Positions 1 to 64,000 of a stretch of DNA of 64,000 nucleotides are shown here, one piece after another. The notes beneath the pieces were generated by a model that saw nothing but the letters and a program-made list of their open reading frames with translations, made no database searches and was not told the DNA's origin. The stretch lies in IMG/VR virus record IMGVR_UViG_3300037307_000190. One strand, written 5' to 3'. Source of the stretch: a virus. The translations under genes were made by a program, and so were the position numbers. The number at the start of each line of letters is the position of its first letter. Positions within the stretch are counted from its first letter, which is position 1.

Positions 1-8
1 GCCTGACG

Positions 9-3000
9 GTGGGCACCGCGCCCGACTTCACCGCCGCGCCTCCCGAACTCGACTTCGACATCGCCGCGCCAGACAGCCTGCAGGTCACCCTGCCAACCGC
101 CCCGGTGGTGCGGGACGTGACCATCCCAGACGCACCCTTGATCGGCGATCTGGCAACCGTCGAACCACTGGATGCGGGGGTGGCCCCGGAGTTCACGGCC
201 ACGCCGCCGGCGCTCGACTTGGACATCGCTCGCCCCGCCGCCTTGTCCGCCACAGTTCCGACCGCACCCGCGTTGGACCCGGTGGTCATCCCGGGCGATC
301 CGACCATCACCCTGCCCGACGTGCCGAACCTGCGCGACTTGGTGATCCCCACAGAGCCGGACCTTGCCCTGCCGGAGTTCACCGCGCAACTGGCCGACGC
401 ACCGGCGGCCCCGGACGTGTCCTTTGCATGGGGAGAAACCCCCTACGCTTCCGACCTGCTTGCTCAGCTCAGGGCCAAGCTGCAGGACTGGGTCGGTGGA
501 GCCTCGACCGGGCTTGAAGCGGTGGTGGAAGAGGCGATCTGGAATCGCATGCGGGACCGCGAGCAGCGCAGTGCCGCCCAGGGTGTCAGCGACGTGGTCC
601 GCCAGTTCGCGGTGCGTGGGTTCTCCCGTCCGCCCGGGGCGGTGGCGGTCGCCCTGCAACGGGCGATGCAGGTGCTCAACGACAACACCGTCACGGCATC
701 ACGAGAAATCGCGGTGCAACAGGCCCAGTTGGAGCAGACGAACCGGCAGTTCGCTTTCAACACCGCGTTGAGCGTTGAGTCGACGCTGATCGGCTACACC
801 AGCCAGATCGCGGGACGGGCATTGGACGCGGCGAAGTTCGCAGCGCAGATCGGGATCGAGATCTTCCAGGCGGAAGTGTCTCGGTATCAGGCGGAGATCC
901 AAGCCTTCGCCGCGCGAGCCGAGGTGTTCCGCGCCGTGCTTCAGGCCGAACTGTCCAAGCTGGACATCTTCAGGGCCCAGATCGAGGCGCAGAAACTGAT
1001 CGGCGACATCAACCAGCAGCAGGTCGCCCTATACACCGCACGGGTGGGGGCGGCAGAGGCGTTGATCGACCTGTTCCGCTCGCGCATCCAGGCCGCACAG
1101 GCCAACGCGGAAGTGCAGCGCACCCGCATACAAGCGTATGCAACCGAAGTGCAGGCATATGGAGAACAGGTCCGGGCCAAGGCTGCCGAGTACGACGCCT
1201 ACGCGACCCAGATCAGAGCCGAGGTGAGCAAGGCGGAGACCTTCAAGGTCGAGGCGGATGCGTTCGCCTCTCGAGTTCAAGGGTTCACCGCAGTACTCAA
1301 CGCCCGCACGGCCGAGAAGCAGTCCGAGACCGACATCAAGCAACGGCTGCCAGTGGAGATCTTCAAGGCCAGGACCGAGGGGTTCCGCAACATGCTTCAG
1401 GGTTTGCAGACCCAGGCGGAAACCGACCGGACTCGCGTGCAGGCGTACTCGGCTGAAGTCTCTGCTCAAGGTGAGCTGACGCGGGCTCGGGCACTGGACG
1501 TGGATGTGTTCCGCGCCAGGATCGATGCGGAGAAATCAAAGGCCGAGACCTTCCGGCTGCAGGCCGAAGCCTACGGTCGTCAGGTCGATGGGTATCGCGC
1601 GCTCACCGACGCGATGGTGGCGCAGAAGAACGTGGAGATCAAGCTGGCCACGGAAGTCCCGATAGAGTTGAACAAGGCGGACATCGCCATCTACGACGCA
1701 TCCCTGCGGGGACTTCAAGCCCAGACTGAAACCGATCGCACGCGAGTCCAGGCGTACAGCGCGCAGGTCAGCGCGATCGGAGAACTCACCCGCGCCCGCG
1801 GCGTGGACACCGACATCTACAGGGCCGCCGTCGATGCCGAGAAGGCGAAGGCGGACATCTATCGCATCCGCGTCGATGCCTACGGCCGAGAGGTCGATGC
1901 CTACAAGGCAGTCGCCGATGCGCTGATCGCGGTCAAGACGCTTGAGATCAAGGTCGCAACCGAGGTTCCGATCGAGATCAGCAAGGCCGACATCGCGGTG
2001 TACGAGGCGACGATCCGCGGTCTTCAGATCAAGACCGAGACGGATCGGACGCTGGTGCAAGCCTACGGCGCCCAGATTCAGGCGCTGGGCGAGTTGACCC
2101 GAGCCCGCGCGGTGGACACGGACATCTACAAGGCGACGGTCGAAGCCGAGAGGGCCAAGGCCGACACGTACCGCATCGAGGTCGACGCCTACGGTAAGCA
2201 GGTTGATGCCTACAAGGCATTGACCGACGCGGCCATTGCCCAGAAGAACATCGAGGTCAAGCTGGCGACCGAGGTTCCCATCGAAGTGTCAAAGGCCAGG
2301 GTGGCGGTGTACGACGCGGTCGTGCGCGCGACCCAGACCCTGTCCGATGTCCAGCGCATGCGCATTCAGGGCTACCAAGCTGAAGTCGATGCGTATGGCA
2401 AGGCGATTCAGGCCAAGGGGCTTGAGAACGACATCTACCGAACCCGCATCGAGGCGGAGAAGTCGAAGACCGACATCTACCGCATCGACACCGAGGCGTA
2501 CAAGGCGCAGGTGGATGCGTTCGATGCGCTGGTCCGCGCTCTTGTGGCAGCCAAGAACAGTGAGATCGACGTGACGCAGAAGGTCCCGCTTGAGCGGCTG
2601 CGGGCCGAGATCGAAGCGTTTCGGGCTTCCCTGCAAGGCGTCGAGACCACGGTACGGGCAGATGGTCTGCAGATCGACCGCTACCGCGCCCAGCTCGACG
2701 GGGTGGGGCGGCAGATCGAAGCTCAACGAAACGAGGTCGAGGTCTACAAGGCGACCTTGGACGGCGAGAAGATCAAGACCGACGTCTACCGGGCGCAGGC
2801 CGATGCGTTCCAGGCCACGGTCGGGGCGTTCCGCGCCAAGGTCGATGCCTTGGTGGCGGTGAGCAACCAGCAGATCGAGGTCGGCGCCAAGCTGCCGGTG
2901 GAGCTTTACCGTGCCCAAGCACTGGGCTACGAGAGCGTGGTCCGCGCCGAATCGGCTCGGCTGAAAGCACTGACGGACACCTACGAAACAGACGGTCGTG

Positions 3001-3353
3001 TGTTCGAGGCCCAGACCCGGGCCGAGTCGGCCAGGGTCGGCGCCGAGGCGGATGTGTTCAAGGCGGACACGGATCGGGTGTCCAAGATCGGTGAACTGAG
3101 ACTGCGAGCCGCAGAGGTCAACCTGCAGCGGGCGCAGCAACAGGTGGCTCTACTGATCGAAGCGGTCAAGGCGGGGGCGCAGATGTCGGCGCAACTGGCC
3201 TCGTCTGCCCTGAGCGTCATCAATCTGAGCGGTGGTCTGTCGGCCAGCGAGTCCTACTCGACCAGCACCAGCACCAGCAACACGACCAGCACCAGCGACA
3301 GCCGTTCGGACAGCTACTCCGAGTCGAAGATTCAGCCTAATTGGGAAGGGTGA
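9..3353 (+). CDS. virion-associated coiled-coil repeat protein, probably 5'-truncated by the window edge
   Basis: 1114-codon ORF with high GC3. The frame stays open back to nt 3. Ala/Gln/Glu/Arg-rich coiled coil with about 7 tandem 103-aa units and a Ser/Thr-rich C-terminal tail. Heads a block of very large virion-type genes. Confidence 0.75.
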   Translation: MGTAPDFTAAPPELDFDIAAPDSLQVTLPTAPVVRDVTIPDAPLIGDLATVEPLDAGVAPEFTATPPALDLDIARPAALSATVPTAPALDPVVIPGDPTITLPDVPNLRDLVIPTEPDLALPEFTAQLADAPAAPDVSFAWGETPYASDLLAQLRAKLQDWVGGASTGLEAVVEEAIWNRMRDREQRSAAQGVSDVVRQFAVRGFSRPPGAVAVALQRAMQVLNDNTVTASREIAVQQAQLEQTNRQFAFNTALSVESTLIGYTSQIAGRALDAAKFAAQIGIEIFQAEVSRYQAEIQAFAARAEVFRAVLQAELSKLDIFRAQIEAQKLIGDINQQQVALYTARVGAAEALIDLFRSRIQAAQANAEVQRTRIQAYATEVQAYGEQVRAKAAEYDAYATQIRAEVSKAETFKVEADAFASRVQGFTAVLNARTAEKQSETDIKQRLPVEIFKARTEGFRNMLQGLQTQAETDRTRVQAYSAEVSAQGELTRARALDVDVFRARIDAEKSKAETFRLQAEAYGRQVDGYRALTDAMVAQKNVEIKLATEVPIELNKADIAIYDASLRGLQAQTETDRTRVQAYSAQVSAIGELTRARGVDTDIYRAAVDAEKAKADIYRIRVDAYGREVDAYKAVADALIAVKTLEIKVATEVPIEISKADIAVYEATIRGLQIKTETDRTLVQAYGAQIQALGELTRARAVDTDIYKATVEAERAKADTYRIEVDAYGKQVDAYKALTDAAIAQKNIEVKLATEVPIEVSKARVAVYDAVVRATQTLSDVQRMRIQGYQAEVDAYGKAIQAKGLENDIYRTRIEAEKSKTDIYRIDTEAYKAQVDAFDALVRALVAAKNSEIDVTQKVPLERLRAEIEAFRASLQGVETTVRADGLQIDRYRAQLDGVGRQIEAQRNEVEVYKATLDGEKIKTDVYRAQADAFQATVGAFRAKVDALVAVSNQQIEVGAKLPVELYRAQALGYESVVRAESARLKALTDTYETDGRVFEAQTRAESARVGAEADVFKADTDRVSKIGELRLRAAEVNLQRAQQQVALLIEAVKAGAQMSAQLASSALSVINLSGGLSASESYSTSTSTSNTTSTSDSRSDSYSESKIQPNWEG
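1419..2345 (+). repeat. three well-conserved tandem 309-nt (103-aa) coding repeats; degenerate copies extend to about nt 800-3100
   Basis: Units start at 1419, 1728 and 2037 (ETDRTRVQAYSA...). Period is exactly 309 nt by hand indexing. Flanking units are recognisable at protein level only. Confidence 0.85.
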
Positions 3354-3355
3354 CA

Positions 3356-3702
3356 TGAGAAGCGCAATCGACGACATCGCATACGGCCTGCGCCGCAACT
3401 TGGGCGGAATGGTCGCCGGGCGCGAGCCCTATTACGGGCAACAGAACCGCTTCACGTTGAACGGCGTGCCGGGGCTGGATGCGGAAGAGGTGTCGCAACG
3501 AACAGGCTCTGCGCCGCTGCCGATCTCGAATGCGCCGGTAGCCCGGGGCTTGGAGAAGATGCGCCGTCGTGTGTCGATCACCGATCCGATGACCGAGCGC
3601 TTCGTCAATCAGTCGTCCGATCAGAATCCATTCTCGATGTCCGAGCGGAATGCGCTCATCGCGCCTTACGGGTATCGCATCGATCAACCTGTCGAGGAAT
3701 GA
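3356..3702 (+). CDS. hypothetical virion-module protein (115 aa)
   Basis: ATG 2 nt after the upstream TGA, preceded by GGGAAGGG. High GC3 and co-oriented with flanking structural genes. Confidence 0.65.
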
Positions 3703-3703
3703 C

Positions 3704-5401
3704 ATGACAGCAGAGGAACTGAAGAAGCTGGCGCAGCAAGCGGCCGTTGACGACGCCACCGCCTACAACGCGCGCGTGCGTCCTCCCCCTGGGAGCATCG
3801 AAGAGGGCCAGCGCATCCGGCAGACACTGGCGCAGCCGAGCGAGCCGCTGAACATCAGCCGCGCAGCGCGCACCGGGGAGCCGTACCGCGACCCGCGCCA
3901 AGCCATTCCAAGGCCGCAGACATCCGTGCCGCGCGGTGTTCCGGGCGTCGATCTGCCGCGTTTTCAACTGCCGCCCGAAGCTCCGAGCGGCCCTGTCAAC
4001 TGGGGCAAAGTCGCGTCCAAGGCCGGCACCGCACTCGGGGTTGCCGGACCTGCGCTGGGCAACATCAAGGATCTGGTCGACCCCAACCTGTCCTACGGCA
4101 CGCGGACGAAGATGCTCGCCAGGGACATCGCTGGCGGAGCGGCAGGAACAGCGATGGCGGCACCCGCGATCGCGGGCCTGTCATCTGCGGGTCCGATCGG
4201 TATTGGAACCGGCCTCCTGCTCGGAGCCGGCCTTTACGAGACAGGACGACGAGGCACCGATGAGATCATCGGCCGCACCAGGGACTTGGCAAATCGCGCC
4301 GTGAGTGCTGCTGGCGGGCCGTTGAACTACTTCACGTCGGTCGAACAGGATGTTCAGCGCGACACCGCAGGCCGGGCGCAGCGTTATCCGCCCGCTCCAT
4401 TCGCTGCAGATGCGTCACGGACAAACGCCGTCCGCGACACGTCGAAGTTCCCTGTCGATCAACCCGCTCAGGGGAAAAGCCGCGCGCCGGCCAAGCCATC
4501 GATCGACGCACCTGTTGCGCGCGTGCCGCGCCCACGCCGCGCCGGGCAGGCTGCCGCGCGGTCGCCCATCGACGAGAACGCGATCGACGCCGCGCCACCG
4601 CAAGTCACGCGCCGCACGCTTGATACCACGCCCTACACCCCCGAGCAACAGCAGGCCATCTGGGCCATGCAGGGTGGCAACGCAACAGCCAAGCCTGCAG
4701 GGATCAACTACATCACCAACGACCAGTTGTTCGCGGCGGGCGAGCAGGGGCCGCGGTTCACTGTTCCGCAGGACAATGCTGTCTATACCAACGCACCGGG
4801 CAACGTCACTGCGGCGCCGGGCAGCAACATCGCAGTGGTCGGCCCCGGCGAGCGCTACTTCTCCGCCGGTAATGTGGCGGTGCCGCAGGCCGTCGACGAT
4901 GCGACCGCCCCAGCGTATCTTTCGGCGCAACGTCAAGCGGCTGTCGACATGGCCAATCCGGTCGAGGCCAAGCTGCGCATCGAGTCGGAGATTCAGAAGC
5001 TGAGGAACCAAGGCGGATTGGCCGAGGCGCAGACCTCGGCGGGGCCGGCATACGCTCGGCTGAAGTTTGAGCGCGATCAGTACCAAGACATGCTCTTGGG
5101 TAAGGGGCCAAAGGCGCCGACGAAGGCGACTATGCCGCAAGTCGTCACCTACGATCAAGACGGCAAGCCGTACACGGCGGGCGGTGGCGATGCGTTCCTC
5201 ATGCCGGATGGAAGCACCCTGCTGCCTGCCCCGGACGGCAGCGGCTACATCAGGACGGTGCCGCGCCAGCAGTCGGTCGTCGACAAGTACATGAACAATC
5301 CGCAGATCGACGCCATCAGGAAGCGCACGGACCTCACCACCGATCAGAAGAAGCAGGAAATGCAGAAGCTGATTCAGCGTCTCGAAGCGGTGCAAAAGTA
5401 A
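3704..5401 (+). CDS. hypothetical virion-module protein (565 aa)
   Basis: ATG 1 nt after the upstream TGA (MTAEELKKLAQQ...), in frame with track ORF 3650..5401. Gly/Ala-rich central region and high GC3. Confidence 0.7.
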   Translation: MTAEELKKLAQQAAVDDATAYNARVRPPPGSIEEGQRIRQTLAQPSEPLNISRAARTGEPYRDPRQAIPRPQTSVPRGVPGVDLPRFQLPPEAPSGPVNWGKVASKAGTALGVAGPALGNIKDLVDPNLSYGTRTKMLARDIAGGAAGTAMAAPAIAGLSSAGPIGIGTGLLLGAGLYETGRRGTDEIIGRTRDLANRAVSAAGGPLNYFTSVEQDVQRDTAGRAQRYPPAPFAADASRTNAVRDTSKFPVDQPAQGKSRAPAKPSIDAPVARVPRPRRAGQAAARSPIDENAIDAAPPQVTRRTLDTTPYTPEQQQAIWAMQGGNATAKPAGINYITNDQLFAAGEQGPRFTVPQDNAVYTNAPGNVTAAPGSNIAVVGPGERYFSAGNVAVPQAVDDATAPAYLSAQRQAAVDMANPVEAKLRIESEIQKLRNQGGLAEAQTSAGPAYARLKFERDQYQDMLLGKGPKAPTKATMPQVVTYDQDGKPYTAGGGDAFLMPDGSTLLPAPDGSGYIRTVPRQQSVVDKYMNNPQIDAIRKRTDLTTDQKKQEMQKLIQRLEAVQK

Positions 5402-5404
5402 GCA

Positions 5405-8400
5405 ATGGACGACCTCGACAGACTGCTCGCCGGCCCTCAGTCGGCCGATCCATACGATCAGTTGCTGGCTGGTCCGCGCGGCCGTGCGCAACCGGCGCCC
5501 AAGGCCGAGCCGCAGCCCGGGTTCATCCCAACCGTCAAGCGCACGGGTGGGCAGATGCTCACCAGCCTTGCGCGCTCGATCGAAGACATCGGTGGTCCAC
5601 AGGCGATCTCGCAGCCCATTCGGCAGACCGGCGAAGCCATCGTCCAGAGCAACCCGGCCGGCATCGGAAGTCTGGAACAAGCCGCAGAAAGCCCGTGGCT
5701 GACCGTCAAGGAAGCCGTTGGACAAATGGTTCCGCAAGTCGGCGCAGCCGGTGTCGGCGCAACGCTGGGTGGGATCGCTGGCCGCGCAATCGGCTCGCGC
5801 TTCGGCGCGGGTCAACTGGGCGAGAAAGCCGGCCGCTATGTCGGCGGCCTGTCGCCGATCTTTGTCCAAGAGTACGGCGGCGTTCGCGACAAGCAGGTGG
5901 CCGGTGGGCAGGAAGACAAGCTGCGCGCGCTCGGTGCCGCCGGTATCTCGACCGGCCTTGAAGTGCTCGGGCCTGAGGCGAAGGTCATCAAGGGTCTGGT
6001 CGGCGCTCCGCTCAAGATGGGCGTCAAGGACGTCGGCATTGGGGCGCTGAAGCAAGCCGGTATCGAAACCTTCACCGAGGGCACCCAAAACGTCGTTGGA
6101 CAAATTGGTGCCTTTGAAGACCCGACGACTCCACAGGCGCTCGATGAAACCGCGCTGTCTGCGTTGATGGGCGGCATCGGTGGTGGTGTGGTCGGTGGCG
6201 CGTTGCGTGGCGCTGAATCACTGATGGCCCCGGGGGAGCAGGAAAAGGCGCCGGCGATCGAAGAGCCACCGCCGCCGCAACTGCCCTATGCGCCAGACCC
6301 GCTGGTGGTGTTCCCCGACGGTTCGGTGGCGTCGAAGTCCGAAGCCGAGAAGATCATTCGGGCGCGCGAAGCCGCGGCACGCCCGTGGATGCAGCCGACC
6401 GCCCCGCTGCCGGAAGAAGGGCCGCTATCCAAGACCGTCAACCGCGCGGTCGAGCAAGGAGTTGTCAGTCCTGATCTCGCGCCAGCCGAGACGATGGGAG
6501 GTGAAGATGTTGCCCGCACTACAGGAGCTGGTCAGCCTCAAGCTGCTATCGGTGGAGGAGGCCCACCAACTGGACGAGGTGGCCAAGCGCAGCCCGGCGG
6601 AGTTCCTGAGCCTGCCGCTGCCGCTGCTCAAGCGCCTGCTCCAAGCGCAGAGGCTGGCGGCGTTCAACGTGGCCGACCAGACAAGGCACTGACGGCGCCG
6701 GCCGATTGGCCGGTTCAGTACGGCAAGGGCGTCATCAAGACCGTCTCCGCGTTGGAGAAGTACCGCAGTGACGTGGTCGCCGACATCACGCGGTTGTCCA
6801 ATGGTCCTCAGAAGGAGGCTCGCAGAGAAACGTTGGCTCGCATCGATGCGTCCATCGCTCAAGCGAACGAGGAATACACCAATGCAAGGACTGACGTGCA
6901 AGGCGTGCGAGCGCCCGAGGGTGGAGGAGTGCCGGCTGAGAGGGTGGCCGAATCTGTGCCGCCTGCGGGAGAAGTTGTTCCCGCACCCGGACAGCCCGTA
7001 CCCGCCACTACCGGACGAGCTGCTAAGCCCGAACAGCAGCCCGCAGCGCAGGTCGTTCCTGCTCAAGTTGTGGAAGGGGCGAATCGACCCGAGCAACCCG
7101 CAGTGGCAACCGACGTTGCCCGAGTGGAAGGTACTCAAGGAGTAGCCAATGAACCCGTTGCACAACAAGCCGCCGTGCGGCAAATGCCAGAAGGCGCGAC
7201 TGTTGATGAGGAAGCTCGGCCTGCCGGTGCCGTTGTTGCACCAACCGCCCCGGCAACCAGCGCTGCTGGCGAAGCCGCCTTCCAACCCGTGGCTGCAGGG
7301 CCAGTCAACCGGCCCGATGGCGGAGTCACCCGAGTCGATGAAGCGGCCAACGTAGCTGCAACGAGTCAGACCGTCGGACCAAGCGCGTCTGCCGAGGCAT
7401 CTCTTCCAGTTCAAGCTCAACCCAATGCAGCGCCCCCGGCATCCGTTTTTGAGAGTGGCGGGGCAACGGTGTCGCAGGCAGGGGTGCCCAGCGAACCCGA
7501 GCCGGCGGGCGCTGCGCCACGCCAGGGCAAGATAGGCGACAAGCTGGCGGCTGGCGAAGTGGTGCTCACCGCCAGCGGCAGGGCCACGACACCGTTTCCC
7601 AAGGTGTCGATGGGGTCCAACCGCGCAACGACCAACACGGTCAGATCCGTGGACCGATGGTTGCTCGAAAACGCGGCGGCCGAGGCGCAAGCGCGCGGCG
7701 ACGACTTCAATGCGCGCACGTTCCAAGCCGATGCGCAGAGCAAGAGCATGCCGCCGGCATCGAAGGACGCGGCCGAGGAGTACCTGTTCGGGCAACAGCC
7801 TAGCGTGGTGCCGAGCATCCTCAAGCCGCTGTCACCATCTGCAACCCCCCAGGCACCAGCCCCCGCACCTGAAACCGCCCAAGGCGCTGCGACGCCTGCG
7901 GGGGTTGCGCCCACTCGCGCCCAGTTCGAGGGCTTCGATCGCGTGGAGGTGAAGACCGACGCCGGCTGGAAGCAGGGCGTGGTGAAGATGGCCGGCTCGC
8001 AAGAGGTGACGGTCAGGCTTGACGACGGCAACGACGTGACTGTTCCCGAATCGAACGTGGTGCCGGTTGCGACCGCCCTAACCCCGGAAGCTGCCCCGGT
8101 CAGCGCAGCGCCACTAGGAGAAAGCAATGCTCAAGAAATCGGCATCCAACAAGGCGTTGGAGACCCTCTCGGCGGAGATGCAGCCCGGCAAGCCGCAGAA
8201 GCAGCCGGCGGCAATCGCCTACTCGCAGCAGCGGGCGGCGCAAAAGTCGCAGGGCAAGTCGGTATCCCCGCCACCGAAGGCGGCGCCGCGCAAGTCGGCG
8301 GGCCGGGGGCGATAGGAGCGGGACAGGCCGCCCCGCCGATCGCGGCCCCAACTGAAGGAGTCCAACGTGGGCAAGTCCAAGAAGGGCGGGGGCAAGACGC

Positions 8401-11400
8401 CACCCAAGCCCTGCTGAGTCAGGAGCCGCCGCCGCAGATCCCTCCTGCGGCGGCGCCTACCAACATCCCCACCGAGAAGCCCAAGATCGTCCCGAGCAAG
8501 AACACCATCTTCACCGACGAGATGAGGGAATCGGCTCGCGCAGTGCTGCGCAGCAAGCTGCGTAACATCAACAGCGGCCTCGACCCGGAAGTTGTTCAGG
8601 CCGGCATCACGATCGCCGGCTATCACATTGAGAAGGGTGCGCGCACGTTCGCGGCCTACGCGAAGGCCATGGTCGCTGACCTTGGGCACGGCATCAAGCC
8701 GTACCTGAAGAGCTGGTACATGGCGGCGAAGTACGACGATCGCCTGTCACCCTTCTCCAAAGAGATGGACGACGAGAACACGATCTTGTCGTGGCGCCCA
8801 TCCGAGTTGAAGAGCCCTGAAGGCCGCAACGAGGTTGCCAAGGAAGTCGCCGCGCACTTCGACGCCGGCAACGCATTCCCGACCATCAACGAAGCGCGCA
8901 CGTTCGTCGCCAGCCTCACCGGCGAGAAGATCGAGCCGGGTACGCAGGAAGCCAAGCTCACCGACGAGGCCGTAGAGAACGGAGTCGTCCTGGCCGCGCG
9001 CAAGATCGTGGCCGCCGGCCGCGAGCAAGGCCAGGACGACGGCGCCATCTTCGGTCGGCTGGTCAAGTTGTATGACAGCCAGCCGAATCTTGGTGTGCGG
9101 TCTAGCACGAGCATCCGAGAGCAGGCGTACTCGACGCCGACGCCGCTGGCGTTCATCACATCGCGTCTGGCCAACGTGAAGCCGACCGATCGCGTCGGCG
9201 AGCCCACCGCCGGCAATGCCGCGCTGCTTGTCGAGGTCGATCCGAAGAATGCCGTCGTCAATGAACTGAACCCGGATCGGGCCGACAATCTCAAGCAGCT
9301 CGGCTTCTCGCCGTCGGCCAACGACGCGGCGACGACCGATCTGGCGACGCCGAAGAGTCTGGACGTGGTTTTGATGAATCCGCCATTCGGCGCCGTCAAG
9401 GACGCAGAGGGCAACACCAAGTCCTATCAGCTCACCGAGAACGTCAGGACCAACGAGGTCGATCAAGCCATCGCGTGGAACTCCCTGAAGGCCATGAAGG
9501 ACGACGGCCGGGCCGTGTTGCTGCTCGGCGGCGTGGATGCGACCGACCCCGAACAGATCCGCGAGGGGTACAGATCGCGGGCCAAGCGCGAGTTCTACTG
9601 GCGCCTTTACAACGACTACAACGTCGTCGACCATTTCACCGTGGACGGCGGTCTTTACTCGCGTCAGGGTGCGGGGTATCCTGTTGACGTCGTTGTCATA
9701 CGTGGTCGCGGGAAGACGCAGGGACGCCAACTGCCGGCGGCGCAACTGCCGGATCGGCTGACGAGCTGGCAACAGATCAAGGAGCGTGCAGATGGCCTCG
9801 CGCAAGAACGTAACGCTGGTGCCCTTCTGCCCGGAGTACGTGGACCCGGAGCTGGGGTCGGTGCTGGTCCCGAAGGGGGAGGTGTCGCAAGCCCAGTGGT
9901 GGGAGGCCCTGGCGTTCCGGGTGGCGGAGCTGGTGAGCAAGGAGCACGACCCGCAGGCGGCAATGTACCAAGCAGCGAGGGCGCTGGGAACCGGCCTACC
10001 GGACGACCCGCAGGAAGCGGGAGCAATGTTCGTCCTGTCCAACCTGCAACTGAAAAACGCCCTGTCGCATCAGGCGAACGACCACAGCCTGCAGTTTCCG
10101 GCGAAGGCGGCGCTCGGAAACCCGTCGGCCAAGCAGGCACTCAAGGAGGTCGACCTTCAGAGGTGGGTGGAACTCGCGTCGTCACAGGTGAGCGAGTCGA
10201 GTCTGGAATAGGTGCCGACCGGCGCGGTCAGGAAACCGAAACCGCAACTCAGGTCGCGTACAAGCCGAAATCCAAGGTTCCATCGGTCGGCACGCTGGTG
10301 CCGGTGAACCTGCGCGATCCGATCCAGGAATCGCTGAGCCGCATGGAGCAGGAGCACGGCAATCTCGACACCTACGTCGCCAGGGAACTCGGCATTCCGC
10401 TTCAGGACGCGCGCGACTACTTCTCGGCTGAACAGGTCGATGCGCTGGCGATGGCGATCCACAACGCCAACAACGGCTCGGGCTTCATCATCGGCGACCA
10501 GACCGGCATCGGCAAGGGTCGGGTGGTGGCCGGCATGATCCGCTACGCGATGAAGCAGGGCAAAGTCCCGTTGTTCGTGACCGAGAAGCCGAATCTGTAT
10601 GGCGACATGATTCGCGATCTCGACGACACCGGCATGACCGATGTCCTGAAGCTGGACACCAGAACCCCGGCGATCTTCATCACCAACGAAGAAACGATTC
10701 CATACTCGCTGATTCGCCAGATCGACGGCGAGAGCGTTGAACGGGCGTTGAAGCTCGCGCCGCCGGCCCGCGGCAAATCTCTCGCCGCAGCAATGGCCGA
10801 GATGCGCGACAAGAACAGTATCTCTCCGTACAAGGTGATCTTCACCACCTACAGCCAGATTCAGACGCAAAGGGGTGGAGCGACCGAGCGGATGCGTTTC
10901 ATCCAGCAGCTTGCGGACGGCGGCTTCGCCATCTTCGACGAAAGCCACAACGCGGGCGGGACGACCGTCACTCAGCCGCGCACCAAGGAGCAACGAGCAG
11001 CCGCCAAGCAAGGTGAAACGACGATGGGCCGCGCGGCATTCGTGCGCAAACTCGTTTCCAAGGCGTGGGGAACGCTGTTCTCGTCAGCCACGTATGCAAA
11101 GCGGCCTGACGTGATGGATCTCTACAGCAGCACGAACATGCGGCTGGCCGTTCCCAAGCTTGCCGATCTGGCCGACGCCATCACGGACGGCGGTGTGCCG
11201 ATGCAGCAGATCGTGGCGACGATGCTTGCCAAGGACGGGCAGTACATCCGTCGCGAGCGCACGTTCGCGGGCGTGGACTACAACACACGCGCGATGACGG
11301 TTGATCGCGAGACGGCCGAGAACATGGCCGAGTCGATGCGCGAGATCCTGAAGTTCTCGCGCCGGATGCAGACGCTGCTCAAGCAAAAGCAGAAATACCT

Positions 11401-14400
11401 CGACACGGAAGGCGTGAAGGTCGGCACGCTGGAAGGCGGCGAGAAGCAGACGATCCAAGCCACCAACTTCGGGTCGGTTATGCACAACCTCATCGACCAG
11501 ATGCTGTTGTCGTTGAAGGCCAAGGATTCGGTGGCGTTCGCCATCGAGCGGCTGAAAGCCGGCGAGAAGGTGGTGCTCACCGTGAGCAACACGATGGGCA
11601 GTTTCATCGAGAACTTCGCCGATGAAAACGGGCTGCGCAATGGCGACGCGATGTCGCTGAACTTCGGCGACCTCTACATACGCTACCTCGACAAGCAGCG
11701 GTACTACAAGGTGAAGACGCCCGGTGGCGCCACCGAGGAACGTTACATCGAAGACGAGGAAATGTCCGAGAAGGACTTGGCGCTGTACAAAGAGACGCGG
11801 GCGTTCATTAAGGGCGCAGGGTTCGGTGACGCACCGGTGTCGCCGATCGATTACATGCACCAGCAGCTTCGTGCCGCCGGCTACAAAACGGACGAGATCA
11901 CCGGACGCAACGTCGGGGTCAACTATGAAACGGAGATCCCGACGCTGCAATCGCGCAACGGCAGCATCAAACAGCGAGTCGATGCCATTCGCGGGTTCAA
12001 CAACGGATCGGTAGACGCCCTGATTCTCAACCAGTCGGGAGCTACGGGGCTGTCGCTGCACGCCTCGTCAAAGGTCCAAGACAAGCGGATGCGGCACATG
12101 ATTATCGTGCAGCCCGAAAAGAACATCGACACGCACGTCCAGATGTTGGGTCGGGTTCACCGCACGGGTCAGGTGAGGGTGCCGGCCTACACGCAGGCGA
12201 TGGCTGACATTCCAGCGGAGATGCGGCCAGCCGCGGTGCTGCTGAAGAAGATGGCGAGCCTGAACGCCAACACAACGGCGTCTCGCAAGAGCGCGGTGAC
12301 GGCAGAAGGCGTCGTTGACTTCATGAACGACTACGGTGGTCAGATCGCCATCGAGTACCTTGCGGACAACCCAGATGTCCACCAGTCTATCGGCGGCAAC
12401 AAGGTCATCGCGATCCCCGAAGATCCGAATGAAGCTAACGAAGACGTGATCCGCAAGCTCACGGGCTACATCCCGATCCTGCCAATTGCGACGCAGGAGA
12501 AGGTGTACGCGGATCTCGCGCAGCGGTACAACGAACTCATCGCCCGCGAAGACGCGATGGGAACCAACAAGCTCGAAGCGCGCACGCTCGATCTCGACGC
12601 AAAGACCCTGGGCCGTGAGTCGATCACCGAGAACAAGAGGGGCGACAGCATCTTCGCGCAACCGGCCTACATGGAGCGCGTCGACGTGAAGCGCACCGTC
12701 AAGCCGATGACCAACGCAGAGGTCGATGCGGCCATCGCCGAGCGATTGGGTGACAAGACGCAGCAGCAGTTCATCAACGATCTGTACGACACCGCACTGA
12801 AGGAAAAGGACGCCTTCATCGAACGTCGGGCCGCCGAACTGACGGAACTCGGTGCGGATGCCACACGCATCCAGCTCGTCAAGGACAACGTGAACCTGCA
12901 ATGGGGCACGGTGGCTGCGGTGCTGAGAACCTATCCTCCGGGCACGCGCGTGACGATGACGACCTCCGACGGCACGATCAACCACGGCACGGTGCTCGAC
13001 ATCCAGAATGCGCGCACGACGGCCAACCCGGTCGCCGGTTCGTCTTGGAAACTGACGCTGGCGCTCGTGAACGCTGATGCGCGTGTGCTGCAGATCAACG
13101 TTGGCCAGATCGGTACGCGCTACAACCTCAACGTCACCAACGTCGAGATCCCGGTCATCATGGGGACGGGAGGCGTCGAGTGGGTGACTGTCAAGGAGCT
13201 GCACGATCGTGGCCCCAACGTGCGGCGCGAGCGTCGCTACATCGTGACAGGCAACATCTTGGCGGGCTATTCCACCTACCAAGGTCAGATCATCACGTAC
13301 ACGAAGGACGACGGCACGACCGGGCAAGGCGTGCTGATGTCCAGGCTGTTCAACTTCGAGAAGGTTAAGGCAAGGAACATCAAGTTCACGTCGGCGGCGC
13401 CGCTGATGCAATTCCTGAAAGAGAGCGCCGATGCCGTCGTCACAACCGACGGCGGCCTTCGCGTCACCAAATGGAACGACCAGTATGTCTCGTTCCAGAC
13501 AGCGCCCTCCAAGCGTGAAGGCGGCCGCTACTTTCTCGACAAGCGCTTGACGGAAATTCTGCGCACTGACTTCTTCACGGTCAGCGGCAAGATGGTTGCT
13601 CGCGTGCGCGGCGGCGATGTCGAACAGATCGTGCGTCAGGCGCTCGAATACCTCATCACGGAACGCGACGAGGCATTCACCCCGCGCAACAACGTCGAGA
13701 AGGCCAAGAGCATCCTCGGCATTGGCAAGGTCGAAACGCCGACCATCAAGGCGCCCGAGCTGGACTTTGCGCCCGAGGGCGAGAAGCCGTCTGACCTCAA
13801 AGCTGGCGCGCGGGCGCCGGATCTCGACATACCGCCAGAAGGTGGCGGAGACGTCCGCTTCTCCCGCCAAGCCACCTCCCCCTGGTACAGCGACCTCGCC
13901 CGCCACGTCGAGAAGGCCGCAGGCGGCCTGCCGATGTTCGCTCGCGGCGAAGCGCAGGCAGCACGAGTCGTCGAAGTCCAGAAGCTCGCCGACTCGATCA
14001 CGTCCGCCTGGAAGGACGCGCCGACGATCAAGGTGGTCGAGAGCCTGCGTGACGAAGGCGTTCCAGAAGCGATCCGCAAGCAGGACCAGAAGCAGACTGC
14101 AAGCGGGGCCGCCAAGGGAGCGTCAGCCGTCTTCTACAAGAACACCGTCTATCTGGTTGCGGGTTCGCTTGGGACGCAACGGCAGGTCGCCGAAGCGGTG
14201 TTTCACGAAGTCCTCGGGCACTACGGGCTGCGCGCCACGTTCGGGGCGCAACTCAACCGCATCCTCGACAACATGGCACGTGTCAACCGTGCGCAGATCG
14301 AAGCCAAGGCCAAGGAGTACGGCCTCGACTTGAGCAAGGAAGGCGACCGCAGGATGGCGGCTGAGGAGGTGCTGGCCGATCTGGCAGAGAAGCGCCCGCA

Positions 14401-17400
14401 ATCGGGCTGGGTAAAGCAGGCGATCGCGGCGATCAGGACATGGCTGCGCGAGAACCTGCCGTCGGTGTTCGGCGACATGAAGATGAGCGATGCGGAACTG
14501 GTCCGCAACTACATCCTCCCGGCCAGACGGACGGTTGAGACAGGCACGCCAGCCAAGGGCGAGGGCCGCGCGGCATTCCAACGCGCGCCGATCGTGACGG
14601 AGACGCCGGAGTTCAAGAAGTGGTTCGGCGACAGCAAGGTGGTGAACGCTGACGGCAAGCCGCTGGTGGTGTATCACGGGACGACGGCTGATTTCGACGT
14701 GTTCGATCTCTCATGGACAGAAGTATCTCCGCGTGGAAACACGGCAGGAGCAGGTTTCTTCTTCGGGGAGTCTGCTCTTGAGGCAGAGGGATACACATGG
14801 GGTGCGCGCGGGCCAGAAGGCTCGATCATGCCGGTGTATCTGTCGATCAAGTCCCCCTACGTCATTGGCGAGAACAAGTACGACGATCCGGTATGGAATC
14901 GGATGGTTCAATCGAAGTCAGAAGCAAAGCGGGTGCGCGAAGAGCTGGTCGCCCAGGGGTACGACGGCATTCGCACCGCCCTTGGGGAGTGGGTTGCCTT
15001 CCGCCCCGAGCAGATCAAGAGCGCCACCGGCAACAGCGGCGCCTTCGACCCGACGAACCCGGACATCCGGTTCAGCAGGCGATCCACCGAGCTGCCCGAG
15101 TGGATCAGCAGCGGGCCTGCGGCTCTGCAGTCGGCGGCCAGAAAGTTCGAGACGTTCGCTCCCGGCAAGACGATCGGCGAGAAGTTCGACCAGTGGAAGA
15201 CCGGCCTGCTGGACCGTCTGATTCAGGGAACGATTGACGCCTACCTGCCGCTGAAGCGGCTGGACATGGACGCTTACATCCAAGCTCGGATGACGAAAGC
15301 GTCGGACGGCGCGCTCGAAGGCACGCTGCTCTACGGAAAGCCGGTACTCGACGACGACGGTGGCGTGCGCGGCATCCTCGATGGCAAAGGCTTCCTAGGT
15401 CTGATGCAAGACCTCAACGGCGAGCACGATCGGTTCCTGCTGTGGGTGGCCGGCAACCGCGCTGCGCGCTTGTATTCGGAAGGCCGCGAGAACCTTCTTG
15501 AGCCCGAAGAAATCAAGGCGCTTCAGAAACTCGACAAGGACGTGATGACGGACGGACGCCAGCGCGCACAGGTCTACGAGAAGACGCAGCGCGAGTTCGC
15601 CCAGTTCAACAAGGCGGTGCTCGACTTCGCCGAGAAGGCCGGGATCGTCAACGGCACAGACCGCGACCAGTGGGAAGCCTACTTCTACGTGCCGTTCTTC
15701 CGCGTCAGCGAAGACAGCACGATCGAGGGCCCGTCGGTGAAGGTGCGCGGGCTGGTCGGGCAGCAGGGCATCAAGCGCCTGCTGGGCGGCAAGGACAACA
15801 TGGGCGACCCGCTGCAGAACACGATGATGAACTGGTCGCACCTGTTGTCGGCATCGCTCGCCAACGTCGCGGCCGGCAAGGCGCTGCGGGCCGCGCAAGC
15901 GCAGGGCGTGGCCGAGCAGACCACCGAAGCGGAGGCGCGGATCGTTGCCAAGGCATCGGGCTTCAGGGATGGCGCCGTTTACTACATGAAGGACGGTCAA
16001 AGGCAGTGGTACATGGTGGCCGACAACGCGGTGCTCTCGGCGATCACGTCGCTCGAACCGGTTGGGCTCAAGGGGCCGGCGTTCAAACTCATGCAGAAGG
16101 CCAAGTACTGGCTGACACTTGGCGCGACCATCTCGCCGGCGTTCAAGATCCGAAACCTCCTGCGCGACACCGTGGCCGCACCGGGCATCAACCAGATGTC
16201 CTACAACGTCCTGTCCAACGTGATTCAGGGCTGGAAGGGGACGAAGAAGACCTCGGAGCACTACCAGCAGATGATGTTCTCGGGTGGCCTGATGCGATTC
16301 GGCACGCTGATCGAAGGCGAGCGCGGCTTGCACGCCAAGCGGCTGATCGAGGCCGGCATCAAGGACCAGACCATTCTCGACACACCCGAAAAAATCAAGG
16401 CCGCGACGACCAAGTTGTGGGATACGTGGCAGGAGTTCGGCGACAGGATGGAGAACGTCAATCGTTCTGCCCTGTACGACCAGCTCAAGAAGCAGGGCAA
16501 GAGCCATCGGGAAGCTGCATTCCTCACGCGCGACCTCATGGACTTCTCGCTGCACGGCTCATGGGCCGGCATGAGAATCCTCACGCAAGTCGTGCCGTTC
16601 CTGAACGCCCGGATTCAGGGCCTCTACAAGCTGGGCCGCGCCTACAAGGACGACCGCAAGCGCTTCGCCACGATGACGGGCGCGGTGGCCCTGACATCGA
16701 TCGCTTTGATGCTGGCCTACAAAGACGACGACGAGTGGAAGCAGCGGGAAGACTGGGACCGTGACTTCTACTGGTGGTTCAAGCTCGACGGCGTGGCCTA
16801 CCGCATCCCGAAGCCGTTCGAGATTGGCGCCCTGGGCACGATCGCCGAGCGCACGGCGGAACTGCTGGTGGACGACGAGATGAACGGCAAGCGCTATGCG
16901 GAACGCCTGAAGCAGATGGCGCTGCATACATTCAGCATGAACCCGGTGCCGCAGTTGTTTAAGCCGATGGTCGACCTGTACGCGAACAACGACTCGTTCA
17001 CCGGCCGCCCGATCGAGACGTTTGCGATGGAGGGCCGATCGAAGTCAGAGCGCACCGGCCCCAGCACGACGGCGCTCGCAAAGTTCCTCGGCTCTGCTGG
17101 TGACGTGACGGGCGTTTCTCCGGCACAGATCGATTTCGTCATCGGCGCCTACTTCGGCTGGCTGGGGATGATGACCGCAGCCGTCGTCGATACCGCGGTC
17201 AGCCCCGTGTCGTCCGTGCCGGCGCCGGCCAAGCGTTGGGACGACTGGGCCATGCGATTTGCCACGGAGCTTCCTGAAGCGCAGTCTCGCTACGTCACGA
17301 ACTTCTACAACTCGGCCAAAGAAGCGCAGGGCATCCTGGCCGATCTGCGCGCGGCGCGCGAAGAGCGCGACATGGAGCGGATCGCCGAGCTGATGGCCGA

Positions 17401-17608
17401 TCCGAAGATGGCGACCGCCAAGATGTTCCAGACGCAACAGCGGCGGTTCACAGAGTTGTCGAAGCGCATTCGCGTGGTGCGCGCCGATCGAGAAATGGAC
17501 GGCGACACGAAGCGCGATCGCCTCGACGAGTTGACCCAGCAGCGCAACATGCTGGCGAAGGTCGTCATGGAGCGAGCTGAGCGAGCCCAAGCACAAGCGC
17601 AGCGATGA
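5405..17608 (+). CDS. giant multidomain 'polyvalent' virion protein (4067 aa): MTase + SNF2-type helicase + HExxH peptidase-like + ART-like + PLxRFG-type C-terminal module
   Basis: Uninterrupted 12.2-kb ORF. Motifs read from the translation:
- EPTAGNAAL and LMNPPFG
- GDQTGIGKGR, FDESHNAGG and QMLGRVHRTGQ
- FHEVLGH
- VYHGT..GAGFFFGE..EWVAF
- GLMRFG
This domain mix matches DarB-like polyvalent proteins of phages and conjugative elements (recollection). Confidence 0.85.
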   Translation: MDDLDRLLAGPQSADPYDQLLAGPRGRAQPAPKAEPQPGFIPTVKRTGGQMLTSLARSIEDIGGPQAISQPIRQTGEAIVQSNPAGIGSLEQAAESPWLTVKEAVGQMVPQVGAAGVGATLGGIAGRAIGSRFGAGQLGEKAGRYVGGLSPIFVQEYGGVRDKQVAGGQEDKLRALGAAGISTGLEVLGPEAKVIKGLVGAPLKMGVKDVGIGALKQAGIETFTEGTQNVVGQIGAFEDPTTPQALDETALSALMGGIGGGVVGGALRGAESLMAPGEQEKAPAIEEPPPPQLPYAPDPLVVFPDGSVASKSEAEKIIRAREAAARPWMQPTAPLPEEGPLSKTVNRAVEQGVVSPDLAPAETMGGEDVARTTGAGQPQAAIGGGGPPTGRGGQAQPGGVPEPAAAAAQAPAPSAEAGGVQRGRPDKALTAPADWPVQYGKGVIKTVSALEKYRSDVVADITRLSNGPQKEARRETLARIDASIAQANEEYTNARTDVQGVRAPEGGGVPAERVAESVPPAGEVVPAPGQPVPATTGRAAKPEQQPAAQVVPAQVVEGANRPEQPAVATDVARVEGTQGVANEPVAQQAAVRQMPEGATVDEEARPAGAVVAPTAPATSAAGEAAFQPVAAGPVNRPDGGVTRVDEAANVAATSQTVGPSASAEASLPVQAQPNAAPPASVFESGGATVSQAGVPSEPEPAGAAPRQGKIGDKLAAGEVVLTASGRATTPFPKVSMGSNRATTNTVRSVDRWLLENAAAEAQARGDDFNARTFQADAQSKSMPPASKDAAEEYLFGQQPSVVPSILKPLSPSATPQAPAPAPETAQGAATPAGVAPTRAQFEGFDRVEVKTDAGWKQGVVKMAGSQEVTVRLDDGNDVTVPESNVVPVATALTPEAAPVSAAPLGESNAQEIGIQQGVGDPLGGDAARQAAEAAGGNRLLAAAGGAKVAGQVGIPATEGGAAQVGGPGAIGAGQAAPPIAAPTEGVQRGQVQEGRGQDATQALLSQEPPPQIPPAAAPTNIPTEKPKIVPSKNTIFTDEMRESARAVLRSKLRNINSGLDPEVVQAGITIAGYHIEKGARTFAAYAKAMVADLGHGIKPYLKSWYMAAKYDDRLSPFSKEMDDENTILSWRPSELKSPEGRNEVAKEVAAHFDAGNAFPTINEARTFVASLTGEKIEPGTQEAKLTDEAVENGVVLAARKIVAAGREQGQDDGAIFGRLVKLYDSQPNLGVRSSTSIREQAYSTPTPLAFITSRLANVKPTDRVGEPTAGNAALLVEVDPKNAVVNELNPDRADNLKQLGFSPSANDAATTDLATPKSLDVVLMNPPFGAVKDAEGNTKSYQLTENVRTNEVDQAIAWNSLKAMKDDGRAVLLLGGVDATDPEQIREGYRSRAKREFYWRLYNDYNVVDHFTVDGGLYSRQGAGYPVDVVVIRGRGKTQGRQLPAAQLPDRLTSWQQIKERADGLAQERNAGALLPGVRGPGAGVGAGPEGGGVASPVVGGPGVPGGGAGEQGARPAGGNVPSSEGAGNRPTGRPAGSGSNVRPVQPATEKRPVASGERPQPAVSGEGGARKPVGQAGTQGGRPSEVGGTRVVTGERVESGIGADRRGQETETATQVAYKPKSKVPSVGTLVPVNLRDPIQESLSRMEQEHGNLDTYVARELGIPLQDARDYFSAEQVDALAMAIHNANNGSGFIIGDQTGIGKGRVVAGMIRYAMKQGKVPLFVTEKPNLYGDMIRDLDDTGMTDVLKLDTRTPAIFITNEETIPYSLIRQIDGESVERALKLAPPARGKSLAAAMAEMRDKNSISPYKVIFTTYSQIQTQRGGATERMRFIQQLADGGFAIFDESHNAGGTTVTQPRTKEQRAAAKQGETTMGRAAFVRKLVSKAWGTLFSSATYAKRPDVMDLYSSTNMRLAVPKLADLADAITDGGVPMQQIVATMLAKDGQYIRRERTFAGVDYNTRAMTVDRETAENMAESMREILKFSRRMQTLLKQKQKYLDTEGVKVGTLEGGEKQTIQATNFGSVMHNLIDQMLLSLKAKDSVAFAIERLKAGEKVVLTVSNTMGSFIENFADENGLRNGDAMSLNFGDLYIRYLDKQRYYKVKTPGGATEERYIEDEEMSEKDLALYKETRAFIKGAGFGDAPVSPIDYMHQQLRAAGYKTDEITGRNVGVNYETEIPTLQSRNGSIKQRVDAIRGFNNGSVDALILNQSGATGLSLHASSKVQDKRMRHMIIVQPEKNIDTHVQMLGRVHRTGQVRVPAYTQAMADIPAEMRPAAVLLKKMASLNANTTASRKSAVTAEGVVDFMNDYGGQIAIEYLADNPDVHQSIGGNKVIAIPEDPNEANEDVIRKLTGYIPILPIATQEKVYADLAQRYNELIAREDAMGTNKLEARTLDLDAKTLGRESITENKRGDSIFAQPAYMERVDVKRTVKPMTNAEVDAAIAERLGDKTQQQFINDLYDTALKEKDAFIERRAAELTELGADATRIQLVKDNVNLQWGTVAAVLRTYPPGTRVTMTTSDGTINHGTVLDIQNARTTANPVAGSSWKLTLALVNADARVLQINVGQIGTRYNLNVTNVEIPVIMGTGGVEWVTVKELHDRGPNVRRERRYIVTGNILAGYSTYQGQIITYTKDDGTTGQGVLMSRLFNFEKVKARNIKFTSAAPLMQFLKESADAVVTTDGGLRVTKWNDQYVSFQTAPSKREGGRYFLDKRLTEILRTDFFTVSGKMVARVRGGDVEQIVRQALEYLITERDEAFTPRNNVEKAKSILGIGKVETPTIKAPELDFAPEGEKPSDLKAGARAPDLDIPPEGGGDVRFSRQATSPWYSDLARHVEKAAGGLPMFARGEAQAARVVEVQKLADSITSAWKDAPTIKVVESLRDEGVPEAIRKQDQKQTASGAAKGASAVFYKNTVYLVAGSLGTQRQVAEAVFHEVLGHYGLRATFGAQLNRILDNMARVNRAQIEAKAKEYGLDLSKEGDRRMAAEEVLADLAEKRPQSGWVKQAIAAIRTWLRENLPSVFGDMKMSDAELVRNYILPARRTVETGTPAKGEGRAAFQRAPIVTETPEFKKWFGDSKVVNADGKPLVVYHGTTADFDVFDLSWTEVSPRGNTAGAGFFFGESALEAEGYTWGARGPEGSIMPVYLSIKSPYVIGENKYDDPVWNRMVQSKSEAKRVREELVAQGYDGIRTALGEWVAFRPEQIKSATGNSGAFDPTNPDIRFSRRSTELPEWISSGPAALQSAARKFETFAPGKTIGEKFDQWKTGLLDRLIQGTIDAYLPLKRLDMDAYIQARMTKASDGALEGTLLYGKPVLDDDGGVRGILDGKGFLGLMQDLNGEHDRFLLWVAGNRAARLYSEGRENLLEPEEIKALQKLDKDVMTDGRQRAQVYEKTQREFAQFNKAVLDFAEKAGIVNGTDRDQWEAYFYVPFFRVSEDSTIEGPSVKVRGLVGQQGIKRLLGGKDNMGDPLQNTMMNWSHLLSASLANVAAGKALRAAQAQGVAEQTTEAEARIVAKASGFRDGAVYYMKDGQRQWYMVADNAVLSAITSLEPVGLKGPAFKLMQKAKYWLTLGATISPAFKIRNLLRDTVAAPGINQMSYNVLSNVIQGWKGTKKTSEHYQQMMFSGGLMRFGTLIEGERGLHAKRLIEAGIKDQTILDTPEKIKAATTKLWDTWQEFGDRMENVNRSALYDQLKKQGKSHREAAFLTRDLMDFSLHGSWAGMRILTQVVPFLNARIQGLYKLGRAYKDDRKRFATMTGAVALTSIALMLAYKDDDEWKQREDWDRDFYWWFKLDGVAYRIPKPFEIGALGTIAERTAELLVDDEMNGKRYAERLKQMALHTFSMNPVPQLFKPMVDLYANNDSFTGRPIETFAMEGRSKSERTGPSTTALAKFLGSAGDVTGVSPAQIDFVIGAYFGWLGMMTAAVVDTAVSPVSSVPAPAKRWDDWAMRFATELPEAQSRYVTNFYNSAKEAQGILADLRAAREERDMERIAELMADPKMATAKMFQTQQRRFTELSKRIRVVRADREMDGDTKRDRLDELTQQRNMLAKVVMERAERAQAQAQR
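6507..6692 (+). CDS. nested +1-frame small ORF (61 aa) inside a giant-ORF linker
   Basis: GGGAGGTG is followed by 4 nt and then the ATG. By hand count, 55/61 third positions are G/C in this frame against 22/62 in the host frame over the same stretch. The peptide MLPALQELVSLKLLSVEEAHQLDEV... has normal composition. Confidence 0.45.
   Translation: MLPALQELVSLKLLSVEEAHQLDEVAKRSPAEFLSLPLPLLKRLLQAQRLAAFNVADQTRH
6882..7145 (+). CDS. nested +1-frame small ORF (87 aa), Cys-rich N-terminus
   Basis: GAGGA lies 8 nt upstream of the ATG. The nested frame has high GC3 while the host frame turns A/T-ending. Peptide begins MQGLTCKACERPRVEECRLRGWPNLC... Confidence 0.4.
   Translation: MQGLTCKACERPRVEECRLRGWPNLCRLREKLFPHPDSPYPPLPDELLSPNSSPQRRSFLLKLWKGRIDPSNPQWQPTLPEWKVLKE
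7149..7355 (+). CDS. nested +1-frame small ORF (68 aa) with a CGKC motif, coupled to the preceding nested ORF
   Basis: AAGGAG precedes the ATG, which lies 3 nt after the TAG of ORF 6882..7145. MNPLHNKPPCGKCQKARLLMRKLGL resembles a redoxin-type N-terminus. High GC3. Confidence 0.4.
   Translation: MNPLHNKPPCGKCQKARLLMRKLGLPVPLLHQPPRQPALLAKPPSNPWLQGQSTGPMAESPESMKRPT
8127..8315 (+). CDS. nested +1-frame small basic ORF (62 aa)
   Basis: TAGGAG lies 6 nt upstream of the ATG. By hand count, 56/63 third positions are G/C against 35/63 in the host frame. MLKKSASNKALETLSAEMQPGKPQKQPAAIAYSQQRAAQ resembles small basic proteins with a KQA(I/V)AI..S.AR motif (recollection). Confidence 0.5.
   Translation: MLKKSASNKALETLSAEMQPGKPQKQPAAIAYSQQRAAQKSQGKSVSPPPKAAPRKSAGRGR
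8367..8417 (+). CDS. nested +1-frame micro-ORF (16 aa, MGKSKKGGGKTPPKPC)
   Basis: GAAGGAG lies 6 nt upstream of the GTG, in the same frame as 8127..8315 and 51 nt after its TAG. It may be the severed tail of that ORF. Confidence 0.25.
   Translation: MGKSKKGGGKTPPKPC
9120..9760 (+). other. N6-adenine DNA methyltransferase-like domain of the giant protein
   Basis: Motif I-like GEPTAGNAAL at about 9200-9226. Motif IV NPPF at 9377-9388, in frame with 5405. Confidence 0.7.
9792..10211 (+). CDS. nested +1-frame ORF (139 aa) inside the Gly/Pro-rich linker between the MTase and helicase domains
   Basis: AAGGAG lies 7 nt upstream of the ATG. Nearly every codon ends in G/C, while the host frame reads gga/ggt/gct/caa codons. 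The peptide MASRKNVTLVPFCPEYVDPELG... is globular-looking. Confidence 0.5.
   Translation: MASRKNVTLVPFCPEYVDPELGSVLVPKGEVSQAQWWEALAFRVAELVSKEHDPQAAMYQAARALGTGLPDDPQEAGAMFVLSNLQLKNALSHQANDHSLQFPAKAALGNPSAKQALKEVDLQRWVELASSQVSESSLE
10490..12175 (+). other. SNF2/DEAD-like helicase domain of the giant protein
   Basis: GDQTGIGKGR at about 10492-10521, DESH at 10937-10948 and QMLGRVHRTGQ at 12140-12172. All are in frame. Confidence 0.75.
14204..14221 (+). other. HExxH zinc-peptidase-like motif (HEVLGH) in the giant protein
   Basis: The triplets cac gaa gtc ctc ggg cac read directly, in frame. Confidence 0.6.
14660..15022 (+). other. ADP-ribosyltransferase-like (ART-PolyVal-type) module of the giant protein
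   Basis: PLVVYHGTTADFDVFDL ... GAGFFFGES ... YDGIRT ... GEWVAFRPEQIKS resembles the H-Y/S-E type ART pattern (recollection). Confidence 0.5.
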
Positions 17609-17705
17609 TGACGATGGCACCAAGCGCCTTGCGCGTGTTCGTCGGGATCGCCTCGACGGCAAGCCCGATGATGATGACGGAAAGCAACACCACGACGTAG
17701 CTCAT
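17565..17705 (-). CDS. small hydrophobic ORF (46 aa, two predicted TM helices), antisense to the giant gene's 3' end
   Basis: Hand translation gives MSYVVVLLSVIIIGLAVEAIPTNTRKALGAIVIIAALVLGLAQLAP. No clear SD. It overlaps the giant ORF by 44 nt. Confidence 0.3.
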   Translation of the reverse strand: MSYVVVLLSVIIIGLAVEAIPTNTRKALGAIVIIAALVLGLAQLAP

Positions 17706-17848
17706 CGCGCCGGATTATCTGGCGTGCCAACTATGTCTCGGGCGTTGCTCACGCGCTGCGGTTTCCGCTTGAAACAGCGTGTTATCCAACAGGCTGGATG
17801 ACTCGTGCGTCGATACCATTGCGCCGTTGTTGCATTGGTGAAGCACAC

Positions 17849-18121
17849 ATGAGGCACGTTGGGAAGGTTCAGGCCGCGCTCGCTGTCGTATTGACTGGCG
17901 GGTTCTTCACCGTCATCTGGTTTGCGCTGACCCACGAACACCAGCCGTCCATGAGGGATGTGGTTCTCATGCTGATCGGTGCCTTGGTGCGCGATCAAGG
18001 AACGGTGGCGAACTTCTACTTCGGCTCCAGCTCCGGCAGCGTAATGAAGACGAATCTGCTGGCCGGCAAGGATGCAGGCGATCCGCCGCCCGGGACCGAC
18101 CCGCGAGAGGCGGCACGATGA
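17849..18121 (+). CDS. small membrane protein (90 aa)
   Basis: Internal ATG of track ORF 17798..18121. Hydrophobic stretches AALAVVLTGGFFTVIWFAL and VVLMLIGALV. First gene of the membrane/lysis block. Confidence 0.55.
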   Translation: MRHVGKVQAALAVVLTGGFFTVIWFALTHEHQPSMRDVVLMLIGALVRDQGTVANFYFGSSSGSVMKTNLLAGKDAGDPPPGTDPREAAR

Positions 18122-18393
18122 AACAACCCAGTTGGTGGCCGCCGTTGGACGAAGGACCAGCCCCAGGAAATGCCGAGCGGCTCAGGGATCTGCATCACAA
18201 GGTTCGCTACTTGTGCCCGGACCTGTCCGAAGCCGATCGCACTGCGCTGATGGAGCTGATCGAGTTCTGGCGGGGGTGGCGCTTCTTCATTCGCGGGGCC
18301 AAGGTGTTCATCGTGTTTCTTGGCGCGCTCGCAGCCGCAGCGACAGCGTGGGACTCAATAGCCGGAGGACTGAAGACGTGGTTGCGAGGATGA
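18118..18393 (+). CDS. small membrane protein (91 aa, C-terminal TM)
   Basis: ATGA start/stop overlap with the upstream gene. C-terminal hydrophobic segment VFIVFLGALAAAATAW. Confidence 0.55.
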   Translation: MKQPSWWPPLDEGPAPGNAERLRDLHHKVRYLCPDLSEADRTALMELIEFWRGWRFFIRGAKVFIVFLGALAAAATAWDSIAGGLKTWLRG

Positions 18394-18833
18394 TTGACAA
18401 GCTGAGCGGACGGTGGGCCTTGTCGGCCATGCTCGTCTGGCTCGCGATCTACGGTTATCTCAATTTCATTCCGGCGTCGTGGTGGATGAATGTCGAGTCC
18501 GTTATGGTCCCGCCGGTGGTGTCGGCGCAGAAGTCCGTTCCGATCGTCGTGCAGCGCACGATCAAGCAGGACTTCACCGGCCAGTGGGTCGTCAACGTGC
18601 GAAAGCTGCAAGGAACCGACTGGATCAACTACTGCGCCGGCGCCGGGGAATCAAACTACAGCAAGGACCTGCCTTCATCGCTCAGCGTCGATCTTGAGTG
18701 GTGGAGCGGCCATGGTTGCAAGACGCTGTCGCCAGGAACGTATCGGATCGTCACGAGCTGGCGCATCAATCCCAAGTACAACGTTGAACGCTGGTTGTCG
18801 ATCGACTCCAACGTGTTCAACGTCGAGCCGTGA
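18378..18833 (+). CDS. membrane-anchored protein (about 147-151 aa)
   Basis: GGAGGA lies 8 nt upstream of the GTG at 18378, with an alternative ATG at 18390. N-terminal TM segment ALSAMLVWLAIYGYLNFI. Confidence 0.55.
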   Translation: MVARMIDKLSGRWALSAMLVWLAIYGYLNFIPASWWMNVESVMVPPVVSAQKSVPIVVQRTIKQDFTGQWVVNVRKLQGTDWINYCAGAGESNYSKDLPSSLSVDLEWWSGHGCKTLSPGTYRIVTSWRINPKYNVERWLSIDSNVFNVEP

Positions 18834-18838
18834 GGTGA

Positions 18839-19144
18839 ATGGACGACTGGATCGCCAAAGAGCGCAGGAAGCTCGACAAACTCAAGGAGCCCAAGCAGCA
18901 AGCCGACGTAGTTGATGCGAAGGAACTGCAGGAAGCGTGTGTTCGCCGACTTGAGCAGGAGGTCGAAAGTGGAAGCAGTCGCGTGGTGTCTGATCGGGGA
19001 AAAAGGGCACATGAGCGTGTATCTCGATCGCAGCAGGGCGCTCCTGCAAGCCCCGGCCGTTCACGGAATCGTGAAAGCGCTGGTCGTCGAAGAGCGGGTA
19101 AGAGAGATGCTGCAGGCCGCCTACGAGCAAGGAAAAATCGATGA
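18839..19144 (+). CDS. hypothetical protein (101 aa); its C-terminal half overlaps a better-coding frame
   Basis: GAGGTGA then ATG. The first ~40 codons have good GC3, then GC3 drops. The stop overlaps the endolysin ATG (ATGA). Confidence 0.4.
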   Translation: MDDWIAKERRKLDKLKEPKQQADVVDAKELQEACVRRLEQEVESGSSRVVSDRGKRAHERVSRSQQGAPASPGRSRNRESAGRRRAGKRDAAGRLRARKNR

Positions 19145-19169
19145 ACGACACTCTACTCACAGACAATGA
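18969..19169 (+). CDS. hypothetical protein (66 aa), overlapping ORF
   Basis: AGGAGG lies 6 nt upstream of the GTG. GC3 is higher than in the overlapping 18839 frame. Peptide VEAVAWCLIGEKGHMSVYLDRSRALLQ... Confidence 0.4.
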   Translation: MEAVAWCLIGEKGHMSVYLDRSRALLQAPAVHGIVKALVVEERVREMLQAAYEQGKIDERHSTHRQ

Positions 19170-19716
19170 CTACGCCCGCGCAGCGGCTCGGATCGGGTGC
19201 GATGTCGCGGCGGTCAAGGCCGTTGCGCAAGTCGAATCCCCGCGGGGTCCGTTCAACCCAGACGGTTCGCCCACCACGCTGTTCGAGGGCCATGTGTTCT
19301 CGCGGCTGACGCAGCACCGTTACGATCTAACCCATCCAGATCTGTCGTATCCCAAGTGGTCGCGCCAGTGGTACGGCAAGACGTGGCGAGCAGAACAGGA
19401 CCGCCTGTTCCGAGCGAGCCGCCTTGCGTACAAGCCCGCGCTGATGAGCGCGTCATGGGGGATGTTCCAGATCATGGGCTTCAACTACGGGGCCGCCGGG
19501 CACGTCAGCGTCTACACCTTCGTCGACGCCATGCGCGAGTCGGCCGCCAAGCAGCTCGACGCCTTCGTTGGCTTCATCGAGACGAGCGGGCTATCCGATG
19601 AGCTTCGTGACCATCGCTGGGCCGACTTCGCGCGGCACTACAACGGGCCGGGCTACGCAGTCAATCGCTATGACCAGCGGATCGCCGAGGCGTATTCACA
19701 GAACGCCAAGGCATGA
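19141..19716 (+). CDS. endolysin, N-acetylmuramidase family
   Basis: SWGMFQIMGFNYGAAG and the overall 191-aa pattern match the phage muramidase family (PF11860-type, recollection). It sits next to holin and spanin genes. Confidence 0.8.
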   Translation: MNDTLLTDNDYARAAARIGCDVAAVKAVAQVESPRGPFNPDGSPTTLFEGHVFSRLTQHRYDLTHPDLSYPKWSRQWYGKTWRAEQDRLFRASRLAYKPALMSASWGMFQIMGFNYGAAGHVSVYTFVDAMRESAAKQLDAFVGFIETSGLSDELRDHRWADFARHYNGPGYAVNRYDQRIAEAYSQNAKA

Positions 19717-19843
19717 AGTGGTTCCGCTGACCTGACAAACTGAGACGTGTGTCACGGTTGACAAATCGGCGCGCGGTGTCAGCGCGCCACGCCCGCAGCG
19801 GTGTCGTTCATATAATCGCGCACCCAAATCTCGGGAGATCGTG

Positions 19844-20038
19844 ATGTTGGAACTTGCCCTGTCTGTCGCTGTCGGTGCCGTGATCGGCATCGTGTTCATG
19901 TGGTTCTGGTATCCCTACAACCTCGCCAAGCACCCCGAGAAGATCGCGGCGCTGCAGGCGCGCGCTGAAAGGTTGACCGCAAGCGCGTCCGACCTTTTCC
20001 AGGAGACGCTCGATTCGATTCGCCAAGCCCAGAAGTGA
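19844..20038 (+). CDS. holin candidate (64 aa, N-terminal TM)
   Basis: GGGAG lies 6 nt upstream of the ATG. TM segment LALSVAVGAVIGIVFMWFW. Lies between the endolysin and the spanins. Confidence 0.55.
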   Translation: MLELALSVAVGAVIGIVFMWFWYPYNLAKHPEKIAALQARAERLTASASDLFQETLDSIRQAQK

Positions 20039-20427
20039 GGTGGGACATTGCCATGCTGTTGGCCGTCGTGGCGGTGTCTACCGTCGCGGGATACCGCTTC
20101 GGCTATCTTGAGGCGGCCGACGAGGCTCAGGCTGCGGTCGATGCGTACAAGCAGCGCGTTGACGACGCCAACTACCGCTCCGCCTCGGCGTCATTCCGAT
20201 ACGAGGAATGGAAGGACCGCCAGCAACTGCGATCGACCGAGATCGTGAAGGAGGTGAAGCGTGCTGCGAACTCTCCCGAGGCTCGCGATTGGTCTGCTGC
20301 TCGGCTCCCTGACGGCGTGCGCAACGCCGCAACCAAAGCTGCCGCCGAGCTTGGTGCCGGCGAGCCTGCTGCAGCCGTGCCCACCGTTCGGACTCCGCGA
20401 TCTGCAGACGAACGAGAACCTTCTTGA
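20035..20427 (+). CDS. i-spanin (Rz-like), pair 1
   Basis: N-terminal TM (IAMLLAVVAVSTVAGY) plus a coiled-coil periplasmic domain. Overlapped by a lipoprotein ORF in the +1 frame. Confidence 0.75.
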   Translation: MRWDIAMLLAVVAVSTVAGYRFGYLEAADEAQAAVDAYKQRVDDANYRSASASFRYEEWKDRQQLRSTEIVKEVKRAANSPEARDWSAARLPDGVRNAATKAAAELGAGEPAAAVPTVRTPRSADEREPS

Positions 20428-20506
20428 AGCCTTTGTCGACGCGCTGCGTTGGGGGGCTGACTGCCGGCAGAGACATCAAGAACTCGGCAACGCCGTGCGT
20501 CCCTAG
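20261..20506 (+). CDS. o-spanin (Rz1-like lipoprotein), pair 1, overlapping arrangement
   Basis: AAGGAGGTGA then GTG. Lipobox LGSLTAC. Pro-rich mature part. Confidence 0.75.
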   Translation: MLRTLPRLAIGLLLGSLTACATPQPKLPPSLVPASLLQPCPPFGLRDLQTNENLLEAFVDALRWGADCRQRHQELGNAVRP

Positions 20507-20568
20507 TTCATGGTCACTCCCCTGCTCAAGCGCGACACCACGCACGAAGAACTGACCGAGGCCACCCA

Positions 20569-21104
20569 ATGAAACCCCTGATCTTTGCCATCCTCATCGC
20601 CACGGCTCCCGCATGGGCCGGTGGCAAGCCTCCGCCGCCGCATCACGACATCAACGTGAGCCACGATGCGATCATCAAGCAGTGGCAGGAACAGTCTGCC
20701 AACAGCAGCGCGACCAGTTCGGCGGAGAGCGGGGCATCGACGAGTGCCGGGGGGGGGCGGTCAACGACTCCTCGCGGATGTACGTGCTCCCGGCTCCGGT
20801 GTGGACAACCGCGCCTGCGGTCGGGACGTGCATCAGGTCCACGTCGTCGGCGTTCAGCATCGGATGGAATTTCTTCTCTGTCTCGAACAGTGAGACGTTC
20901 ACGGAGTACGAGGCGTGCATGCAGCGATACCTGAAGGATCAGGCGGCCATCGTGGCGCAAATGCACACCCCACGACCCGTAGCCGACGTCACGCCGGTGC
21001 CATGCAAGACGCCTGGGTTCAAGCGAAACTCTGCCGGCCGGTGCTATGACCCCGCATGGACTCGCTGCCCGACCGGAACCAAGGCTGTCTGCATGCCAAA
21101 ATGA
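20569..21104 (+). CDS. secreted Cys-rich protein gene interrupted by a G9 tract (two frames: 20569..20757 then 20757..21104)
   Basis: Signal peptide MKPLIFAILIATAPAWA. High-GC3 coding switches from the 20569 frame to the 20613 frame exactly at the G-run. One extra G would fuse them into a protein of about 178 aa. Confidence 0.6.
20749..20757 (+). repeat. homopolymeric G9 tract at a frame junction
   Basis: gcc ggg ggg ggg cgg read directly from the sequence. Confidence 0.95.
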
Positions 21105-21247
21105 ATGGCCTGCGCTACCTACTAGCGGCGGCCATCAGCGTCGCGTCATGGCCCGTTCTAATGGTCCTGGGGGCCATTGCCGCAGTAACAGCGGGGCTGT
21201 CGATGGTGCTAGTGTGGGTGCCGCGCGCTATCAGGCCGAATGAGTGA
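21101..21247 (+). CDS. small membrane protein (48 aa)
   Basis: ATGA overlap with the upstream stop. Peptide MNGLRYLLAAAISVASWPVLMVLGAIAAVTAGLSMVLVWV. Confidence 0.5.
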   Translation: MNGLRYLLAAAISVASWPVLMVLGAIAAVTAGLSMVLVWVPRAIRPNE

Positions 21248-21249
21248 GC

Positions 21250-21456
21250 ATGGCGGGCGTCACAAAGTGCATTGGCACCGACTGTCCGCTGCGCCAGCGG
21301 TGCTACAGGTACACGGCGACGCCGAGTGAACACGGACAGTCGTGGGCTGACTTCACGGGCCTCTGGCACTGCGACAATGAACGCCTTGAGGTCGAGTGCC
21401 CAGAGTGCATTCCGGCTCTCGAGCGACAGCGCAATGCGTTGGACGATGGTCAATGA
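21250..21456 (+). CDS. small Cys-rich protein (68 aa)
   Basis: ATG 3 nt after the upstream stop (alternative GTG at 21244). Motifs CIGTDCPLRQRCYRY...CDNERLEVECPEC. Confidence 0.55.
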   Translation: MAGVTKCIGTDCPLRQRCYRYTATPSEHGQSWADFTGLWHCDNERLEVECPECIPALERQRNALDDGQ

Positions 21457-21923
21457 TCTGGATTGACCCCCGCTTATGGATGTCCTGCCTGCTGGCCGGC
21501 GCGTTGGCGTTCGGTGGCGGCTGGCTCAAGCGTGGATCATACGAGCACACGCAGCAACTCGCAGCCCGCGCCGAGGCCGAGGCCGAGGCGCGCAAGATCG
21601 AGGAACGCAGGAACGCACTAGCCCAACAGGAGGCCGACAATGCCCGCAAACAAGCTCAGGCCCGCGAGGCTGGTCTACGCGCCGATGCTGCTGGCGCTCG
21701 CTCTGAGCTTGACCGGCTGCGCGACACCCTCGCCGGCCTCCCCGTCGGCCCTGCCCCCGATCCCGGCGTGGCTCTTGGAGCCGCTACCGGAACAGCCGAG
21801 CTTTTCGGAGCTTGTGCAAACTCTCTTGTCCAACTGGCGGAAGACGCTGACGCCCAGCTCGCCGAGTGCCATGCCACAGTGCGCGGGCTGCAAGGGTGGG
21901 TGAGGGCGGCTACGGCGGACTAG
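21453..21923 (+). CDS. i-spanin (Rz-like, DUF2514-like), pair 2
   Basis: ATGA overlap with the upstream gene. N-terminal TM (LWMSCLLAGALAFGGGW), Ala/Glu/Arg coiled coil, and a C-terminal ELFGACANSLVQLAEDADAQLAECHATVRGLQGWV. Confidence 0.7.
   Translation: MIWIDPRLWMSCLLAGALAFGGGWLKRGSYEHTQQLAARAEAEAEARKIEERRNALAQQEADNARKQAQAREAGLRADAAGARSELDRLRDTLAGLPVGPAPDPGVALGAATGTAELFGACANSLVQLAEDADAQLAECHATVRGLQGWVRAATAD
21640..21903 (+). CDS. o-spanin (Rz1-like lipoprotein), pair 2, fully embedded
   Basis: AGGAGG then ATG. Lipobox LSLTGC. Pro-rich. Lies wholly inside 21453..21923 in another frame. Confidence 0.7.
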   Translation: MPANKLRPARLVYAPMLLALALSLTGCATPSPASPSALPPIPAWLLEPLPEQPSFSELVQTLLSNWRKTLTPSSPSAMPQCAGCKGG

Positions 21924-22198
21924 CCGCAAGTTCTGGTGCTTGCCATTGGCCGCACGGATGGTCGCACGTACTCCGCCCAGGCTCTATCTGCTCCCATGAT
22001 GCCAACGATGCGGCCGTCTATCTCGACGCCGTAGCTGCGGCAATGATGTCCAGTTGCCAGCAGACGCGCTCGCACGATCTGGCCGTGCAACGCATACTCG
22101 ATGTAGCCAACCTCGGTGCCGTGCGCTGGTAGATCGGCGCCGCCGCGTGGCTCACGCAACTCACGCTCGGCATCACGTCTGGCTCGCTGCGCCAACAT
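21920..22198 (-). CDS. hypothetical protein (92 aa), last gene of the leftward operon
   Basis: Internal ATG (M54) of track ORF 21920..22357. Its stop overlaps the stop of the convergent + gene (CTAG). Confidence 0.45.
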   Translation of the reverse strand: MLAQRARRDAERELREPRGGADLPAHGTEVGYIEYALHGQIVRARLLATGHHCRSYGVEIDGRIVGIMGADRAWAEYVRPSVRPMASTRTCG

Positions 22199-22224
22199 GC
22201 GGCGGGATGGTTTATCTTTGCAAA

Positions 22225-22503
22225 TCACTGGCGATCCGTATAACTCACGTTGGGCGGCTTGCGCACCACCACGGCCGGGCGCGGCGAAGCGCAGTCGCAA
22301 GTGGCAAGGTCCATCGCGCACGCCTCGCAGACGTTCGGTTCCGGCAACGCGCGCCAATCCTCATCGCCCAGGCGCTCCGAGAAGTCGTCGGGGCGGTAGT
22401 CATATCGCGTCCACGTCTTCCACGGGTGCAGCAGCGCGGAGTGGTGGCCCCATACGCCGCCGCGCCAGCGGCGATACCAGCGGAAATGCACAAGCAGGTT
22501 CAT
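22225..22503 (-). CDS. hypothetical protein (92 aa)
   Basis: M15 of the track ORF. ATGA overlap with the upstream gene's stop at 22500. Confidence 0.5.
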   Translation of the reverse strand: MNLLVHFRWYRRWRGGVWGHHSALLHPWKTWTRYDYRPDDFSERLGDEDWRALPEPNVCEACAMDLATCDCASPRPAVVVRKPPNVSYTDRQ

Positions 22504-22754
22504 CGGTTCCAGTCCTCCACGCAGTCGCCGCACAGCAGCTTGCATTCCGCGCTGGTGCGCGGGTCGTCGCGGTGCGGGCCGCAGTTCATCGTGCAGAGCT
22601 TCGTGCTCGGGTCAAAGGCGGCCAGCGCTGCTGGGTCGGCGCGCGGCCATTGAATCGGAGCGCACAGTGCATCGCGCTTCGGAACCAGCCGCCCAACCCC
22701 TCGCTCAACCTGACCCAAAGGGGCAGGCTGCACCTGTGCTTCGTCATGCTTCAT
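22500..22754 (-). CDS. hypothetical Cys-rich protein (84 aa); the N-terminus lies inside attC-like element L
   Basis: High GC3 from about codon 23 onward. C-terminal CTMNCGPH...CKLLCGDC. Confidence 0.5.
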   Translation of the reverse strand: MKHDEAQVQPAPLGQVERGVGRLVPKRDALCAPIQWPRADPAALAAFDPSTKLCTMNCGPHRDDPRTSAECKLLCGDCVEDWNR

Positions 22755-22792
22755 CTGCTGCCCCTTTGGTCAGGTTAGCTCGAACGTTAGGC
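22691..22792 (+). repeat. attC-like imperfect palindrome L (102 nt)
   Basis: GCCCAAC CCCTC GCT[C]AACCTGACC[C]AAAGGGGCAG[G]C ... GCTGCCCCTTTGGTCAGGTTAGC TCGAAC GTTAGGC. Spacers are 5 and 6 nt, with extra bases in the 5' arm. Confidence 0.7.
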
Positions 22793-23169
22793 GCTAGCGC
22801 TTCCATCGCGTCCATTGCTTCGTCTATTTCTTCCCACCAGCCGTGTTGCGCCCACAGCCCGAGTCCGTCGCACTCCCATTCTTCTGCTTCTGCGCGCAGC
22901 GTTTGATAGGCTTGCGCCACCTTGCGCAGCGCTTGCAACTCCGCTTCTTGTGTGTTTACCGTGCGCGCTAGCACGTCGCGTATCTTCTCGACCTCGCCTA
23001 GATCGTCCGCCAGTTTCTTGCGCCAGCGGTGGTGGTCGTCGCGCTCTTTGGCAATGACATCAACTTCGCGCCATGCAAGCGAGGCTTCCTGCAGCAGAGT
23101 CTCGCGCTCGTCCATGAGGCGGTCGTATTCGTCGCCGCTCAGGCGCACTACGTCAGCGGCGCGGCTCAC
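22744..23169 (-). CDS. hypothetical coiled-coil protein (141 aa)
   Basis: GTG start with GGAGGA upstream and a GTGA overlap with the upstream stop. The last 14 codons run into attC-like element L. Confidence 0.6.
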   Translation of the reverse strand: MSRAADVVRLSGDEYDRLMDERETLLQEASLAWREVDVIAKERDDHHRWRKKLADDLGEVEKIRDVLARTVNTQEAELQALRKVAQAYQTLRAEAEEWECDGLGLWAQHGWWEEIDEAMDAMEALAPNVRANLTKGAADEA

Positions 23170-23504
23170 GCTCTGTCCTCCGCGTCAACCTGTGCCAGCG
23201 CGTCCATGACGGCCTGAACTCGGTCATCGCGCGCCGAGATCGTGCCGTGATAGCCAAGCGGCGCCATCATGGCGTCAACGGCCTGCCGCAGTACGCGATA
23301 GGCGCGAAGCGCTTGCTGCACCTCAACTACGCGCTCCTGCCATGCAATCGCGTTTGATGGCACAAGCGCACCAAGTCTGCGCACTTCCACCACCAGATCG
23401 CGGATCACCGCGAGATAGCCGTACTCATCAGTCATGTTGATGCCGCGTTTGTCCGCCTCATCAAGCCACGTCTGCGCGCGGTTAAGTAAGTCATTTACCG
23501 CCAT
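23166..23504 (-). CDS. hypothetical protein (112 aa)
   Basis: The ATG (MAVNDLLNRAQ...) overlaps the TAA of the small TM ORF. Upstream of it, the track frame has low GC3. Confidence 0.55.
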   Translation of the reverse strand: MAVNDLLNRAQTWLDEADKRGINMTDEYGYLAVIRDLVVEVRRLGALVPSNAIAWQERVVEVQQALRAYRVLRQAVDAMMAPLGYHGTISARDDRVQAVMDALAQVDAEDRA

Positions 23505-23629
23505 GTAGTCAACCTCCCCGTCGCCCACTGCCAGAGGAACCATAGGCCGATCGCAAGCGCCGCAATGCCCACAACGATCAGCGGTAACGCCAGCAACCAC
23601 AGAACCCACAACGGTATGCTCAAGGTCAT
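23495..23629 (-). CDS. small membrane protein (44 aa)
   Basis: Hand translation gives MTLSIPLWVLWLLALPLIVVGIAALAIGLWFLWQWATGRLTTWR. GAGGTGA upstream. GC3 is higher than in the overlapping track frame. Confidence 0.5.
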   Translation of the reverse strand: MTLSIPLWVLWLLALPLIVVGIAALAIGLWFLWQWATGRLTTWR

Positions 23630-23714
23630 ACGTCACCTCATCACTTTGCACGCGCGAAGCGCGCGCCCATGTTTCCAGGCGCGCTCTCGCGGTAAATCGC
23701 TTCGCCACCATCGT

Positions 23715-23770
23715 GCCTAACACGTCATTCGATCCGACCGCCTCGCGGCGGCTCAATTCCCACGTTAGGC
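23715..23770 (+). repeat. attC-like imperfect palindrome A (56 nt)
   Basis: GCCTAAC ACGTC ATTCGATCCGACCGCC TCGC GGCGGCTCAAT TCCCAC GTTAGGC. It aligns along its whole length with the aadA1 59-be as I remember it. Confidence 0.75.
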
Positions 23771-24003
23771 ACCGGCAACCGCCTGCCTTCTCTTTGCTCA
23801 ATCTTCCGCACGGCATCAGCCCATGCTTCCGCCTCCGTCCTGCCAAGGCCAAATAGTCCACGCCTAAATGTTTCAGGCCAGTGCTCGTCGTTCAGTCGTT
23901 TTCGTTCGTCGTGGCTTATGTCCCACACGCTCCATTCGCCAGTACTTTCCTGCTCTGCGCTTGCGTGCGGGTAGCGGCTGCGTACCTTGCCTTGGTTCGT
24001 CAT
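23725..24003 (-). CDS. hypothetical protein (92 aa)
   Basis: AGGAGGG upstream of the ATG. The last 13 codons lie in attC-like element A. Confidence 0.6.
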   Translation of the reverse strand: MTNQGKVRSRYPHASAEQESTGEWSVWDISHDERKRLNDEHWPETFRRGLFGLGRTEAEAWADAVRKIEQREGRRLPVPNVGIEPPRGGRIE

Positions 24004-24019
24004 CTTCTCGCCCTCCTGT

Positions 24020-24079
24020 GCCTAACATTTCATTCAACCCGGACGCTCTACGAGCGTCCGGTTAATTCAAGCGTTAGGC
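24020..24079 (+). repeat. attC-like imperfect palindrome B (60 nt)
   Basis: GCCTAAC ATTTC ATT[C]AACC[C]GGACGCTC TAC GAGCGTCCGGTTAAT TCAAGC GTTAGGC. The 6-nt spacer TCAAGC is identical to that of the remembered aadA1 attC. Confidence 0.8.
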
Positions 24080-24304
24080 CCGTTCAAGCTGTGCAATCGC
24101 CGCATTCAGTTCATCGGCCCACGCGGCGTGTTCGCGGCTGGCTGTCGCATCAACCAATTGCCTAGCCTTACGCAGCGCAACCAGTGCAACATCCCGCGCA
24201 TCATCGCGCTCACGTTCTCGCCGCTGCGCCTCCCTGCCGTGCGCTGGGCAATCTGGGTCTTCGGCGATAAATGGCCCGCCAATCTTGTAGCACTCGCACA
24301 TCAT
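24074..24304 (-). CDS. hypothetical protein (76 aa)
   Basis: GGAGAGAG upstream. The TAA stop is the complement of TTA in the GTTAGGC box of element B. Confidence 0.6.
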   Translation of the reverse strand: MMCECYKIGGPFIAEDPDCPAHGREAQRRERERDDARDVALVALRKARQLVDATASREHAAWADELNAAIAQLERA

Positions 24305-24323
24305 CTCTCTCCGGTTACAACGA

Positions 24324-24384
24324 GCCTAACCCGTCATTCTTAGACCTGCGGATCTCCGAAAAATCTTCGCGCTGGGTGTTGACA
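24324..24384 (+). repeat. attC-like element C, left arm canonical and right arm divergent
   Basis: GCCTAAC CCGTC ATTCTTAGACC... ends at GTTGACA, whose TTGACA is the -35 box of the consensus promoter. Confidence 0.4.
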
Positions 24385-24407
24385 GGCTGCGCCTCGTGGC
24401 GTATAAT
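24379..24407 (+). promoter_or_regulatory. perfect consensus sigma70-type promoter (TTGACA-17 nt-TATAAT)
   Basis: TTGACA at 24379-24384 and TATAAT at 24402-24407, with a 17-nt spacer counted by hand. It faces the two + strand genes. Confidence 0.8.
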
Positions 24408-24461
24408 TGCGTCATCGCATCGGCACAGGGCCGAAGCGCAAACGGCAGAAAGGCCACGATC

Positions 24462-24680
24462 ATGAGCAAGTCCCAATCCCTCGAAACCAGCAACATCGCT
24501 GCCAGCGCCATCCGCCAAGCGCTCCGCCGCGAGTTCGGCGCCCGCCAGTACCGCATCACGCGCGACGGCGAAATTTACGTCTACGGCCCGATGACCAACG
24601 CCACGCACATCATCGGCTGGCGCCTGTACGGTCACGTCAGCGACCAGCAAACGCTGTGCAACCTCGGCTTGGACGCATGA
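24462..24680 (+). CDS. hypothetical protein (72 aa), first gene of a rightward 2-gene module
   Basis: M23 of track ORF 24396..24680, 54 nt downstream of the consensus promoter. Confidence 0.6.
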   Translation: MSKSQSLETSNIAASAIRQALRREFGARQYRITRDGEIYVYGPMTNATHIIGWRLYGHVSDQQTLCNLGLDA

Positions 24681-24895
24681 GCCGGCTACTACATGAGTGC
24701 GGCGAGGCTCTGTATGGGCCTCGCTGGCAGTCCGAATTGGCGCGTGACCTTGATGTAAGCATCCGCACCATGCAACGCTGGGCTGCCGGCACCACAGACG
24801 TGCCGGTCGGTCTGTACGTTGACCTACTGCGCCTGACGCAAGAGCGCGCCGCGGTGCTCGACGAACTCGCTCCACGGCTTCGCAAGGCGCCATAA
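24677..24895 (+). CDS. small HTH DNA-binding protein (72 aa, XRE/Cro-like)
   Basis: ATGA overlap with the upstream gene. ELARDLDVSIRTMQRWAAG is a helix-turn-helix pattern. The TAA stop lies in the first box of attC-like element N. Confidence 0.65.
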   Translation: MSRLLHECGEALYGPRWQSELARDLDVSIRTMQRWAAGTTDVPVGLYVDLLRLTQERAAVLDELAPRLRKAP

Positions 24896-24989
24896 CACGC
24901 CCATCGAGCTGACCCACGCCGGCAAGCAGCGTGTCGCGCGTCGGTTGCATCGTATCGGCCGGCATGTTCAGCTCATGGGCACGTTAAAA
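24890..24989 (+). repeat. attC-like imperfect palindrome N (100 nt), degenerate boxes
   Basis: CCATAAC ACGCC CAT[C]GAGCTGA... ...TTCAGCTCATG GGCAC GTTAAAA. The arms pair with an extra C in the 5' arm. Confidence 0.55.
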
Positions 24990-25186
24990 CTCATTGCGGC
25001 ACCGTCACCAACCATCTGCCCGAGCTTCCAATCGCCAATGTTCGCGCCAAAGAAAAAGTGTCTCGGTGGCGGTGGCCAGCAGCCTTTCTGCATCATCAAT
25101 GCAACGCTGTAGCTGCACAGCAGCTTCCCGTCTTGCCAGCATTCGCGGCACATCGTCGCCGGGTTGTCGTAGGTGCAAACGGCCAT
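24968..25186 (-). CDS. hypothetical Cys-containing protein (72 aa)
   Basis: Track ORF. The ATG lies 4 nt from the TTCTAAC box of element D. Confidence 0.5.
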   Translation of the reverse strand: MAVCTYDNPATMCRECWQDGKLLCSYSVALMMQKGCWPPPPRHFFFGANIGDWKLGQMVGDGAAMSFNVPMS

Positions 25187-25189
25187 GAG

Positions 25190-25261
25190 TTCTAACCCTG
25201 CGTTCCATGCGCGACAGTCCGAAGCTGCGCTTCGTCCTGCGGCCTGAACTCCACGTTAGGC
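25190..25261 (+). repeat. attC-like imperfect palindrome D (72 nt)
   Basis: TTCTAAC CCTGC GTTCCATGCGCG ... GCGGCCTGAAC TCCAC GTTAGGC. Confidence 0.55.
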
Positions 25262-25564
25262 GTCGGGGTCATCCGGGCACGCCATCCAGTAGCGCGGCTG
25301 GTGCAGCCAGTAGCCGTCCCACGTAAGGTGCCACCCCTCGGAGCCGCTGCCGCGTTTGTCGTCGGCCGCGAGCCACCGCGCTGCGTGCGGGATGTCGCTG
25401 CCGTCCATCAGCACAAGGATCGCAGTGCCGTCTTTTGGCGCGCTGCGCATGCCTTGCCACGGCCGAGCGGTTGCGCACGCTTGCGCGAACCGCCGCACCG
25501 CAGGAGTCAGCGTGCCGCCGCATCCGGTCTGCGTCATCAGCCTGTGAATCTGCGTGTCGTCCAT
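25256..25564 (-). CDS. hypothetical protein (102 aa), possibly DUF551-like
   Basis: M12 of the track ORF, with GGAGAGGAA upstream. The TAA stop is the complement of TTA in the GTTAGGC box of element D. Confidence 0.55.
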   Translation of the reverse strand: MDDTQIHRLMTQTGCGGTLTPAVRRFAQACATARPWQGMRSAPKDGTAILVLMDGSDIPHAARWLAADDKRGSGSEGWHLTWDGYWLHQPRYWMACPDDPDA

Positions 25565-25588
25565 CGTTTCCTCTCCGTTCACCGCGCC

Positions 25589-25661
25589 GCCTAACACGGC
25601 GCTGCAAGGGACCTCCTACGGCGCTGCGCGCCTTCGTCGGCCCCTGCGCTATGCGTTAGAG
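25589..25661 (+). repeat. attC-like imperfect palindrome E (73 nt)
   Basis: GCCTAAC ACGGC GC[T]GCA[A]GGG[A]CC ... GGCCCCTGCGC TATGC GTTAGAG. Confidence 0.6.
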
Positions 25662-26083
25662 CGCAGCAATTCGTGCCCGCGCCGCCATATCTCAATTTTC
25701 ATGCCGCCGCGCGCATCCAGTTTCTTGGCCTGCGCCTTCGTGACTGTCTGCGCAATTCGCCGGCAGTCCATCTCGTGGCACTGCTGCGGCTTGTCGGCTT
25801 GGCGAGTGCACCCGCCGTCGCCCAGATACACGCAATCGCCGTTCGGTTTGTGGGCCAGCATCAGCGCGCCGGCCATGTATGGGTGCGGCTCGGTATGCCA
25901 GCGGCTCGCGTCCTCGTGCGGCAGTATCCGCACCGCATCATTGTGGCAACAGGCCGTGCAGCCGTTGCATGGCACGGCGTAGAAGCCCATCGCCATTCGC
26001 ACTTGGTGCAGAGTGCGGCTGCGCTCTAACTCTGCGTTCGAGCGGACCTCCAACGGCCCGGCGAGTTCAGTGCCCATCATCAC
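25649..26083 (-). CDS. YkgJ-family CxxCxxCC zinc/iron-chelating domain protein
   Basis: CNGCTACC motif near the N-terminus and further Cys residues downstream. GGGAAGGTG upstream. The first ~29 codons lie in element F (alternative start M30 at 25996). Confidence 0.65.
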   Translation of the reverse strand: MMMGTELAGPLEVRSNAELERSRTLHQVRMAMGFYAVPCNGCTACCHNDAVRILPHEDASRWHTEPHPYMAGALMLAHKPNGDCVYLGDGGCTRQADKPQQCHEMDCRRIAQTVTKAQAKKLDARGGMKIEIWRRGHELLRSNA

Positions 26084-26125
26084 CTTCCCTGCGGGCCGTT
26101 TGGTCCGCTCACCTCTGCGTTAGAC
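26024..26125 (+). repeat. attC-like imperfect palindrome F (102 nt)
   Basis: CTCTAAC TCTGC GTT[C]GAGCGGACC[TCC]AACGGCCCG ... CGGGCCGTTTGGTCCGCTCAC CTCTGC GTTAGAC. Confidence 0.7.
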
Positions 26126-26311
26126 ATCTAGTTCGTCCAGCTTCTTTGCCGTGTCGATTGCAAACCCGGCAGCGATCAAAGCGGCCTTGAAAGCCTCGAT
26201 CATGTGGTCGAGCCCACCGTCGCCTGAAAGCGAAACCATTGCATGCTGCTTACTTCCGTGTGGGTAAGTCCCGCTGATCGTGATTTCAACCATGTGCGTC
26301 AGTTCGTCCAT
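26120..26311 (-). CDS. hypothetical protein (63 aa)
   Basis: GGAG upstream. The TAA stop is the complement of TTA in the GTTAGAC box of element F. Confidence 0.55.
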   Translation of the reverse strand: MDELTHMVEITISGTYPHGSKQHAMVSLSGDGGLDHMIEAFKAALIAAGFAIDTAKKLDELDV

Positions 26312-26324
26312 CTCAATACTCCAT

Positions 26325-26387
26325 GCCTAACATTTGCGTCAACGCGTACGCTTCGCAAGCTCAGCGCCGGTTACGCCAGCGCTAGGC
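26325..26387 (+). repeat. attC-like imperfect palindrome G (63 nt)
   Basis: GCCTAAC ATTTG CGT[C]AACGCGTACGC ... GCGCCGGTTACGC CAGC GCTAGGC. Confidence 0.6.
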
Positions 26388-26591
26388 CTTACGCGGGCGC
26401 CTGAAAACCCACCACTGCTGCGGCGTCTCTTTGCCGTGCCAGTGAGTCGCGCCGTAGCTGACGAACTCCCATCCCTGTGCGTCCATGTCGTTCAGCCACC
26501 ATTCCATTTGCCCGTAGTCCATCATGTGGCTCGTGGCATCTGGCGGCAGCATCGGTCGCGTCACCCGGTATTCGAACTTCGCCATTGTCAT
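26382..26591 (-). CDS. DUF4177-like small protein (67-69 aa)
   Basis: The FEYRV....LNDMDAQGWEFVS....VFRRP pattern matches the family (recollection). The TAG stop occupies positions 2-4 of the GCTAGGC box of element G. Confidence 0.6.
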   Translation of the reverse strand: MTMAKFEYRVTRPMLPPDATSHMMDYGQMEWWLNDMDAQGWEFVSYGATHWHGKETPQQWWVFRRPRKA

Positions 26592-27007
26592 CCTTTCCGG
26601 CCATCAGGCCTAACAGGTCGCTCAGCCAGCAGCCGCTGCTCGTCGCGTGCCGCTGGGCGCAACTCAGCTCGAACGTTGGCGCTTTCACGCTCCGGCCTGC
26701 ACTCGTGCGCGTGACACACGCCGCATAGGAACCAAGGGTCGCCCAGCGGGCCGTTATGCGTGAACTGCCACTTGTGGCCGATCCTGCCGCAAGCATCGCG
26801 CATGTCCTTCAGGTTTGGGCAGTAGTAGCTCTGGTCGAAGTCACGCATCAGCTCGCGCATAACGTCCCGGCGCTCCTTCTCAATGCCGCGCACGGCGTTG
26901 GCAATCTCGCTGTGCGTTGCCAACTCGCGCGCATCCACCACGCGCCTAACACGCCGGTCGAGCCGACATTCGTCGGCGGCCGGCATCGTCCTGCTTTGGT
27001 CACTCAT
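26588..27007 (-). CDS. hypothetical Cys/His-rich protein (139 aa); the start lies in element I and the tail reads through element H
   Basis: AAGGAGG upstream of the ATG. GC3 drops over the last ~30 codons. Confidence 0.55.
   Translation of the reverse strand: MSDQSRTMPAADECRLDRRVRRVVDARELATHSEIANAVRGIEKERRDVMRELMRDFDQSYYCPNLKDMRDACGRIGHKWQFTHNGPLGDPWFLCGVCHAHECRPERESANVRAELRPAARDEQRLLAERPVRPDGRKG
26608..26681 (+). repeat. attC-like imperfect palindrome H (74 nt)
   Basis: GCCTAAC AGGTC GCTCAGCCAGC ... CAACTCAGC TCGAAC GTTGGCG. Its right end matches element L except for one missing A in the last box. Confidence 0.55.
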
Positions 27008-27042
27008 CAGCGCCTCCTTGTCGGCTCACCAGCACGTTAGGC
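26943..27042 (+). repeat. attC-like imperfect palindrome I (100 nt)
   Basis: GCCTAAC ACGCC GGT[C]GAGCCGACA ... TGTCGGCTCACC AGCAC GTTAGGC. Confidence 0.7.
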
Positions 27043-27059
27043 GTCACAAATCCAACCGG

Positions 27060-27167
27060 TCAATTTCGCAACCTTGCCACAGTCAGCACGTCATTCGCGG
27101 GGTTCACTTTGTGGTCGGTCAGTTCACGCATTTGCGCTCCAAGGTTGTGCCGCCGCGTGTCACTCAT
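27060..27167 (-). CDS. micro-ORF (35 aa) overlapping the end of the upstream gene
   Basis: Hand translation gives MSDTRRHNLGAQMRELTDHKVNPANDVLTVARLRN. The ATG lies inside TATGAGTGA at the end of 27160..27531. Confidence 0.3.
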   Translation of the reverse strand: MSDTRRHNLGAQMRELTDHKVNPANDVLTVARLRN

Positions 27168-27531
27168 ACAGACCCCCAATCGTCTTCTCTACCACCTTGG
27201 CGGCCGCCGGGTCATGCTTGGCCTGTGATCGCAGCATCTGGTGCGTCAGCTTCACCCACATTTCCTCGACCTCTCTATAGACCTCGTCGTCGTGCTTCGC
27301 GAACATCCGGCGCTGGTCGTGCTGCGTATGGCACCCAGCCTTGCCGACTCGATCCACGCACAACGGGAACGCTTGACGATCATCGGCCTTCACGCCCTTT
27401 CCTTTACCGGTGTTGGCGTGCGCGTGGTTCGAGTAGCCGTGAACACCGCATGAGACACACGGCAGCGCGGCCACCAGCCGTCGGTAGGGCTCGCTGCGCA
27501 CGGGCTTGATCTTCGGGAAGCTGGGCATCAT
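27160..27531 (-). CDS. Zn-finger/HNH-like prophage protein (DUF968-like)
   Basis: YRRLVAALPCVSCG...HAHANTGKGKGVKADDRQAFPLC...CHTQHD. Family assignment is from memory. Confidence 0.5.
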   Translation of the reverse strand: MMPSFPKIKPVRSEPYRRLVAALPCVSCGVHGYSNHAHANTGKGKGVKADDRQAFPLCVDRVGKAGCHTQHDQRRMFAKHDDEVYREVEEMWVKLTHQMLRSQAKHDPAAAKVVEKTIGGLYE

Positions 27532-27572
27532 CGAGCGGATCTAGGCTGCATTGTTTCTCGCCAAAAGTTGAT

Positions 27573-27669
27573 GCCTAACGTAGCCGTGGCGGTTGGTTCT
27601 CTGTTCTCTTCGCCAAGCCTCAAGCCTTGCCCGAAGCTGGGCTTCCGTTGCGCCTCTCATCCGTTCCAT
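27573..27669 (+). repeat. possible partial attC-like element J
   Basis: GCCTAAC GTAGC... is present, but I could not find a convincing partner box (GTTGCGC or GTTCCAT) or good arm pairing. Confidence 0.3.
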
Positions 27670-28127
27670 CCTTCCAGCAGCGTCTCCACGAAGCCCTGCC
27701 GCGACTGTATCGACGCCATCGGCCACAGGAACTGCTGCGCATGGTCTGTTCGCAGGAACTGCCACACCGCGCGCACCAGCTCGCGAAACTCGTTGTCTTC
27801 CATCTTCTCCCACTTGATCGACTTTGGAAGAGCCATCATTCGTCCCTTGGGACCCGGCATGAAGTCGGCGTAGCCTGCGCCCACCGTCAGCCATGCGCGC
27901 ATCTGATCCTCGTCGATGAACTGCTCCTGCTGCTTAAACAGTTCGTTGAGCATCACGAAGAACATCTTGTGGAAGCCTGGGCTGCGCGGCTCGTTCCAGG
28001 CGAAGGACAGCAGCTCGCCGGGCCACAGGTGCTCAAGGCGCTTCTTGAACCGGGCATACGCCCGCTCGCCCTTCTCGCCAAACCCGACGATGTGCCCGCT
28101 ATCGTCCTTGGTGATGAGCACTTGCAT
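27657..28127 (-). CDS. hypothetical phage protein (156 aa)
   Basis: Track ORF with good GC3 and GTAGGGGAC upstream. Confidence 0.6.
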   Translation of the reverse strand: MQVLITKDDSGHIVGFGEKGERAYARFKKRLEHLWPGELLSFAWNEPRSPGFHKMFFVMLNELFKQQEQFIDEDQMRAWLTVGAGYADFMPGPKGRMMALPKSIKWEKMEDNEFRELVRAVWQFLRTDHAQQFLWPMASIQSRQGFVETLLEGWNG

Positions 28128-28251
28128 CAGCAGTCCCCTACACCGTCGCCGGCTTGTGGCTCATGGTGCTGTTCTCATGCTGTGACTTATGGCAGTGCAG
28201 CCGCATTGCGGCGGGCGCGCAGGGCCTCGACGTCGGGCTCCGCTTCCATGG

Positions 28252-28416
28252 TCAGAACGTGGTGGGTTGCGCGATGCCGCAAATCACGGCCATGAAGCCG
28301 CGCTGCAGGTCGGTGGCGCCGATGCTGATCCACCGCTGATCCAGCGGCATCAGCGCCGCTTCTTCTGGCGTCAGTTGGCGGTAGCCGGTGATCTTGGGTT
28401 GCACGAAAGTTTCCAT
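28252..28416 (-). CDS. small protein (54 aa) resembling a shortened Acb2/Tad1-hairpin type phage protein
   Basis: Hand translation gives METFVQPKITGYRQLTPEEAALMPLDQRWISIGATDLQRGFMAVICGIAQPTTF. AGAGGAA upstream. The termini match a remembered family pattern, GYR.L(S/T).EE.AL ... RW..IG.T.LQ.G.MA..RA.AQP..F. Confidence 0.45.
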   Translation of the reverse strand: METFVQPKITGYRQLTPEEAALMPLDQRWISIGATDLQRGFMAVICGIAQPTTF

Positions 28417-28465
28417 GTCGTTCCTCTACGTTGTGCCGCTTTTCGATGGTGCCGGCTAACTATCA

Positions 28466-28499
28466 TGCGAGGATACGACGAGGTCAACCATTGTGTCAA
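28466..28499 (-). promoter_or_regulatory. candidate leftward promoter (TTGACA-18 nt-TATCCT)
   Basis: The minus strand reads TTGACAcaatggttgacctcgtcgTATCCT about 50 nt upstream of the 28416 start. Coordinates are approximate. Confidence 0.35.
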
Positions 28500-28854
28500 A
28501 TCGTCATTACGCGCGGCGGCGACGAAATTCAGCGGCGCGACGTGCCCGTGCTGGCGCGACGACCACGTCCACACATAGACTGATGAGTCACCCAACCGCG
28601 CAACGCGGGGATCAAATACACCCATCTTAGATACAGGGGTGAAGCTGCCCGCTGGTGGGAAGACCCAGCCCTCCCTGCGGGGGGATGAACCTTCACGAAC
28701 TGCCCGCCGGAGCCGCTCGACCCGGAAGCCTTTCGTCGGTAGGGCGCTTCCTTCGCCACCCCGTTGCCCTGTCTCGCCGACTGTCCCCCAGTAGGGCTAT
28801 CGTGTTGCCGGCGCTGGTGCCAAGAGCGCGTCCACCGGCAGCATCAAAGCCGGG

Positions 28855-29724
28855 TCAACAGCGCACGACGTACTTCGCGTTGGAAAGCAGTTGCTGCTGC
28901 ATCAGGCTGGCGGCGCGGTCGCCGATCTCTTGAATCCAGTCGGCCCAATCGGTTCCATCGATCCCCACGGGGTAGGCGAGGCCGCATCCAATCTCGTCGG
29001 CGATCGCCCTGGCCTTCTCCACGCCGGGGTTGCGCCCCGTCTTCAGCCCTGTTCGCCAGTCGTTGTCAGCGGCGATCACCACCGAGCCCTCGGGTGCCGT
29101 GGCGCGTATAACCGGGGCGATGTTGTCGGCGAAATACGCCACGACAACGCGCACCATCTTGATCGACTGGTAGATCGCCAACCCGGTTGCCAGTCCTTCG
29201 CAGAACACCGTCACCGGCGCCTTGCGTTCAAGCACCACGCTTCCTCCGCGCACAGGGGCATTCGGCCAGAAGCGCTTCTCGCCTTCACCATCAATCGTCT
29301 GGATCGACATCAGGCCGCACTGGCCCATCACGGGGCTGACGAGTTGACCGTCTCTCTCTCGCATGATCGGTAGCGGTGACAGGCCCTTGCCACGCAGGTA
29401 TGGATGAGAGCGCACTGGCCGGCAACCGCGCCACCACGCGCGCGCCGCGCGGATCGCCTCGCGCTTCTCCTGCTGTCGGCGCTCTCGCATCTGTTCAATG
29501 GCTCTTGGGTCGTAGCGACCGCATTCGCCATTCCAGCGTCCGATCGGTTCCGACGAACCTGTTGTCCAGTCTCCGTAGACGCCGCGGCCGTCGGGGTGGA
29601 GCACGTACCACCCGTTCTCACGGTTGGGCTTGGCTTCGGTCCTGCACCTTCGGATCTTGCCGTCCGGCACCACCGCCTTCGGCATGAAGCCGCGACCGAT
29701 CAGCTCTTGCTCAAATGTGTTCAT
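28855..29724 (-). CDS. Toprim-domain DNA primase-like protein
   Basis: VVIAADNDW...GRNPGVEKARAIA (Toprim DxD region). The N-terminal part resembles P4/plasmid-type primase-associated regions. Confidence 0.7.
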   Translation of the reverse strand: MNTFEQELIGRGFMPKAVVPDGKIRRCRTEAKPNRENGWYVLHPDGRGVYGDWTTGSSEPIGRWNGECGRYDPRAIEQMRERRQQEKREAIRAARAWWRGCRPVRSHPYLRGKGLSPLPIMRERDGQLVSPVMGQCGLMSIQTIDGEGEKRFWPNAPVRGGSVVLERKAPVTVFCEGLATGLAIYQSIKMVRVVVAYFADNIAPVIRATAPEGSVVIAADNDWRTGLKTGRNPGVEKARAIADEIGCGLAYPVGIDGTDWADWIQEIGDRAASLMQQQLLSNAKYVVRC

Positions 29725-31193
29725 GCTCGGCTACCCTTTGCCCATCGGATGTTCTGGTATCGGATGAGGTTGGCCACGGCTGTGTCTGCCGGCACCGGGG
29801 TCGTCATCTCGAACTTGCGCGTCGGCCATTGCCCAACCATTTGTCGGTAGATCGCCAACGCCATCTTCTTTGCCGCGACCGGATCGTTCGGGCGGCGCTG
29901 GGTGGCGTACCACACGACCATCGGCCAGACCAAGCGCGTCAGTTCCGCTTCGCGCCCGCCGGCGATCAGTTCCTTCAGAGATCCAGCCACGTGAACCGGA
30001 GCGGCCCTCGGTGGATACTCGTGACCGCACTCAGGGCACGTCGGTCTCGGTGTGTGAAGCGCGCCGCACGACGGGCACTTGATGAACGTCGGCTCCTTCT
30101 CGTGCGCCTTCTGCCTCTCCTTGTGCTTGTGCTCGTCGAGCGCTTCCAGTCCGCGGTCGAAGAACGCCTCCGTGTCGAGGTAGAACCGCGCGGCATTTCC
30201 AGAGTGATCCAGCACGATGCAGTCCGTCTTGCCGTCGCTCGGCCGCAGGCCGCGGCCGAACAACTGGATGTGCTCGGCCATCGACTTCCGTAGCGGGCGG
30301 GCCATGATGATGCAGCTCACGTCTGGCACGTCGAACCCGCGCGACGCAGCGGTGACGGTGATGAGCCCGCGGATCGCCGAGGTGGGCTTGCGGAACTCGC
30401 TGACCACGTCGAAGCGATCGGCGACGTTGTCCTTGTAGGTGTAGGACGCGACGTTGACGCCGGCGGCGATGAACTGCCGGGCCAACTCGTCGACGTGCGC
30501 CGTATCCACCGCGCTGCAGATGAACTTCCGGCCGTTGGCGTGCTTGAGATATTCGTCGACCACGTTGCCGACCACACGCAGCGCGCGCTCGGACGTTTCC
30601 TTCTCGTCCCACTCCCCAGACGACCTGACCGTCACGCCGGTCATGTCAGGCTCCTGGCAACTGAAGATGCGGTAGGGGGCCAGCCAGCCCTCGTTGATGA
30701 GGGCGCGCGTGGTGGTGACGTTGACCACGCCGTCGAACCAAGCCGACAGACCCTTGTTGAAGGGCGTGGCCGTCAAGCCGATGATGATGGATGCCTTCTG
30801 CCGCATCCTCGCCTTGTGCGCTTGATGCAGGATGTGCGCCTCGTCGAACACGTCGAGCACGCTGTCCGGCCACGCGCGTCGCGCCAGCGTCTGCACCGAG
30901 CACACCTGCGTCAGCGCCTGCGGCTCCCACTTCGGGTGATCGCCTTGCACGACACCGTGGCTCAGCTCGTACTTGTCGAACATCGCGCTGGTCTGGTCGA
31001 TGAGACTCAGCCTGTCCACCACGAACGTCGAATTCGAGTTCTTCTGCTGCGCCCTCTCCATCAGGGATGACGCCAGCACCGTCTTGCCGGCCCCTGTGGG
31101 CGCTACGATGAGCAGCGACTTCGCGCCTTGCTTTATCCGGTATCGAGCATCCTCGAGCGCTTTAACTTGATAGTCGCGCAGCTCGATCTTCAT
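29721..31193 (-). CDS. SF2 DEAD/DEAH-box helicase with a C-terminal zinc ribbon
   Basis: M52 of the track ORF, with ATGA overlap to the upstream stop. Motifs APTGAGKT, FDEAHILH and QLFGRGLR, plus CPSCG...CPECG. Confidence 0.8.
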   Translation of the reverse strand: MKIELRDYQVKALEDARYRIKQGAKSLLIVAPTGAGKTVLASSLMERAQQKNSNSTFVVDRLSLIDQTSAMFDKYELSHGVVQGDHPKWEPQALTQVCSVQTLARRAWPDSVLDVFDEAHILHQAHKARMRQKASIIIGLTATPFNKGLSAWFDGVVNVTTTRALINEGWLAPYRIFSCQEPDMTGVTVRSSGEWDEKETSERALRVVGNVVDEYLKHANGRKFICSAVDTAHVDELARQFIAAGVNVASYTYKDNVADRFDVVSEFRKPTSAIRGLITVTAASRGFDVPDVSCIIMARPLRKSMAEHIQLFGRGLRPSDGKTDCIVLDHSGNAARFYLDTEAFFDRGLEALDEHKHKERQKAHEKEPTFIKCPSCGALHTPRPTCPECGHEYPPRAAPVHVAGSLKELIAGGREAELTRLVWPMVVWYATQRRPNDPVAAKKMALAIYRQMVGQWPTRKFEMTTPVPADTAVANLIRYQNIRWAKGSRA

Positions 31194-32047
31194 GCTGCTA
31201 CGCGCTCGGACAGAAGAACTTCGATGGCTGGCGCCACCTTCGTTGGGGCATCGACCCCGAGCAGCTTGGCGCAGCGCCTGAGCTGGTTGCTGTAAACCTG
31301 CAGCCTGCGCGTCATGGCGTTGAGCTGATCGAGCAGTTCGCCGCACTGGCGTTTGAAGTTGTCACGCTGCTTGATGACCTTGACCAGTTCCGCGTTCTTG
31401 TCGGCGGCGCGGTAGGACTGCAACTCCTCTTGCGCCTGCTCGTAGTCTCGCTGCTGCTGCAGCAGATCGTCCGCATTCGGCATCGCGTCGGCCGGCGTCA
31501 CGTCCTTCGCGTCTTCTGGGGGCGCCACTGACGGCGGCGCCTTGATGACGTACCCGCGCGGCTTGGATGTCTGCTTCGCTTCGGCCTGCTTCTTCTGCTC
31601 TCGCTCTCCGGCCAATTTCAGCTTCGCCGTGACCCTGGCCTTTTCCTGGGAGACCCGCGCCTCCCACTCCTTCAGCGCCGACTCGAACTCGACCTCCGGG
31701 ACTGCCGCCAAACGTTGAGCATTGGCTGACAAATCTTTGGTAATACCAACGTCTTTTAGCGTGATTTCAACCTTTTCTACGGGCGGTCGTTGCACACGAC
31801 CGCCCGCAATTGAGCCCCGCCTACCTGTCGCCATGTTGCCGCTCTTCTTCTGCGCGGCCAGCAGTTGACCCAGTCTCCGCTGGGATCGCAGCTTCAGTGC
31901 GCACGCACTTATCTCAAGCGACTTGTCCTTTGCCATGCGAGCGTAGGCGCGGGCCATGTCCGCGTAGTCCTCCCAGCCCTTCACTTCATCGACCTTCACG
32001 CACGCTTGAACAGCGGCGACAGCCTTGTCATAGGCGACCAGTTCCAT
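31190..32047 (-). CDS. hypothetical replication-module protein (285 aa)
   Basis: GGAGGA lies 7 nt upstream of the second ATG, with a TGATG overlap to the upstream stop. Coiled-coil C-terminal half. Confidence 0.6.
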   Translation of the reverse strand: MELVAYDKAVAAVQACVKVDEVKGWEDYADMARAYARMAKDKSLEISACALKLRSQRRLGQLLAAQKKSGNMATGRRGSIAGGRVQRPPVEKVEITLKDVGITKDLSANAQRLAAVPEVEFESALKEWEARVSQEKARVTAKLKLAGEREQKKQAEAKQTSKPRGYVIKAPPSVAPPEDAKDVTPADAMPNADDLLQQQRDYEQAQEELQSYRAADKNAELVKVIKQRDNFKRQCGELLDQLNAMTRRLQVYSNQLRRCAKLLGVDAPTKVAPAIEVLLSERVAA

Positions 32048-32349
32048 CACGGTTTCCTCCATTCAAATCCAGGGCATCGTTGCAACAAGAACGGCATCAC
32101 CCGCATGTCCTTGGGAACACCGGGCTCGAGCTGTCCACGCTTGGCTTTCCAGCACCCATGATCGCGTTGCATGTGGGCGCACTCGACACAGACCCGACGG
32201 TCGTCACCGTCGCGGTCGCGATACACCAGTTTTTCGGCCCATGTCTCCGCCTTCGGTCTGAACCCTGAGCGCGAGAACATCTCCACACGGAGAGTGAAGC
32301 GGCGGATTTCGGCGTCGTTCCACGCCGACCCTATGGGCCAATCGATCAC
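32047..32349 (-). CDS. hypothetical protein (100 aa)
   Basis: GTG start in a GTGA overlap with the upstream stop. Motif CVECAHMQRDHGC. Confidence 0.5.
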   Translation of the reverse strand: MIDWPIGSAWNDAEIRRFTLRVEMFSRSGFRPKAETWAEKLVYRDRDGDDRRVCVECAHMQRDHGCWKAKRGQLEPGVPKDMRVMPFLLQRCPGFEWRKP

Positions 32350-32600
32350 GTATTGCCCTTGCGCGGCAACCGAAGCGGCATGGCGGCCAGACGCAGGTCG
32401 GCCTTCGCCGAGATCCCGACAAGCGCGCCGGAACCCCAACCGATGCCGGCGGCGGCCCGCGCCTCGCGTTGCGTCGAGGCATCTTGCTGGCGCTGTGTGT
32501 CTGTCCTCGCGCCGCCCATCGACCGCGCGAGCTTGGGTTCGTAGCCGCCGAGCCAGCGGCGCATCTCTGCCGTGTAGAACGGCTTGTCCGCCGGCTTCAC
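32346..32600 (-). CDS. hypothetical protein (84 aa)
   Basis: GTG start in a GTGA overlap with the stop of the Cro-like gene. The start is uncertain (alternative TTG at 32645). Confidence 0.45.
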   Translation of the reverse strand: MKPADKPFYTAEMRRWLGGYEPKLARSMGGARTDTQRQQDASTQREARAAAGIGWGSGALVGISAKADLRLAAMPLRLPRKGNT

Positions 32601-32836
32601 CGCGCGCCCTTTCTTGCTCGTTTTCTTTGCTGCGGCAGCGTCCAATGCACCTTCCCCTCGGCCTTCAGCTTGCGCCAGAGTGAGGGCGCTCGCTCGGGAA
32701 GACGGAGCACCCAGAGTTCTGGAACCCAGTCCCCCCACTCGTAGATGGCTTGGCGCGAAGCTCCGATCTTGCGACCGAGTTCCGCTTGCACGCCGCCGGC
32801 TGCGTTGATGAGATCGATCTTTCGGATGTGTGCCAT
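32597..32836 (-). CDS. Cro/YdaS-like HTH regulator (79 aa), first gene of the leftward operon
   Basis: GGVQAELGRKIGASRQAIYEW is a helix-turn-helix pattern. There is no SD. The ATG lies 6 nt downstream of a TATGAT -10 element. Confidence 0.7.
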   Translation of the reverse strand: MAHIRKIDLINAAGGVQAELGRKIGASRQAIYEWGDWVPELWVLRLPERAPSLWRKLKAEGKVHWTLPQQRKRARKGAR

Positions 32837-32932
32837 TGCAGGATCATAGCACAGCAGTCAACAGGTCAAGCTATAATTACTACCGAGACAATGGGGCATT
32901 GACATCCTATCGACCATGCTTCATCATTGACA
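32837..32932. promoter_or_regulatory. divergent early promoter/operator region
   Basis: Leftward: TTGACC (32864-69, complement), 15 nt, then TATGAT (32843-48, complement). Rightward: TTGACA (32899-904), 17 nt, then CATCAT. Four TTGAC motifs lie in a two-plus-two inverted arrangement. A TATAAT sits at 32872-77. Confidence 0.5.
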
Positions 32933-33238
32933 ATGGAACAGGACGAAACGAAGTGTGAGATTTGTCACTGCCGACTTCCCAGCAGCGCAGCAGTCGCCGA
33001 TTATGAGAGGTCTGACCTTTGCGTTGTCTGCGAGACGCGCGACATTCTTGGCGCGTACTGGCAGTTGGTTGGTGATGACCCGGTCCCCTCATCACTGTTT
33101 GACGACGTGGAGCACGAAGAACAGCCTCCACTTCGATGCAGATGGTGCAGGGCGGTCCCTGTGTTGATTCTGCTGGCCTTCTTGATGGGCGTGCTGCTGA
33201 CGTGGTGCGCGCCCGTGTGGATTTCAATGCATTGGTGA
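32933..33238 (+). CDS. zinc-ribbon protein with a C-terminal TM anchor (101 aa)
   Basis: CEICHC...CVVC...CRWC followed by VPVLILLAFLMGVLLTWCAPVWI. The ATG lies directly downstream of the candidate -10 and has no SD. Confidence 0.55.
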   Translation: MEQDETKCEICHCRLPSSAAVADYERSDLCVVCETRDILGAYWQLVGDDPVPSSLFDDVEHEEQPPLRCRWCRAVPVLILLAFLMGVLLTWCAPVWISMHW

Positions 33239-33239
33239 C

Positions 33240-33473
33240 ATGGAACAATCTTCAGGCTTCTACCTTGTGAGCAACGGCAAGCATGCCCGCCTTCCACACC
33301 GCCGCCCCACGCGCCACATGAGTGTCGTGCAGCGAATGCGCGCCGCCTACTGGCGTTGGCGCGCGCGCGGCGCAGAACTCGATGCCCAGTGGGCTGACAG
33401 CGAACTCCAAGCAGAGGTGTACCGACACTACGCGGCCGCATACCGGGTCAAGGCTGCGCTGGCGGATCAATAG
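33240..33473 (+). CDS. hypothetical protein (77 aa)
   Basis: ATG 1 nt after the upstream TGA. Track ORF. Confidence 0.5.
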   Translation: MEQSSGFYLVSNGKHARLPHRRPTRHMSVVQRMRAAYWRWRARGAELDAQWADSELQAEVYRHYAAAYRVKAALADQ

Positions 33474-33495
33474 ACCCGCGGAGAGAGAGGATGAG

Positions 33496-34323
33496 ATGAA
33501 GACGAGACGAGAAGACGTTGGCATCGAACTGATGCAGTTCGAGCCCGAGCCCGTTGCACAGCAGCTCCCGGTCCCCACTGTGGCAACGCCGGCCGTACTG
33601 CTGGCGATGGCGGTGCAACAAGGCGCCGACCTCGACCGGCTTGAACGGTTGATGGCGCTGCAAGAACGCTGGGAGAAGAACGAAGCGAAGAAGGAAGCCG
33701 ACGGCGCCATGTCGGCGTTCCGCGGCGAGCCGATCGACATCACGAAGAAGAAGCACGTCAGCTACAAGCTCGACTCGGGTGGCCGTGTCGACTACCACCA
33801 CGCGGAACTGGCGGACATCACCTCAGCCATCGGGCCGGCGCTTGCGAAGCACGGACTCACCTATCGGTGGGACGTTCAGCAGACGCCGAACAGCATCACC
33901 GTGGAGTGCATCGTCGCGCACCGTGGCGGCCATTCGCACAGTGTCTCGATGCACGCGCCGCCGGACAACAGTGGGAAGAAGAACCCGATCCAGCAGATCG
34001 CCTCGACCGTCACGTACCTTGAGCGGTACACACTGCAAGCGGCGCTTGGGTTGAGTTCGCGCGACGACGACGACGACGGACGTGGCGGTGACGACGTCGA
34101 GGAGGTGAGGCCGCCGGTCAAGCCGGCCGCCAAGACGCCGTGGCCTGACGAGGCGTTTGCCAAGTGGGTTTCCACCAAGGCTCAAGACGCGATCAACAAG
34201 GGCGCGCAGCACGACTCCGTGCTTGGCTTCGCCGCCGCCAAAGGTTCGCTCACCGAAGACCAGAAGGCGGCCATCCTGGCGCTGACGAAGCAAGCCCCCG
34301 CGGCAGAAGGAGCGCACGAATGA
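33496..34323 (+). CDS. ERF-family single-strand annealing protein
   Basis: M59 of the track ORF, with GAGAGAGGA upstream. QQIASTVTYLERYTLQAALGLSSRDDDDDG matches the ERF signature (recollection). Confidence 0.75.
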   Translation: MKTRREDVGIELMQFEPEPVAQQLPVPTVATPAVLLAMAVQQGADLDRLERLMALQERWEKNEAKKEADGAMSAFRGEPIDITKKKHVSYKLDSGGRVDYHHAELADITSAIGPALAKHGLTYRWDVQQTPNSITVECIVAHRGGHSHSVSMHAPPDNSGKKNPIQQIASTVTYLERYTLQAALGLSSRDDDDDGRGGDDVEEVRPPVKPAAKTPWPDEAFAKWVSTKAQDAINKGAQHDSVLGFAAAKGSLTEDQKAAILALTKQAPAAEGAHE

Positions 34324-35984
34324 CCGCGCTCATCGACCTGCGTCAAGGAACCCCGGAATGGCACGCGCACCGGGCCCAGTACCGCAACGCCTCAGACGCG
34401 CCGGCCATGATGGGTTGCTCGCCCTACGAAACCCGCACGCAACTGCTGCACCGGCTCTACACCGGCGTGCAGCCAAAGGTGGATGCGGCCACGCAGCGGC
34501 GCTTCGACGAAGGGCACCGCGCCGAGGCGCTGTGCCGCCCGCTGGCTGAGGCAATCCTCGAAGAGGACTTGGCGCCAGCGGTCGTTGTCGATGGGCACCT
34601 GTCTGCGTCGCTGGACGGCCGGACCCTTATGGGTGACGTGGACTGGGAGCACAAGTTGTTGAACGATGAACTGCGAGCCGTGCTGCCAGAAGCCGGCGTT
34701 GGCGGCCCAGGGGTGGGCGATGCGCTGCCGCTGCTGTATCGGGTGCAGATGGCTCACCAGCAGTATTGCAGCGATGCTGAGAAGACGCTGTTCTCCGCAA
34801 GCAAGTGGGCCGACGACGGCACGCTCATCGAGGCTCGCCACTGTGTTTACGAACGTGACCTGGGACTTATGGAAGCCGTGCTTGCCGGCTGGGTGCAGTT
34901 CGAGCGCGACCTAACCGCCTACGTCCCGCCGCCCGAGAAGGACGCGGTGGTTGCCGAAGCCCAGTCTCATTTGCCAGCCGTCAGTGTGCAGGTCAGCGGC
35001 GAACTGTCAATCATCAGCAACCTTGTCCCCTTCGGCGTGGCGCTGCGTGAGTTCGTCGGCAAGATCCCCCGTCGGCCATCGACGGATCAGGAGTTCGCGG
35101 ACACGGAAGCCGCATGCAAGCGGCTGAGGGAAGTGGAGGACAAGCTGCAGGCGGCCGAGGATTCGGCGCTCGCCAGCATGGCCGACGTGAACGATCTGCG
35201 CCGCGTGGTCGGAGAACTGCGGGAGTTGGCCCGCTCCACCCGCCTGGGCAGCGAGAAGCTGGTGAGGGCGAGGAAGGAGCAAATCCGCGAGGAAGAAGTA
35301 GCCCGCGGCACAAGAGCGCTGGCCGAGCATGTCGAGCAGATCAACGCTCGCCTGGGTGGTCGATGGATGCCACCACAATCTGTTGGCAATTTCGCCGTGG
35401 CCATCAAGGGCCTGAAGACCATCGACAGCCTGCGCAACGCCATCGATACCGAACTGGCCCGAGCGAAGATCGCCGCGAACGAAACGGCGGATCGCATCAG
35501 GGACAACATCCAGACGATCAACGCCGCATGCATGCCCACCCTGTTCGCGGACTCATCGGCTCTCGTGCTCAAAGACCCCGAGGCCGTGACCGCGATCGTC
35601 GCACAGCGTGTCGCGGATCACAGGGCACAGGAGGAGCGGCGCATGGCGGTCGAGCGTGAGCGCATCCGCGCGGAAGAAGCGGCCAAGGCCCAGGCCGAGG
35701 TCGCCAGCGCACAGAAGCCGGCTGCGCTCCCGCTGGTAACGCCGCCGGCGCCGCCCGTGAGTCAAGGTGATTCGTCGGTCATGCCGCGGATCAGCTTGGG
35801 CATGATGCACGAGCGCCTGGGGTTCCAGTTGAGCCAGCAGTTCATCGACACCACGCTGGGCGTCAAGCCGTCAGCGCGCATCAAGGCTTCTGTGCTCTAC
35901 CGGCCGTCGGAGTGGGCGACGATCTGCGACAAGTTGGCCGCGCACGTCATCAAGCTGTCCGGCGAGCCGTGGCCGACTGAGTGA
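34320..35984 (+). CDS. YqaJ-type recombination exonuclease fused to a long coiled-coil C-terminal region (554 aa)
   Basis: ATGA overlap with the ERF stop. The N-terminal GTPEWHAHRAQYRNASDAPAMMG pattern is YqaJ-like. The C-terminal ~350 aa are helical and Ala/Glu/Arg-rich. Confidence 0.7.
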   Translation: MTALIDLRQGTPEWHAHRAQYRNASDAPAMMGCSPYETRTQLLHRLYTGVQPKVDAATQRRFDEGHRAEALCRPLAEAILEEDLAPAVVVDGHLSASLDGRTLMGDVDWEHKLLNDELRAVLPEAGVGGPGVGDALPLLYRVQMAHQQYCSDAEKTLFSASKWADDGTLIEARHCVYERDLGLMEAVLAGWVQFERDLTAYVPPPEKDAVVAEAQSHLPAVSVQVSGELSIISNLVPFGVALREFVGKIPRRPSTDQEFADTEAACKRLREVEDKLQAAEDSALASMADVNDLRRVVGELRELARSTRLGSEKLVRARKEQIREEEVARGTRALAEHVEQINARLGGRWMPPQSVGNFAVAIKGLKTIDSLRNAIDTELARAKIAANETADRIRDNIQTINAACMPTLFADSSALVLKDPEAVTAIVAQRVADHRAQEERRMAVERERIRAEEAAKAQAEVASAQKPAALPLVTPPAPPVSQGDSSVMPRISLGMMHERLGFQLSQQFIDTTLGVKPSARIKASVLYRPSEWATICDKLAAHVIKLSGEPWPTE

Positions 35985-36069
35985 CAATCAACGGGGGCGT
36001 CCGTGCCGGCGAATAGCGTCCATCTCATCCTCCCTTGCCGGCGGTATCTCTGATACCCGCCCCCACCCC

Positions 36070-36450
36070 ATGCCCCTGCAACTGCCCTACCCGGTGTCGA
36101 CCAACCGGATGTACCGGGTCTATCGTGGTCGGCCGCACCTGAGCCCCGAGGCCAAGGCGTACAAGGATCACGTCGCTTGGCTGGCGGCATTCAGCAAGGT
36201 AAAGATGTTGCATGGCCCGATCGGCATGTCGATCCTTGTGCAGCCCAAGCTCACCAAGAAGGGCGTGGTGAGCGAGCAGCAGATCGACCTGTCGAACTGC
36301 GTGAAGGTCGCCGAGGACGCCCTGCAAGGCGTGTGGTTCGTCAATGACAAGCAGGTGCGCAAGCTGACGTTGGACATCGCCGATCACGGCATCGTCGGCG
36401 GCGGGATGATGGTCGATGTGTGGCCGCTCGCCGCAGGAACACCAGCATGA
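36070..36450 (+). CDS. rusA: RusA-family Holliday junction resolvase
   Basis: LPYPVSTNRMY...IDLSNCVKVAEDALQGVWFVNDKQV matches the RusA pattern. 126 aa. Confidence 0.8.
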   Translation: MPLQLPYPVSTNRMYRVYRGRPHLSPEAKAYKDHVAWLAAFSKVKMLHGPIGMSILVQPKLTKKGVVSEQQIDLSNCVKVAEDALQGVWFVNDKQVRKLTLDIADHGIVGGGMMVDVWPLAAGTPA

Positions 36451-37079
36451 AGCAACGTATTGGACAAGCGGGCTACGCCCGCATGGCGAGAGCGCTGACC
36501 GACTCAGCGCTGACCATCCAAGACCTGCCGGCGGCGGCCAAGGTCGGCCGCACGGCCGCGAGGCGGTTTGTGTCGGTTTTGCACGAGCTTGGTCACGTGT
36601 ACATCGAGTCGTGGATCGTCGAGCCCAAGCGTTCCCCGAAGCCGCTTTGGCGCTTGGGGTCGTATTCAGACACACCGCCACCAACCGTGCGTTGTAGCGG
36701 TCGCCCAGTTTCAGGCGTGCGCAACTACTCGACCTCCCAGCGACCCGTCGAGCTGGTGTCTTGGAGCAAGCTGCTTGTCCGTCTGCAAGATGGTGGAACT
36801 GTGGCAGAACTGTCTCTGTGGTCTGGCTTGTATCCGACGACGGTACGCCGCGCCATTGCAGCGTTGCGGCGGGAGGGCGTGGTGCACGTGTGCGGATGGC
36901 GGACGCACGCTGCAGGGCGCCCTGTGGCCGAGTATGGATGGGGCAACGACCCGGATATACCGCGCCCAAAGCGCAGTCAAACAAGCATCAAGCGCGACTA
37001 CGCGGCCCGCAAGCGCATGCGCGCGCTGACTATGGCGCTAACCGGGGGCGTGGTGGTCGAACGCCTTCCGCTCCATTGA
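36447..37079 (+). CDS. tandem winged-helix DNA-binding protein (210 aa), possible regulator
   Basis: ATGA overlap with the rusA stop. Two wHTH-like segments: TIQDLPAAAKVGRTAARRFVSVLHELG and TVAELSLWSGLYPTTVRRAIAALRREG. Confidence 0.55.
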   Translation: MKQRIGQAGYARMARALTDSALTIQDLPAAAKVGRTAARRFVSVLHELGHVYIESWIVEPKRSPKPLWRLGSYSDTPPPTVRCSGRPVSGVRNYSTSQRPVELVSWSKLLVRLQDGGTVAELSLWSGLYPTTVRRAIAALRREGVVHVCGWRTHAAGRPVAEYGWGNDPDIPRPKRSQTSIKRDYAARKRMRALTMALTGGVVVERLPLH

Positions 37080-37220
37080 CGAGAGCACTTCCACGAAGGA
37101 GATTGGGTGGGAGTACCACACCGCCAAGACGCGCACGCTTGAAGAAGCGCGGCAGGCGTACCGCGCTGCCCGTAAATACGCCTAGCGTTGGATTGTGCGC
37201 GGGCACATAGATCGAACCGC

Positions 37221-37249
37221 TGACCATCGCCACGCTCGTGGCACATAAT
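37221..37249 (+). promoter_or_regulatory. candidate promoter (TGACCA-17 nt-CATAAT) ending 5 nt before the tRNA-like element
   Basis: Boxes at 37221-26 and 37244-49, with the spacer counted by hand. Confidence 0.4.
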
Positions 37250-37254
37250 CGCGT

Positions 37255-37327
37255 GGCGGGATAGCTCAGGCAGTAGAGCGCGGGCGTCATGCGCCCGAGG
37301 TCGGCGGTGCAGCTCCGTCTCCCGCAT
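37255..37327 (+). tRNA. tRNA-like element, anticodon CAU, with non-canonical features
   Basis: Folds by hand as GGCGGGA TA GCTC AGGCAGTA GAGC G CGGGC GTCATGC GCCCG AGGTC GGCGG TGCAGCT CCGTC TCCCGCA T. It has a G1-A72 mismatch, G32/G37, T-loop TGCAGCT instead of TTCRANY, and no encoded CCA. Confidence 0.5.
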
Positions 37328-37353
37328 CCGGTCCATCTGCCAAGCCTCGCACC

Positions 37354-37539
37354 ATGAGTCATCGCTACTGGCGCATATACATCACGGCATCCGCCCTAGG
37401 CGGCGTCAGTGGCGACTTGGCAATCGGCGAAATAGAGATGCGCGAATCTATTGGCGGCTCTGACGTGACAGGGTCTGGAGGTGAGGTGGCCAGCATCACC
37501 GATCCCACACAGCTCAGGTATGAGCTGACCGAGGTCTGA
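37354..37539 (+). CDS. small protein (61 aa) with an HRYWRIYIT...EIEMRESIGG motif
   Basis: Track ORF. The N-terminus resembles those of phage fibre-associated galactose-binding-like proteins (recollection). No clear SD. Confidence 0.4.
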   Translation: MSHRYWRIYITASALGGVSGDLAIGEIEMRESIGGSDVTGSGGEVASITDPTQLRYELTEV

Positions 37540-37541
37540 CG

Positions 37542-40500
37542 GTGGCTATCGGTTTTCGCGCAGCAGGAGCGTGGGCCTCGGGCTCTACGTCCGTCACGCC
37601 AGCGCTGCCTTCTGGCAACGCGGCCGGCGATATAAATGTGCTGTTCGTCGGGTGCAAGCCCTATAGCGCAACAATCAACACGCCGAGCGGCTGGACCAAG
37701 CTAGCCGCCGGCAGCGGTGCCAACGGCACCACGGCCAGCGGCGTCGACACTGGATCGGTGCAGTGGGCCACGTTCTACCGAGAGTGGCAGAGCGGCGACG
37801 CAGCGCCGACAGTCAGTGTCACTAGCGGCAACGTCACGCTGGCCAGCATTCGCGGATTCACTAAGGGCGCGGGCGAAAACTGGCTGACCCCCGTTGCCGG
37901 CAAAGGGTCGGATACCAGCAGCGGGACCGGGTTTTCTATTACCAGCGATGTAAATGTCGGCATCGCGTCCGGCGATTACGTCGTCCACGGCGCTGTCATC
38001 GCCGGCAACAACGCGACCTTTGGCAGCCCGACCCTGACCGCGACGGGCTGCACGTTCGGCGCCGTCACTGAAAGTCCGACGACCGAGGGATCAACCGCCA
38101 CCGGGAATGACCTCGAGGCCAGCGCGTTTTACACGACCTGCACCGCAGGCCCGTCAAGCGCGGCCCCCGTGGCTGGCTGGACCCTGAGTGTCGCGCAGAC
38201 GGGCGGCGGCAGCATCACTCGGTTGCGAGTGACGACTACCACTAGTGGGGCTGGATCGTCGGCAGGATCGGCGACCGCAAGCGCCGACGGCCGGCGGATT
38301 GTGTCTAGCGCGGGGTCATCGACCACCGCACTGGCGACAGCGACCGCGGTGGGTCGAGCAAGCGCACGCGCGGCTGGTGCAGCGTCAGGTGGCGCGACCG
38401 TGTCCGGGGTGGGTGGATACGTCATCAGCGCCATCGGCACGGCCGCCGGCACGTCCACGGTCAATGCCTCGGGAGCTACCGTCGCCGCAGCAGCCGGCGC
38501 GTCGTCTGGTACAGCCGGCGTTAACGCAGTCGCCGTTGGCATCGGTGCTGCCGTTGGTGCGTCGGCCGGAGTGTCCACAGTTGCGGGCACGTCCGCAGCC
38601 AGGGCGGCAGGGGGCGGGGCGGCGGCGGGCGCAGGGTCGGTCGTTGGCGTTGGTGCGGCCAGCGGGCCGGCAAGCGGGACATCGTCCGGCACAGGGTCTG
38701 TTTCCGGGGTCGGCGTCGGGATCGGAGCCGGGGCTGGCGCCTCGAGCAGTGCCGCGACAGTCACCGGAGCTGGCTTCGCCAGCGCCTACTCGTCGGGCGC
38801 AGGGTCGGCGACCGGCACCGCAACCGTAGCGGGTGTCGGGCAGGCCACGTCTGAGTCGGCCGGCTCGTCTGCCGGTGTAGCGGCTGTAGCGGGCGTTGGC
38901 CAGGCCACCTCCGAGGCTGACGGGTCCGCCTCCGGGGCCGCCACAGTCTCCGGCAAGGGCCTTCAGCGCGAGCCGACCTACGACCCCTGGTACGGCCACG
39001 TCCAACTGCTGCTGCACGGCGAGGGCACAGAGGGCGGGACCACGTTCACCGATTCTGGTCCGCGCGGTCATGCGCCGGACTCCATTTTCGGCAACGTGCG
39101 CACGCTGGACGACACAGCGAAATTTGGTACGAGATCTATCTATTTCGACGGATCAACCGATCGCATTACCTACAGCAACACCGACAAGTATTTCTACCCG
39201 CAGCAACTGGATTTCACTATCGAGGGGTGGATATATCCGACCTTGATGCCAACGTCGACAACCTGGAAGGGCATCTACGGGCGACGAGTTTTCGGTGGCA
39301 ACTCTGCAACTAGATGGGTTATCCATATCTCCGGGCCCGCCGGCAACAAAGTCACTTTCGAAAGTCCGCTTTGCTACATATCGACAGCCTCGGCTGCCAC
39401 GATAAACGCATGGCAGCACATTGCCGTGGTCCGCAAGGCGGGCGTGTTCCGCATTTTCCTCAACGGTGTAAAGGGCGTCGACGACGACAACAACCTTGCC
39501 GACGAGCTACCGAACGACGCGGCTCAAACCGTGTCGTTCGGTGTGCTGTCGTCTGGATCGACCTCAAACGAATTCCAAGGATTCCTCGACGATTGGCGAG
39601 TCACCGAAGGAGTTGCTCGGTATTGGGAAGACTTTACCCCGCACGTCGATGAGCTACCCAATGCCCATCTACCCGACGAGCCGGTCTACATGGGCCGAGG
39701 CAATGCTGCGGCATCCGCGGGCGCGGGCAGTGTCTCGTATCGAGCAGGCTGGCAGGCCGATGAGTTCATGGTGCTCGCGGTCGAGACGGCCAACGAGCCC
39801 ATCGCCACACCATCTGGGTGGACGGCGCCATCCAACTCGTCACAGCAGGCCGGGAGCGCCGGGACGGGTGTTGGTCTGCAGGTGTTCACGCGACTGGCCC
39901 AGGCCGGCGATTCAGGGTCTGTCTCACTGCCGGATGCGGGCGACCATTGGCACGCCCGCATATGGCACTTTCGCTACGTCGCCGGCATGGATGTCAACCC
40001 GGCTGGTGACACAGACGGCACAGGCAGCACGACGATCTCCTGGCCGCCTATATCCACGTCGTCTTCCAAGACCATCGTCATGGGCCTGTCTGCCCATGCG
40101 ACAGACGGGCTGGTGTGGGAAGGCAACCGCATCAGCGTGTCCGGGCTTGAGCGTGTCGCCGAGCTGCACGGAGGTCAAACCGATGCAGGCAACGGCGGGG
40201 GGTTCTACGCTTGGTATGGGTACGCCACCAGCGCCAAGACGATTTCCGGCGCCGCGGCCATCCTCAAGACATCGAGTATTCAGGCTCGCGTCATCCTGGC
40301 CCTCAAGCCGGCGACGATTGCATCCGGGGCAGGGTCAGCTTCTGGCGCGGGGTCTGCATCCGGTGTAGGTGCCGAAGGGGGCGGCACGGTCGCGTCGGGC
40401 GCAGGCTCGTCGTCTGGTGTCGCCACAGTATCGGCTGTTGGCAGGCGCATCGTCGTTTCCGCGGGTGCATCCGACGGGGCAGCAACCGCATCCGCTGCAG

Positions 40501-42989
40501 GCGCGGCCATTGTCCCGGCCAGTGGATCGTCGACTTCCGCGGCTACCGTATCGGGCGTCGGTGCCTACGTCCTTGCCGGGTCAGGCACAGCGTCTGGTGC
40601 GTCCACGGTCACCGGAGTTGGTGCCGCGGTCGCCCATGCTGCGGGATCATCGGCAGGCGTCGCCTCAGTATCCGCAGTCGGCCAAGGCGTCGGGCCGGCA
40701 TCTGGCGCATCGGCCGGTGCTGCCACCGTGTTGGGTGTTGGGCGGGCCACGTCCGAGTCGGCCGGCTCGTCTGCCGGTGTAGCGGCTGTAGCGGGTGTTG
40801 GGTCGGCTTCGGGTCAGGCAGTCGGCTCGTCGGCTGGTGGTTCTACGGTCTCAGGCACAGGGCTTGCCCTGTCGTCTGGCGTCGGCGCGTCGTCCGGGGC
40901 GTCCACAGTCAACGGTGCTTCCGCATCTAGGGCGGCAGGATCAGGTGCGGCCGCAGGCGCAGCATCGGTAAGCGGTGTCGGCGCGGCCGGTGTCCCGGCA
41001 AGCGGAGCATCGGCGGGCACGGGGTCGGTGTCTGGTGTCGGCGCCGGTGTCGGCGCTGGCGCGGGTTCGTCGAGCGGCGCGGCCAGCGTCAGCGGCGTTG
41101 GTCTGGCCACAGGCTACTCATCGGGCGCAGGATCGTCGGCGGGTGTTGCGGCAGTCTCGGGCGTCGGCCGGGCCACCTCCGAGGCTGACGGGTCCGCCGC
41201 TGGCAGTTCAACGGCGACGGCGACGGCAGCAGCGGTCGGTCAAGCCAGCGGCTCGGCCGCCGGGTCAGCGACAGCATCCGCCACCGCAGCGGCAGTCAGC
41301 GCAGCCGCCGGATCGTCCACAGGATCGGCGAGTGTCGCTGCGGTCGGCCTGGGCGTGTCCCAGGGCTCAGGTGCGGCCGCCGGCAGTTCGACGGTGTCGG
41401 GCGTCACCTCGGCAACCGGGTCTGCGGCCGGGTCGTCGTCCGGCGCAGCGTCGGTGGCAGGGGTCGGGCTTGGCATCGGCGCGGCCAGCGGTGCCTCGGC
41501 GGGTAGCGGGTCTGCCACCGCATCCTCCCAGACGTACAACGTCGGCGCCGGGGCTTCCGCTGGGTCTGCGACGGTCACGGGCACCGGCTTGGCCTTGTCT
41601 GCTGGTGCTGGATCTGCCGCCGGCATGGCCACGGCCGCCGGTCTCTCGGGCGGGACTCAGCCGGCCACGGGATCTGCCACCGGCACATCGACCGTGTCCG
41701 GGGTCGGGCTAGGGATCGGCGAGGCGGCTGGCTCGGCCAGTGGTTCTGCGACCGTCACGGGCGTGTCGTCGGCCTCTTCGGTCGGATCGTCTGCCGGATC
41801 GTCAACCGTCACCGGTGTGGGCGTGGCCATCGGGTCGGCCGGCGGTGCGGCGGATGGCTCGGCGGTCGTTTCTGGTGTTGGACAAGCCCTGTCCGCAGGC
41901 GTTGGAGCAAGCTCAGGCGCCGCAAGCGTGTCTGGCGTCGGGTCCGCATCTGCCCAGGGTGCCGGGGCTGCGGCCGGGACTGCAACAGCGGCCGGACAAA
42001 GCGCTGCCCTGCGGCCGGGGGCTGGATCGTCCAGCGCAAGCGCCACGGTGTCGGGCGTCGGGGTGTCGGTCGGTGCCGGTGCGGGCTCATCCGCCGGATC
42101 CGCAACCACCGACGGCGTTTCTCAGACGCTCGCCGCCGGCGCGGGTTCTTCGACCGGTCTGGCAAGCGTGGCCGGTGTCGGGCAGGCGACCTGCGTCGCT
42201 GCTGGGTCGGCGTCCGGTCTGGGCACCTGCATCGGCACGTCCAGCGACTTGGCGCCGCGCGCCGGGATGTCGTCCGGCTCAAGCACCGCAGTCGCCGTCG
42301 GCGTGGCCATCCAGGTCGCCGCTGGCACATCTTCGGGTGTCGCGGCGGTCAACGGGGCTGCTCAACAGATCAACACCGGTGTCGGATCATCGGCAGGCTC
42401 CAGCACGGCCGCAGCGATTGCCGTGGCCTACCAAGTGGGCGATGGACTGTCCAGCGGCTCGAGTACGGTGTCCGGCTCTGGTGTCGGCGTGCAGGCCGGT
42501 GCAGGCACATCAACCGGCGTGTCCACAGCGCAGGCGATCGCGAACTTCTTCGTGCTCGCCAGTGGGGTGGCGTCTGGGTCATCGGCGGTCAATGGTGCCG
42601 GCCTTTGCATCGGCGAGGGTGTTGGTTCTTCGCATGGGTCTTCAACCGTCGCGGCGGGCGCACAGGCGTTGTCCGAGGCCGCCGGCACATCGTCAGGTAG
42701 TGCGAATGTCACGGGTTACTCGACGCCGATGTCTCCTTCTCAGGGGGCGGCCAGTGGCTCTGTTACAGTCATCGGGATCGGCCGCGCAGTAGGTGCCGCG
42801 GTCGGATTCTCAGCGGGATCGGCGAGCGCTGCGGGCAGTACCGCCCCTGGCGAACTGCAATCACTCAGTCGGTTGTCCGTGCTGAGTGTCCAGTGCTCCC
42901 CGGTCGTGCTCGGGATTCTGCGCACGCAACCCGTCGTCGGTGGCAAGCCAGACGTGCATACTGTCGATGGCGGATTTCTTCACCTCTAG
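37542..42989 (+). CDS. 1815-aa Gly/Ala/Ser-repeat fibre-like protein with duplicated globular domains and a LamG/ConA-like lectin domain
   Basis: I read the whole frame by hand. Three parts are visible:
- Two related globular segments (PSGWTKLA... and PSGWTAPS...).
- A central segment LDFTIEGWIYP...WQHIAVVRKAGVFRIFLNGV...FQGFLDDWRVTEG.
- More than 1000 aa of approximately 14-residue AGSSxGxAxVSGVG-type repeats. Confidence 0.8.
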   Translation: MAIGFRAAGAWASGSTSVTPALPSGNAAGDINVLFVGCKPYSATINTPSGWTKLAAGSGANGTTASGVDTGSVQWATFYREWQSGDAAPTVSVTSGNVTLASIRGFTKGAGENWLTPVAGKGSDTSSGTGFSITSDVNVGIASGDYVVHGAVIAGNNATFGSPTLTATGCTFGAVTESPTTEGSTATGNDLEASAFYTTCTAGPSSAAPVAGWTLSVAQTGGGSITRLRVTTTTSGAGSSAGSATASADGRRIVSSAGSSTTALATATAVGRASARAAGAASGGATVSGVGGYVISAIGTAAGTSTVNASGATVAAAAGASSGTAGVNAVAVGIGAAVGASAGVSTVAGTSAARAAGGGAAAGAGSVVGVGAASGPASGTSSGTGSVSGVGVGIGAGAGASSSAATVTGAGFASAYSSGAGSATGTATVAGVGQATSESAGSSAGVAAVAGVGQATSEADGSASGAATVSGKGLQREPTYDPWYGHVQLLLHGEGTEGGTTFTDSGPRGHAPDSIFGNVRTLDDTAKFGTRSIYFDGSTDRITYSNTDKYFYPQQLDFTIEGWIYPTLMPTSTTWKGIYGRRVFGGNSATRWVIHISGPAGNKVTFESPLCYISTASAATINAWQHIAVVRKAGVFRIFLNGVKGVDDDNNLADELPNDAAQTVSFGVLSSGSTSNEFQGFLDDWRVTEGVARYWEDFTPHVDELPNAHLPDEPVYMGRGNAAASAGAGSVSYRAGWQADEFMVLAVETANEPIATPSGWTAPSNSSQQAGSAGTGVGLQVFTRLAQAGDSGSVSLPDAGDHWHARIWHFRYVAGMDVNPAGDTDGTGSTTISWPPISTSSSKTIVMGLSAHATDGLVWEGNRISVSGLERVAELHGGQTDAGNGGGFYAWYGYATSAKTISGAAAILKTSSIQARVILALKPATIASGAGSASGAGSASGVGAEGGGTVASGAGSSSGVATVSAVGRRIVVSAGASDGAATASAAGAAIVPASGSSTSAATVSGVGAYVLAGSGTASGASTVTGVGAAVAHAAGSSAGVASVSAVGQGVGPASGASAGAATVLGVGRATSESAGSSAGVAAVAGVGSASGQAVGSSAGGSTVSGTGLALSSGVGASSGASTVNGASASRAAGSGAAAGAASVSGVGAAGVPASGASAGTGSVSGVGAGVGAGAGSSSGAASVSGVGLATGYSSGAGSSAGVAAVSGVGRATSEADGSAAGSSTATATAAAVGQASGSAAGSATASATAAAVSAAAGSSTGSASVAAVGLGVSQGSGAAAGSSTVSGVTSATGSAAGSSSGAASVAGVGLGIGAASGASAGSGSATASSQTYNVGAGASAGSATVTGTGLALSAGAGSAAGMATAAGLSGGTQPATGSATGTSTVSGVGLGIGEAAGSASGSATVTGVSSASSVGSSAGSSTVTGVGVAIGSAGGAADGSAVVSGVGQALSAGVGASSGAASVSGVGSASAQGAGAAAGTATAAGQSAALRPGAGSSSASATVSGVGVSVGAGAGSSAGSATTDGVSQTLAAGAGSSTGLASVAGVGQATCVAAGSASGLGTCIGTSSDLAPRAGMSSGSSTAVAVGVAIQVAAGTSSGVAAVNGAAQQINTGVGSSAGSSTAAAIAVAYQVGDGLSSGSSTVSGSGVGVQAGAGTSTGVSTAQAIANFFVLASGVASGSSAVNGAGLCIGEGVGSSHGSSTVAAGAQALSEAAGTSSGSANVTGYSTPMSPSQGAASGSVTVIGIGRAVGAAVGFSAGSASAAGSTAPGELQSLSRLSVLSVQCSPVVLGILRTQPVVGGKPDVHTVDGGFLHL
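38844..38899 (+). repeat. 56-nt internal direct repeat, copy 1 (copy 2 at 40746..40801, 2 mismatches)
   Basis: gccacgtc(t/c)gagtcggccggctcgtctgccggtgtagcggctgtagcggg(c/t)gttgg read at both places. A further 28-nt identity lies at about 38903-38930 and 41163-41190. Confidence 0.85.
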
Positions 42990-42998
42990 GAGCTTCAC

Positions 42999-43427
42999 AT
43001 GAGCAAAGGCAACACCTTCGAGACCGACCTGCTGGCTCTCATCTTCAACGGCACCGCGATCGCCGACTTGGCGGAAAACGATACCACGTCGCCACTGACC
43101 AGCCTGTACTTGGCGCTGCACACGGCAGACCCCGGTGAAGCTGGAACTGCAACCACCAATGAGTGTGCGTACACCAGCTACGCGAGGAAGGCGGTGAACC
43201 GCAACAGCGGGGGGTTCACGGTCAGCGGAAGCTCGGTGACGCTGACTGCCGACCAGGACTTCGTCCAGGCCACCGGCGGGTCGGAAACGGCCACGCACTT
43301 CTCCGTGACCGTGGCCTCGTCCGGTGCGTCCAAGATCCTCTACAAGGGCACTGTGACGCCCAACATCGTCATCGCCAACGGCACCATTCCGCGGCTGACG
43401 ACCGGCACCACGATCATCGAAGACTGA
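42999..43427 (+). CDS. hypothetical virion/fibre-associated protein (142 aa)
   Basis: TAGGAG upstream. Track ORF, followed by a strong hairpin. Confidence 0.6.
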   Translation: MSKGNTFETDLLALIFNGTAIADLAENDTTSPLTSLYLALHTADPGEAGTATTNECAYTSYARKAVNRNSGGFTVSGSSVTLTADQDFVQATGGSETATHFSVTVASSGASKILYKGTVTPNIVIANGTIPRLTTGTTIIED

Positions 43428-43431
43428 CGAC

Positions 43432-43453
43432 CCGGCGCCCCTTGGGGCGCCGG
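43432..43453. terminator. bidirectional hairpin between convergent genes
   Basis: CCGGCGCCCC TT GGGGCGCCGG is a perfect palindrome. It lies 5 nt after the + stop and 3 nt after the minus-strand stop. Confidence 0.7.
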
Positions 43454-43455
43454 CT

Positions 43456-43623
43456 CTACTTCTGTCGGTAAGGGCGCCGCAGCCATCTTTCGAGGGCTGC
43501 GGTGCCTCGCCGTTTCAGCTCGTCCCAATCCTCCTGGCGCAGGCGGATCGAGCGCACGGCCCCGGGTAGGCCCTTCTCGGACCTCATGCCATCCGGCAGG
43601 GGTGGTCTTCCGATCTTCTTCAT
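43456..43623 (-). CDS. small protein (55 aa)
   Basis: Hand translation gives MKKIGRPPLPDGMRSEKGLPGAVRSIRLRQEDWDELKRRGTAALERWLRRPYRQK. ATGA overlap with the upstream stop. Confidence 0.5.
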   Translation of the reverse strand: MKKIGRPPLPDGMRSEKGLPGAVRSIRLRQEDWDELKRRGTAALERWLRRPYRQK

Positions 43624-43820
43624 GCCGTGCTTTCCGTGCGGTGAGGCCGCATGTGGTTGTAGTCATCCGCCCACTGGCGCGCGCCCGCTTCGTCGCTGGC
43701 GTAGAACGATCGACCATCGGAATCGATCGCAACCCACGCACAGCATTCCTCGCTGTAGAACCGATCCGCCGGCTGCGACGGCCTGACCTCGACTACGTGT
43801 GCCCGTCTTCTGCTTTGCAT
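43620..43820 (-). CDS. hypothetical protein (66 aa)
   Basis: AGGAGACGACG upstream. Track ORF. Confidence 0.5.
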   Translation of the reverse strand: MQSRRRAHVVEVRPSQPADRFYSEECCAWVAIDSDGRSFYASDEAGARQWADDYNHMRPHRTESTA

Positions 43821-43833
43821 CGTCGTCTCCTAT

Positions 43834-44013
43834 TCAGATCGTTGAGCCTGCGTCGTGCAGCTTGCGCTGCCGGCCGTTGGGCAGTGAGTGATTCGACACC
43901 AACCGACCCCCGAGGAATCCGACAGGGATCGACGGGTAGTCCTCGTCGCCGTGCCGCATGAACGGCGCCAAGTTGAGCGTTGCGCGCTCGAATGGTTTCA
44001 GGTTCCCGTTCAT
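43834..44013 (-). CDS. hypothetical protein (59 aa)
   Basis: Hand translation gives MNGNLKPFERATLNLAPFMRHGDEDYPSIPVGFLGGRLVSNHSLPNGRQRKLHDAGSTI. GAGGGGCACGT upstream. Confidence 0.5.
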   Translation of the reverse strand: MNGNLKPFERATLNLAPFMRHGDEDYPSIPVGFLGGRLVSNHSLPNGRQRKLHDAGSTI

Positions 44014-44022
44014 ACGTGCCCC

Positions 44023-44463
44023 TCATTTCACATCGATGCCCAGCCGCACCGCGTGCGCGATCCGCACGCATGCGGCCACGTCGCCAGACCCGGCCAGTAA
44101 GTGAGCGGGCATGCCGGCGGCCTTCATCGTTGCCTTGAGTTCATGTGATGGCCGAACCCAGACCGGCGCACCGTCCGCCCCCATGAAACAGGCCGTGTAG
44201 AGCCAGCCTCGCGCCTTGCGATGATGCAGTGCTTCGCCTTCGATCAGAACATCCCCGGGGAACAGTTCCTCGTCTCCGTGGCGCAGGTACGGCCCAGGCA
44301 CATCGTTTGCACCGTTGACTGCAGACGGTGCAGGCAACGGGCAGCCGGCGCGCAGCACCTTGGCCCAGTACCGGCACCGCTTGTCGCTCGGGCCGATTTC
44401 GACAGACGCCGACGCCATTGCTGTGGCGGTGGCGGATTGGATCAGATCAGATACAGTGTTCAT
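44023..44463 (-). CDS. hypothetical protein (146 aa)
   Basis: Track ORF. GGAGAGACCAC upstream. Good GC3. Confidence 0.6.
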   Translation of the reverse strand: MNTVSDLIQSATATAMASASVEIGPSDKRCRYWAKVLRAGCPLPAPSAVNGANDVPGPYLRHGDEELFPGDVLIEGEALHHRKARGWLYTACFMGADGAPVWVRPSHELKATMKAAGMPAHLLAGSGDVAACVRIAHAVRLGIDVK

Positions 44464-44550
44464 GTGGTCTCTCCGGTTGTGTTGGCGGCCCCTTATTGGG
44501 GCCAGTCGGCGTGATAACCGGGGCCTGGCCCCGGCTGCACAAGCTTCGGC

Positions 44551-44865
44551 TTACGGGGTGTTCGCCCGCATGGAGGTCTCGACCTTGCGCAGCATGTCGC
44601 CGATGGTGATGCCGGCGGAAATCACCATCGGGTTTCGTGCCTGCGTTAGCATCGCGGCGGCCATTTCCTTCGCTTGGGCGTGCCATTGCATGTGCTCGGC
44701 CCGGCGCGTCTCCTTGATCTCTTCCGTTTCTTTGCTGATGACGTCCAACAGATCGGCCATCGCCTTTTCGTGCGCGGCCAGTCGTTCGCAGGCCGTAATC
44801 AGGGCGATCAGTCCATCCAAGGTCAAACCAAGCATGCAGCGTGGTCCGTCAGCTTTCTGGTCCAT
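44551..44865 (-). CDS. hypothetical helical protein (104 aa)
   Basis: M7 of the track ORF, with AAGGAG 8 nt upstream. Two GC hairpins lie downstream. Confidence 0.55.
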   Translation of the reverse strand: MDQKADGPRCMLGLTLDGLIALITACERLAAHEKAMADLLDVISKETEEIKETRRAEHMQWHAQAKEMAAAMLTQARNPMVISAGITIGDMLRKVETSMRANTP

Positions 44866-44910
44866 CTCATTTCTCCTTTGCATCGTCGCTTGAATCAGAC
44901 CCCGGACCCG

Positions 44911-44940
44911 ATGCTAACGCCGGGGGCTGCGTGGTGTCAA
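44911..44940 (-). promoter_or_regulatory. candidate internal leftward promoter (TTGACA-18 nt-TAGCAT)
   Basis: Complement of tgtcaa (44935-40) and atgcta (44911-16), with the spacer counted by hand. Confidence 0.35.
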
Positions 44941-44988
44941 GGCATCTTTACACCGTCGGCATGGTGCGACACTTTGCACCGTTGCCGG

Positions 44989-45396
44989 TTATTCATCGTC
45001 CAAATCTTCGAGCGTCGGGATCATCTGCGCCGCGAAAGTCGCGCGCCGGCGGATGTAGTGGCGCGCCACCTCTTCCGGGACGCCGTTAGCGGTCCAGCGC
45101 TCTATCAGTCCCTCATCGCTGGCGCCATCGCCGTTGGCCATGTCGGCGGCCATCATCAGACGGTGCCGCGCCGTGTCGCGGGTTTCGGGGCTCGCGTAAC
45201 GCCCGCGTTCCAGCTTGTCGACGATTGGCGCGAGATCGCCCCAAAGAGCGTCGATGTCGCACCCTGCATGCAGCATCATTATTCGGCTATCGGCGACCGC
45301 GCCGCGTTCGTAGAGGGCGGCTATCAGAGCATGCAGGACGCACGACTCGGGTGCATCGTGATCTAGCACGCCACACTTGCAGTTGGGACACTTCAT
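44989..45396 (-). CDS. hypothetical protein (135 aa) with an N-terminal CPNCKC motif
   Basis: Track ORF with good GC3. Confidence 0.6.
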   Translation of the reverse strand: MKCPNCKCGVLDHDAPESCVLHALIAALYERGAVADSRIMMLHAGCDIDALWGDLAPIVDKLERGRYASPETRDTARHRLMMAADMANGDGASDEGLIERWTANGVPEEVARHYIRRRATFAAQMIPTLEDLDDE

Positions 45397-45460
45397 CTCA
45401 TCATCTCCTTGAGCTGCATCATTGCAGCGTCAAGCGCCCCGGGGGGCGCTGGCCGCTACA

Positions 45461-45784
45461 TCAATGTGTCCCCCAGGTCGCGCCCCCGTCGTGACTGTGC
45501 ACGCCTGCGGCGATGACCCGTTCATCTACTTGGCGACCTGCCATCGTTTCGGCACGCATGAGGGCCCGCCGGCCTTCCGGGGTGTTACGCAACTTTCTGA
45601 ACGCGCAAAGGTCAGTCAGTCCCCCGCGTTGCTCGTCGGTCCACCCGCGCAGGGCAATTGAGCCGCGCGGCCCGACGACCATCGTCACACTGCCGGCGCC
45701 AATAGCCTGTTGCAGGCGCTTGAGCGCATCGGCCATTGCACGGCGTTGCAATTCGCTGAGGTTGGTTCTTGTATCGCATGGCAT
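45461..45784 (-). CDS. hypothetical protein (107 aa)
   Basis: M63 of the track ORF. GAGGAGATCACC upstream. Confidence 0.55.
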   Translation of the reverse strand: MPCDTRTNLSELQRRAMADALKRLQQAIGAGSVTMVVGPRGSIALRGWTDEQRGGLTDLCAFRKLRNTPEGRRALMRAETMAGRQVDERVIAAGVHSHDGGATWGTH

Positions 45785-45794
45785 GGTGATCTCC

Positions 45795-46586
45795 TCAGAA
45801 CTCAAGGGCCGACAGCGGCGCGGCGCCGAGGGTGTCGGTCGGGGTGGAATCGAACTCCACGGCGCGGCCGATAACGGGCACTGCGACGCCTTCGTGCGTT
45901 TCCCCAAGGATGTCGAGGACGGCAAAGCGCGCCGCGTCGAGCTGCGAAGTTTGCAGATCAGCGACGACATCGGCCGCGCGTTCGCCGGCTTTTTCCACCC
46001 GTTTCACGATCTCACGGGCCGCTGCGCGCGCCTGCTCGATAGCGGCGGAGACCTTCTTTTCAGCGTCGTCTGTCAGCATGCCGGCGAGCTGACGGGCATC
46101 GTTCGCGGCCTTGCGGATTGCCTGCGGATCGGCCGCTGCGATGCCGCGCTGCATGGCATCGATCATCGATCGGACCTCGGCGCCGATGGCCCTAGCGGCC
46201 TCCTGGTCGGTCGAGGCGATCCGCCCCGTGATTGCGTACACCTCCACGCGCGTTACCGTCGCGCTGCGGTTATGTGCATCGACGATCGCCCGCGCCTCGG
46301 TAATGGCATCGGCGAGTTTTTGTTCATCGTTGGCGGGACAGAGCAGCCAGGACGACGCCGCGCGGCAGACTCGGGTGATGGCCGACCTTGCGGCGTTGCG
46401 CGCGACGGTGGCGCGTTCGTGCTCTTCCGCGTCAGTGATCTCGCGACGGGTCTTCCATTCGGCAATGCGGGCGTCGCCCTCCTGGTGATCGGGATCGATG
46501 TCTTCGCGTTGATAACGCACGCCCCCGACGATGCGGGTTGAAAGAGCCACCAGCAGGCCCGGCTTTAGAAGTAGGGTCATCATCAT
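45795..46586 (-). CDS. hypothetical protein (263 aa), partner of the AAA+ ATPase
   Basis: Track ORF, immediately downstream of the ATPase gene. Ala/Arg/Glu-rich helical protein. Confidence 0.6.
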   Translation of the reverse strand: MMMTLLLKPGLLVALSTRIVGGVRYQREDIDPDHQEGDARIAEWKTRREITDAEEHERATVARNAARSAITRVCRAASSWLLCPANDEQKLADAITEARAIVDAHNRSATVTRVEVYAITGRIASTDQEAARAIGAEVRSMIDAMQRGIAAADPQAIRKAANDARQLAGMLTDDAEKKVSAAIEQARAAAREIVKRVEKAGERAADVVADLQTSQLDAARFAVLDILGETHEGVAVPVIGRAVEFDSTPTDTLGAAPLSALEF

Positions 46587-46643
46587 CCTTTCATCGGTGC
46601 GGATTGCACCCCCGAGGGCCCAGACGGGCCCAAGGGGCTACGA

Positions 46644-48191
46644 TCACAGGTCCAGGGTTCTGCGCTGTTCTGCCATGCTTTCCGGGGCGCTGGCTGGCCG
46701 TGCACGACCTTGTGCCCAGTCCTGCAGGGCCTTGATCTTCTCGGGCGCGGTGCGCGCCAGTGGCACGGTGGCGCTCGCGGCGTCGATCAGGTCGCCCGTC
46801 GAGATGTCGCGATCCTCCCCGAATGCCCGATACATCGCATCGGGCACCAGTGCCGCCAGCTCGGCCCCGGTGAACTCGGGGGTCTGCCGCGCGAGTGCAG
46901 CGACATCGACGCTCGAGGATGCGCGCCCGTATTGCTTGAGCGCGGCCTTGATGATCTCGCAGCGCTCGACCATCGTAGGCAGGCCGACGTAAAAGATTTC
47001 ATCGAATCGGCCTTTACGGAGTAGTTCGGGGGGTAACTTACTCACATCGTTTGCCGTGGCGACAACGAAGACGGCGCCGGCGCGCTCTTGCATCCACGAC
47101 AGGATGACCCCAAGGGAATCGGCGCTCACGCCACCGTCGGCGGCCCCCTGCGTTGCACCTGCCAAGGCTTTTTCGATCTCGTCGAGCCAGACAATGCAGG
47201 GGCTCACCGTTTCGGCCACCTTGAGGGCCTTGCGGATGTTCTGCTCGGATTCGCCGACGAACTTGGAACGCAGTGCCCCGAGGTCGAGTCTCAGCAGCGG
47301 CATGCCCCAGGCGGCGGCTACACACTTCGCGGTGAGACTCTTACCGCAACCCGGAACGCCCACCAGCAGCATGCCGCGCGGTGCTGGCAGGCCATAGGCC
47401 CGTGCCCGCGGGGTGAACGCGGCGCGACGCTGCGTGAGCCACGCCTTCAGCGGCTCGAGCCCGCCGACGGCGTCGAGCCCGGCAGGGTGCGGGTCAAACC
47501 ATTCAAGCACCCGCTCGCGGGAGATAACCCGCTTCTTCTCATTGGCCACGGTAGCGGGATCGATTTTGCGAAGCTGGATCAGTGAACGCGCGAAAGTAGC
47601 CTGCGCTTCGTCGCTGCTCAAGCCGACGGCCGCATCGATCGCGGCTTCCCTGGTGCCGTTCGGCGCGGCGCCCCCTTTAATTTCGTCGGGCAGGGAATCA
47701 ATCGCGGCGTCGAGCAGCGTGGCGATCTCGTCGCGGTCTGGTAGTGGCGCGTCGACGACGATCGCATGCCCCGAAAGTTCGGGGGGAACATCGGCCGACG
47801 GGGACAGGATCACGACGGCGCGCGCCTGATCCCGTGGGGTCGTCGGCAGGGCCCGCGCCAAGTTGCGCACGGCGCGCGTGATGGTCGGGTCTTTGATCCA
47901 CGCCGGCAGGTCGCGGAAGATCCAGACGGCGCGCGCGGTGTCGTCGCGCACCTTAGCCAGCGCTTGCCCGGGGTCGGTCTGGTATCCGTCGAGCACGCGC
48001 CCGCTGATCGGGTCCGTGATCCCGGCGGCGCAGTCCCAGGCGCGCAGCCCATAGCCCGCGCCCGTCGCGGCCTCGATGATGATGCGCTCGGCGCGCGCCT
48101 CCTCGCGGGAGACAACCCACAAGACGGGGTTGCGCGCGCGAAGGAGCGCGGACAGATCAGCGGCGCATCGGGCGCCTGCGGTGGTGGTCAT
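46644..48191 (-). CDS. AAA+ ATPase (515 aa) with an N-terminal domain of about 250 aa of unknown function
   Basis: M133 of the track ORF, with ATGA overlap to the upstream stop. Walker A GVPGCGKS, Walker B IVWLDEIE, and ATANDVSKLPPELLRKGRFD. Confidence 0.8.
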   Translation of the reverse strand: MTTTAGARCAADLSALLRARNPVLWVVSREEARAERIIIEAATGAGYGLRAWDCAAGITDPISGRVLDGYQTDPGQALAKVRDDTARAVWIFRDLPAWIKDPTITRAVRNLARALPTTPRDQARAVVILSPSADVPPELSGHAIVVDAPLPDRDEIATLLDAAIDSLPDEIKGGAAPNGTREAAIDAAVGLSSDEAQATFARSLIQLRKIDPATVANEKKRVISRERVLEWFDPHPAGLDAVGGLEPLKAWLTQRRAAFTPRARAYGLPAPRGMLLVGVPGCGKSLTAKCVAAAWGMPLLRLDLGALRSKFVGESEQNIRKALKVAETVSPCIVWLDEIEKALAGATQGAADGGVSADSLGVILSWMQERAGAVFVVATANDVSKLPPELLRKGRFDEIFYVGLPTMVERCEIIKAALKQYGRASSSVDVAALARQTPEFTGAELAALVPDAMYRAFGEDRDISTGDLIDAASATVPLARTAPEKIKALQDWAQGRARPASAPESMAEQRRTLDL

Positions 48192-48433
48192 CACTTCCCC
48201 CTTTCGGCCGGGCAGTGGGCGATCTGCTGGTGCTTGTCGCATTCGCCGTGTGCGTGGGTCGTGAGCGCCGCGACGGTCAGACCCATCAGCGCGGCGATGC
48301 GCAGCATGGTGAGCCGGCGCATGGCGTCGATGGCCGTGGCGGCTTGTGCCGTGCGCGGCTGCGCGCGGTTCAGTGCCGCGAGCTGTGTGCGGTGCGCCGC
48401 AATGGCGCTGCGAGTGGTGTAGTGCATTTTCAT
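48191..48433 (-). CDS. hypothetical protein (78-80 aa) with an internal hydrophobic segment
   Basis: Track ORF and first gene of the leftward island. Segment LTMLRIAALMGLTVAALTTHAHG. Confidence 0.45.
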   Translation of the reverse strand: MKMHYTTRSAIAAHRTQLAALNRAQPRTAQAATAIDAMRRLTMLRIAALMGLTVAALTTHAHGECDKHQQIAHCPAERGK

Positions 48434-48579
48434 CCTCGTGTGGGTTACGTCCTAGAATTGGCGTTCCGGTGCGCTGTCGCGCGCTGCGAGCGTATGACGC
48501 AAAAGGGCGCACGTCAAGGCTTCCGCGCGATTTTGCGTAATACCAACATAGGGACTTACCCGTGTGACGTAAAGGCAAC

Positions 48580-48903
48580 ATGGACACATTGACGCTTTAC
48601 CATGGCAGTGACTGCCTGCTGGAGGTGGAACACCTGCAGGACGACGCCACCGGCGAATCCCTCGATGCTGCTACCGTGTCCGTGACCCTGCGGGACTCCG
48701 CCGGCCACCCCGTGGGGGGTGAGACGTGGCCCCTGGCCTTGAGCTACGTCACCGGCACGCGCGGGGTGTATCGCTGCACGCTGGCGGACACCCTTGGGGT
48801 CGTGGCGGGGCAGCGGTACAAGGCAATCATCACCGCAGATGCGGGTCCGGGCCGCAAGGCTGAATGGACCGTTGACGTGATCTGCAAGCCGAGGCGCCGA
48901 TGA
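48580..48903 (+). CDS. hypothetical protein (107 aa)
   Basis: Track ORF and first gene of the rightward late block. Confidence 0.55.
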   Translation: MDTLTLYHGSDCLLEVEHLQDDATGESLDAATVSVTLRDSAGHPVGGETWPLALSYVTGTRGVYRCTLADTLGVVAGQRYKAIITADAGPGRKAEWTVDVICKPRRR

Positions 48904-49070
48904 CGACCCCCAAAGACCTTGCAAAGATGACCCTCAAGCAGCGCGCCGCGATCCTCGAATGGTGGGAAGAGCGCGCCGCGATCCTCGAATACGACGCCGG
49001 CCTACCCCGCGCCAAGGCCGAGCAGCTCGCCCGGCGGATGATCCTCGCAACGCTCAAGGTGGCCCAGTGA
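48900..49070 (+). CDS. small protein (56 aa) with a duplicated RAAILE(W/Y) motif
   Basis: Hand translation gives MTTPKDLAKMTLKQRAAILEWWEERAAILEYDAGLPRAKAEQLARRMILATLKVAQ. ATGA overlap upstream and GTGA overlap downstream. Confidence 0.55.
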   Translation: MTTPKDLAKMTLKQRAAILEWWEERAAILEYDAGLPRAKAEQLARRMILATLKVAQ

Positions 49071-49807
49071 GCGCGCAACCCTCAGACATCTCCCCAGGCC
49101 TGCCCGGTGGACGCGGGAAACCCCGGCGACGCCTCGTAGACTGGGATGCAATCGGCCCGCTGTACCGCGCCGGCCGGCGTACCCTCAAGGATCTAGCCGC
49201 GGAGTTCGGCATCACAGATGCCGCCATCGTTCAGCACGCCCGTAAGGTCGGATGGGTCCGCGACCTACCTGGTAAGGTCAAGGCGGAAACAGATAGGAAG
49301 TTAGCGGCTCAGTTAGTTAGCGCTGACGAACTAAGCGCCGCTAAGGCTGCCGGCCGTGCCGAAGTGCTGGAAAGCAGGACTGTCGAGGTAGAGGCGCAGC
49401 TACAGGCGCAGGCCATCATTGCCCACCGTGGCGACGTGCGGGCGCTGCGGGCGACGGTAGCGCGGCTGGCCGAGGAGCTGGAACAGCAGAGTGGGGCGCC
49501 GGGCCTGTTCTCGCGGCTGGCCGAGCTGGTGAGCGACGACGCCGGCAATGAACCCCCGACACGCAAGGCCGAACGCGCTGCGGCGTTCCAGCGCGCGCTA
49601 GGCCTGGGTGGCCGGGTTGCCATCGCCCGCCAGCTCGCTGACGCTACCCGCCAGCTCGTCCAGCTGGAGCGGCAGGTGCTAAACATCGGCGGTGAGTCGG
49701 AAGGCGGGGCATTCGAGGACTTCATGATGCGCATCCGCCGTCGGCTGGACTCACCGGCCGCGGACATCGTGGACGTGGACCCGGCGCCCCCTCGGGCCGA
49801 TGCATAA
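49067..49807 (+). CDS. terS: terminase small subunit candidate (246 aa)
   Basis: GTG start in a GTGA overlap. HTH-like RTLKDLAAEFGITDAAIVQHARKVGW, then a coiled coil. Lies upstream of terL. Confidence 0.6.
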   Translation: MSAQPSDISPGLPGGRGKPRRRLVDWDAIGPLYRAGRRTLKDLAAEFGITDAAIVQHARKVGWVRDLPGKVKAETDRKLAAQLVSADELSAAKAAGRAEVLESRTVEVEAQLQAQAIIAHRGDVRALRATVARLAEELEQQSGAPGLFSRLAELVSDDAGNEPPTRKAERAAAFQRALGLGGRVAIARQLADATRQLVQLERQVLNIGGESEGGAFEDFMMRIRRRLDSPAADIVDVDPAPPRADA

Positions 49808-49854
49808 GCCGATGCGAATGTCCCCCCATATAAATCAAGGACTTAGCGCAGCGT

Positions 49855-49885
49855 CACGGGCGGTCGATGGCAACGACCGCCCGTG
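49855..49885 (+). terminator. perfect 12-bp hairpin downstream of terS (no U-tract)
   Basis: CACGGGCGGTCG atggcaa CGACCGCCCGTG. Confidence 0.45.
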
Positions 49886-50219
49886 GGCCGATGCGCCATC
49901 CCAGGACGTGGGGCGCGCACGCGCCGCGCGCGCTGCTGGTTCGAGTCGATGCCGGCCGGCGCATCCACCGGCGGGTGGAGTGGGGCGTGCCCCGTGGGGT
50001 GTGGGGGTGGATGGTGGAGTGGGACCCCCGACCCCCACCCATGGTGCGCGGGGTTACCTCCTGCTCCACCGGCCTTGCCATCTGAAATGACCCCACTCCC
50101 GATGGACCGGAAAATCCCTACCACCACGTAGTACGCGATAGTCAATGTTCGATAGAAAATGTCAATGGGACCCCCAAGCGTGATGTAAAAATGCGGCGTG
50201 GAGTCCCAAAGGAGGGAGC

Positions 50220-50507
50220 ATGAACCTGCAGGTGCTGAGAAAGAACGACCTCGATGGTGGCTACACCATCTTCTTCAGTGGTCAGGTGAGTTCGAAGGAG
50301 ATCGAGGAACTGGATCTTCGTGCCCAGGACAAGCGCAGGGTGGCCGGGCTGACCGCGCACAGCGACAATCTGATCGGGTACTCGAAGAGGCTGGCGACGC
50401 TGTCCATGTTGTTCATGCGCTGCCACGAGAACGCGATGGACGCGGATGAAGCCATGCTGCGCGCCGTTGAGCTGATCGAGCGAGTGAGGCAAGATGGAGT
50501 ACGCTGA
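50220..50507 (+). CDS. hypothetical protein (95 aa) between terS and terL
   Basis: AAAGGAGGGAGC upstream. Its 3' end overlaps the terL start. Confidence 0.6.
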   Translation: MNLQVLRKNDLDGGYTIFFSGQVSSKEIEELDLRAQDKRRVAGLTAHSDNLIGYSKRLATLSMLFMRCHENAMDADEAMLRAVELIERVRQDGVR

Positions 50508-52020
50508 TCTGCTGGCCCGCATGGCCATGGACCTGGAGTTTCTGTGCGAGACGTCGTTGCAGATACGCGACAAGTCGGGTCGGGAAGTCCTGTTCAGGTG
50601 GAACGACGCCCAGAGGTACGTCCACGAGCGGCTGGAAACCCAGAAGCGACTCACCGGGAAGGTCAGGGCGATCATCCTGAAGGCCCGCCAGCAGGGGATG
50701 TCGACCTACATCTCCGCCCGGTACTACCAGAAGACCTCGACCGACTTCGGGAAGACCGCCGTCATCCTGACCCACGAGCAGCCGGCCACCGACAACCTGT
50801 TCTCGATGGTCAAGCGCTATTGGGAACTCAGTCCCGATAGGGTAAAGCCACGGGTCAGCACCGAGAACGCCAAGGAGCTTCACTTCGGTGGGATGAGGTC
50901 TGGGTACAAGGTCGCCACCGCAGGTGCCAGGGCTACGGGGCGATCGCAGACGGCCCAGTTCTTCCACGGTTCCGAGGTCGCCTTCTGGCCATCGGCCGGG
51001 GATCACTTGGCTGGTGTGGGTCAGGCCATCCCCGATCTTCCCGGGACCGAGGTGATCCTCGAATCCACCGCCAACGGTGTCGGCAATCCGTTCCATTCGA
51101 TGTGGGTGGCCGCCATCAGGGGAGAGTCCGACTTCATCCCGATCTTCATCCCGTGGTTCTGGGACAGCGGCTACCGCAAGACACCCCCCGAAAACTTCGA
51201 ACTCGACGCCGACGAGATCGAGTACATGAACGCCTACGGACTCTCCATCGAGCAGATGGCGTGGAGACGGGGCAAGATCGCCTCGGACTTCGCCGGGGAC
51301 AACGCCCTGTTCGATCAAGAGTACCCCGCCTCTGCAGACCTCGCCTTCATGCGTTCTGCGAAGAAGGCGCTGATCTCACCGGTGATGGTCGCCAAGGCAA
51401 AACGACCCAAGCCGATGTTCGACCGTGGCGTTCGTGTCATCGGGGTGGATCCCGCCGAGTACGGGGACGACGAATCGGCCGTCGTCTACCGCTGGGGAAG
51501 ACGTGTGGTGTGGGTCAAGCGGTACAAGAACATCGGCACGATGGAACTCGCGGGGCTGGTTGCCAGCTTTCTCGACGACATTCAACCGGACGCCTGCAAC
51601 GTCGACGTGACGGGCGTCGGAACCGGCGTGGCCGATCGACTGCTCGAGCTTCAGTACCAGCGGGTCCACCGGGTCCACTTTGGAGGAAAGCCCCACGACT
51701 CCGAGAAGTACCTCAACCGAAGGGCCGAAAGCTGGGGCCGCATGAAGGACTGGATTGCCGATGATCCTTGTCTACTCCCGGACGACGATGTGCTTGCTGC
51801 AGAACTGTCCTCGGTGCCCTACTCCTACGACTCGTCACGAAGGATGGTGCTGAAGTCCAAGGAGAAGATGAAGGCCGACGGGATCCCAAGCCCGGACTCG
51901 GCCGACGCGCTTGCATTGACGTTCTCCGAGAACGTCGCTCAACGTGAGCCAGACCCACCGACGTGGCGCGAGACGCGCTTCGCAACCCACAAGCGTCGTC
52001 GTTCAGCGATGGCGGCATAG
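50494..52020 (+). CDS. terL: terminase large subunit
   Basis: 508 aa. Walker A-like LKARQQGMST, plus ILESTANG and a C-terminal nuclease-type region with GVDPAEYGDDES. Lies directly upstream of the portal gene. Confidence 0.8.
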   Translation: MEYADLLARMAMDLEFLCETSLQIRDKSGREVLFRWNDAQRYVHERLETQKRLTGKVRAIILKARQQGMSTYISARYYQKTSTDFGKTAVILTHEQPATDNLFSMVKRYWELSPDRVKPRVSTENAKELHFGGMRSGYKVATAGARATGRSQTAQFFHGSEVAFWPSAGDHLAGVGQAIPDLPGTEVILESTANGVGNPFHSMWVAAIRGESDFIPIFIPWFWDSGYRKTPPENFELDADEIEYMNAYGLSIEQMAWRRGKIASDFAGDNALFDQEYPASADLAFMRSAKKALISPVMVAKAKRPKPMFDRGVRVIGVDPAEYGDDESAVVYRWGRRVVWVKRYKNIGTMELAGLVASFLDDIQPDACNVDVTGVGTGVADRLLELQYQRVHRVHFGGKPHDSEKYLNRRAESWGRMKDWIADDPCLLPDDDVLAAELSSVPYSYDSSRRMVLKSKEKMKADGIPSPDSADALALTFSENVAQREPDPPTWRETRFATHKRRRSAMAA

Positions 52021-52028
52021 GAGTTCGC

Positions 52029-54104
52029 ATGGACAGACCCGTCACCGAGAACTGGGACCGCTACTGCTACGCCCTGGATCGCGGACACCGCCAGTTCCAG
52101 AAGGCTGCTCGCGTGTGCGAGCGCATGTACCTCGGTGGCGGAAGACAGTGGTCGGAAGAAGACCTCAAGATCCTTCAGGAAGAGGGCCGGCCGGCCTACG
52201 AGTTCAACTCGATCCTTCCCTCGGTCAACGCGGCCATCGGCTACCAGATCGCCAACCGCATGGACATCTCTTTCCGTCCGAGGGGTGGAGACGCCGACCA
52301 GAAGCAGGCGGACATCCGCTCCAAGATCGTCATGCAGGTCGCCGACCAGAACCGCCTGCACTGGCACGAAACGCAGGTGTTCTCGGACGGCCTGATCCAG
52401 CAGCGCGGCTACTTCGACGTTCGTGTCAAGTTCAACCGCAACTTCATGGGCGACATCACGATCAGCACGCTCGATCCCCTGGACGTGGTCCCGGATCCCG
52501 ACGCGAAGACCTATGAACCCGACGGATGGAGCGACGTGCTCATCACCCGCTGGCTGACCCTCGACGAGATCGAGGAAGCCTACGGCAAGGAAGCACGATC
52601 GACCGTCGAGAACTCCCAGTACTACACCGAGAACGACTTCGGTGACTTCGACGACTCCGGGGAGGCGAGGAACAAGTTCGCCGGCCCGATGCACAGCGGT
52701 GCAGCATGGGACGTGCGCTGGCTGGACGGCAAGCTCGAACGCGTCAGGGTGATCGAACGTCAACGCTGGGTGCAGACCTTGTCGCGCTGCCTTTTCTATC
52801 CTGTCTCGGGTGATCTGAAACTGGCCGAGAACCTGACGCCAGAAGTGCTTCAGCAGCAACTGGCCGCCGGCGCGGTGCTCACCAAGGCCCGGCAGCGCCG
52901 CGTGAAGTGGTCGGTGGCGACCTCTCAGGAGACGCTGCACGACGAATGGAGTCCTTACGACGACTTCACGGTCGTTCCCTATTTCGCCTACTTCCGAAGA
53001 GGCGAGACGCTCGGCATGGTCGATAACGCCATCGGCCCACAACAGGCCAGGAACAAGGGCATCTCGCAGTTCCTTCACGTGTTGAACACCAGCGCGAACT
53101 CGGGATGGGTCGTCGAGCAAAACAGCCTGACCAACATGACCACCAAGGATCTTGAGAACGAGGGCGCCTCCACCGGCCTCGTGCTCGAGATCAAGCAGGG
53201 CTCAAAAGTCCCCGAGAAAATCCAGCCCAACCGTGTTCCCGACGGCGTCGACCGCATAATCACGATCGCCTCCGAAGCTCTCAAAGAGGTGACGATCCCC
53301 GAAGCGATGAGAGGGATCACCGGCCCTGAGAAGAGCGGTGTGGCCATCCAGCACAAGCAGTTCGCGGCCCAGCAACAACTTGCCATGCCGCTGGACAACC
53401 TGCAGAGAACGCGACACATGCTCGGAGAGAAGCTGCTCAACCTGATGAAGCAGTTCTACACCGAGGAGCGGGTCTTCCGCATCGCCGGCATGGACATGAG
53501 AACAGGTCGGGCAACCGAAACAAAGATTGCGGTCAACCAGTACGACCAGGAGACCGGGACGTACATCAACGACCTGACCGAAGGTGACTACGACGTGGTC
53601 ATCACCGAGCAGCCGATGCAGGTCACGTTCGACAACAGCCAGTTCCAGCAGGCCCTGGAACTGAGGCAGGCCGGCGTGGCGATCCCCGACGTGGTGATGG
53701 TGCAGCACTCCACGCTTCAGAGGAAGCAGGAGATCGTCGAGCAGATGTCTGCCATGCGGCAGATCGATCCTGTCGACGAAGCAAAGGCCGAACTCATCAA
53801 GGCGCAGACCATCCGCACACTTCAGGAAGCCGTGTCCACTGCGGTCGAGGCCATGTTCTCCTCGACCCAGGCGGCCAACCAGATCGCCACCATGCCCGCC
53901 GTCGCGCCGCTGGCCGACCAGTTGCTCAAGTCTGCCGGCTTCGAGGACAAGGACGCCCCGCCGATCATCCCGAGTTCTTCTCTTCCAACGGGTTCGCTGC
54001 CACCGTTGCTCGAGAACACGCGCCCCCTCAACCCGGCCAACCCGCAGGTGGGGATGCGCCGAGGCATCGAGAGGGCGGACGCCGCGATAGGGCAGCCGCA
54101 ATGA
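52029..54104 (+). CDS. portal protein
   Basis: M23 of the track ORF, with TAGGAG upstream. 691 aa, between terL and the scaffold gene. Confidence 0.75.
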   Translation: MDRPVTENWDRYCYALDRGHRQFQKAARVCERMYLGGGRQWSEEDLKILQEEGRPAYEFNSILPSVNAAIGYQIANRMDISFRPRGGDADQKQADIRSKIVMQVADQNRLHWHETQVFSDGLIQQRGYFDVRVKFNRNFMGDITISTLDPLDVVPDPDAKTYEPDGWSDVLITRWLTLDEIEEAYGKEARSTVENSQYYTENDFGDFDDSGEARNKFAGPMHSGAAWDVRWLDGKLERVRVIERQRWVQTLSRCLFYPVSGDLKLAENLTPEVLQQQLAAGAVLTKARQRRVKWSVATSQETLHDEWSPYDDFTVVPYFAYFRRGETLGMVDNAIGPQQARNKGISQFLHVLNTSANSGWVVEQNSLTNMTTKDLENEGASTGLVLEIKQGSKVPEKIQPNRVPDGVDRIITIASEALKEVTIPEAMRGITGPEKSGVAIQHKQFAAQQQLAMPLDNLQRTRHMLGEKLLNLMKQFYTEERVFRIAGMDMRTGRATETKIAVNQYDQETGTYINDLTEGDYDVVITEQPMQVTFDNSQFQQALELRQAGVAIPDVVMVQHSTLQRKQEIVEQMSAMRQIDPVDEAKAELIKAQTIRTLQEAVSTAVEAMFSSTQAANQIATMPAVAPLADQLLKSAGFEDKDAPPIIPSSSLPTGSLPPLLENTRPLNPANPQVGMRRGIERADAAIGQPQ

Positions 54105-54129
54105 ACGACACACCATAGGAGAGCAAGCA

Positions 54130-55023
54130 ATGCCGAAGCAAGCAGTCGCCGAGCGCGAAGAAACGAGTCAGATCACCGACGGTCAGGTGGACGGCGACAG
54201 CCCGCCGCAACTCGATCGCGGCGACGTGGTTGACAGCGTGGTTGACAGTGCGGTTGACAGTGCGGTTGACAGTGCGGTGGTTGAGCCGCAGCAGCCAATC
54301 ACGCCACCCGAACCCGATGAGCCCAGAGGCAAGGCAAGCTCGTATGTCCCGGTCAATCGGTTCAACGAGGTCAACGAGGAACGCAAGCGTCTTCTTCAGA
54401 TGAACGAGACGCTGATGTCGCAGATCACGGGCAAGGGTCCGTCGATCCCACAGTCGGCGCCGTTCGATCTCGCGGCCAAGCGCAAGGAGTACAACACCGC
54501 GCTGCTCGACGGCGACACCGACAAGGCCACGCAGATTCAGGTCGAGGTCGACAACTACATCATGGAGGAATCGACCCAGCGCGCTCGCACGCAGGCCAAC
54601 ATCGATCACGAAAACCGCCTGCTTGCCGATACGGCAAAAGCCATCAAGACCGATTACCCGTTCCTCGACGAAAGTGGAGAACAGGCCAATCCAGAAGCGA
54701 TCCAGATGGTAATTGCGTTGAGAAATCAACTGGTTGCCGAAGGCAAACCCATGCACAATGCGCTGCGAGAGGCTTCCGCGCGGGTGGTCAAGTTCTATGC
54801 GCCCAGCACGCCGAGCGTGCCAAGCATCGACGGCCAGCCGAGCGCAAGGACCGTGGCGCAGCGCACGGCCAACGCCAGGGCGGCGGCGAACCAGCCGCCA
54901 GCGATGCCCGGTGTGGGCGCGCGCAGCGAGAAGATGTTGGACGCCTTCGACGTGGAGAAGGCGACCGAGGACCAGTTCCGGGCGTTGCCCGAGGCCGAGA
55001 AGCGCAAGCTCCGAGGCGACTGA
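54130..55023 (+). CDS. scaffolding protein candidate
   Basis: Acidic, helical 297-aa protein between the portal and capsid genes. Contains the VDSA 12-nt tandem repeat. Confidence 0.6.
   Translation: MPKQAVAEREETSQITDGQVDGDSPPQLDRGDVVDSVVDSAVDSAVDSAVVEPQQPITPPEPDEPRGKASSYVPVNRFNEVNEERKRLLQMNETLMSQITGKGPSIPQSAPFDLAAKRKEYNTALLDGDTDKATQIQVEVDNYIMEESTQRARTQANIDHENRLLADTAKAIKTDYPFLDESGEQANPEAIQMVIALRNQLVAEGKPMHNALREASARVVKFYAPSTPSVPSIDGQPSARTVAQRTANARAAANQPPAMPGVGARSEKMLDAFDVEKATEDQFRALPEAEKRKLRGD
54226..54282 (+). repeat. 12-nt tandem repeat (GTTGACAGTGCG-type, about 4.5 copies) encoding (VDSA)n
   Basis: gtggttgacagcgtggttgacagtgcggttgacagtgcggttgacagtgcggtg read directly. Coordinates are approximate. 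Confidence 0.8.
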
Positions 55024-55197
55024 CCACGCGGCCCGCCGGGTGCCTCAACCCGGCCGGTCTTCCCCCGCAGGGATGTCATCGCCAAGCTCAGGCGTTAAAG
55101 GAGCCGGTCTCTTCGATCCGCAATCGATGTCATCGCGGCTTGGGCGGCGCACTGCCCGGAAACAGTGTTCATCCACTTTTTTCGGAAGGAAGCCGTC

Positions 55198-56304
55198 ATG
55201 GCACAAACCAATTTCGCGGCACTCACGCCGCAGCAGAAACTCGTGTGGTCGCGCGACGTGTGGCAAGCCGCACGCGACCAGATGTTCATCAACAAGTTCG
55301 TGGGGACGTCCGAGTCCTCGATGATCCAGCGCGTCACGGAGCTGACGAAGACCGAGAAGGGCGAGCAGTGCATCATGCACCTCGTCGCCGATCTGGTCGA
55401 AGACGGCGTGCAGGGCGACAACGAGCGGGAAGGCAACGAGGAGGCGATGCAGTCCTACTCGCAGGTCATCAACATCGACCTGATCTCGCACGGTGTTCGT
55501 AACACCGGCAAGCTGGCCGAGCAGAAGACCGTGATCCGCTTCCGCGAGCATGCCCGCGACCGGCTGGCCTACTGGCTGGCGAACCGCATGGACCAACTGG
55601 CCTTCCAGACGCTGTCGGGCATCTCCTATTCGTTCAAGCCCGATGGCAGCGCGCGCGACGCCGGCTCGCCGTTCCCCAATCTCGCGTTCGCTGCGGACGT
55701 TTCGGCGCCGACGACGAATCGCTCGTTGATGTGGAACGGCACGGCTCTGGTGCCCAGCGTGACGGGCAGCATCACCAACGCGTATGTCCCAAGCTACAAG
55801 ATGATCGTGGACCTGATCGCCTACGCCAAGGACCACTACATCAAGCCGCTTATGAGCGGCGGCAAGGAGTACTACATGCTCCTCGTCAAGCCCGGCACCC
55901 TGGCCGCGCTGAAGAAGGACGACAACTACCAACGTGCGGTCGTCGGCGTGGCGACCAAGTCTGGCGAAGCCTCGCCGTGGTTCACCGGCGGTCAGGTGAC
56001 GATCGACGGCGCCGTGCTGCACGAGCACCGGCTGGTCTACTCCACCAAGGGCGCGGCCTCGGGCTCGAAGTGGGGCGCAGGCGGCCTCGTCGACGGCACC
56101 CGCACGCTGCTGTGTGGTGCCCAGGCGCTGGGCATGAGCGACCTCGGCCCGCCCGAGTGGAGCGAGAAGATGTTCCAGTACGACAGCCAGCAGGGCATCA
56201 ACGTCGACAAGATGTTCGGTCTGCTGAAGCCCAAGTTCTACTCGATCTACGACAAGTCGGTCGAAGATTTCGGCGTCGTCTCCGTCGACCACTACCTGCA
56301 GTAA
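55198..56304 (+). CDS. major capsid protein candidate (368 aa)
   Basis: M12 of the track ORF, with GGAAGGAAG upstream. Called from its position after the scaffold gene, its size, and the strong terminator downstream of the next gene. Confidence 0.7.
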   Translation: MAQTNFAALTPQQKLVWSRDVWQAARDQMFINKFVGTSESSMIQRVTELTKTEKGEQCIMHLVADLVEDGVQGDNEREGNEEAMQSYSQVINIDLISHGVRNTGKLAEQKTVIRFREHARDRLAYWLANRMDQLAFQTLSGISYSFKPDGSARDAGSPFPNLAFAADVSAPTTNRSLMWNGTALVPSVTGSITNAYVPSYKMIVDLIAYAKDHYIKPLMSGGKEYYMLLVKPGTLAALKKDDNYQRAVVGVATKSGEASPWFTGGQVTIDGAVLHEHRLVYSTKGAASGSKWGAGGLVDGTRTLLCGAQALGMSDLGPPEWSEKMFQYDSQQGINVDKMFGLLKPKFYSIYDKSVEDFGVVSVDHYLQ

Positions 56305-56375
56305 GCAGGCTCGCAGCCGGGGCGGCGCTCACCGCCCCGGCTTTCCTCACTCCATTGATGATGAAGGAGTAACCC

Positions 56376-56774
56376 ATGAGCATCACCAAGAACGCAGGAC
56401 GTCAAGAGGTCATTTCCGCCTATGTCGATGTCGCGCTGGCCGACCTGACCAGCGGCGCAGCAGCCGCAGCCATCGATCTGCCGCCCGGTGCGGTGGTCGT
56501 CGGCGGCGACGTTGTCGTCGATACGGCCTTCGACTCGGGCACCAGCGATGCAATCGTCGTCGGTGACGCCTCGGTGGCCAATCGCTACCTGACCTCGACC
56601 TCGATCGCCGCAACCGGCCGCACGGCACTCGTGCCGACGGGCTTCAAGGTGACGGCCGCGCAGCCTGCCGTGGCCGTCACATGGACCGGGGTTGGCACGG
56701 CTGCAACGGTGGGCGCTCTGCGCCTGCGCGTGGACTACATCGTGCGCGGCCGCAGCTTCTTCACGCAGTCCTGA
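56376..56774 (+). CDS. small virion protein (132 aa), possible capsid decoration
   Basis: GAAGGAG upstream. Ala/Val/Thr/Gly-rich beta-type composition. Followed by an intrinsic terminator. Confidence 0.55.
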   Translation: MSITKNAGRQEVISAYVDVALADLTSGAAAAAIDLPPGAVVVGGDVVVDTAFDSGTSDAIVVGDASVANRYLTSTSIAATGRTALVPTGFKVTAAQPAVAVTWTGVGTAATVGALRLRVDYIVRGRSFFTQS

Positions 56775-56819
56775 GCGGCTCTCTCCGTGATCTTGTTGCT
56801 TAGTCTCAAGGTCTTTCAA

Positions 56820-56851
56820 CCCCGCCACGGGTAACCGCGGCGGGGCTTTTT
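56820..56851 (+). terminator. rho-independent terminator
   Basis: CCCCGCCACGG gtaa CCGCGGCGGGG followed by CTTTTT. Confidence 0.8.
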
Positions 56852-56871
56852 CAACGCACAAGGAAAACATC

Positions 56872-57222
56872 ATGCGGATGAGATCGCCCGACGGCAAACA
56901 GTTCGTGCGCGTCGCCGACACGGCGGGGCACACCTTCATCGTCGGCAAGGAATGGACGGAAGTGCCCGAGCGCTTCCGCAGGGGCCTCGTTGCAGAGGGC
57001 GCCGTGATCGAGGGAATGGAGGGCGAACAGCCCGACCCTGGCAAGAGCCTCGTCAGCCAGGACGAGATCGTGCTTCAGACGATCTCGACGATGGTCGACG
57101 AGGGCAAGGCAGACGAATTCGGCAACGACGGCAAGCCAAAGATCGACGCCATCTCCAAGCGCGCGGGGTTCTCGGTCACGCGCCACATGCGCGACAAGGC
57201 GTGGGAAACCATCAGCTCGTGA
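56872..57222 (+). CDS. hypothetical structural-module protein (116 aa)
   Basis: Track ORF in the head-tail region. Confidence 0.55.
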   Translation: MRMRSPDGKQFVRVADTAGHTFIVGKEWTEVPERFRRGLVAEGAVIEGMEGEQPDPGKSLVSQDEIVLQTISTMVDEGKADEFGNDGKPKIDAISKRAGFSVTRHMRDKAWETISS

Positions 57223-57230
57223 GGTAGCCG

Positions 57231-57923
57231 ATGAAGCGCTCCGAAATCATCGAGGCGTTCCGACAGGAAGTTGATGATGTTGCGCAGCCGTTCCTGTGGA
57301 CGCCTCGCGATGTCGATCGCTACCTGAATGCGGCGGTCAGGGAAGTCGCGTTTCGCGCGCGGCTGATCTACGACACGCTGACGGTCGAAGACGCCAACGC
57401 GGTTGCGGTGTGCTCCATCGCTGTCACTGCCCCAACGGCATCCTATGCCGTGCATCCCTCGATCTTCGAGGTCGAGCGAGCGCGATTGAACTCGCGTCCG
57501 CTCAGGGAGTGGCTGAAGGTCACTTCCCAGTATCAGATGGACCGAGACGAGCCGGGGTGGGAGAGCTACACCGGCACGCCGAGGTTCCTCGTCGTCGAGC
57601 ACGCCGGCAAGGCGTTCCGCGCCACGCTGGTTCCGGCGCCAGTGACGGACGACACGCTTTGGCTGAGCGTGTACCGACTTCCCTTGGAAGATCAGAACAG
57701 CGCCGACGACGAGCCCGAGATCCCTGCGGTCTACCACCTTCACTTGGTGGACTACATGATGCACCTCGCGTATCGAAAGCAAGACGCTGAGACGCGCGAC
57801 GAGCAGAAGTCGCTCGATGCGCTCAAGCGCTTCACCATGTACTTCGGCGAAGCGCGCGACGCCACCGTGCAGCGCCAACAGCAAGACCGCCGGAAGAACG
57901 TCGTGCGCGCGAGAGGCTTTTGA
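57231..57923 (+). CDS. head-tail adaptor/connector candidate (230 aa)
   Basis: GAGG upstream. Called from position and size; no motif evidence. Confidence 0.45.
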   Translation: MKRSEIIEAFRQEVDDVAQPFLWTPRDVDRYLNAAVREVAFRARLIYDTLTVEDANAVAVCSIAVTAPTASYAVHPSIFEVERARLNSRPLREWLKVTSQYQMDRDEPGWESYTGTPRFLVVEHAGKAFRATLVPAPVTDDTLWLSVYRLPLEDQNSADDEPEIPAVYHLHLVDYMMHLAYRKQDAETRDEQKSLDALKRFTMYFGEARDATVQRQQQDRRKNVVRARGF

Positions 57924-59101
57924 TGAAGCCGACGATCGTCCAGATCAAGAAGTTCGCCGGTCTGCGATCGCAGATCAGCCCCGATCGCATGACGGTTGGA
58001 GACCTTATCTCGGCTGTCAATGTGCGCATCGACGAGACGGGGCAGGCCAGCCGCCGGCGAGGGTTCTCCACGGTCATTGCAACCCACTCGCACTCGCTGT
58101 GGTCGCAAGGCCCGATGACTCTCGGTGTCGTGGGCGGGAATCTGGTGCGGATCAACCCAGGGTACTCGACTACCGTTCTAGCCAGCGGGTTGCGAGGCTA
58201 TGCTGTCTACGAGACGGTGGAGGATCGAGTCTACTGGTCCTGCGCGAACGCCTGCGGCATCGTCGAAGGTGGGGCGAACCGATCTTGGGGGCTTGAGGTT
58301 CCCGCCCCCATCATCGGACAGTCCGCCGGCCGCCTTCCCGCCGGGGTCTATCAAGCGGTGGCGACGTTTCGCCGGGGTGACCGTCAAGAGTCCGGGGCGT
58401 CTGCTGCGTTTGTCCTGTCCGTGCCTGCGGATGGCGGGGTGTCGATCGCAGCCCCGATGACCGCGGACCCGGGCGTCGAGGCCTGTGTGCTCTACATCAG
58501 CACCCCAGGCGGATCGACGCTGTATCGAGCTGGTGAGTGTGCCCCAGGTGACTCGTTCATCTACAGCGGTGATTCCACAGACCTGACGATCCCGCTGCAG
58601 ACGCAGTTTCTGGATCGGGCCGTGCCGTGTGGAGCGATGGCGTTCTACGCGGGCCGGATGTGGCTCGCGGTGGGATCTGCCCTGTACCCATCGGAGCCGT
58701 TCTCGCTCGAACTGTTCGACTACCGCAAAGATGTCCCTTTCCCCGCCACGGTGCGGATGATCGCCCCGCAGCGTGGGGATGCGGCGGGGATGTTCGTCGG
58801 CACCGACGCCGGGGTGGTGTACTTGCAGGGCGCAGACCCCGACACGTTGCAAGTGTCAGATCGGTCTGCAGACCCAGTCCTGGCTGGTTCGCTGGTGTAC
58901 GTGCCCGGCGAACTGATGGGCGACGGGGAACTGTCCGGGCAGCAAATCCCGGTGTGGGCCACGTCCAAGTCATTCTGCGCCGGCATGCCAGACGGCAGCA
59001 TGCGCAGCCTCACGATCAATCGTCACCCGCTGTCGCTGAAAGGGCCGGCGGCCATGTACTTCGATGCAGACCTCAAGCAGCTCGTCTTGAGTGCCGCATG
59101 A
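57923..59101 (+). CDS. tail structural protein candidate (392 aa)
   Basis: ATG in a TGATG overlap with the upstream stop. The track ORF starts at a TTG at 57920. Confidence 0.55.
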   Translation: MKPTIVQIKKFAGLRSQISPDRMTVGDLISAVNVRIDETGQASRRRGFSTVIATHSHSLWSQGPMTLGVVGGNLVRINPGYSTTVLASGLRGYAVYETVEDRVYWSCANACGIVEGGANRSWGLEVPAPIIGQSAGRLPAGVYQAVATFRRGDRQESGASAAFVLSVPADGGVSIAAPMTADPGVEACVLYISTPGGSTLYRAGECAPGDSFIYSGDSTDLTIPLQTQFLDRAVPCGAMAFYAGRMWLAVGSALYPSEPFSLELFDYRKDVPFPATVRMIAPQRGDAAGMFVGTDAGVVYLQGADPDTLQVSDRSADPVLAGSLVYVPGELMGDGELSGQQIPVWATSKSFCAGMPDGSMRSLTINRHPLSLKGPAAMYFDADLKQLVLSAA

Positions 59102-59145
59102 CAGGTTTTTCAACCGCGGCACCGCCGCACAACTAGGAGGTCAGC

Positions 59146-59919
59146 ATGACGCTGCGCTACTCAACAGGGCTCCGCAATCACTTGGCGGCGGGTGGTTCTT
59201 TCAAACGGGCTTTCCAGAACGGCCGCATCGAAATCTACACCGGCTCTCAACCGGCCAACGCCGACGCTGCGGTGACTGGCACGCTGCTGGCAACCATCAC
59301 CAACAGCAGCGGCGCCCACACCGCCGAGGTGCGGGCGACGGGCACGATCACCATTGCCGGGTCGGCCGGGTCGGTGGATACGGTGACGATCGACGGCGAC
59401 GCGATCATCGACGCTGCGGTGCCGTGGAACACCTCCACGACCCAGACGGCAACCGATCTGGCTCAGGCCATCAACGATTACGAGTCGCACCTGGGTGTCT
59501 CGGCCACGTCGGCCGGCGCGGTGGTCACGGTCTACGCTCCCCTTGGAGCCGGGGCCGCGTTCAACGCGGCGGTCCTGGCAACGACGGTCACGACCCTGAC
59601 CGCCACGCCGGTAAACTTTTCCGGTGGGGTGACTGCTGTCAACGGGTTGAAGTTCGGCACCGAGTCGGCGGGGGCGGTGGCCAAGCTGGCGTCGCAGACT
59701 TGGGAAGGGACCAACGTGGCCAACGGAACGGCGGGGTGGTATCGCATGTACGGTTCGGTGGCGGATGCCGGCGGACTGGACTCGAACGCCCAGACGATCC
59801 GCGAGGACGGTGCGATCTCCACGTCGGGGCAGCAGTTGAACTTCACCGGTTCGACCATGGTCACGCTTTCGGCCAAGACCACCATCAATACGTGGTCGCG
59901 GACGGTGCCCGCCGTTTGA
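59146..59919 (+). CDS. tail structural protein candidate (257 aa)
   Basis: TAGGAGG upstream. Thr/Ala/Gly-rich beta-type composition. Confidence 0.55.
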   Translation: MTLRYSTGLRNHLAAGGSFKRAFQNGRIEIYTGSQPANADAAVTGTLLATITNSSGAHTAEVRATGTITIAGSAGSVDTVTIDGDAIIDAAVPWNTSTTQTATDLAQAINDYESHLGVSATSAGAVVTVYAPLGAGAAFNAAVLATTVTTLTATPVNFSGGVTAVNGLKFGTESAGAVAKLASQTWEGTNVANGTAGWYRMYGSVADAGGLDSNAQTIREDGAISTSGQQLNFTGSTMVTLSAKTTINTWSRTVPAV

Positions 59920-59925
59920 TGAGTC

Positions 59926-61854
59926 ATGGACTCGACCGCCGACTCCTCCGTCACGCTACTCAGTCTCAGTGAAAGCAGCACTGGGTCCAACGGTAGCGTT
60001 GGCGAGGCCAGTCAGAACCTGTCGGTCCTCAGTGTCAGCAACACGGGGGTCACGGGTGTCGCGGCGGATTCCACCCAGACCTTGCCGACCCTTTGGGCCG
60101 GTGACGGTCTGGTGTGGGAGAAGGTTCCGATCCTCATACCCACCACCGCGGAGTCCGAAGGAGCGACGGGGCGAGGGGGAGGGTCGGACCTCGACGTTCT
60201 TCTGGTCGATGCCCATGGCACCGCCGGCGGCGCAGCCGCGTCCTCGTCGCTGACCATCCCGGCATTGACGGGCAACGGCACCGGGCTGCCGCAGCGCATC
60301 GGCGCGTCCAGCCAGACCCTGCCATCCCTCACCGCTTCCTCGACCGGGACCATCCCGGTCTACTTCATCGCCAGTTCCGCCCGGTCCCTGCCGGCCATCA
60401 CCGGCACGGGGACCGCGCTGGCGCAGCGGTTCGCCGACTCGGCCCAGACCCTTCAGCCAGTCACCGCCAGCTCGACCGCCACATCCCTGCCGGCGCGTGC
60501 GGCGGATTCCGCCCAGACGCTGCCGGCCATCGAGGCAACCAGTGTCGGGCAGACGCAGCGACTTGCGGACTCTGCCGCGGCGCTACCTCTCATCCAGGCA
60601 TCGTCCACGGCTGAGACCGAGGGCGCCCTTGCCGCCGGTGACCGGGTGGCCGCGTCCGATCTCGTGGCCCCGTCCGTGCTCACGGGCGATGCCACCGGAT
60701 TCACGCAGCGCATCGCGGGCTCGATCGTCACCCTGCCAACGGTCAGCGGATCGTCCACCGGCGCGACCGAGGGTGCCGTCGGTGCAGATGACAGCGTCGG
60801 GCAGTCCGACCAGCAGATCCCGTCGCTCACGATCGAGAGCACGGGATACCTGCAGCAGATCGCAGAGTCCGACCAGACCCTGCCACGTCTCGTTGCCGTG
60901 TCGACCGCGGCCCGACAAGCGCTGGGCGTGTCCGAGCAGGCGCTGCCTGCGCTTGTGGCAGTCTCGACCGGCACCTCGGGCGCCGGGTTCTCCAACAGCG
61001 ACGCAACCCTGCCGATCATCGCCGGCCAGTCCGTCGCATCGACATCGCGTGTCGGGGTGTCGGATGTCACCCTGGCCCAGATCGTCGCTCTGTCGCAAGC
61101 CGGGGGCATCGGGGCGGAGTCTGCGCAGGCCCTGCCGATTCTTGAGTCCGTCGGTGATGGTGTTCTGCACCGCGTCGGCGAGGCCGTCATCACCCTGCCC
61201 CTGGTCACGGGGGAGTCCGACGGTGTCACCGGTCGCGCCGGGGCATCCGAGCTGGTCCTGCCGATGCTGTCGGCACAGTCCGCAGCAGCAGCGATCAGTG
61301 CAGGGGCGTCGATTCTTGTCCTGCCGTCGTGGGTCGCTTCCGGGATCGGGCAGTCTCCTGCCGGCACGGTGGCCCCGGGCACGGCAGCGGCGCAGGGCCA
61401 GACGTTCGCCCTCGACACCAAGGGCTATGCACTCACCGAGTTCGTCGGAGCGACCTTCAACTCGTATGCCTACATGGGCGACGTGCTGCTGGCCGCGAAC
61501 GAAGACGGGGTGTTCGTGATCGGCGGGTCAACCGACAACGGGCAGCCCATCGACGCGCGACTCACGTTCCCCCTGCCCGACGAGGAATCGAGGCTCCGCC
61601 GTCTTGCCCGGCTGACCGTGGGGTATCGCAACGACGGTGATCTTCGCCTGTCCGTGCAGGCAGATGGTGGAGAGCAGTACGAATACGTGCTTGAGGAAAC
61701 GGGCCGTGACGCGACTCATCCGAACCGGGTCCGCATCGGCAAGGGGATCAAAGGTCGATACTGGACGCTGTCGGTGGAGAACGTGGACGGTGCAGACTTC
61801 GCCATCGACACCGCAGATGTGGACTGGGAATTCCTTTCGCGGAGAGTGCCGTGA
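59926..61854 (+). CDS. tail protein with about 20 degenerate (A/S)xSxQTLPxL(x)AxSTG repeats and a globular C-terminal domain
   Basis: Repeats read in the translation (SQTLPSLTASSTG, AQTLQPVTASSTA, AQTLPAIEATSVG, DQTLPRLVAVSTA ...). Confidence 0.6.
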   Translation: MDSTADSSVTLLSLSESSTGSNGSVGEASQNLSVLSVSNTGVTGVAADSTQTLPTLWAGDGLVWEKVPILIPTTAESEGATGRGGGSDLDVLLVDAHGTAGGAAASSSLTIPALTGNGTGLPQRIGASSQTLPSLTASSTGTIPVYFIASSARSLPAITGTGTALAQRFADSAQTLQPVTASSTATSLPARAADSAQTLPAIEATSVGQTQRLADSAAALPLIQASSTAETEGALAAGDRVAASDLVAPSVLTGDATGFTQRIAGSIVTLPTVSGSSTGATEGAVGADDSVGQSDQQIPSLTIESTGYLQQIAESDQTLPRLVAVSTAARQALGVSEQALPALVAVSTGTSGAGFSNSDATLPIIAGQSVASTSRVGVSDVTLAQIVALSQAGGIGAESAQALPILESVGDGVLHRVGEAVITLPLVTGESDGVTGRAGASELVLPMLSAQSAAAAISAGASILVLPSWVASGIGQSPAGTVAPGTAAAQGQTFALDTKGYALTEFVGATFNSYAYMGDVLLAANEDGVFVIGGSTDNGQPIDARLTFPLPDEESRLRRLARLTVGYRNDGDLRLSVQADGGEQYEYVLEETGRDATHPNRVRIGKGIKGRYWTLSVENVDGADFAIDTADVDWEFLSRRVP

Positions 61855-63779
61855 CGACCAAGCGGTTCTTCGTCAACGGCAAGCCCAGCGGGATGCTCGA
61901 CCACCATGGGCGGTACATGATCCCCGTTCTAAACCTGCTCGATGAGTGTCGCCGGCTCAAGCTTCCCCAACGAGCACAGGTGGTCGAGGAAGAGCAGGCC
62001 ATCGTCATCACCAGCCGATACGCAGGCACCGACACGGACTACGACGCGGAGCAAAGGCTGCTCTACGGGGCAAGGATCAGGGCCAAGACAACCCCGGACG
62101 AGGTCTGGATCGACCTGGACATCCGCGAGCCGAAAGTCAGCGCTCGAACCGGTGGCGTCGAGCCCGAGAAGGAGCCCTACCTGTGGGTCGGTGTGCGCAA
62201 GGCCGATGCGTGGGTCAAGGACTGGGGATACCAATCCGATCCCATCATCGTCAGCATCCACGAACCGGACAACAACGACGGGACGCTGCGGGCTGAAGTA
62301 GGAACGCACTGCGGACCCAACCGGGCACCATCCACCCCGCGGCAATGGATACCGGACACGACAGGCACGAGTGCGTACAAATACGAGCCGGTGATCCCAG
62401 CGATACCGAAGGTATTGATGACGCCGTCTGGACTGTGCTTCACCAGCACGGCATGGTATGGGCACACCTACACGTACTTGGAGGGCCAAGGCAACAGCGC
62501 GATTCCAGATCCATGGTGGATAGAAACTGACGCCGATTCAAGCCACTGGTGCTATGAAGCGCCATTCGACCCGCTGGTCGAAGATCAAAGCATACCAAAC
62601 ATCGCCTTTCAGCAATACCCGGACAGTGAGCCGCCTTTGCGCAGGAGATGGGACTGCACGGCGTGGCTTGACCCGGGCATGGTGCCGATCGACACATCAG
62701 ACGGACATCTTGCGAACTTCCTGAAGATCAAAGAGGGGATGTCCAATATGGGCGTGGTGCCCACCGCCATCGCAGGCAAGTACGTCGTGATGATCGGCAT
62801 CACGGACGGATGGTGCCAGAGCGAGAGTTGGGCAGCCGGCTACGACAACGCGATCGAAGTGGAGATCCGCGTCAACCGCCCGCCGGGTCAGATCCGCAAG
62901 CGTTTTCTCGTCAATCCGCTCAACTTCACCTCATACGCTGCTTGCGCATGGACCTACGGCTTTGAGAAGCCGGATTGGGTCTCGTCGTGGTGCGAGTACG
63001 AGTACGGCCCCAATCCACGGTGGAAGAACTGGTGGCAGGGCGCGTTTCTGGTGGACGTGATTCTCGGAACGATCGAAGCCGTGCCCTACTACATGCCGAC
63101 GAACGGGACGTTTCAGAAGCGATTGATGTCGAACTGGGAATGCACGCCGTCAAGGCGCTATCAGATCTCCTTCATCGGCACCAGCGCGCCGTTCTCAAAC
63201 GCTTTTCTCAGCTACCCAGCATTGCCGCAAGTCTTTGCTCCAAGAGCGCTGGAGTTGTCGAACCTGGGATATAGCTGGGGGCCCGGCCCCCTTACGTATC
63301 CAGTCAGTTGCCCCAACTGGTGCAACGGCGGTTCGTTGATGAACGCGGACCTAGTGCAACACCTTGCCTACGTCGAGTCCAACTCGTTCACGTTCGGCGA
63401 GATTTACCTGTACTGGTTCGACTCCAACTACCTGTTGAGCGATCCACCGCAAGACCACTTCGGCTACACACACCAGCCGGCGATCAACGTCGTGGACTGC
63501 ATGCGCGAGTACGACGCGGGAGCAAGACCCTACGCGCCCTACTACGAGAGCCAACTGAACGGCCCGGAAAGCGCGAAGCTGATTGCGGCGGCCGAGGCAC
63601 GGTTCACGGCGATGGGTGTTTCGCCGTACAACCAGTCGTTCTACTTCGACGTGCCGGGCTGGGGAACCGCGACCATGTTCACGACGCGCGTGGACGACGA
63701 CGATGGTTGCGGGGACAACACCGACATCTTCTCCACGCCGCAGGCGGCAATAGAACTTGAGATCCCACCAGGGGAGTGA
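61851..63779 (+). CDS. Trp/Tyr/Cys-rich virion protein (642 aa)
   Basis: GTGA start/stop overlap. Noticeably lower GC3 than its neighbours. Confidence 0.6.
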   Translation: MTTKRFFVNGKPSGMLDHHGRYMIPVLNLLDECRRLKLPQRAQVVEEEQAIVITSRYAGTDTDYDAEQRLLYGARIRAKTTPDEVWIDLDIREPKVSARTGGVEPEKEPYLWVGVRKADAWVKDWGYQSDPIIVSIHEPDNNDGTLRAEVGTHCGPNRAPSTPRQWIPDTTGTSAYKYEPVIPAIPKVLMTPSGLCFTSTAWYGHTYTYLEGQGNSAIPDPWWIETDADSSHWCYEAPFDPLVEDQSIPNIAFQQYPDSEPPLRRRWDCTAWLDPGMVPIDTSDGHLANFLKIKEGMSNMGVVPTAIAGKYVVMIGITDGWCQSESWAAGYDNAIEVEIRVNRPPGQIRKRFLVNPLNFTSYAACAWTYGFEKPDWVSSWCEYEYGPNPRWKNWWQGAFLVDVILGTIEAVPYYMPTNGTFQKRLMSNWECTPSRRYQISFIGTSAPFSNAFLSYPALPQVFAPRALELSNLGYSWGPGPLTYPVSCPNWCNGGSLMNADLVQHLAYVESNSFTFGEIYLYWFDSNYLLSDPPQDHFGYTHQPAINVVDCMREYDAGARPYAPYYESQLNGPESAKLIAAAEARFTAMGVSPYNQSFYFDVPGWGTATMFTTRVDDDDGCGDNTDIFSTPQAAIELEIPPGE

Positions 63780-63782
63780 CGC

Positions 63783-64000
63783 ATGGGTCGCAACACCATC
63801 ACCCTCAACACCTATCCCCTGCCCATCCTGCAGGCACCGGACCCGTGGGGCGGCAATCGCCCTTCGGAGATCGTCGGCACCGGATGGACGCAGGCGCAGG
63901 CCTATGCCAACGTGGCGTTCAACACCGCGCAGGCGTACATCTCGAACCTGTCGGACATCGCCGCTGCGGCTGCGGACTTGCCCACGATCTCGGCAGAAAT
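63783..64000 (+). CDS. 5' part of a virion protein gene truncated by the window end
   Basis: ATG at 63783, and the frame is open to the window edge. Peptide MGRNTITLNTYPLPILQAPDPWGG...DLPTISAEI. Confidence 0.6.
   Translation, partial: MGRNTITLNTYPLPILQAPDPWGGNRPSEIVGTGWTQAQAYANVAFNTAQAYISNLSDIAAAAADLPTISAE

Follow-up and report, generated by a model that had tools for sequence, protein, structure and literature searches.

Complete small genes probably lie in the +1 frame of inter-domain linkers in a giant polyvalent phage gene

Overview

The window analysed here, the whole 64,000-nucleotide stretch of the viral record IMGVR_UViG_3300037307_000190, contains a giant polyvalent (DarB-like) gene. 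We consider it probable that this gene codes in two frames, with at least two linkers overlying complete small genes, n4 and n6, that are still made separately by internal initiation. A further ORF, n1 (6507-6692), may be a third such gene. The DNA of the small genes would then serve a 12-kb gene for a multi-enzyme protein as flexible linkers. Related phages, cultured ones included, carry a different, unannotated hidden gene of the same build. The features of the region are as follows; limits of the linker stretches are approximate.

5405..17608 (+), host gene, a 4067-aa ORF for a polyvalent (DarB-like) protein (ORF listing, Pfam, PHROGs)
6419..6700 (+), linker stretch 1 of the host protein, Gly/Ala/Pro/Gln-rich, with frame switch (frame-plot, codon counts)
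6507..6692 (+), nested ORF n1, 61 aa, +1 frame, candidate gene (codon statistics)
6839..7444 (+), linker stretch 2, host GC3 0.42-0.56 (frame-plot, codon model)
6882..7145 (+), nested ORF n2, 87 aa, unsupported as a gene (no homologues, codon log-odds)
7149..7355 (+), nested ORF n3, 68 aa, unsupported as a gene (codon log-odds, sub-threshold Pfam matches)
8000..8401 (+), linker stretch 3, at the junction of the N-terminal and DarB-like modules, containing n4 (frame-plot, comparison with relatives)
8115..8120 (+), TAGGAG Shine-Dalgarno (SD)-like site, 6 nt 5' of ATG 8127 (sequence match)
8127..8315 (+), nested gene n4, 62 aa, +1 frame, homologue of phrog_2423, a PB1 gp23-like small virion protein (hmmscan, tblastn)
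8367..8417 (+), ORF '8367', 16 codons, rejected as a gene (length, codon model)
8402..9619 (+), host-frame domain block, NTIFT..WYMAAKYD domain and N6-MTase (normal GC3)
9620..10204 (+), linker stretch 4, the MTase-helicase interval, containing n6 (frame-plot, Pfam, PHROGs)
9779..9784 (+), AAGGAG SD-like site, 7 nt 5' of ATG 9792 (sequence match only, at chance frequency in these stretches)
9792..10211 (+), nested gene n6, 139 aa, +1 frame, intact member of a ~130-aa protein family (phmmer homology, HMM, fold)

Third-position signal in the linkers

Frame-plot analysis revealed four stretches in which host GC3 drops to 0.4-0.55, with a rise to ~0.9 in host GC1, which equals the GC3 of the +1 frame. 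When the stretches are pooled, 321/625 host third positions (0.51) are G/C, compared with 2806/3442 (0.82) in the remainder of the gene (Fisher P = 1.7e-53). The sequence-only reading had described this switch from hand counts, and the quantitative GC3 profile recovers it. The counts themselves repeat: G/C occupies 55/62 nested and 22/62 host third positions at 6507-6692, and 56/63 and 35/63, respectively, at 8127-8315. The corresponding values at 9792-10211 are 119/140 and 58/140. The drop in GC3 is a true synonymous shift and not an amino-acid effect, since codon choice for alanine and glutamine differs inside and outside the stretches. For instance, the Ala codons GCG/GCC/GCT/GCA are used 26/29/27/32 times within the stretches and 152/163/33/49 times outside, and the Gln codons CAA/CAG 35/12 and 43/124 times, respectively.

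Low complexity alone does not yield GC3 values of 0.4-0.5, because ordinary Ala/Pro linkers of high-GC relatives stay GC3-rich (0.86-0.92 in contig L004, 0.68-0.80 in L008). Part of the frame signal has another cause, as evidenced by n2, n3 and linker stretch 2, where GC3 drops without coding support for the +1 frame; in this stretch, no alternative frame outscores the host frame in the codon model.

The openness of the +1 frame was compared with 2000 synonymous shuffles in which the host protein and local codon usage were kept fixed. The four stretches contain 1, 2, 5 and 1 stops in the +1 frame. These counts, the longest open runs and the number of SD plus ATG/GTG combinations all fall within the shuffle distribution (all P >= 0.06), and the recognisable domains themselves contain longer stretches that are open in the +1 and +2 frames (780 and 1260 nt). 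Because synonymous shuffles of the host give as much, +1 ORF length, lack of stops and SD plus start counts are not evidence by themselves. The six SD-preceded +1 ORFs of the sequence-only reading all exist at the positions given, with the SD-like strings quoted for them, but SD plus start sites occur at chance level only. In the same window, the low-complexity Ala/Gly/Ser repeats of ORF 37542-42989 also have lowered GC3 (0.60-0.76).

Two nested ORFs belong to known protein families

Searches with the six nested peptides gave significant matches for the ORFs at 8127 and 9792 and none for the other four. An exhaustive phmmer search with n6 returned 65 matches at E<=1e-3, 28 of them at <=1e-10. 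Most matches are ~130 aa long and align end to end, and the homologues are free-standing genes on bacterial contigs. All invariant residues of the family are present in n6, which starts and stops where the family does. In a leave-one-out HMM comparison it scores 140.5 bits and ranks 15/27, mid-range for the family, a rank flattered by the selection of family members for their similarity to n6. GC1/2/3 of n6 is 0.69/0.41/0.85, and its codon log-odds, 0.22 versus -0.06 for the host frame, resembles that of real genes. The AF2 model is confident (pLDDT 87.6, pTM 0.82).

In PHROGs, n4 matches phrog_2423, the PB1 gp23 'virion protein' family, in N-terminal register (hmmscan, E=2.1e-8). With tblastn, free-standing genes are matched from their residue 3 and share the motif GKPxKQAxAIAYSxxR; the alignment of n4 with the free-standing genes of PB1 (gp23), BCSR129 and MW202545 begins at the start codon. 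T occurs at 0/62 third positions of n4, and the TAG of its SD-like site (8115..8120) doubles as the upstream +1-frame stop. At the level of sequence, n4 and n6 are each proven by homology to be a complete pre-existing gene overlain by the giant ORF.

The other nested ORFs differ in standing. For n1, a GGAGG lies 5 nt 5' of ATG 6507, and the codon log-odds is 0.21 versus 0.06 for the host frame. No homologues were matched in Pfam, PHROGs or other sequence searches, and a single-sequence AF2 run gave a helical model (pLDDT 87.2), which is weak evidence; codon statistics make n1 plausible as a gene. Pfam, PHROGs and other sequence searches likewise returned no homologues of n2, the codon log-odds of which is -0.05 versus 0.01 for the host frame; n2 may be what is left of a decayed gene, or may simply follow from composition. 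Pfam matches of n3 are sub-threshold only (GST_N_3, E=0.049; Glutaredoxin, E=0.17), and its codon log-odds is -0.07 versus 0.21 for the host frame. ORF 8367 is ruled out as a gene by its 16 codons, poor codon statistics and lack of homologues.

The proposal that the +1 ORFs are ancestral genes thus holds by homology for 9792-10211 and 8127-8315 and is only plausible for 6507, while the ORFs at 6882, 7149 and 8367, without homologues and with poor codon statistics, are unsupported and fall outside the gene claim. Peptide composition, described earlier as ordinary throughout, is so for 6507, 8127 and 9792, but 6882 and 7149 are Pro/Arg/Leu/Cys-rich.

The host frame is continuous

The 4067-aa host ORF matches LPD38, ART-PolyVal, AAA_34 and Helicase_C_4 in Pfam, and DarB-like and MTase families and phrog_18222 in PHROGs. 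Its domain segments all lie in one frame over 12.2 kb, and none is closed by a stop. Across the nested ORFs, the host frame has 0 stops, although 7.7 would be expected given the nested proteins and the codon usage of the genome (P=2e-4). Both frames are therefore kept there, which supports the earlier view that the giant ORF is genuinely continuous. An independent metagenome contig is identical to the DNA of this phage over 957 nt. Many phages have uninterrupted homologues of this giant ORF, 3000-4500 aa long, which mass spectrometry has detected in virions (PMC9144972). No promoter-like site was seen inside the region, an observation that agrees with translation from the long mRNA but lends it no positive support.

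The closest relative of the N-terminal module (P0001/L008) is a separate gene of 998 aa. This gene stops 31 residues past the domain preceding linker stretch 3, i.e., just short of the position of the linker, and supports the view that modules may have been fused here.

A different nested gene in related giant genes

Related giant genes were searched for with the domain block 8402..9619. No close relative with alignable linkers was found among the searched genomes and contigs. We identified another +1-frame ORF, which we call MYQ, at one fixed position of related DarB-like giant genes, right after the WYMAAKYD domain. MYQ is present in 5 metagenomic contigs (L002, L003, L017, L018 and L019) and in 6 annotated phages (Parlo, Skulduggery, ZX1, 45A6, Vibrio 1.232.O and D274), and is annotated in none of the latter. 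An ATG with an upstream SD-like site is found in 7/7 copies with upstream sequence read (L002, L003, L018, L019, Parlo, Skulduggery and Vibrio 1.232.O). In four metagenomic copies (L002, L003, L018 and L019), identity is 0.34-0.54 for MYQ versus 0.17-0.41 for the host, and dN/dS is 0.43-0.9 versus ~1.0-1.2. The MYQ protein is more conserved than the overlapping host protein, and the comparison indicates that MYQ is kept in the +1 frame across deep divergence.

Origin of the linkers and alternative explanations

At least two inter-domain linkers represent the host-frame reading (-1 relative to the small gene) of n4 and n6, complete older genes in the +1 frame. Genome-typical NNS codons of the small genes, read as shifted SNN codons, make the spacers Gly/Ala/Pro/Val/Glu/Gln-rich, stop-poor and disordered, and leftover host-frame stops have been purged. 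Adjacent genes may have fused by read-through of the small genes between them; alternatively, small genes may have landed in linkers, only frame-preserving, stop-free versions having survived. The small proteins would still be made separately, with ribosomes starting within the long mRNA at the SD-ATG of each small gene, as for Rz1 in Rz.

If composition or chance were the whole cause, the Gly/Ala/Pro/Gln content of the linkers would impose G/C on first host positions, GC3 would be lowered by relaxed or compensatory codon usage, and the +1 ORFs would be shadow ORFs with an accidental GGAG. Stops, ORF lengths and SD plus start counts at shuffle expectation agree with this, as does the reduced GC3 of the repeats in ORF 37542-42989, and for ORFs 6882, 7149 and 8367 it is probably right. 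For n4 and n6 it is refuted by their homology to phrog_2423 and to the ~130-aa family, and it leaves unexplained the significant full-length homology of two +1 peptides to independent families, the confident n6 fold and the high GC3 of relatives' ordinary linkers. As a general account it is extremely improbable. Phages often obtain two products from one gene by frameshifting, and ribosomes on the giant ORF might shift to +1, without internal initiation, giving truncated proteins that have n4 or n6 as their last domain and are defined by the stops closing the nested ORFs. We regard this as very unlikely: n4 and n6 align at their N-termini with the points where free-standing homologues have their start codons, MYQ has an ATG and an upstream SD-like site in all seven copies examined, a -1 slip leads into the stop-filled +2 frame, and neither a host-frame stop nor a known +1 shift site is evident. 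We give almost no credence to an artefactual giant ORF, with the domains as separate genes and the host frame open over the small genes by chance or assembly error. The -1 frame of high-GC3 genes is indeed stop-poor, and the N-terminal module is encoded by a gene of its own in one relative. However, no domain segment ends in a stop in the single frame used throughout 12.2 kb, 0 stops stand against 7.7 expected (P=2e-4), the 957-nt identity comes from an independent contig, and continuous homologues of 3000-4500 aa are seen in virions (PMC9144972).

It is also unlikely, though conceivable, that n4 and n6, together with older, decayed n1-n3, are swallowed relics, once real genes, read through at module fusion and now untranslated, so that only the host-frame linker matters. 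In keeping with this, n2 and n3 look decayed, with the GC3 signature but no support from codon usage or homology, and with +1 stops at 7143 and 7353; the host frame is clearly selected to remain open; and SD and start sites occur only at chance frequency. In contrast, n6 has lost no invariant residue of its family, starts and ends where the family members do and scores mid-range with the HMM, and its second positions are still at GC 0.41, although in a genome of 64% GC a linker under weak constraint would be expected to drift there. The start codon of n4 is still in register with its family, and the analogous MYQ has stayed in the +1 frame between deeply diverged copies, dN/dS being <1 for the nested gene and ~1 for the host. 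Intactness and the conserved MYQ analogue in relatives lean towards maintenance of n4 and n6 as separately expressed genes. The sequence-only reading, which had left both swallowed and expressed genes in play, is as a whole partly supported.

Comparison with known systems

The host ORF is a typical member of the polyvalent, DarB-like giant virion proteins (Iyer et al. 2017, PMC5512222), in that it combines ART-PolyVal and LPD38 with an MTase-helicase dyad. When that paper was searched by term, linkers, overlapping genes and frameshifts were not mentioned, and 'reading frame' occurred in one passage only, about smaller ORFs that lie separately beside the main gene. Out-of-frame remodelled genes of the E. 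coli pangenome (PMC8788219) similarly involve coding DNA read in a non-ancestral frame as part of another protein. The original frame is lost there, whereas here it is still an intact ORF of family-typical length. PB1 gp23-like proteins (phrog_2423) have the same N-terminal 40-residue core and KQAxAIAYS motif as n4. Their genes are free-standing after a head-morphogenesis gene in PB1-like, BCSR129 and MW202545 phages, whereas n4 is embedded.

As in small-virus overprinting (phiX174 A/B and D/E; PMC8227390), the ancestral frame has typical codons and a wide distribution, and the novel frame is biased and probably disordered. Classically, it is the small protein that is new and the surrounding gene that is old; here, the small gene is the old one and is overprinted by the extension of a large neighbour, the novel frame being the linker, in a large dsDNA phage with no obvious genome-size pressure. 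Closest in layout are the lambda-type embedded spanin genes Rz/Rz1, which occur also in Bcep22-like phages (PMC9144972): in both cases a longer gene wholly encloses a complete one that has its own start, on the same strand, in the +1 frame and on one mRNA. Unlike Rz, the outer gene here encodes a 12-kb polyvalent protein, and several embedded ORFs lie specifically in inter-domain linkers. The embedded genes, putatively expressed, are the older partners here, since their homologues stand free in other genomes, and the newcomer is the outer frame.

Giant gene and genomic context

The window (GC content 0.64) originates from a tailed phage and carries RecE-like, Erf-like and helicase genes in addition to terminase and portal genes. 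The ORF 5405..17608 is a single unbroken frame of 4067 codons (the host frame), the linkers of which contain ORFs in the +1 frame (the nested frame). The following features are referred to in the text:

5405..17608 (+), giant ORF
6419-6700 (+), linker 1
6507-6692 (+), nested ORF n1
6839-7444 (+), linker 2
6882-7145 (+), nested ORF n2
7149-7355 (+), nested ORF n3
8000-8401 (+), linker 3
8127-8315 (+), nested ORF n4
8367-8417 (+), nested ORF 8367
9620-10204 (+), linker 4
9786/9792-10211 (+), n6, intact member of an unnamed family of ~130 aa (P0025, P0029, P0030 and other proteins)
50494, terminase
51963, portal

Pfam searches matched the giant ORF to LPD38, ART-PolyVal, AAA_34 and Helicase_C_4, and PHROGs searches to DarB-like antirestriction, DNA methyltransferase (MTase) and phrog_18222 profiles. 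As in other polyvalent, DarB-like proteins, several unrelated enzymatic domains, including an MTase-helicase dyad, are combined in one polypeptide. JC1 gp69 has been detected in virions (PMC9144972) and, by analogy, the giant protein of the window may also be packaged. Cysteine is absent from the entire 4067-aa protein.

The closest relative of the N-terminal module is P0001, encoded by the related contig L008 (42% identity over residues 38-350, 69% over residues 706-807). P0001 is a separate 998-aa gene that stops 31 residues past the domain preceding linker 3; the genes after it are small and unrelated. The junction 5' of the NTIFT..WYMAAKYD domain hosts a different small +1 ORF in the window (n4) and in each of the related metagenomic loci L002 and L003. 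The host-frame sequence of the linkers is rich in Gly, Ala, Pro, Glu and Gln, and no family or homologue was detectable for it in Pfam, PHROGs or searches among relatives. The giant gene had no megablast match among phages and plasmids, and searches of viral, genome and metagenome collections and of a 5.8-billion-protein index returned domain-level homologues only, with no relatives featuring alignable linkers.

The only identical sequence found, L020 (JGI 3300043175 contig), derives from the same phage and is a 957-nt fragment corresponding to window 9816-10772. Gene calls made in this fragment by a public caller comprise P0024 (130 aa), in the n6 frame, and a second, overlapping gene in the host frame, showing that fragment length alters which frame is annotated.

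Codon usage in the linkers

A frame-specific GC3 profile reproduced, approximately over linkers 1 to 4, the switch between frames that the sequence-only reading had deduced from hand counts. The counts were exact or off by one at most, and all six nested ORFs and their SD-like strings were found where that reading had placed them. Each is complete, with its own start and stop, on the same strand as the longer ORF enclosing it and in another frame. In the four stretches, host GC3 is 0.51 (321/625), compared with 0.82 (2806/3442) in the remaining ORF (P=1.7e-53), and GC1 of the host frame, equivalent to GC3 of the +1 frame, is ~0.9. The shift is synonymous, as four-fold families are used near-evenly in the stretches (for instance, 26/29/27/32 for Ala) and are strongly G/C-biased outside.

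Given the five nested proteins and genome codon usage, 7.7 stops are expected in the host frame across the nested ORFs, and none is observed (P=2e-4). This identifies the giant ORF as a reading frame that is maintained rather than a chance shadow, in agreement with the earlier view that it is truly continuous; the outer frame is kept open by selection. T is absent from all third positions of n4. In 2000 synonymous shuffles, conditioned on the host protein and on local codon usage, the +1 stops, the longest open runs and the SD+ATG/GTG counts matched those observed, and longer open alternative-frame runs exist within good domains; open frames and SD sites are therefore not evidence here. The drop in host GC3 is the sole anomaly in the raw sequence.

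Such a drop might reflect a general relaxation of codon usage in linkers, and a modest compositional effect does exist: GC3 is 0.68-0.80 in the Ala/Pro-rich linkers of L008, 0.70-0.80 in an Ala/Pro stretch of the window itself (7805-7865), and 0.60-0.76 in the Ala/Gly/Ser repeats of window ORF 37542-42989. These values stay above the 0.4-0.5 to be explained, and GC3 is 0.86-0.92 in the Ala/Pro-rich linkers of the high-GC relative L004 (2977-3157 and 3967-4147). Because the L004 and L008 linkers keep a high GC3, relaxed codon usage was dropped as a full explanation, and may still contribute in linker 2. An antisense gene was also considered; minus-strand ORFs of 456 and 431 aa are present, neither has family matches, and codon log-odds are poor in all three reverse frames. 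The +1 peptides might alternatively be frame-shifted copies of domains that relatives carry in frame, a search for which gave no matches. By frame arithmetic, a -1 ribosomal slip leads into the +2 frame, not the nested frame.

The ORF used as a control, 37542-42989, encodes 1815 aa, mostly Ala/Gly/Ser/Thr/Val repeats with units such as SGAGS..ATVSGVG, and repeat blocks are located around 38140-38900 and 40240-42900. Its GC2 (0.8-0.88) exceeds its GC3, and a PHROG search was without match. It is probably a fibre-like structural protein.

Nested genes with free-standing homologues

An exhaustive phmmer search of 1.84 billion representatives identified 65 matches to n6 at E<=1e-3, 28 of them at <=1e-10, mostly 130-135 aa long and aligned end to end. 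All columns invariant in a 27-sequence alignment of the family (P14, G29, W36, L40, R43, G77, N84, L87 and W125) are kept in n6, the start and stop of which occupy the family positions (..VSESSLE* at the C-terminus, ..VSESSLD* in relatives). In a leave-one-out test, n6 scored 140.5 bits against the family HMM, ranking 15/27. The homologues are ordinary free-standing genes on bacterial contigs; one adjoins a divergent XRE-type HTH gene, and others adjoin an AAA_15/AAA_23 operon. GC1/2/3 values of n6 are 0.69/0.41/0.85, and its codon log-odds are 0.22 versus -0.06 for the host frame (typical domains, 0.29). The alignments and the HMM score place n6 in the ~130-aa family and indicate that the embedded frame encodes a conserved protein. 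The AF2 model (15-sequence alignment) has a pLDDT of 87.6 and a pTM of 0.82, and Foldseek found no fold match to it in PDB and BFVD. No match was obtained by tblastn against phages and plasmids, or in Pfam, PHROGs, NCBIfam and PADLOC.

In the related loci L015/L016, a +1 ORF (6854-7300) directly follows the MTase domain, in the same position as n6, and underlies a Gly-rich host linker much like linker 4 of the window. Its profile is coding-like (GC1/2/3 0.66/0.42/0.76), and it resembles the n6 family only weakly (14.7 bits, hhalign probability 25%).

The n4 peptide matched the core of the phrog_2423 profile (E=2.1e-8, 35 bits; residues 2-43 versus profile positions 3-45 of 52), and the embedded frame encodes a conserved protein here too. 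In tblastn alignments, residue 2 of n4 pairs with residue 3 of free-standing small genes. The motif GKPxKQAxAIAYSxxR is common to n4 and its free-standing homologues, which are:

PB1-like gp23 'virion protein', 68 aa
Burkholderia phage BCSR129, 58 aa
MW202545, 171 aa

Of the six nested genes proposed from sequence alone, peptide homology and HMM searches thus bore out n4 and n6 through family matches. They lent no support to the ORFs starting at 6882 (n2), 7149 (n3) and 8367, for which no conserved embedded protein was found: n2 and n3 lack homologues and have codon scores below those of the host frame, and ORF 8367 has 16 codons. The codon log-odds of n1 are 0.21 versus 0.06 for the host, and its single-sequence model is helical with a pLDDT of 87, which is weak evidence. 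No match to n1-n3 was found by tblastn against phages, or above cutoff in Pfam, PHROGs, NCBIfam and PADLOC. A word-indexed protein search with concatenated n1+n2+n3+n6 also gave no matches; as it missed the n6 family found by the exhaustive search, its negative outcome for n1-n3 is weak.

Host GC3 is 0.42-0.56 in linker 2, where no alternative frame on either strand beats the host codon statistics. Here n2 and n3 score poorly and none of the reverse-strand frames is better; linker 2 may be a decayed gene. CxxC motifs occur in its +1 peptides (CKAC in n2, CGKC in n3), which have weak glutaredoxin/GST_N matches.

A conserved embedded gene in related giant genes

Related giant genes also contain GC3-inverted linkers with protein-like +1 ORFs. 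One of these, called MYQ from its first residues, is a conserved, unannotated ORF of ~125-136 aa, the ATG of which directly follows the WYMAAKYD domain and which lies in the +1 frame in every copy found. An SD-like site precedes MYQ in seven copies, those whose upstream sequence was read. The copies found span at least 11 elements, some of them cultured phages of Serratia, Pseudomonas, Klebsiella, Vibrio and Ruegeria:

L002, 6329->6705
L003, 6338-6748
L017, ~6290
L018, 342-716
L019, 504-878
NC_048758, 53818-54174
NC_070827, 33577-33930
MG592596, 22818-23141
MW722080, 49373-49729
KT820175, 30775-31119 (-)
OZ196038, 19918-20241

The annotated phages are Serratia phage Parlo, Pseudomonas phage Skulduggery, Klebsiella vB_KpnP_ZX1, Ruegeria 45A6, Vibrio 1.232.O and Vibrio D274. 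In all six, MYQ lies beneath a single annotated giant CDS, and is itself annotated in none (0/6).

In pairwise comparisons of L002, L003, L018 and L019, identity in the nested frame (0.34-0.54) is always higher than in the host frame (0.17-0.41), and dN/dS is 0.43-0.9 in the nested frame and ~1.0-1.2 in the host frame. In a local L002/L003 alignment, variation is lowest at nested position 2, the wobble position of the host frame. MYQ coincides with a GC3 inversion in Parlo (0.78 vs 0.37) and Skulduggery (0.79 vs 0.43), and in a Vibrio phage with 46% GC no open +1 run within 3.3 kb is longer than MYQ, the GC3 of which is 0.68. An HMM built from 7 MYQ proteins finds MYQ in L002, L003, L017, L018, L019, Parlo, Skulduggery and Vibrio 1.232.O. 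It found nothing in the window, where the host frame continues with normal GC3 at the corresponding position. No family or function was found for MYQ. MYQ shows that a gene within the linker of a DarB-like gene can persist over long evolutionary times.

In L019 (173-878), the WYMAAKYD-containing ORF stops at 827-829, inside MYQ and 49 nt before the MYQ stop; the two thus still overlap by ~325 nt although no downstream domain is fused. In L004, a gammaproteobacterial MAG, a +1 ORF of the giant gene (6422-6691) lies in a GC3-inverted linker, with a TnpV-like match that is weak and below cutoff (PF14198, E=0.0036).

Discussion

Homology shows two intact small genes, n4 and n6, in the +1 frame inside the giant ORF, where the host frame is open beyond expectation. 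Shifting the reading of NNS codons back by one base yields SNN codons; these are nearly stop-free and enrich the product in Gly, Ala, Pro, Val, Glu and Gln. The n4 and n6 families are widespread and their frames have genome-typical codons, and the host linkers, which have no family or homologue, are lineage-restricted and low-complexity, a pattern that characterizes overprinting. The linkers may have arisen via read-through fusion across small intervening genes; alternatively, small genes may have been captured frame-compatibly into linkers. The small genes could still be expressed, with ribosomes initiating at their internal SD-ATG sites on the long transcript, or they could be silent relics. 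No internal promoter or terminator was found within the region. The intactness of n6 and n4 and the precedent of MYQ favour continued expression.

We give an even chance to the broader proposal that in phages of proteobacteria, the inter-domain linkers of giant DarB-like/polyvalent virion-protein genes routinely conceal small +1 genes that are conserved and expressed (for example MYQ, n4 and n6), and that the linkers originated as out-of-frame read-through of small genes. If true, this would be a general route for multi-domain phage proteins to grow without losing engulfed genes. The finding also offers a concrete and testable origin for the flexible linkers of giant multi-domain proteins, in which reading an NNS-coded gene in a shifted, stop-poor frame produces Gly/Ala/Pro-rich spacers.

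Gene callers disallow long same-strand overlaps, and embedded genes are therefore invisible in annotation. If these genes are expressed, a class of small proteins is missing from phage proteomes, also for cultured phages and therapeutic candidates. Such proteins would be physically tied to an anti-restriction/polyvalent protein and may be its partners, possibly as packaging or activity cofactors or as anti-defence factors. In GC-rich genomes, GC3 that locally inverts between frames is an inexpensive and specific flag for embedded genes; it marked MYQ in both Parlo and Skulduggery.

In the founding polyvalent-protein paper (Iyer et al. 2017, PMC5512222), a term search returned no mention of frameshifts, overlapping genes or linkers, and no report of overlapping or embedded genes was found in the literature searched on DarB, PLxRFG or polyvalent proteins. 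In PB1-like, BCSR129 and MW202545 phages, the phrog_2423 gene (gp23 in PB1) is free-standing and located downstream of a head-morphogenesis gene; in contrast, n4 is embedded in a giant ORF. Embedded same-strand genes, such as Rz/Rz1, and overprinting are already known.

Follow-up and report, generated by a model that had tools for sequence, protein, structure and literature searches.

A nested gene in the coding sequence of a giant phage protein

The window, the whole 64,000-nucleotide stretch of viral DNA analysed here (IMG/VR record IMGVR_UViG_3300037307_000190), is a phage genome that includes genes for a major head protein and an endolysin. The features that concern us are the following, with positions counted from the first nucleotide of the window:

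5405-17608, + strand: host gene, the open reading frame (ORF) of a 4067-aa phage polyvalent (DarB-like) protein
8837-9790, + strand: adenine methyltransferase region of the host, with TP and NPPF motifs (invariant in alignment A6)
9779-9784, + strand: Shine-Dalgarno (SD) sequence AAGGAG of X, 7 nt 5′ of its ATG and read as Lys-Glu in the host frame
9791-10240, + strand: host-frame linker, the second reading of the X DNA (27% Gly, 12% Pro, aromatic residues nearly absent)
9792-10211, + strand: nested gene X, shifted to +1 with respect to the host ORF; its product is a 139-aa alpha/beta protein, acidic (pI 5.0) and belonging to a new family
10241-12340, + strand: Strawberry-notch-type SF2 helicase/translocase (Pfam AAA_34, Helicase_C_4)
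14648-15046, + strand: ART-PolyVal ADP-ribosyltransferase domain, host residues 3082-3214 (domain match)
16727-17251, + strand: LPD38 domain, host residues 3775-3949 (domain match)

Judged by its domain content, the host is a phage-type polyvalent protein, in which a methylase-SF2 helicase fusion is joined by ART-PolyVal and by LPD38, a marker of this class (PMC5512222), in a phage genome. The methyltransferase region has weak PHROG methyltransferase matches, its STP and NPPF motifs are without variation in alignment A6, and its 3′ end (9790) is the exact point at which X starts. The linker that follows, leading to the helicase, is composed of Gly, Pro, Ala and Val. The dyad of adenine methylase and Strawberry-notch SWI2/SNF2 ATPase is thought to be delivered together with the DNA, shielding it from restriction (PMC5512222), and by analogy with that account the window's protein may likewise be packaged in the virion and give DarB-like protection. 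Further downstream, host third-position GC content (GC3) falls to 0.47-0.6 at 14645-14825, within the ART-PolyVal domain, as if this part had been recently acquired or swapped.

A preliminary description of the locus correctly placed an ORF at 9792-10211 in the +1 frame of the 4067-aa ORF, and both peptides that it quoted are right. Its remark that the segment is exactly 140 codons long holds as 139 residues plus a stop (420 nt), although this is uninformative by itself. It also described the nested codons as almost all ending in G or C and the host codons as mostly ending in A or T; both tendencies exist and both were slightly overstated, with GC3 at 118/139 (85%) in the nested frame and 58/139 (42%, hence 58% A/T) in the host frame of the overlap. 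On either side of the overlap the host frame has a GC3 of 81-82%; this level returns near 10247, within the roughly 40 nt of the X stop that had been described.

The signals for initiation of X are well preserved among the 121 fused loci with a nested ORF that are described below. The SD site is conserved beyond codon bias: where the host frame has Lys-Glu at this position, AAG-GAG is used in 69 of 74 loci, against 28.3 +/- 3.8 expected. The start codon is ATG in 120/121 loci, and in 54/121 a +1-frame stop lies immediately 5′ of it, so that in those loci X must be separately initiated, with no entry by upstream frameshifting. A programmed +1 frameshift yielding a methylase-X fusion is thereby ruled out for these 54. 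No sigma-70 promoter was found near X. An independent metagenome contig carries the identical 420 nt, and the overlap is therefore not an assembly slip.

Selection on the two reading frames

DNA searches recovered 50 close loci, of which 49 have an open host frame (3,200-4,600 codons in complete cases) and, shifted to +1, the ATG, SD and stop of X; the remaining one, a short contig, carries a frameshift. Frameshifts within the overlap are seen in two short contigs, L051 (1570-1959) and L182, where error and decay are both possible. Among 39 distinct sequences, dN/dS in close pairs (80-100% DNA identity) is 0.30-0.33 in X, 1.08-1.09 in the host reading of the overlap and 0.08-0.23 in the host flanks, the pairs being non-independent and the overlap itself pushing both of its ratios up. 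Substitutions concentrate at the third positions of X, where T is depleted. When the synonymous codons of X are resampled in 35 loci, 312 host-frame stops are expected and none is seen; the host must therefore truly read through the overlap, constrained only for stops.

For the window's clade, these comparisons show X to be under purifying selection and the host reading to be kept open, selected only against stops. Thus the suggestion that the host reading is a passive by-product is borne out (dN/dS of about 1.1 in the overlap, with only stops avoided), while the term "overprinted", which the preliminary description applied to X, reverses the situation seen today, in which constraint falls on X and not on the linker. 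It could be argued that the +1 ORF is an untranslated by-product of codon bias in a Gly-rich linker, since G-initial host codons raise GC3 in the +1 frame. Against this stand the purifying selection on X, its absence on the linker, the conserved SD, ATG and stop, a confident fold and free-standing homologues; we consider an artefact extremely improbable and effectively refuted by the selection analysis.

Fold and family of X

The structure prediction that had been proposed as a check returns a compact alpha/beta protein (AlphaFold2 pLDDT 87.6, pTM 0.82). Together with purifying selection and free-standing homologues, this confident fold agrees with the original view of the ORF as a real gene for a globular protein. 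The predicted fold is well packed and is conserved at less than 20% identity. Acidity is also a common feature, with pI below 5.5 in 117/121 X proteins and at 4.2-4.7 in free Bacteroidota copies.

X is a new protein family without a clear fold match. None of 49 X proteins matched TnpV (PF14198) or any Pfam family, and searches of Pfam, PHROG, NCBIfam, PADLOC and PDB sequences gave only single-member matches with E above 0.008. Two X models found no clear match in the PDB, BFVD or ESM Atlas (best Z scores 3.1 and 3.2, TM 0.37, no Foldseek E below 0.26). X has the acidity of a putative DNA-mimic inhibitor, Ocr/ArdA-like in action, which would bind a DNA-binding enzyme.

Distribution among fused relatives

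Protein searches with X yielded 4 close and 65 wider relatives, and direct searches with X of cultured phages and GTDB genomes gave no matches; wider relatives were therefore gathered by searching with the helicase instead. Among 129 distinct fused loci, 121 contain a +1 ORF of 90-182 codons whose start lies at the methylase end; of control windows taken from the helicase coding region, 3.6% satisfy the same rule. The ORF starts within one codon of the window's offset in 108/121 loci, and 111/121 join one profile, scoring above all decoys. Linker length follows X length (r = 0.94 in 107 compact loci), and the linker is therefore X read in another frame. The preliminary description had named, as grounds against its reading, a peptide without homologues or fold and related linkers of unrelated length; X has homologues and a predicted fold, and linker length tracks that of X.

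Among the carriers are phages, cyanobacterial elements whose host proteins are 1,000-2,300 aa long, and contigs that were assigned to Paracoccus, Roseovarius, Desulfovibrio, Opitutales and Heliobacteriaceae. Fused proteins without X occur on Acinetobacter, Xanthomonas, IncC, Vibrio and alphaproteobacterial plasmids, in Burkholderiales, and in Ferruginibacter, the linker of which is 51 aa. Bacteroidales phages have an ORF of 103-144 aa at the same place, in the cultured Bacteroides phage BS-TP4 and in 26/26 related gut-phage contigs, with 0 host stops against 113 expected. Homology of this nested ORF to X is only suggestive (a weak match, hhalign E 0.017). In BS-TP4 itself (L058, PQ571277), the ORF lies at 6755-7102, encodes 115 aa and is omitted by GenBank.

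Several variants accompany this main pattern. A short nested form of 90-106 aa recurs across several branches of the helicase tree, and part of these ORFs join the X profile while part do not (L006, L122, L124, L125, L127, L134-L137, L147, L148, L152, L155, L159, L160, L175 and L179). On the Gloeobacter morelensis plasmid pGMOR1 (L220, 3492-3941), X is annotated by RefSeq (WP_230844304.1), which sets the helicase start at 3938 and drops the in-frame methylase. The X stop here overlaps a host-frame ATG (ATGA) that is preceded by an SD sequence, and because of this a helicase-only product may also be made.

Other linkers of the giant gene contain ORFs as well. At 6507-6692, 7149-7355 and 8127-8315 (+ strand) of the window are three SD-ATG ORFs of 61-68 aa, whose GC3 is 0.87-0.90. 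They are read in +1 across low-GC3 host linkers, and no homologues were found among the fetched loci. Two further +1 ORFs with an ATG and a weak SD, at 6882-7145 and 7425-7535 (+ strand), occupy the same low-GC3 stretch, the former ending 3 nt 5′ of the start of the 7149 ORF. In the N-terminal linkers of relatives, 24 such ORFs are in the +1 frame and 2 in the +2 frame, compared with 2 and 1, respectively, in the helicase region.

Separate and escaped copies

A search for homologues as independent genes, also part of the original proposal, succeeded and includes the exact order methylase, X, helicase in Bacteroidota. In these elements (L205, L208, L216, L218) methylase and helicase are encoded separately with a gene for 141-164 aa between them, and the three are mostly coupled. 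In L208 this middle gene matches the X profile (HMM E 8e-6 to 2e-4) and aligns with X end to end (hhalign global E 2e-4). Predicted secondary-structure elements of the two products are the same in order and length, the helices compared falling at 30-51, 54-65, 74-83 and 85-98 versus 33-49, 54-65, 73-82 and 85-97. No relic open -1 frame was found in the Bacteroidota free copies.

X is kept at the methylase end in the 121 loci and in split operons, even where the helicase is kilobases away (L193, L196, L198). At L183 (3768-4652), L212 (5563-6273) and L215 (6324-6908), unrelated genes that are not X lie between the split methylase and helicase, and the junction therefore accepts other cargo.

X domains are also found in bacterial islands, alone, in tandem, or behind T5orf172, ankyrin, membrane or unknown domains. 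Their neighbours are HTH, integrase, GIY-YIG, SNF2-Mrr, HipA and type IV CRISPR genes, and no methylase-helicase was seen within the few kilobases covered. Non-nested copies of the window's own X clade are placed among the nested ones, the island domains being scattered through it with 11 state changes on a weakly supported tree. In L255, the old host frame is open across the X domain (0 stops, 7.9 expected), and its end resembles the end of the host linker; L055 and L256 have a similar but weaker relic, and in L257 and L258 the old frame has decayed. On this reading of the relic frames, such copies are escapees from the nested state, L255 most clearly.

Low-GC bacterial islands also hold tandem arrays of X-domain genes (L054, 4588-5918; L056, 1466-2417), of which one adjoins an integrase and a polymerase-like gene and the other a type IV CRISPR-Cas locus. 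One shared unknown N-terminal domain is fused to X domains of three subclades (P0007, P0034, P0046), as if X had been captured repeatedly. A profile search for longer X fusions found none, which is weak evidence.

Origin of the overlap

Helicase trees were rooted with alphaproteobacterial plasmid proteins, one tree using a quick version of the mixture model. The split Bacteroidota operons and the nested Bacteroidales phages form sister groups (99/99), a single clade of all nested forms is rejected (AU p = 9e-5), and the base consists of three branches whose order is not settled. Because the outgroups are fused and lack X, and the split form lies within nested lineages, the shortest history that we infer is a fused gene that gained X in its linker; the gene would later have split in Bacteroidota, and a few lineages would have lost X. 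The methylase-helicase fusion has a wider range than X, which within the overlap is the constrained frame, the linker having no homologue. We give about even odds to the proposal that X was inserted, as a complete gene with its ribosome-binding site, into an already fused methylase-helicase gene; no pre-insertion donor was found, and the basal three-way split, the weak Bacteroidales homology and the lack of a relic -1 frame in the split genes all soften the argument for direction.

The preliminary description favoured an ancestral free-standing gene between two genes that became fused by read-through. The free homologues and the three-gene layout lend substance to the first half of this idea; the direction of events is where it falters. 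In such a history, the stop of the methylase in a methylase/X/helicase operon would have been lost, with read-through in the -1 frame of X into the helicase. The translationally coupled layout indeed exists in Bacteroidota, with a homologue of X in L208, the split genes there keep no trace of an open -1 frame, and the step is feasible, since in GC-rich genomes the needed frame is open by chance in 2-16% of trials. Yet X is missing from the outgroup plasmid proteins, which are already fused, and the nested Bacteroidales are sister to split operons, so that a prior fission would be needed and then two independent fusions into the same frame. Moreover, a host-frame Met just 3′ of the X stop, the expected relic of a helicase start, occurs in only 6/121 loci, and among the free chromosomal copies that were tested, some have plainly escaped from nesting. 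Read-through fusion is thus unlikely, and fission looks likelier. Birth of X de novo, by overprinting on an existing linker in a common ancestor and later becoming the dominant frame, is more doubtful still. It would accord with the lack of any known family or fold, with the position of non-nested copies of the window's clade among nested ones (some demonstrably derived), and with the enrichment of short, lineage-specific +1 ORFs with SD sequences in the other linkers (24 against 2 in +2). It sits poorly with an X that spans the linker end to end and sets its length, and with a well-packed fold kept at less than 20% identity over a host reading that has no constraint of its own.

Proposed function of X

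The comparative evidence makes it almost certain that two products come from the mRNA of the giant gene, a tether within the host protein and a free, folded X. Ribosomes on the 4067-aa frame would read the overlap as a Gly/Ala/Arg/Ser/Pro tether from methylase to translocase, and others would start at the internal SD-ATG and make X as a free, folded, acidic 15-kDa protein. On the insertion model, X would have arrived as a complete gene with its ribosome-binding site and come to lie in a frame compatible with an open host reading, as a natural "alternate-frame insertion", with the split operons and free copies arising afterwards. Made from the same mRNA, X would be produced in step with the methylase-translocase module. 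Given its acidity, X would most plausibly cover a DNA-binding surface and hold the enzyme away from DNA until packaging or delivery, and it may also dampen the same module when related elements bring it in. Taken as a whole, this explanation (two products, origin by insertion, function as a regulator of the module) has a probability that we put at roughly 0.55.

The leading guess on function, at somewhat below even odds, makes X an accessory regulator of the methylase-translocase module; it is suggested by the retention of X at the methylase end in both nested and split forms, its acidity and the shared mRNA. Plasmid relatives function without X, which is therefore not essential to the module, and X domains are seen in islands without a methylase-helicase in the few kilobases covered. 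When X was modelled in complex with the methylase and the N-lobe of the helicase, the score was 0.00, which counts neither way. The main rival, only slightly less probable, is that X has a role unrelated to the host protein (host takeover, counter-defence or superinfection exclusion) and is locked in place by the tether, which deletion or relocation of X would alter. About 11 separate escapes into other genes, including T5orf172, ankyrin and membrane fusions, speak for such independence, and their placement beside HTH, GIY-YIG, SNF2-Mrr, HipA, integrase and type IV CRISPR genes implies that X can act away from the module. Yet an in-frame deletion could spare the host, as the 51-aa linker of Ferruginibacter without X illustrates, and such deletions are rare; X also stays coupled to the methylase in split operons, where the lock is absent. 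A combination of these ideas is improbable: polyvalent proteins would swallow genes whose shifted frame serves as a tether, X being the oldest of them, a built-in inhibitor or partner of the injected module that bacteria then captured many times. If so, the bacterial fusions of X to nucleases, ankyrins and membrane segments would be decoy sensors or blockers against these phages.

Comparison with known nested genes

Bacteria and double-stranded DNA phages are generally considered to have few long nested genes on the same strand, and comparative proof exists for few of them. Among same-strand genes wholly nested out of frame are comS in srfAB, lambda Rz1 in Rz and phiX174 E in D; comS and Rz1 are shorter than X, and in all three cases the host reading is a constrained protein region. 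In contrast, the host reading of X is an unconstrained tether, and this gives the overlap an unusual polarity, in which the inner gene is the constrained partner.

Standard annotation misses this arrangement, which is both ancient and widespread. The overlap has been kept across more than 100 elements with proteobacterial, desulfobacterial, cyanobacterial, verrucomicrobial, bacillotal and probably bacteroidal hosts, and annotation always loses one partner, X in BS-TP4 (GenBank) and the methylase in pGMOR1 (RefSeq). As nested, split, X-less and escaped states are all extant, a tree can be used to follow how a gene overlap arises and is undone, and cultured carriers make the family testable. Nested out-of-frame genes are already known; this overlap and the X family appear new, no published description of either having been found in the largely open-access literature searched.

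The P1 DarB methylase-helicase dyad and related polyvalent proteins (PMC5512222) are of the same host type, with ART-PolyVal and LPD38; the nested gene is absent from the main text of that paper, where the words "overlap" and "linker" do not occur. The synthetic overlapping, alternate-frame insertion (OAFI; bioRxiv 10.1101/2024.11.07.622342) has the same design in engineered form, of which X would be a natural and ancient case. Similar in layout is mobB inside mobA/repB of plasmid RSF1010, likewise a small out-of-frame gene in a two-enzyme fusion (relaxase-primase) of a mobile element, whose two products act in the same process (PMC2200642). The proteins are unrelated to those described here, and the X pair occurs in phages, prophages and plasmids from many phyla, where split and escaped forms are seen as well.

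Follow-up and report, generated by a model that had tools for sequence, protein, structure and literature searches.

Small leftward open reading frames (ORFs) of a phage are separated by imperfect palindromes, and the question raised by this locus is whether these palindromes are integron attC sites (59-be) and, if so, how such an array could work in a phage genome. The window, the whole stretch of 64,000 nucleotides that was analysed, is IMG/VR record IMGVR_UViG_3300037307_000190. A cluster of attC sites lacking an integron integrase is termed a CALIN (Cury et al. 2016, PMC4889954), and the original prediction had proposed a CALIN-like array carried by a phage.

The motif GCCTAAC occurs eight times on the + strand (23715, 24020, 24324, 25589, 26325, 26608, 26944, and 27573) and its complement GTTAGGC five times (22786, 23764, 24073, 25255, and 27036), in agreement with the counts and positions given previously except for one coordinate, which is 26944 and not 26943. 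The total of 13 compares with 2.85 +/- 1.8 expected for the whole 64 kb (reached in 0 of 100 shuffles), and all 13 copies in the window are confined to 22.79-27.58 kb (4.8 kb).

The covariance-model check that had been proposed for these elements was run with models trained only on 11 independent, validated attCs from outside the window: eight from class 1 arrays of plasmid NZ_CP020493.1 and three phage attCs from the IntI1 recombination assay set of Qi et al. (Table S3). With the R2 model, the elements C, A, B, J, G, and F, in descending order of score, matched at E = 1e-6 to 2e-3, where the E-values are rough because the models are our own and not that of IntegronFinder, and the elements I, E, and H gave three weak matches. 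Every match in the array was full length and on the + strand, and a single other match (E = 2.7) was seen in 128 kb of searched strand. In the controls, every training site was recovered, and neither the flanking DNA of the plasmid (~33 kb) nor DNA from related phages (~37 kb) gave any match at E <= 1. An independent log-odds profile, with a null maximum per 64 kb of 12.8 +/- 2.9, ranked the elements in the same order, and the attC polarity was unambiguous, with profile scores of 30-50 on the + strand versus 4-14 on the minus strand at the same sites.

The predicted palindromes also hold as structures. When folded as single-stranded DNA, the elements A, B, C, D2, G, and J each form one long hairpin (z = -3.5 to -6.8), E folds more weakly, and F, H, and I fold no better than shuffled sequences. 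The geometry is that of attC, with 7-bp R boxes, a variable loop, and, much as originally described, asymmetric arms: the spacers are 5 and 5-6 nt long, and 3 bp into the L stem there is one bulged base, a C in 14 of the 15 sites aligned. Across 15 phage sites, 89.7% of cells were paired and compensatory changes were present at 10 of the 16 pairs; this covariation score was reached by none of 500 shuffles, and slid controls were 23-44% paired. In an ungapped alignment, element C agrees with the assay-validated attC_aadA7 at 43 of 60 positions, and the aadA1 attC sequence used for the original alignment is confirmed by a 100% match in plasmid R100. The L'' box type GTTCGAGCGGAC is also found in bacterial integrons beside true IntI genes, including one Burkholderiaceae MAG. 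The sequence, structure, and covariance-model scores support the assignment of the window elements to the integron attC family, as a subtype close to aadA-type attCs. As in bacterial attCs and CALINs, RYYYAAC/GTTRRRY boxes, unpaired 5/5-6-nt spacers, and an L stem with an extrahelical base are combined in sites of 56-102 nt, which lie on the same strand at the cassette-sized spacing noted earlier (250-930 bp) in an integrase-free vicinity.

Table 1. Coordinates of the array elements, ORFs, and promoter-like sites (bits and E, covariance models R1 and R2; profile, log-odds score; z, folding score).
Feature	Coordinates	Strand	Remarks
attC A	22691..22792	+	102 nt; R2 35.0 bits, E 4.5e-6; profile 42.5; z -4.96
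attC A loop			contains stop of 134-aa ORF and start of 84-aa ORF
attC B	23715..23770	+	56 nt; R2 33.8 bits, E 9.2e-6; R1 30.3 bits; z -3.46; entered for 15 codons by upstream 92-aa ORF
attC C	24020..24079	+	60 nt, best site; R2 37.5 bits, E 1.1e-6; R1 36.9; z -6.79; TAA of R' box is stop codon of 76-aa ORF
D, collapsed attC remnant (half site)	24324..24345	+	read from sequence; no covariance-model match
attC D2	24890..24989	+	100 nt; profile 14.5, within noise; z -4.20, one long hairpin
attC E, weak	25190..25261	+	72 nt; R2 13.9 bits, E 0.84; profile 20.8; z -2.0; stop of 102-aa ORF inside R' box
attC F	25589..25661	+	73 nt; R2 24.2 bits, E 2.3e-3; profile 30.7; z -0.9
attC G	26024..26125	+	102 nt; R2 25.0 bits, E 1.4e-3; z -3.9; R' box holds 63-aa ORF stop; loop holds RBS and start of 143-aa ORF
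H, degenerate attC	26325..26387	+	R2 11.1 bits, E 4.2; fold not significant; R' box GCTAGGC still gives TAG stop of 67-aa ORF
I, doubtful remnant	26608..26681	+	R2 15.7 bits, E 0.3; z +0.86; within 3' end of 139-aa ORF
attC J	26944..27042	+	99 nt; R2 31.3 bits, E 3.9e-5; z -4.14; loop holds AGGAGG RBS and start of 139-aa ORF
K, R'' box only (GCCTAAC)	27573..27656	+	exact box; weak fold; no convincing partner; no covariance-model match
HNH/DUF968	27531-27160	-	
139-aa ORF	27007-26588	-	
67-aa ORF	26585-26382	-	
63-aa ORF	26311-26120	-	
143-aa ORF	26080-25649	-	CxxCxxCC
102-aa ORF	25564-25256	-	
72-aa ORF (leftward)	25186-24968	-	
76-aa ORF	24304-24074	-	
92-aa ORF	24003-23725	-	
44-aa ORF	23629-23495	-	
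125-aa ORF	23543-23166	-	
134-aa ORF	23148-22744	-	
84-aa ORF	22754-22500	-	
92-aa ORF	22503-22225	-	
92-aa ORF	22198-21920	-	
Sole canonical-orientation cassette	24340..24983	+	two ORFs and own promoter
Sigma-70 promoter of + strand cassette	24379-24407	+	12/12 consensus positions
72-aa ORF of + strand cassette	24462-24680	+	source gene calls
71-aa HTH (YdaS/Cro-like) ORF	24680-24895	+	weak YdaS match; stop TAA in D2 R'' box
Promoter-like site, TTGACA-18 nt-TATCCT	28470..28499	-	consensus scan, 10/12 positions

Eleven elements had been listed. Six of them are statistically solid; three or four are degenerate, and the sites at 24324 (D) and 27573 (K) are half sites and not full attCs. The element D consists of GCCTAAC CCGTC ATTC fused to TTAGAC, and this TTAGAC would belong to the next cassette as its 5' end. 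K, between NinB and the HNH gene, marks the end of the array that is upstream with respect to transcription. D2, absent from the earlier list, is an additional element that ends the two + strand ORFs; its boxes are degenerate (CCATAAC / GTTAAAA) and its L stem is good (CAT[C]GAGCTGA). The end of attC G was corrected to 26125. For attC A, the top strand is the + strand and the recombinogenic bottom strand is the - strand.

The degenerate or truncated state of D, K, H, I, and D2, the invasion of several sites by ORFs, and the missing integrase are as expected if the attCs are a dead relic, decaying and functionless after descent from an integron-bearing ancestor. This explanation is highly improbable, because six sites keep the full geometry and high scores, the R' boxes are maintained even when they double as stop codons, and dozens of viral contigs keep the same architecture, with compensatory changes.

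The phage assembly closes into a 64,779-bp circle, giving a complete genome of 64.8 kb. No tyrosine recombinase or integrase was found in the window, as had been stated, or in the closed genome, and the same-strand attC cluster in this circle is therefore a CALIN in a phage. Since no recombinase is encoded, phage activity at the attCs would need a helper, and recombination of the array would depend on an integrase supplied in trans. Unlike bacterial CALINs, the array resides in the leftward early operon of a complete phage genome of the virulent type. The five metagenome contigs of the phage are mutually 100% identical; no polymorphic variants were found among them, and no recent gain or loss of cassettes is documented.

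The original prediction knew of no described precedent, but Qi et al. 2023 (PMC9892861) described phage genomes with 17 CALINs and three complete integrons, and five of the six phage attCs tested were recombined by IntI1. Like the CALINs of that report, such as those of Tetrasphaera phage TJE1 and Pseudoalteromonas phage PH101, the array is an attC cluster without an integrase, and the methyltransferase genes flanked by attCs in the related phage L017 resemble the DNA methyltransferase cassettes reported there. Unlike those CALINs, which hold 2-4 sites, the window holds six solid sites and 3-5 degenerate ones, and its attCs are antisense to the genes, whereas those of TJE1 are sense. Phage CALINs are already known; the antisense multi-site type in GC-rich IMG/VR contigs is absent from the PMC9892861 report.

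The leftward cassette ORFs, which span 21920..27531 on the - strand according to the gene calls of identical metagenome contigs and the negative GC skew, are mostly orphans in Pfam and PHROGs. They lie on the attC bottom strand, so that all cassettes but one run opposite to the canonical integron arrangement, which went unnoticed in the earlier description. Bacterial cassettes scored in the same way were sense in 48 of 54 cases and antisense in six, and, given this opposite polarity, the window cassettes would be silent in a standard integron. At least 52 loci in GC-rich IMG/VR contigs hold three or more sites of the present type, and of the sites in the 52 surveyed loci, 181 were antisense versus 24 sense, compared with 16 antisense and 37 sense in bacterial arrays. 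These results indicate that the reversed orientation is systematic among the sampled viral arrays. It is the most unusual feature of the array, and it alters how the cassettes could be exchanged and expressed. In two viral contigs, L229 and L222, bona fide integron integrases adjoin antisense arrays (TIGR02249, 428 and 360 bits, respectively; cut-off 265), and in L229 the attCs have the canonical divergent polarity with respect to intI and attI.

Along the direction of transcription, the mobile unit is [C + attC body + GTTAGGC + RBS + ORF + ...GCCTAA]. In each unit the attC lies before the ORF, which is therefore encoded on the bottom strand of the attC, in mirror image to the cassettes of bacteria. 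The ORF often terminates at the TAA of the following R' box, and the loops of the long sites, unlike those of bacterial attCs, carry its RBS and start codon. The translation starts in the loops of A, G, and J, the stops in the R' boxes, the presence of hairpins at almost all intergenic junctions of a single operon, and the consistent orientation relative to transcription would be expected if the hairpins acted mainly as RNA in the early transcript (processing, stability, or translation control) and their likeness to attC were ancestral or coincidental. We consider this quite improbable, because a model trained solely on DNA recombination sites matches at E = 1e-6, element C closely resembles attC_aadA7, and the polarity in L229 is exactly that of recombination; in addition, U tracts or a terminator signature are lacking (4 terminator-like sites versus 10.1 expected), and the conservation of the R boxes would be left unexplained. 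The hairpins could nevertheless serve both as RNA and in recombination.

Comparison with other phage contigs bears on whether the units have moved. The window and L016 share 90.5% nucleotide identity from 26121, in the R' box of G, through attC G into the 143-aa gene, to 25766, and the regions flanking this match are unrelated. Thus attC G accompanies the 143-aa gene in L016, whereas in L017 and L005 the gene is present alone, without attCs. With L014, homology extends ~7 nt beyond the R' box of F and no further, and the attC that follows differs. For a second family, the 102-aa ORF, the comparison yielded no clean cassette pair. These alignments partly show cassette-level mosaicism in which the breakpoints lie at R' boxes, as cassette units would predict.

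Such breakpoints could alternatively arise from homologous recombination inside the conserved boxes, since their resolution cannot tell an A|C crossover from recombination elsewhere in the box. The attC-descended elements would then be linker or boundary sequences that drive the reshuffling of modules, by homologous or single-strand-annealing recombination of similar copies through the phage's own ERF/YqaJ-type system with no integron integrase. The phage, which has no integrase, does encode ERF and a YqaJ-like exonuclease, as do its relatives L014, L017, and L278, and near-identical copies of the G type are repeated inside L016 (78-90% identity) and across phages. However, homologous recombination needs no R boxes, fixed spacers, fixed bulge, or compensatory changes, and these stem-keeping features suggest a folded structure recognised by a protein. 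The window sites are also too unlike each other for efficient homologous exchange, and the same kind of array adjoins the true IntI genes of L229 and L222, so we regard this explanation as unlikely. The 'mobile regulatory cassettes' of T4-type phages (PeSLs), ascribed to Arbiol, Comeau and Krisch in 2010, reportedly pair an early promoter with a stem-loop and undergo homologous recombination. The present array is similar in its repeated stem-loops flanking small early ORFs, its hyperplastic phage region, and its proposed modular shuffling, whereas its elements carry integron R/L boxes and, in a consensus scan, no promoter motifs.

Taken jointly, an attC CALIN in a phage with mirror-image cassettes, read-through expression, and an integrase acting in trans is the probable reading. 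Each site gives the canonical attC hairpin when single-stranded: the R''/R' stem is followed by the 5/5-6-nt spacer, which stays unpaired, then by the L''/L' stem with its extrahelical base and by the variable loop. An integron integrase, from the host or from a co-resident phage or prophage like L229 and L222, would bind the folded bottom strands and exchange strands at A|C of GCCTAA|C. We infer that a host integrase could in this way shuffle the cassettes, excising and inserting them and swapping them among phages and perhaps also with integrons of bacteria. The promoter-like site near 28.5 kb precedes a 54-aa ORF, NinB, and the array; leftward transcription probably originates there and would drive the ORFs by read-through.

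The lone + strand module, whose ORFs match PHROG 12690/3626, looks like a captured ordinary bacterial-type cassette. Sedentary chromosomal integrons contain promoter-bearing, oppositely oriented cassettes, for example toxin-antitoxin cassettes. Like these, the module has its own perfect sigma-70 promoter and is transcribed in the opposite direction while sharing the common attC polarity, but the roles are swapped: in the window, the promoter-bearing cassette is the canonical one and the promoterless majority is inverted.

Elements between 22691 and 27656 carry the boxes, spacers and bulge that define attC sites. The boxes GCCTAAC and GTTAGGC together occur 13 times, compared with 2.85 copies expected in the whole window, and all 13 lie within 22786-27579, in line with the original prediction. 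The imperfect palindromes described between the small ORFs do exist, and the aadA1 attC sequence given in the original prediction proved exact (100% match in plasmid R100). In addition, element C and attC_aadA7, the latter taken from the assay oligonucleotides of Qi et al. (PMC9892861), are identical at 43 of 60 positions without a gap. In an attC site, the outer box R'' (RYYYAAC) pairs with R' (GTTRRRY) with AAC/GTT invariant, and in 15 phage sites the AAC/GTT pairs were invariant while the outer pairs covaried. Between the R boxes and the inner boxes L'' and L' lie unpaired spacers, 5 nt long on the 5' side and 5-6 nt long on the 3' side; nine sites aligned to the covariance model over its full length, and the spacers could be read off the sequence. 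The polarity of an attC site is given by a base of the L'' arm that stays outside the helix, a C in the top strand and a G in the bottom one, and the aligned sites have one bulge after 3 bp of the L stem, with C in 14 of 15. Across these 15 sites, drawn from five phage sources, 89.7% of the cells were paired and compensatory changes were seen in 10 of 16 pairs; neither shuffles nor slid registers came near the observed pairing. The folding of the elements as single-stranded DNA bore out the predicted hairpins only in part: A, B, C, D2, G and J formed single long hairpins (z -3.5 to -6.8), E was marginal, and F, H and I folded no better than shuffles.

The attC assignment was also supported by covariance models, which were custom-built (R1 and R2) and do not correspond to the model or threshold of IntegronFinder; six sites reached E values of 1e-6 to 2e-3. 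The training set consisted of 11 attCs independent of the window: eight from class 1 arrays of plasmid NZ_CP020493.1 (aadA1, aadA2, psp, qacL, cmlA1, dfrA1, estX and aadA7-type) and three from phages (two from TJE1, one from PH101), listed in Table S3 of Qi et al. among the sites tested in an IntI1 assay (PMC9892861). Because MAFFT misaligned the L' boxes of full-length attCs, a hybrid of trimmed and full-length sites was used for the alignment. The trimmed-loop model R1 sees sites only up to ~61 nt and was therefore replaced by R2, in which long loops are allowed. Searched with filters off against both strands of the window, R2 gave nine matches in the array, all full-model and all on the + strand, and one further window match with an E value of 2.7. 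All of the training sites were recovered, and neither the remainder of the plasmid loci nor two loci of related phages contained a match at E<=1. An independent log-odds profile ranked the sites as R2 did (C 50.2, A 42.5, B 41.2, G 34.4, F 30.7, J 30.6, E 20.8), with an empirical null maximum per 64 kb of 12.8 +/- 2.9 (largest 20.3).

Features of the array, of the phage genome and of the compared contigs (positions refer to the window unless a contig is named; bits and E values are those of R2)
Feature	Position (strand)	Bits	E	Remark
Element A	(+)	35.0	4.5e-6	
Element B	(+)	33.8	9.2e-6	
Element C	24020-24079 (+)	37.5	1.1e-6	
Element D	24324 (+)			collapsed remnant
Element E	(+)	13.9	0.84	
Element F	(+)	24.2	2.3e-3	
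Element G	(+)	25.0	1.4e-3	
Element H	(+)	11.1	4.2	
Element I	(+)	15.7	0.3	
Element J	(+)	31.3	3.9e-5	
Element K	27573 (+)			R'' box only
Terminator-like site	27581-27595			inside degenerate half-site K
Two-ORF module	24340-24983 (+)			ORFs 24462-24895
143-aa protein gene	25649-26080 (-)			between F and G
Segment shared with L016	26121 to 25766			90.5%; begins in R' box of G, spans attC G and part of gene; upstream unrelated
Segment shared with L014	26057 to 25648			88%; stops ~7 nt beyond R' box of F; next attC different
Segment shared with L017	26010 to 25655			79%; inter-attC segment only; compact operon without attCs
Segment shared with L005	25987 to 25652			74%; inter-attC segment only; compact operon without attCs
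Promoter-like site	28499-28470			precedes NinB and array
RF02932 RNA	28720-28842 (-)			89.1 bits (Rfam), gathering score 49.4
Polyvalent protein	5405-17608 (+)			4067 aa
1815-aa ORF	37542-42989 (+)			
AAA+ ATPase	46644-48587 (-)			647 aa
Portal protein	51963-54104			
Major head protein	55165-56304			
G-type attCs of L016	L016: 8522-8624, 9539-9640, 9951-10054			~100 nt each
Integrase locus L229	IMGVR_UViG_3300042939_000785: 698-4169			phage-like contig
Integrase locus L222	IMGVR_UViG_3300002461_000823: 9633-12081			phage-like contig
Bridge between window ends	L275: 8567-9345			Logan contig

Repeats of this kind could instead belong to a REP or intrinsic terminator family, or have arisen by chance. 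An intrinsic terminator is a GC-rich hairpin followed by a T run; only four terminator-like sites were found in 13.5 kb, compared with 10.1 expected, and none coincides with a solid element, although one falls in the half-site K. The box counts, the profile null and the terminator scan thus reject both families as well as chance. Rfam 15, which has no attC family, gave no match inside the array, its sole match in the window (RF02932) lying outside, and a literature search on the box sequences returned nothing relevant.

These results indicate that the array is a genuine attC array, and a CALIN in a phage. A CALIN is defined as two or more same-strand attC sites that are spaced by less than 4 kb and have no integron integrase close by; here, six to nine same-strand sites span 4.4 kb, and the closed 64,779-bp genome encodes neither IntI nor another tyrosine recombinase, as had been predicted from the window. 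Pfam and PHROG scans of every ORF of at least 250 aa detected no integrase; in tblastn, IntI1 and three further IntI/integrase queries yielded only noise (E >= 0.24). The array is thus not a complete integron, which would have intI and an adjacent attI. The original prediction knew of no precedent, a claim that fails because phage CALINs were described by Qi et al. (2023; PMC9892861), who also reported that other phage attCs were recombined by IntI1. The kind of array is therefore already described; new with respect to the literature found are the size of the array, the inverted polarity of its ORFs, and the occurrence of this polarity as a rule in many GC-rich viral contigs, including IntI-bearing ones.

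A canonical cassette has its ORF on the top strand of the attC and the attC at the 3' end of the ORF, which is transcribed by Pc at attI. In the array, the ORFs lie on the bottom strand throughout, except in one module. In class 1 arrays the model matches the gene-encoding strand, whereas in the window it matches the + strand and the ORFs are on the - strand; the attCs of phage TJE1 are sense as in class 1, unlike those of the window. The ORF strand was assigned from the gene calls of identical contigs, GC skew and the positions of the RBSs. The polarity call is firm, because in the profile these sites score 30-50 on the + strand and no more than 4-14 on the - strand. Along the direction of transcription, each unit has the order attC, RBS, ORF. 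The attC loop of the long sites (A, G and J) contains the RBS and the start codon, and at C, E, G and H the upstream ORF stops at the TAA or TAG within the R' box that follows. No mention of reversed ORF polarity was found in the literature.

The sole + strand exception is a two-ORF module, which encodes a 72-aa product without assigned function and a 71-aa Cro/YdaS-like HTH protein. Its promoter, TTGACA-17-TATAAT, is perfect, and its transcription opposes that of the phage operon; the module is bounded by TTAGAC at its start and attC D2 at its end, with its stop codon in the R'' box of D2. The module is a canonical-orientation cassette with its own promoter, and may represent a bacterial-type cassette with a toxin-antitoxin-like or regulatory role.

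The antisense arrangement was also seen in other viral contigs. R2 detected attC-type sites in L001 and in each of L014-L018, in every case antisense to the called genes, which in L017 include Pfam-supported methyltransferases. A scan of IMG/VR, whose contigs may include some non-viral DNA, with the pattern GCCTAAC-N7-TCRA-N25-55-GTTAGGC gave at least 120 loci; among the 120 listed, 69 had at least two and 52 at least three profile-positive sites, and genes in sampled loci encode phage helicases, a DNA polymerase, a RecE-like exonuclease, methyltransferases and a tape-measure-like protein. A scan of IMG/VR with a G-type pattern gave 14 loci, only a few of them with arrays. Bacterial arrays for comparison came from GTDB genomes scanned with the G-type L'' box pattern. 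Among the viral loci listed, the GC3-based strand of neighbouring genes was antisense in 181 cases and sense in 24 (47 of 52 loci mostly antisense), compared with 16 antisense and 37 sense in bacteria (Fisher p 1.7e-16). An SD, a start and at least 45 open codons directly after the site were present on the bottom strand only in 139 and on the top strand only in 12 cases among the viral loci listed, compared with 1 bottom and 16 top in bacteria (Fisher p 5e-14), and an interval-based test scored the bacterial arrays as 48 sense and 6 antisense. Gene-strand assignments of this sort are crude, and a low-GC class 1 control was mis-scored by them; the viral-bacterial contrast is large, and the hand-checked loci agree with it.

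Two phage-like contigs with such arrays carry an integron integrase. For L229, the integrase is 57% identical to IntI1 and scores 428 bits with TIGR02249 (cut-off 265); for L222, it scores 360 bits, and a convergent ordinary phage integrase is additionally present. In both contigs, intI and the attC top strands diverge, as in any integron, which independently validates the polarity call. The cassette ORFs of both head towards intI, co-directional with it and antisense to the attCs, and in L229 the last ORF has its stop in an attI-like GTTAGGC 43 nt upstream of the intI start. In a bacterial control, the Burkholderiaceae MAG L050, the cassette is in the usual sense orientation, and its L'' box type is common to the phage sites. 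The recombinase beside the L261 array was considered as an IntI and rejected, being a generic tyrosine recombinase.

A tentative but serious possibility is that phage-borne cassettes form a distinct, mirror-image class, in which the ORF is antisense to the attC, so that the arrays would be transcribed towards attI/intI as the tail of a phage operon and not away from it by Pc. If so, there would be a separate phage cassette pool that could be stored but not expressed in bacterial integrons, and the reverse would also hold; IntI, where present, would be expressed on phage timing; and the window would be an integrase-less member dependent on a helper IntI. The bottom strand, which is the recombinogenic one, would then be on the non-template, lagging-template side, and the arrays might be recombinationally 'hot'. 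For the window, the folded bottom strands, here the coding strand, would be recombined by an IntI that acts in trans and comes from the host or from a co-resident phage, and the cassettes would be expressed by read-through from the promoter-like site. As to why the polarity is reversed, we can only speculate that arrays extend a phage operon at its 3' end, intI being the last gene, or that the placement of the bottom strand on the non-template, lagging-template side is itself the cause.

Cassette-like modularity was seen for the gene between F and G. Its 143-aa CxxCxxCC product, putatively zinc- or iron-chelating, has at least 270 homologues, nearly all metagenomic, and those whose contexts were examined (L005, L014-L017) lie in phage early operons with or without attC flanks. 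Nucleotide comparison of this region with four contigs showed the same ORF with an attC in L016 and without attCs in L017 and L005, the kind of pairing that the original prediction proposed to look for. The breakpoints are those predicted if each cassette is delimited at the crossover box and its attC belongs to the ORF that follows; at this resolution, homologous exchange inside the conserved boxes may also account for them. L016 also has three paralogous G-type attCs, 78-90% identical to element G, which resemble the homogeneous attCs of sedentary chromosomal integrons. For a second family (102-aa ORF), the homologues lie in compact operons without clear attC flanks and gave no clean cassette case; one contig of this family (L276) has only a low-scoring antisense site, read by eye.

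Integrons are regarded as bacterial devices, and the origin of cassettes and attC sites is a standing question. Here, many small early genes of one complete phage genome are kept as attC-bounded units, an attC-ORF unit of the window recurs in another phage with its breakpoint at the recombination box, and dozens of viral contigs have an attC-bounded architecture, some with true integron integrases. Phages are therefore plausible as a major reservoir and exchange route of cassettes. Such units would provide phages with an integron-like means to shuffle accessory genes, which may include counter-defence genes, and the reversed polarity would affect ORF calling in cassette surveys.

The window belongs to a tailed phage, and its products also include a primase, a helicase, a NinB-like protein and an HNH/DUF968 protein. 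A Logan contig bridges the right and left ends of the window, with 779 nt between them that fall within a 1449-aa structural ORF. At 64,779 bp, the genome is therefore either closed into a circle or circularly permuted, and these 779 nt are all that the window lacks; a 64,906-nt contig with an identical cassette protein is consistent with this size. Two Logan sequencing runs and three JGI metagenomes together yielded five contigs that match the window at 100% identity, and as they are all of the contigs with the 92-aa cassette ORF, there was no cassette polymorphism to analyse. Megablast of 20-32 kb found no close relative among INPHARED phages, and a NinB metagenome scan found no relatives. 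Among isolates, Acidovorax phage AP1 is the nearest, with a portal of 53% identity, and no attC-like site was found in it. The RF02932 match, a full-length Betaproteobacteria-1 RNA, is located between the primase gene and the promoter-like site, and hints at a betaproteobacterial host, with which it is compatible.

Elsewhere in the genome, the polyvalent protein combines a Strawberry-notch-like helicase (AAA_34/Helicase_C_4), an ADP-ribosyltransferase (ART-PolyVal) and an LPD38 domain, the domain set of the Pfam 'polyvalent protein' families. The 1815-aa ORF, without a Pfam match, lies in the most GC-rich stretch (~70% GC), and the AAA+ ATPase (AAA and AAA_lid_3) has otherwise unannotated neighbours.
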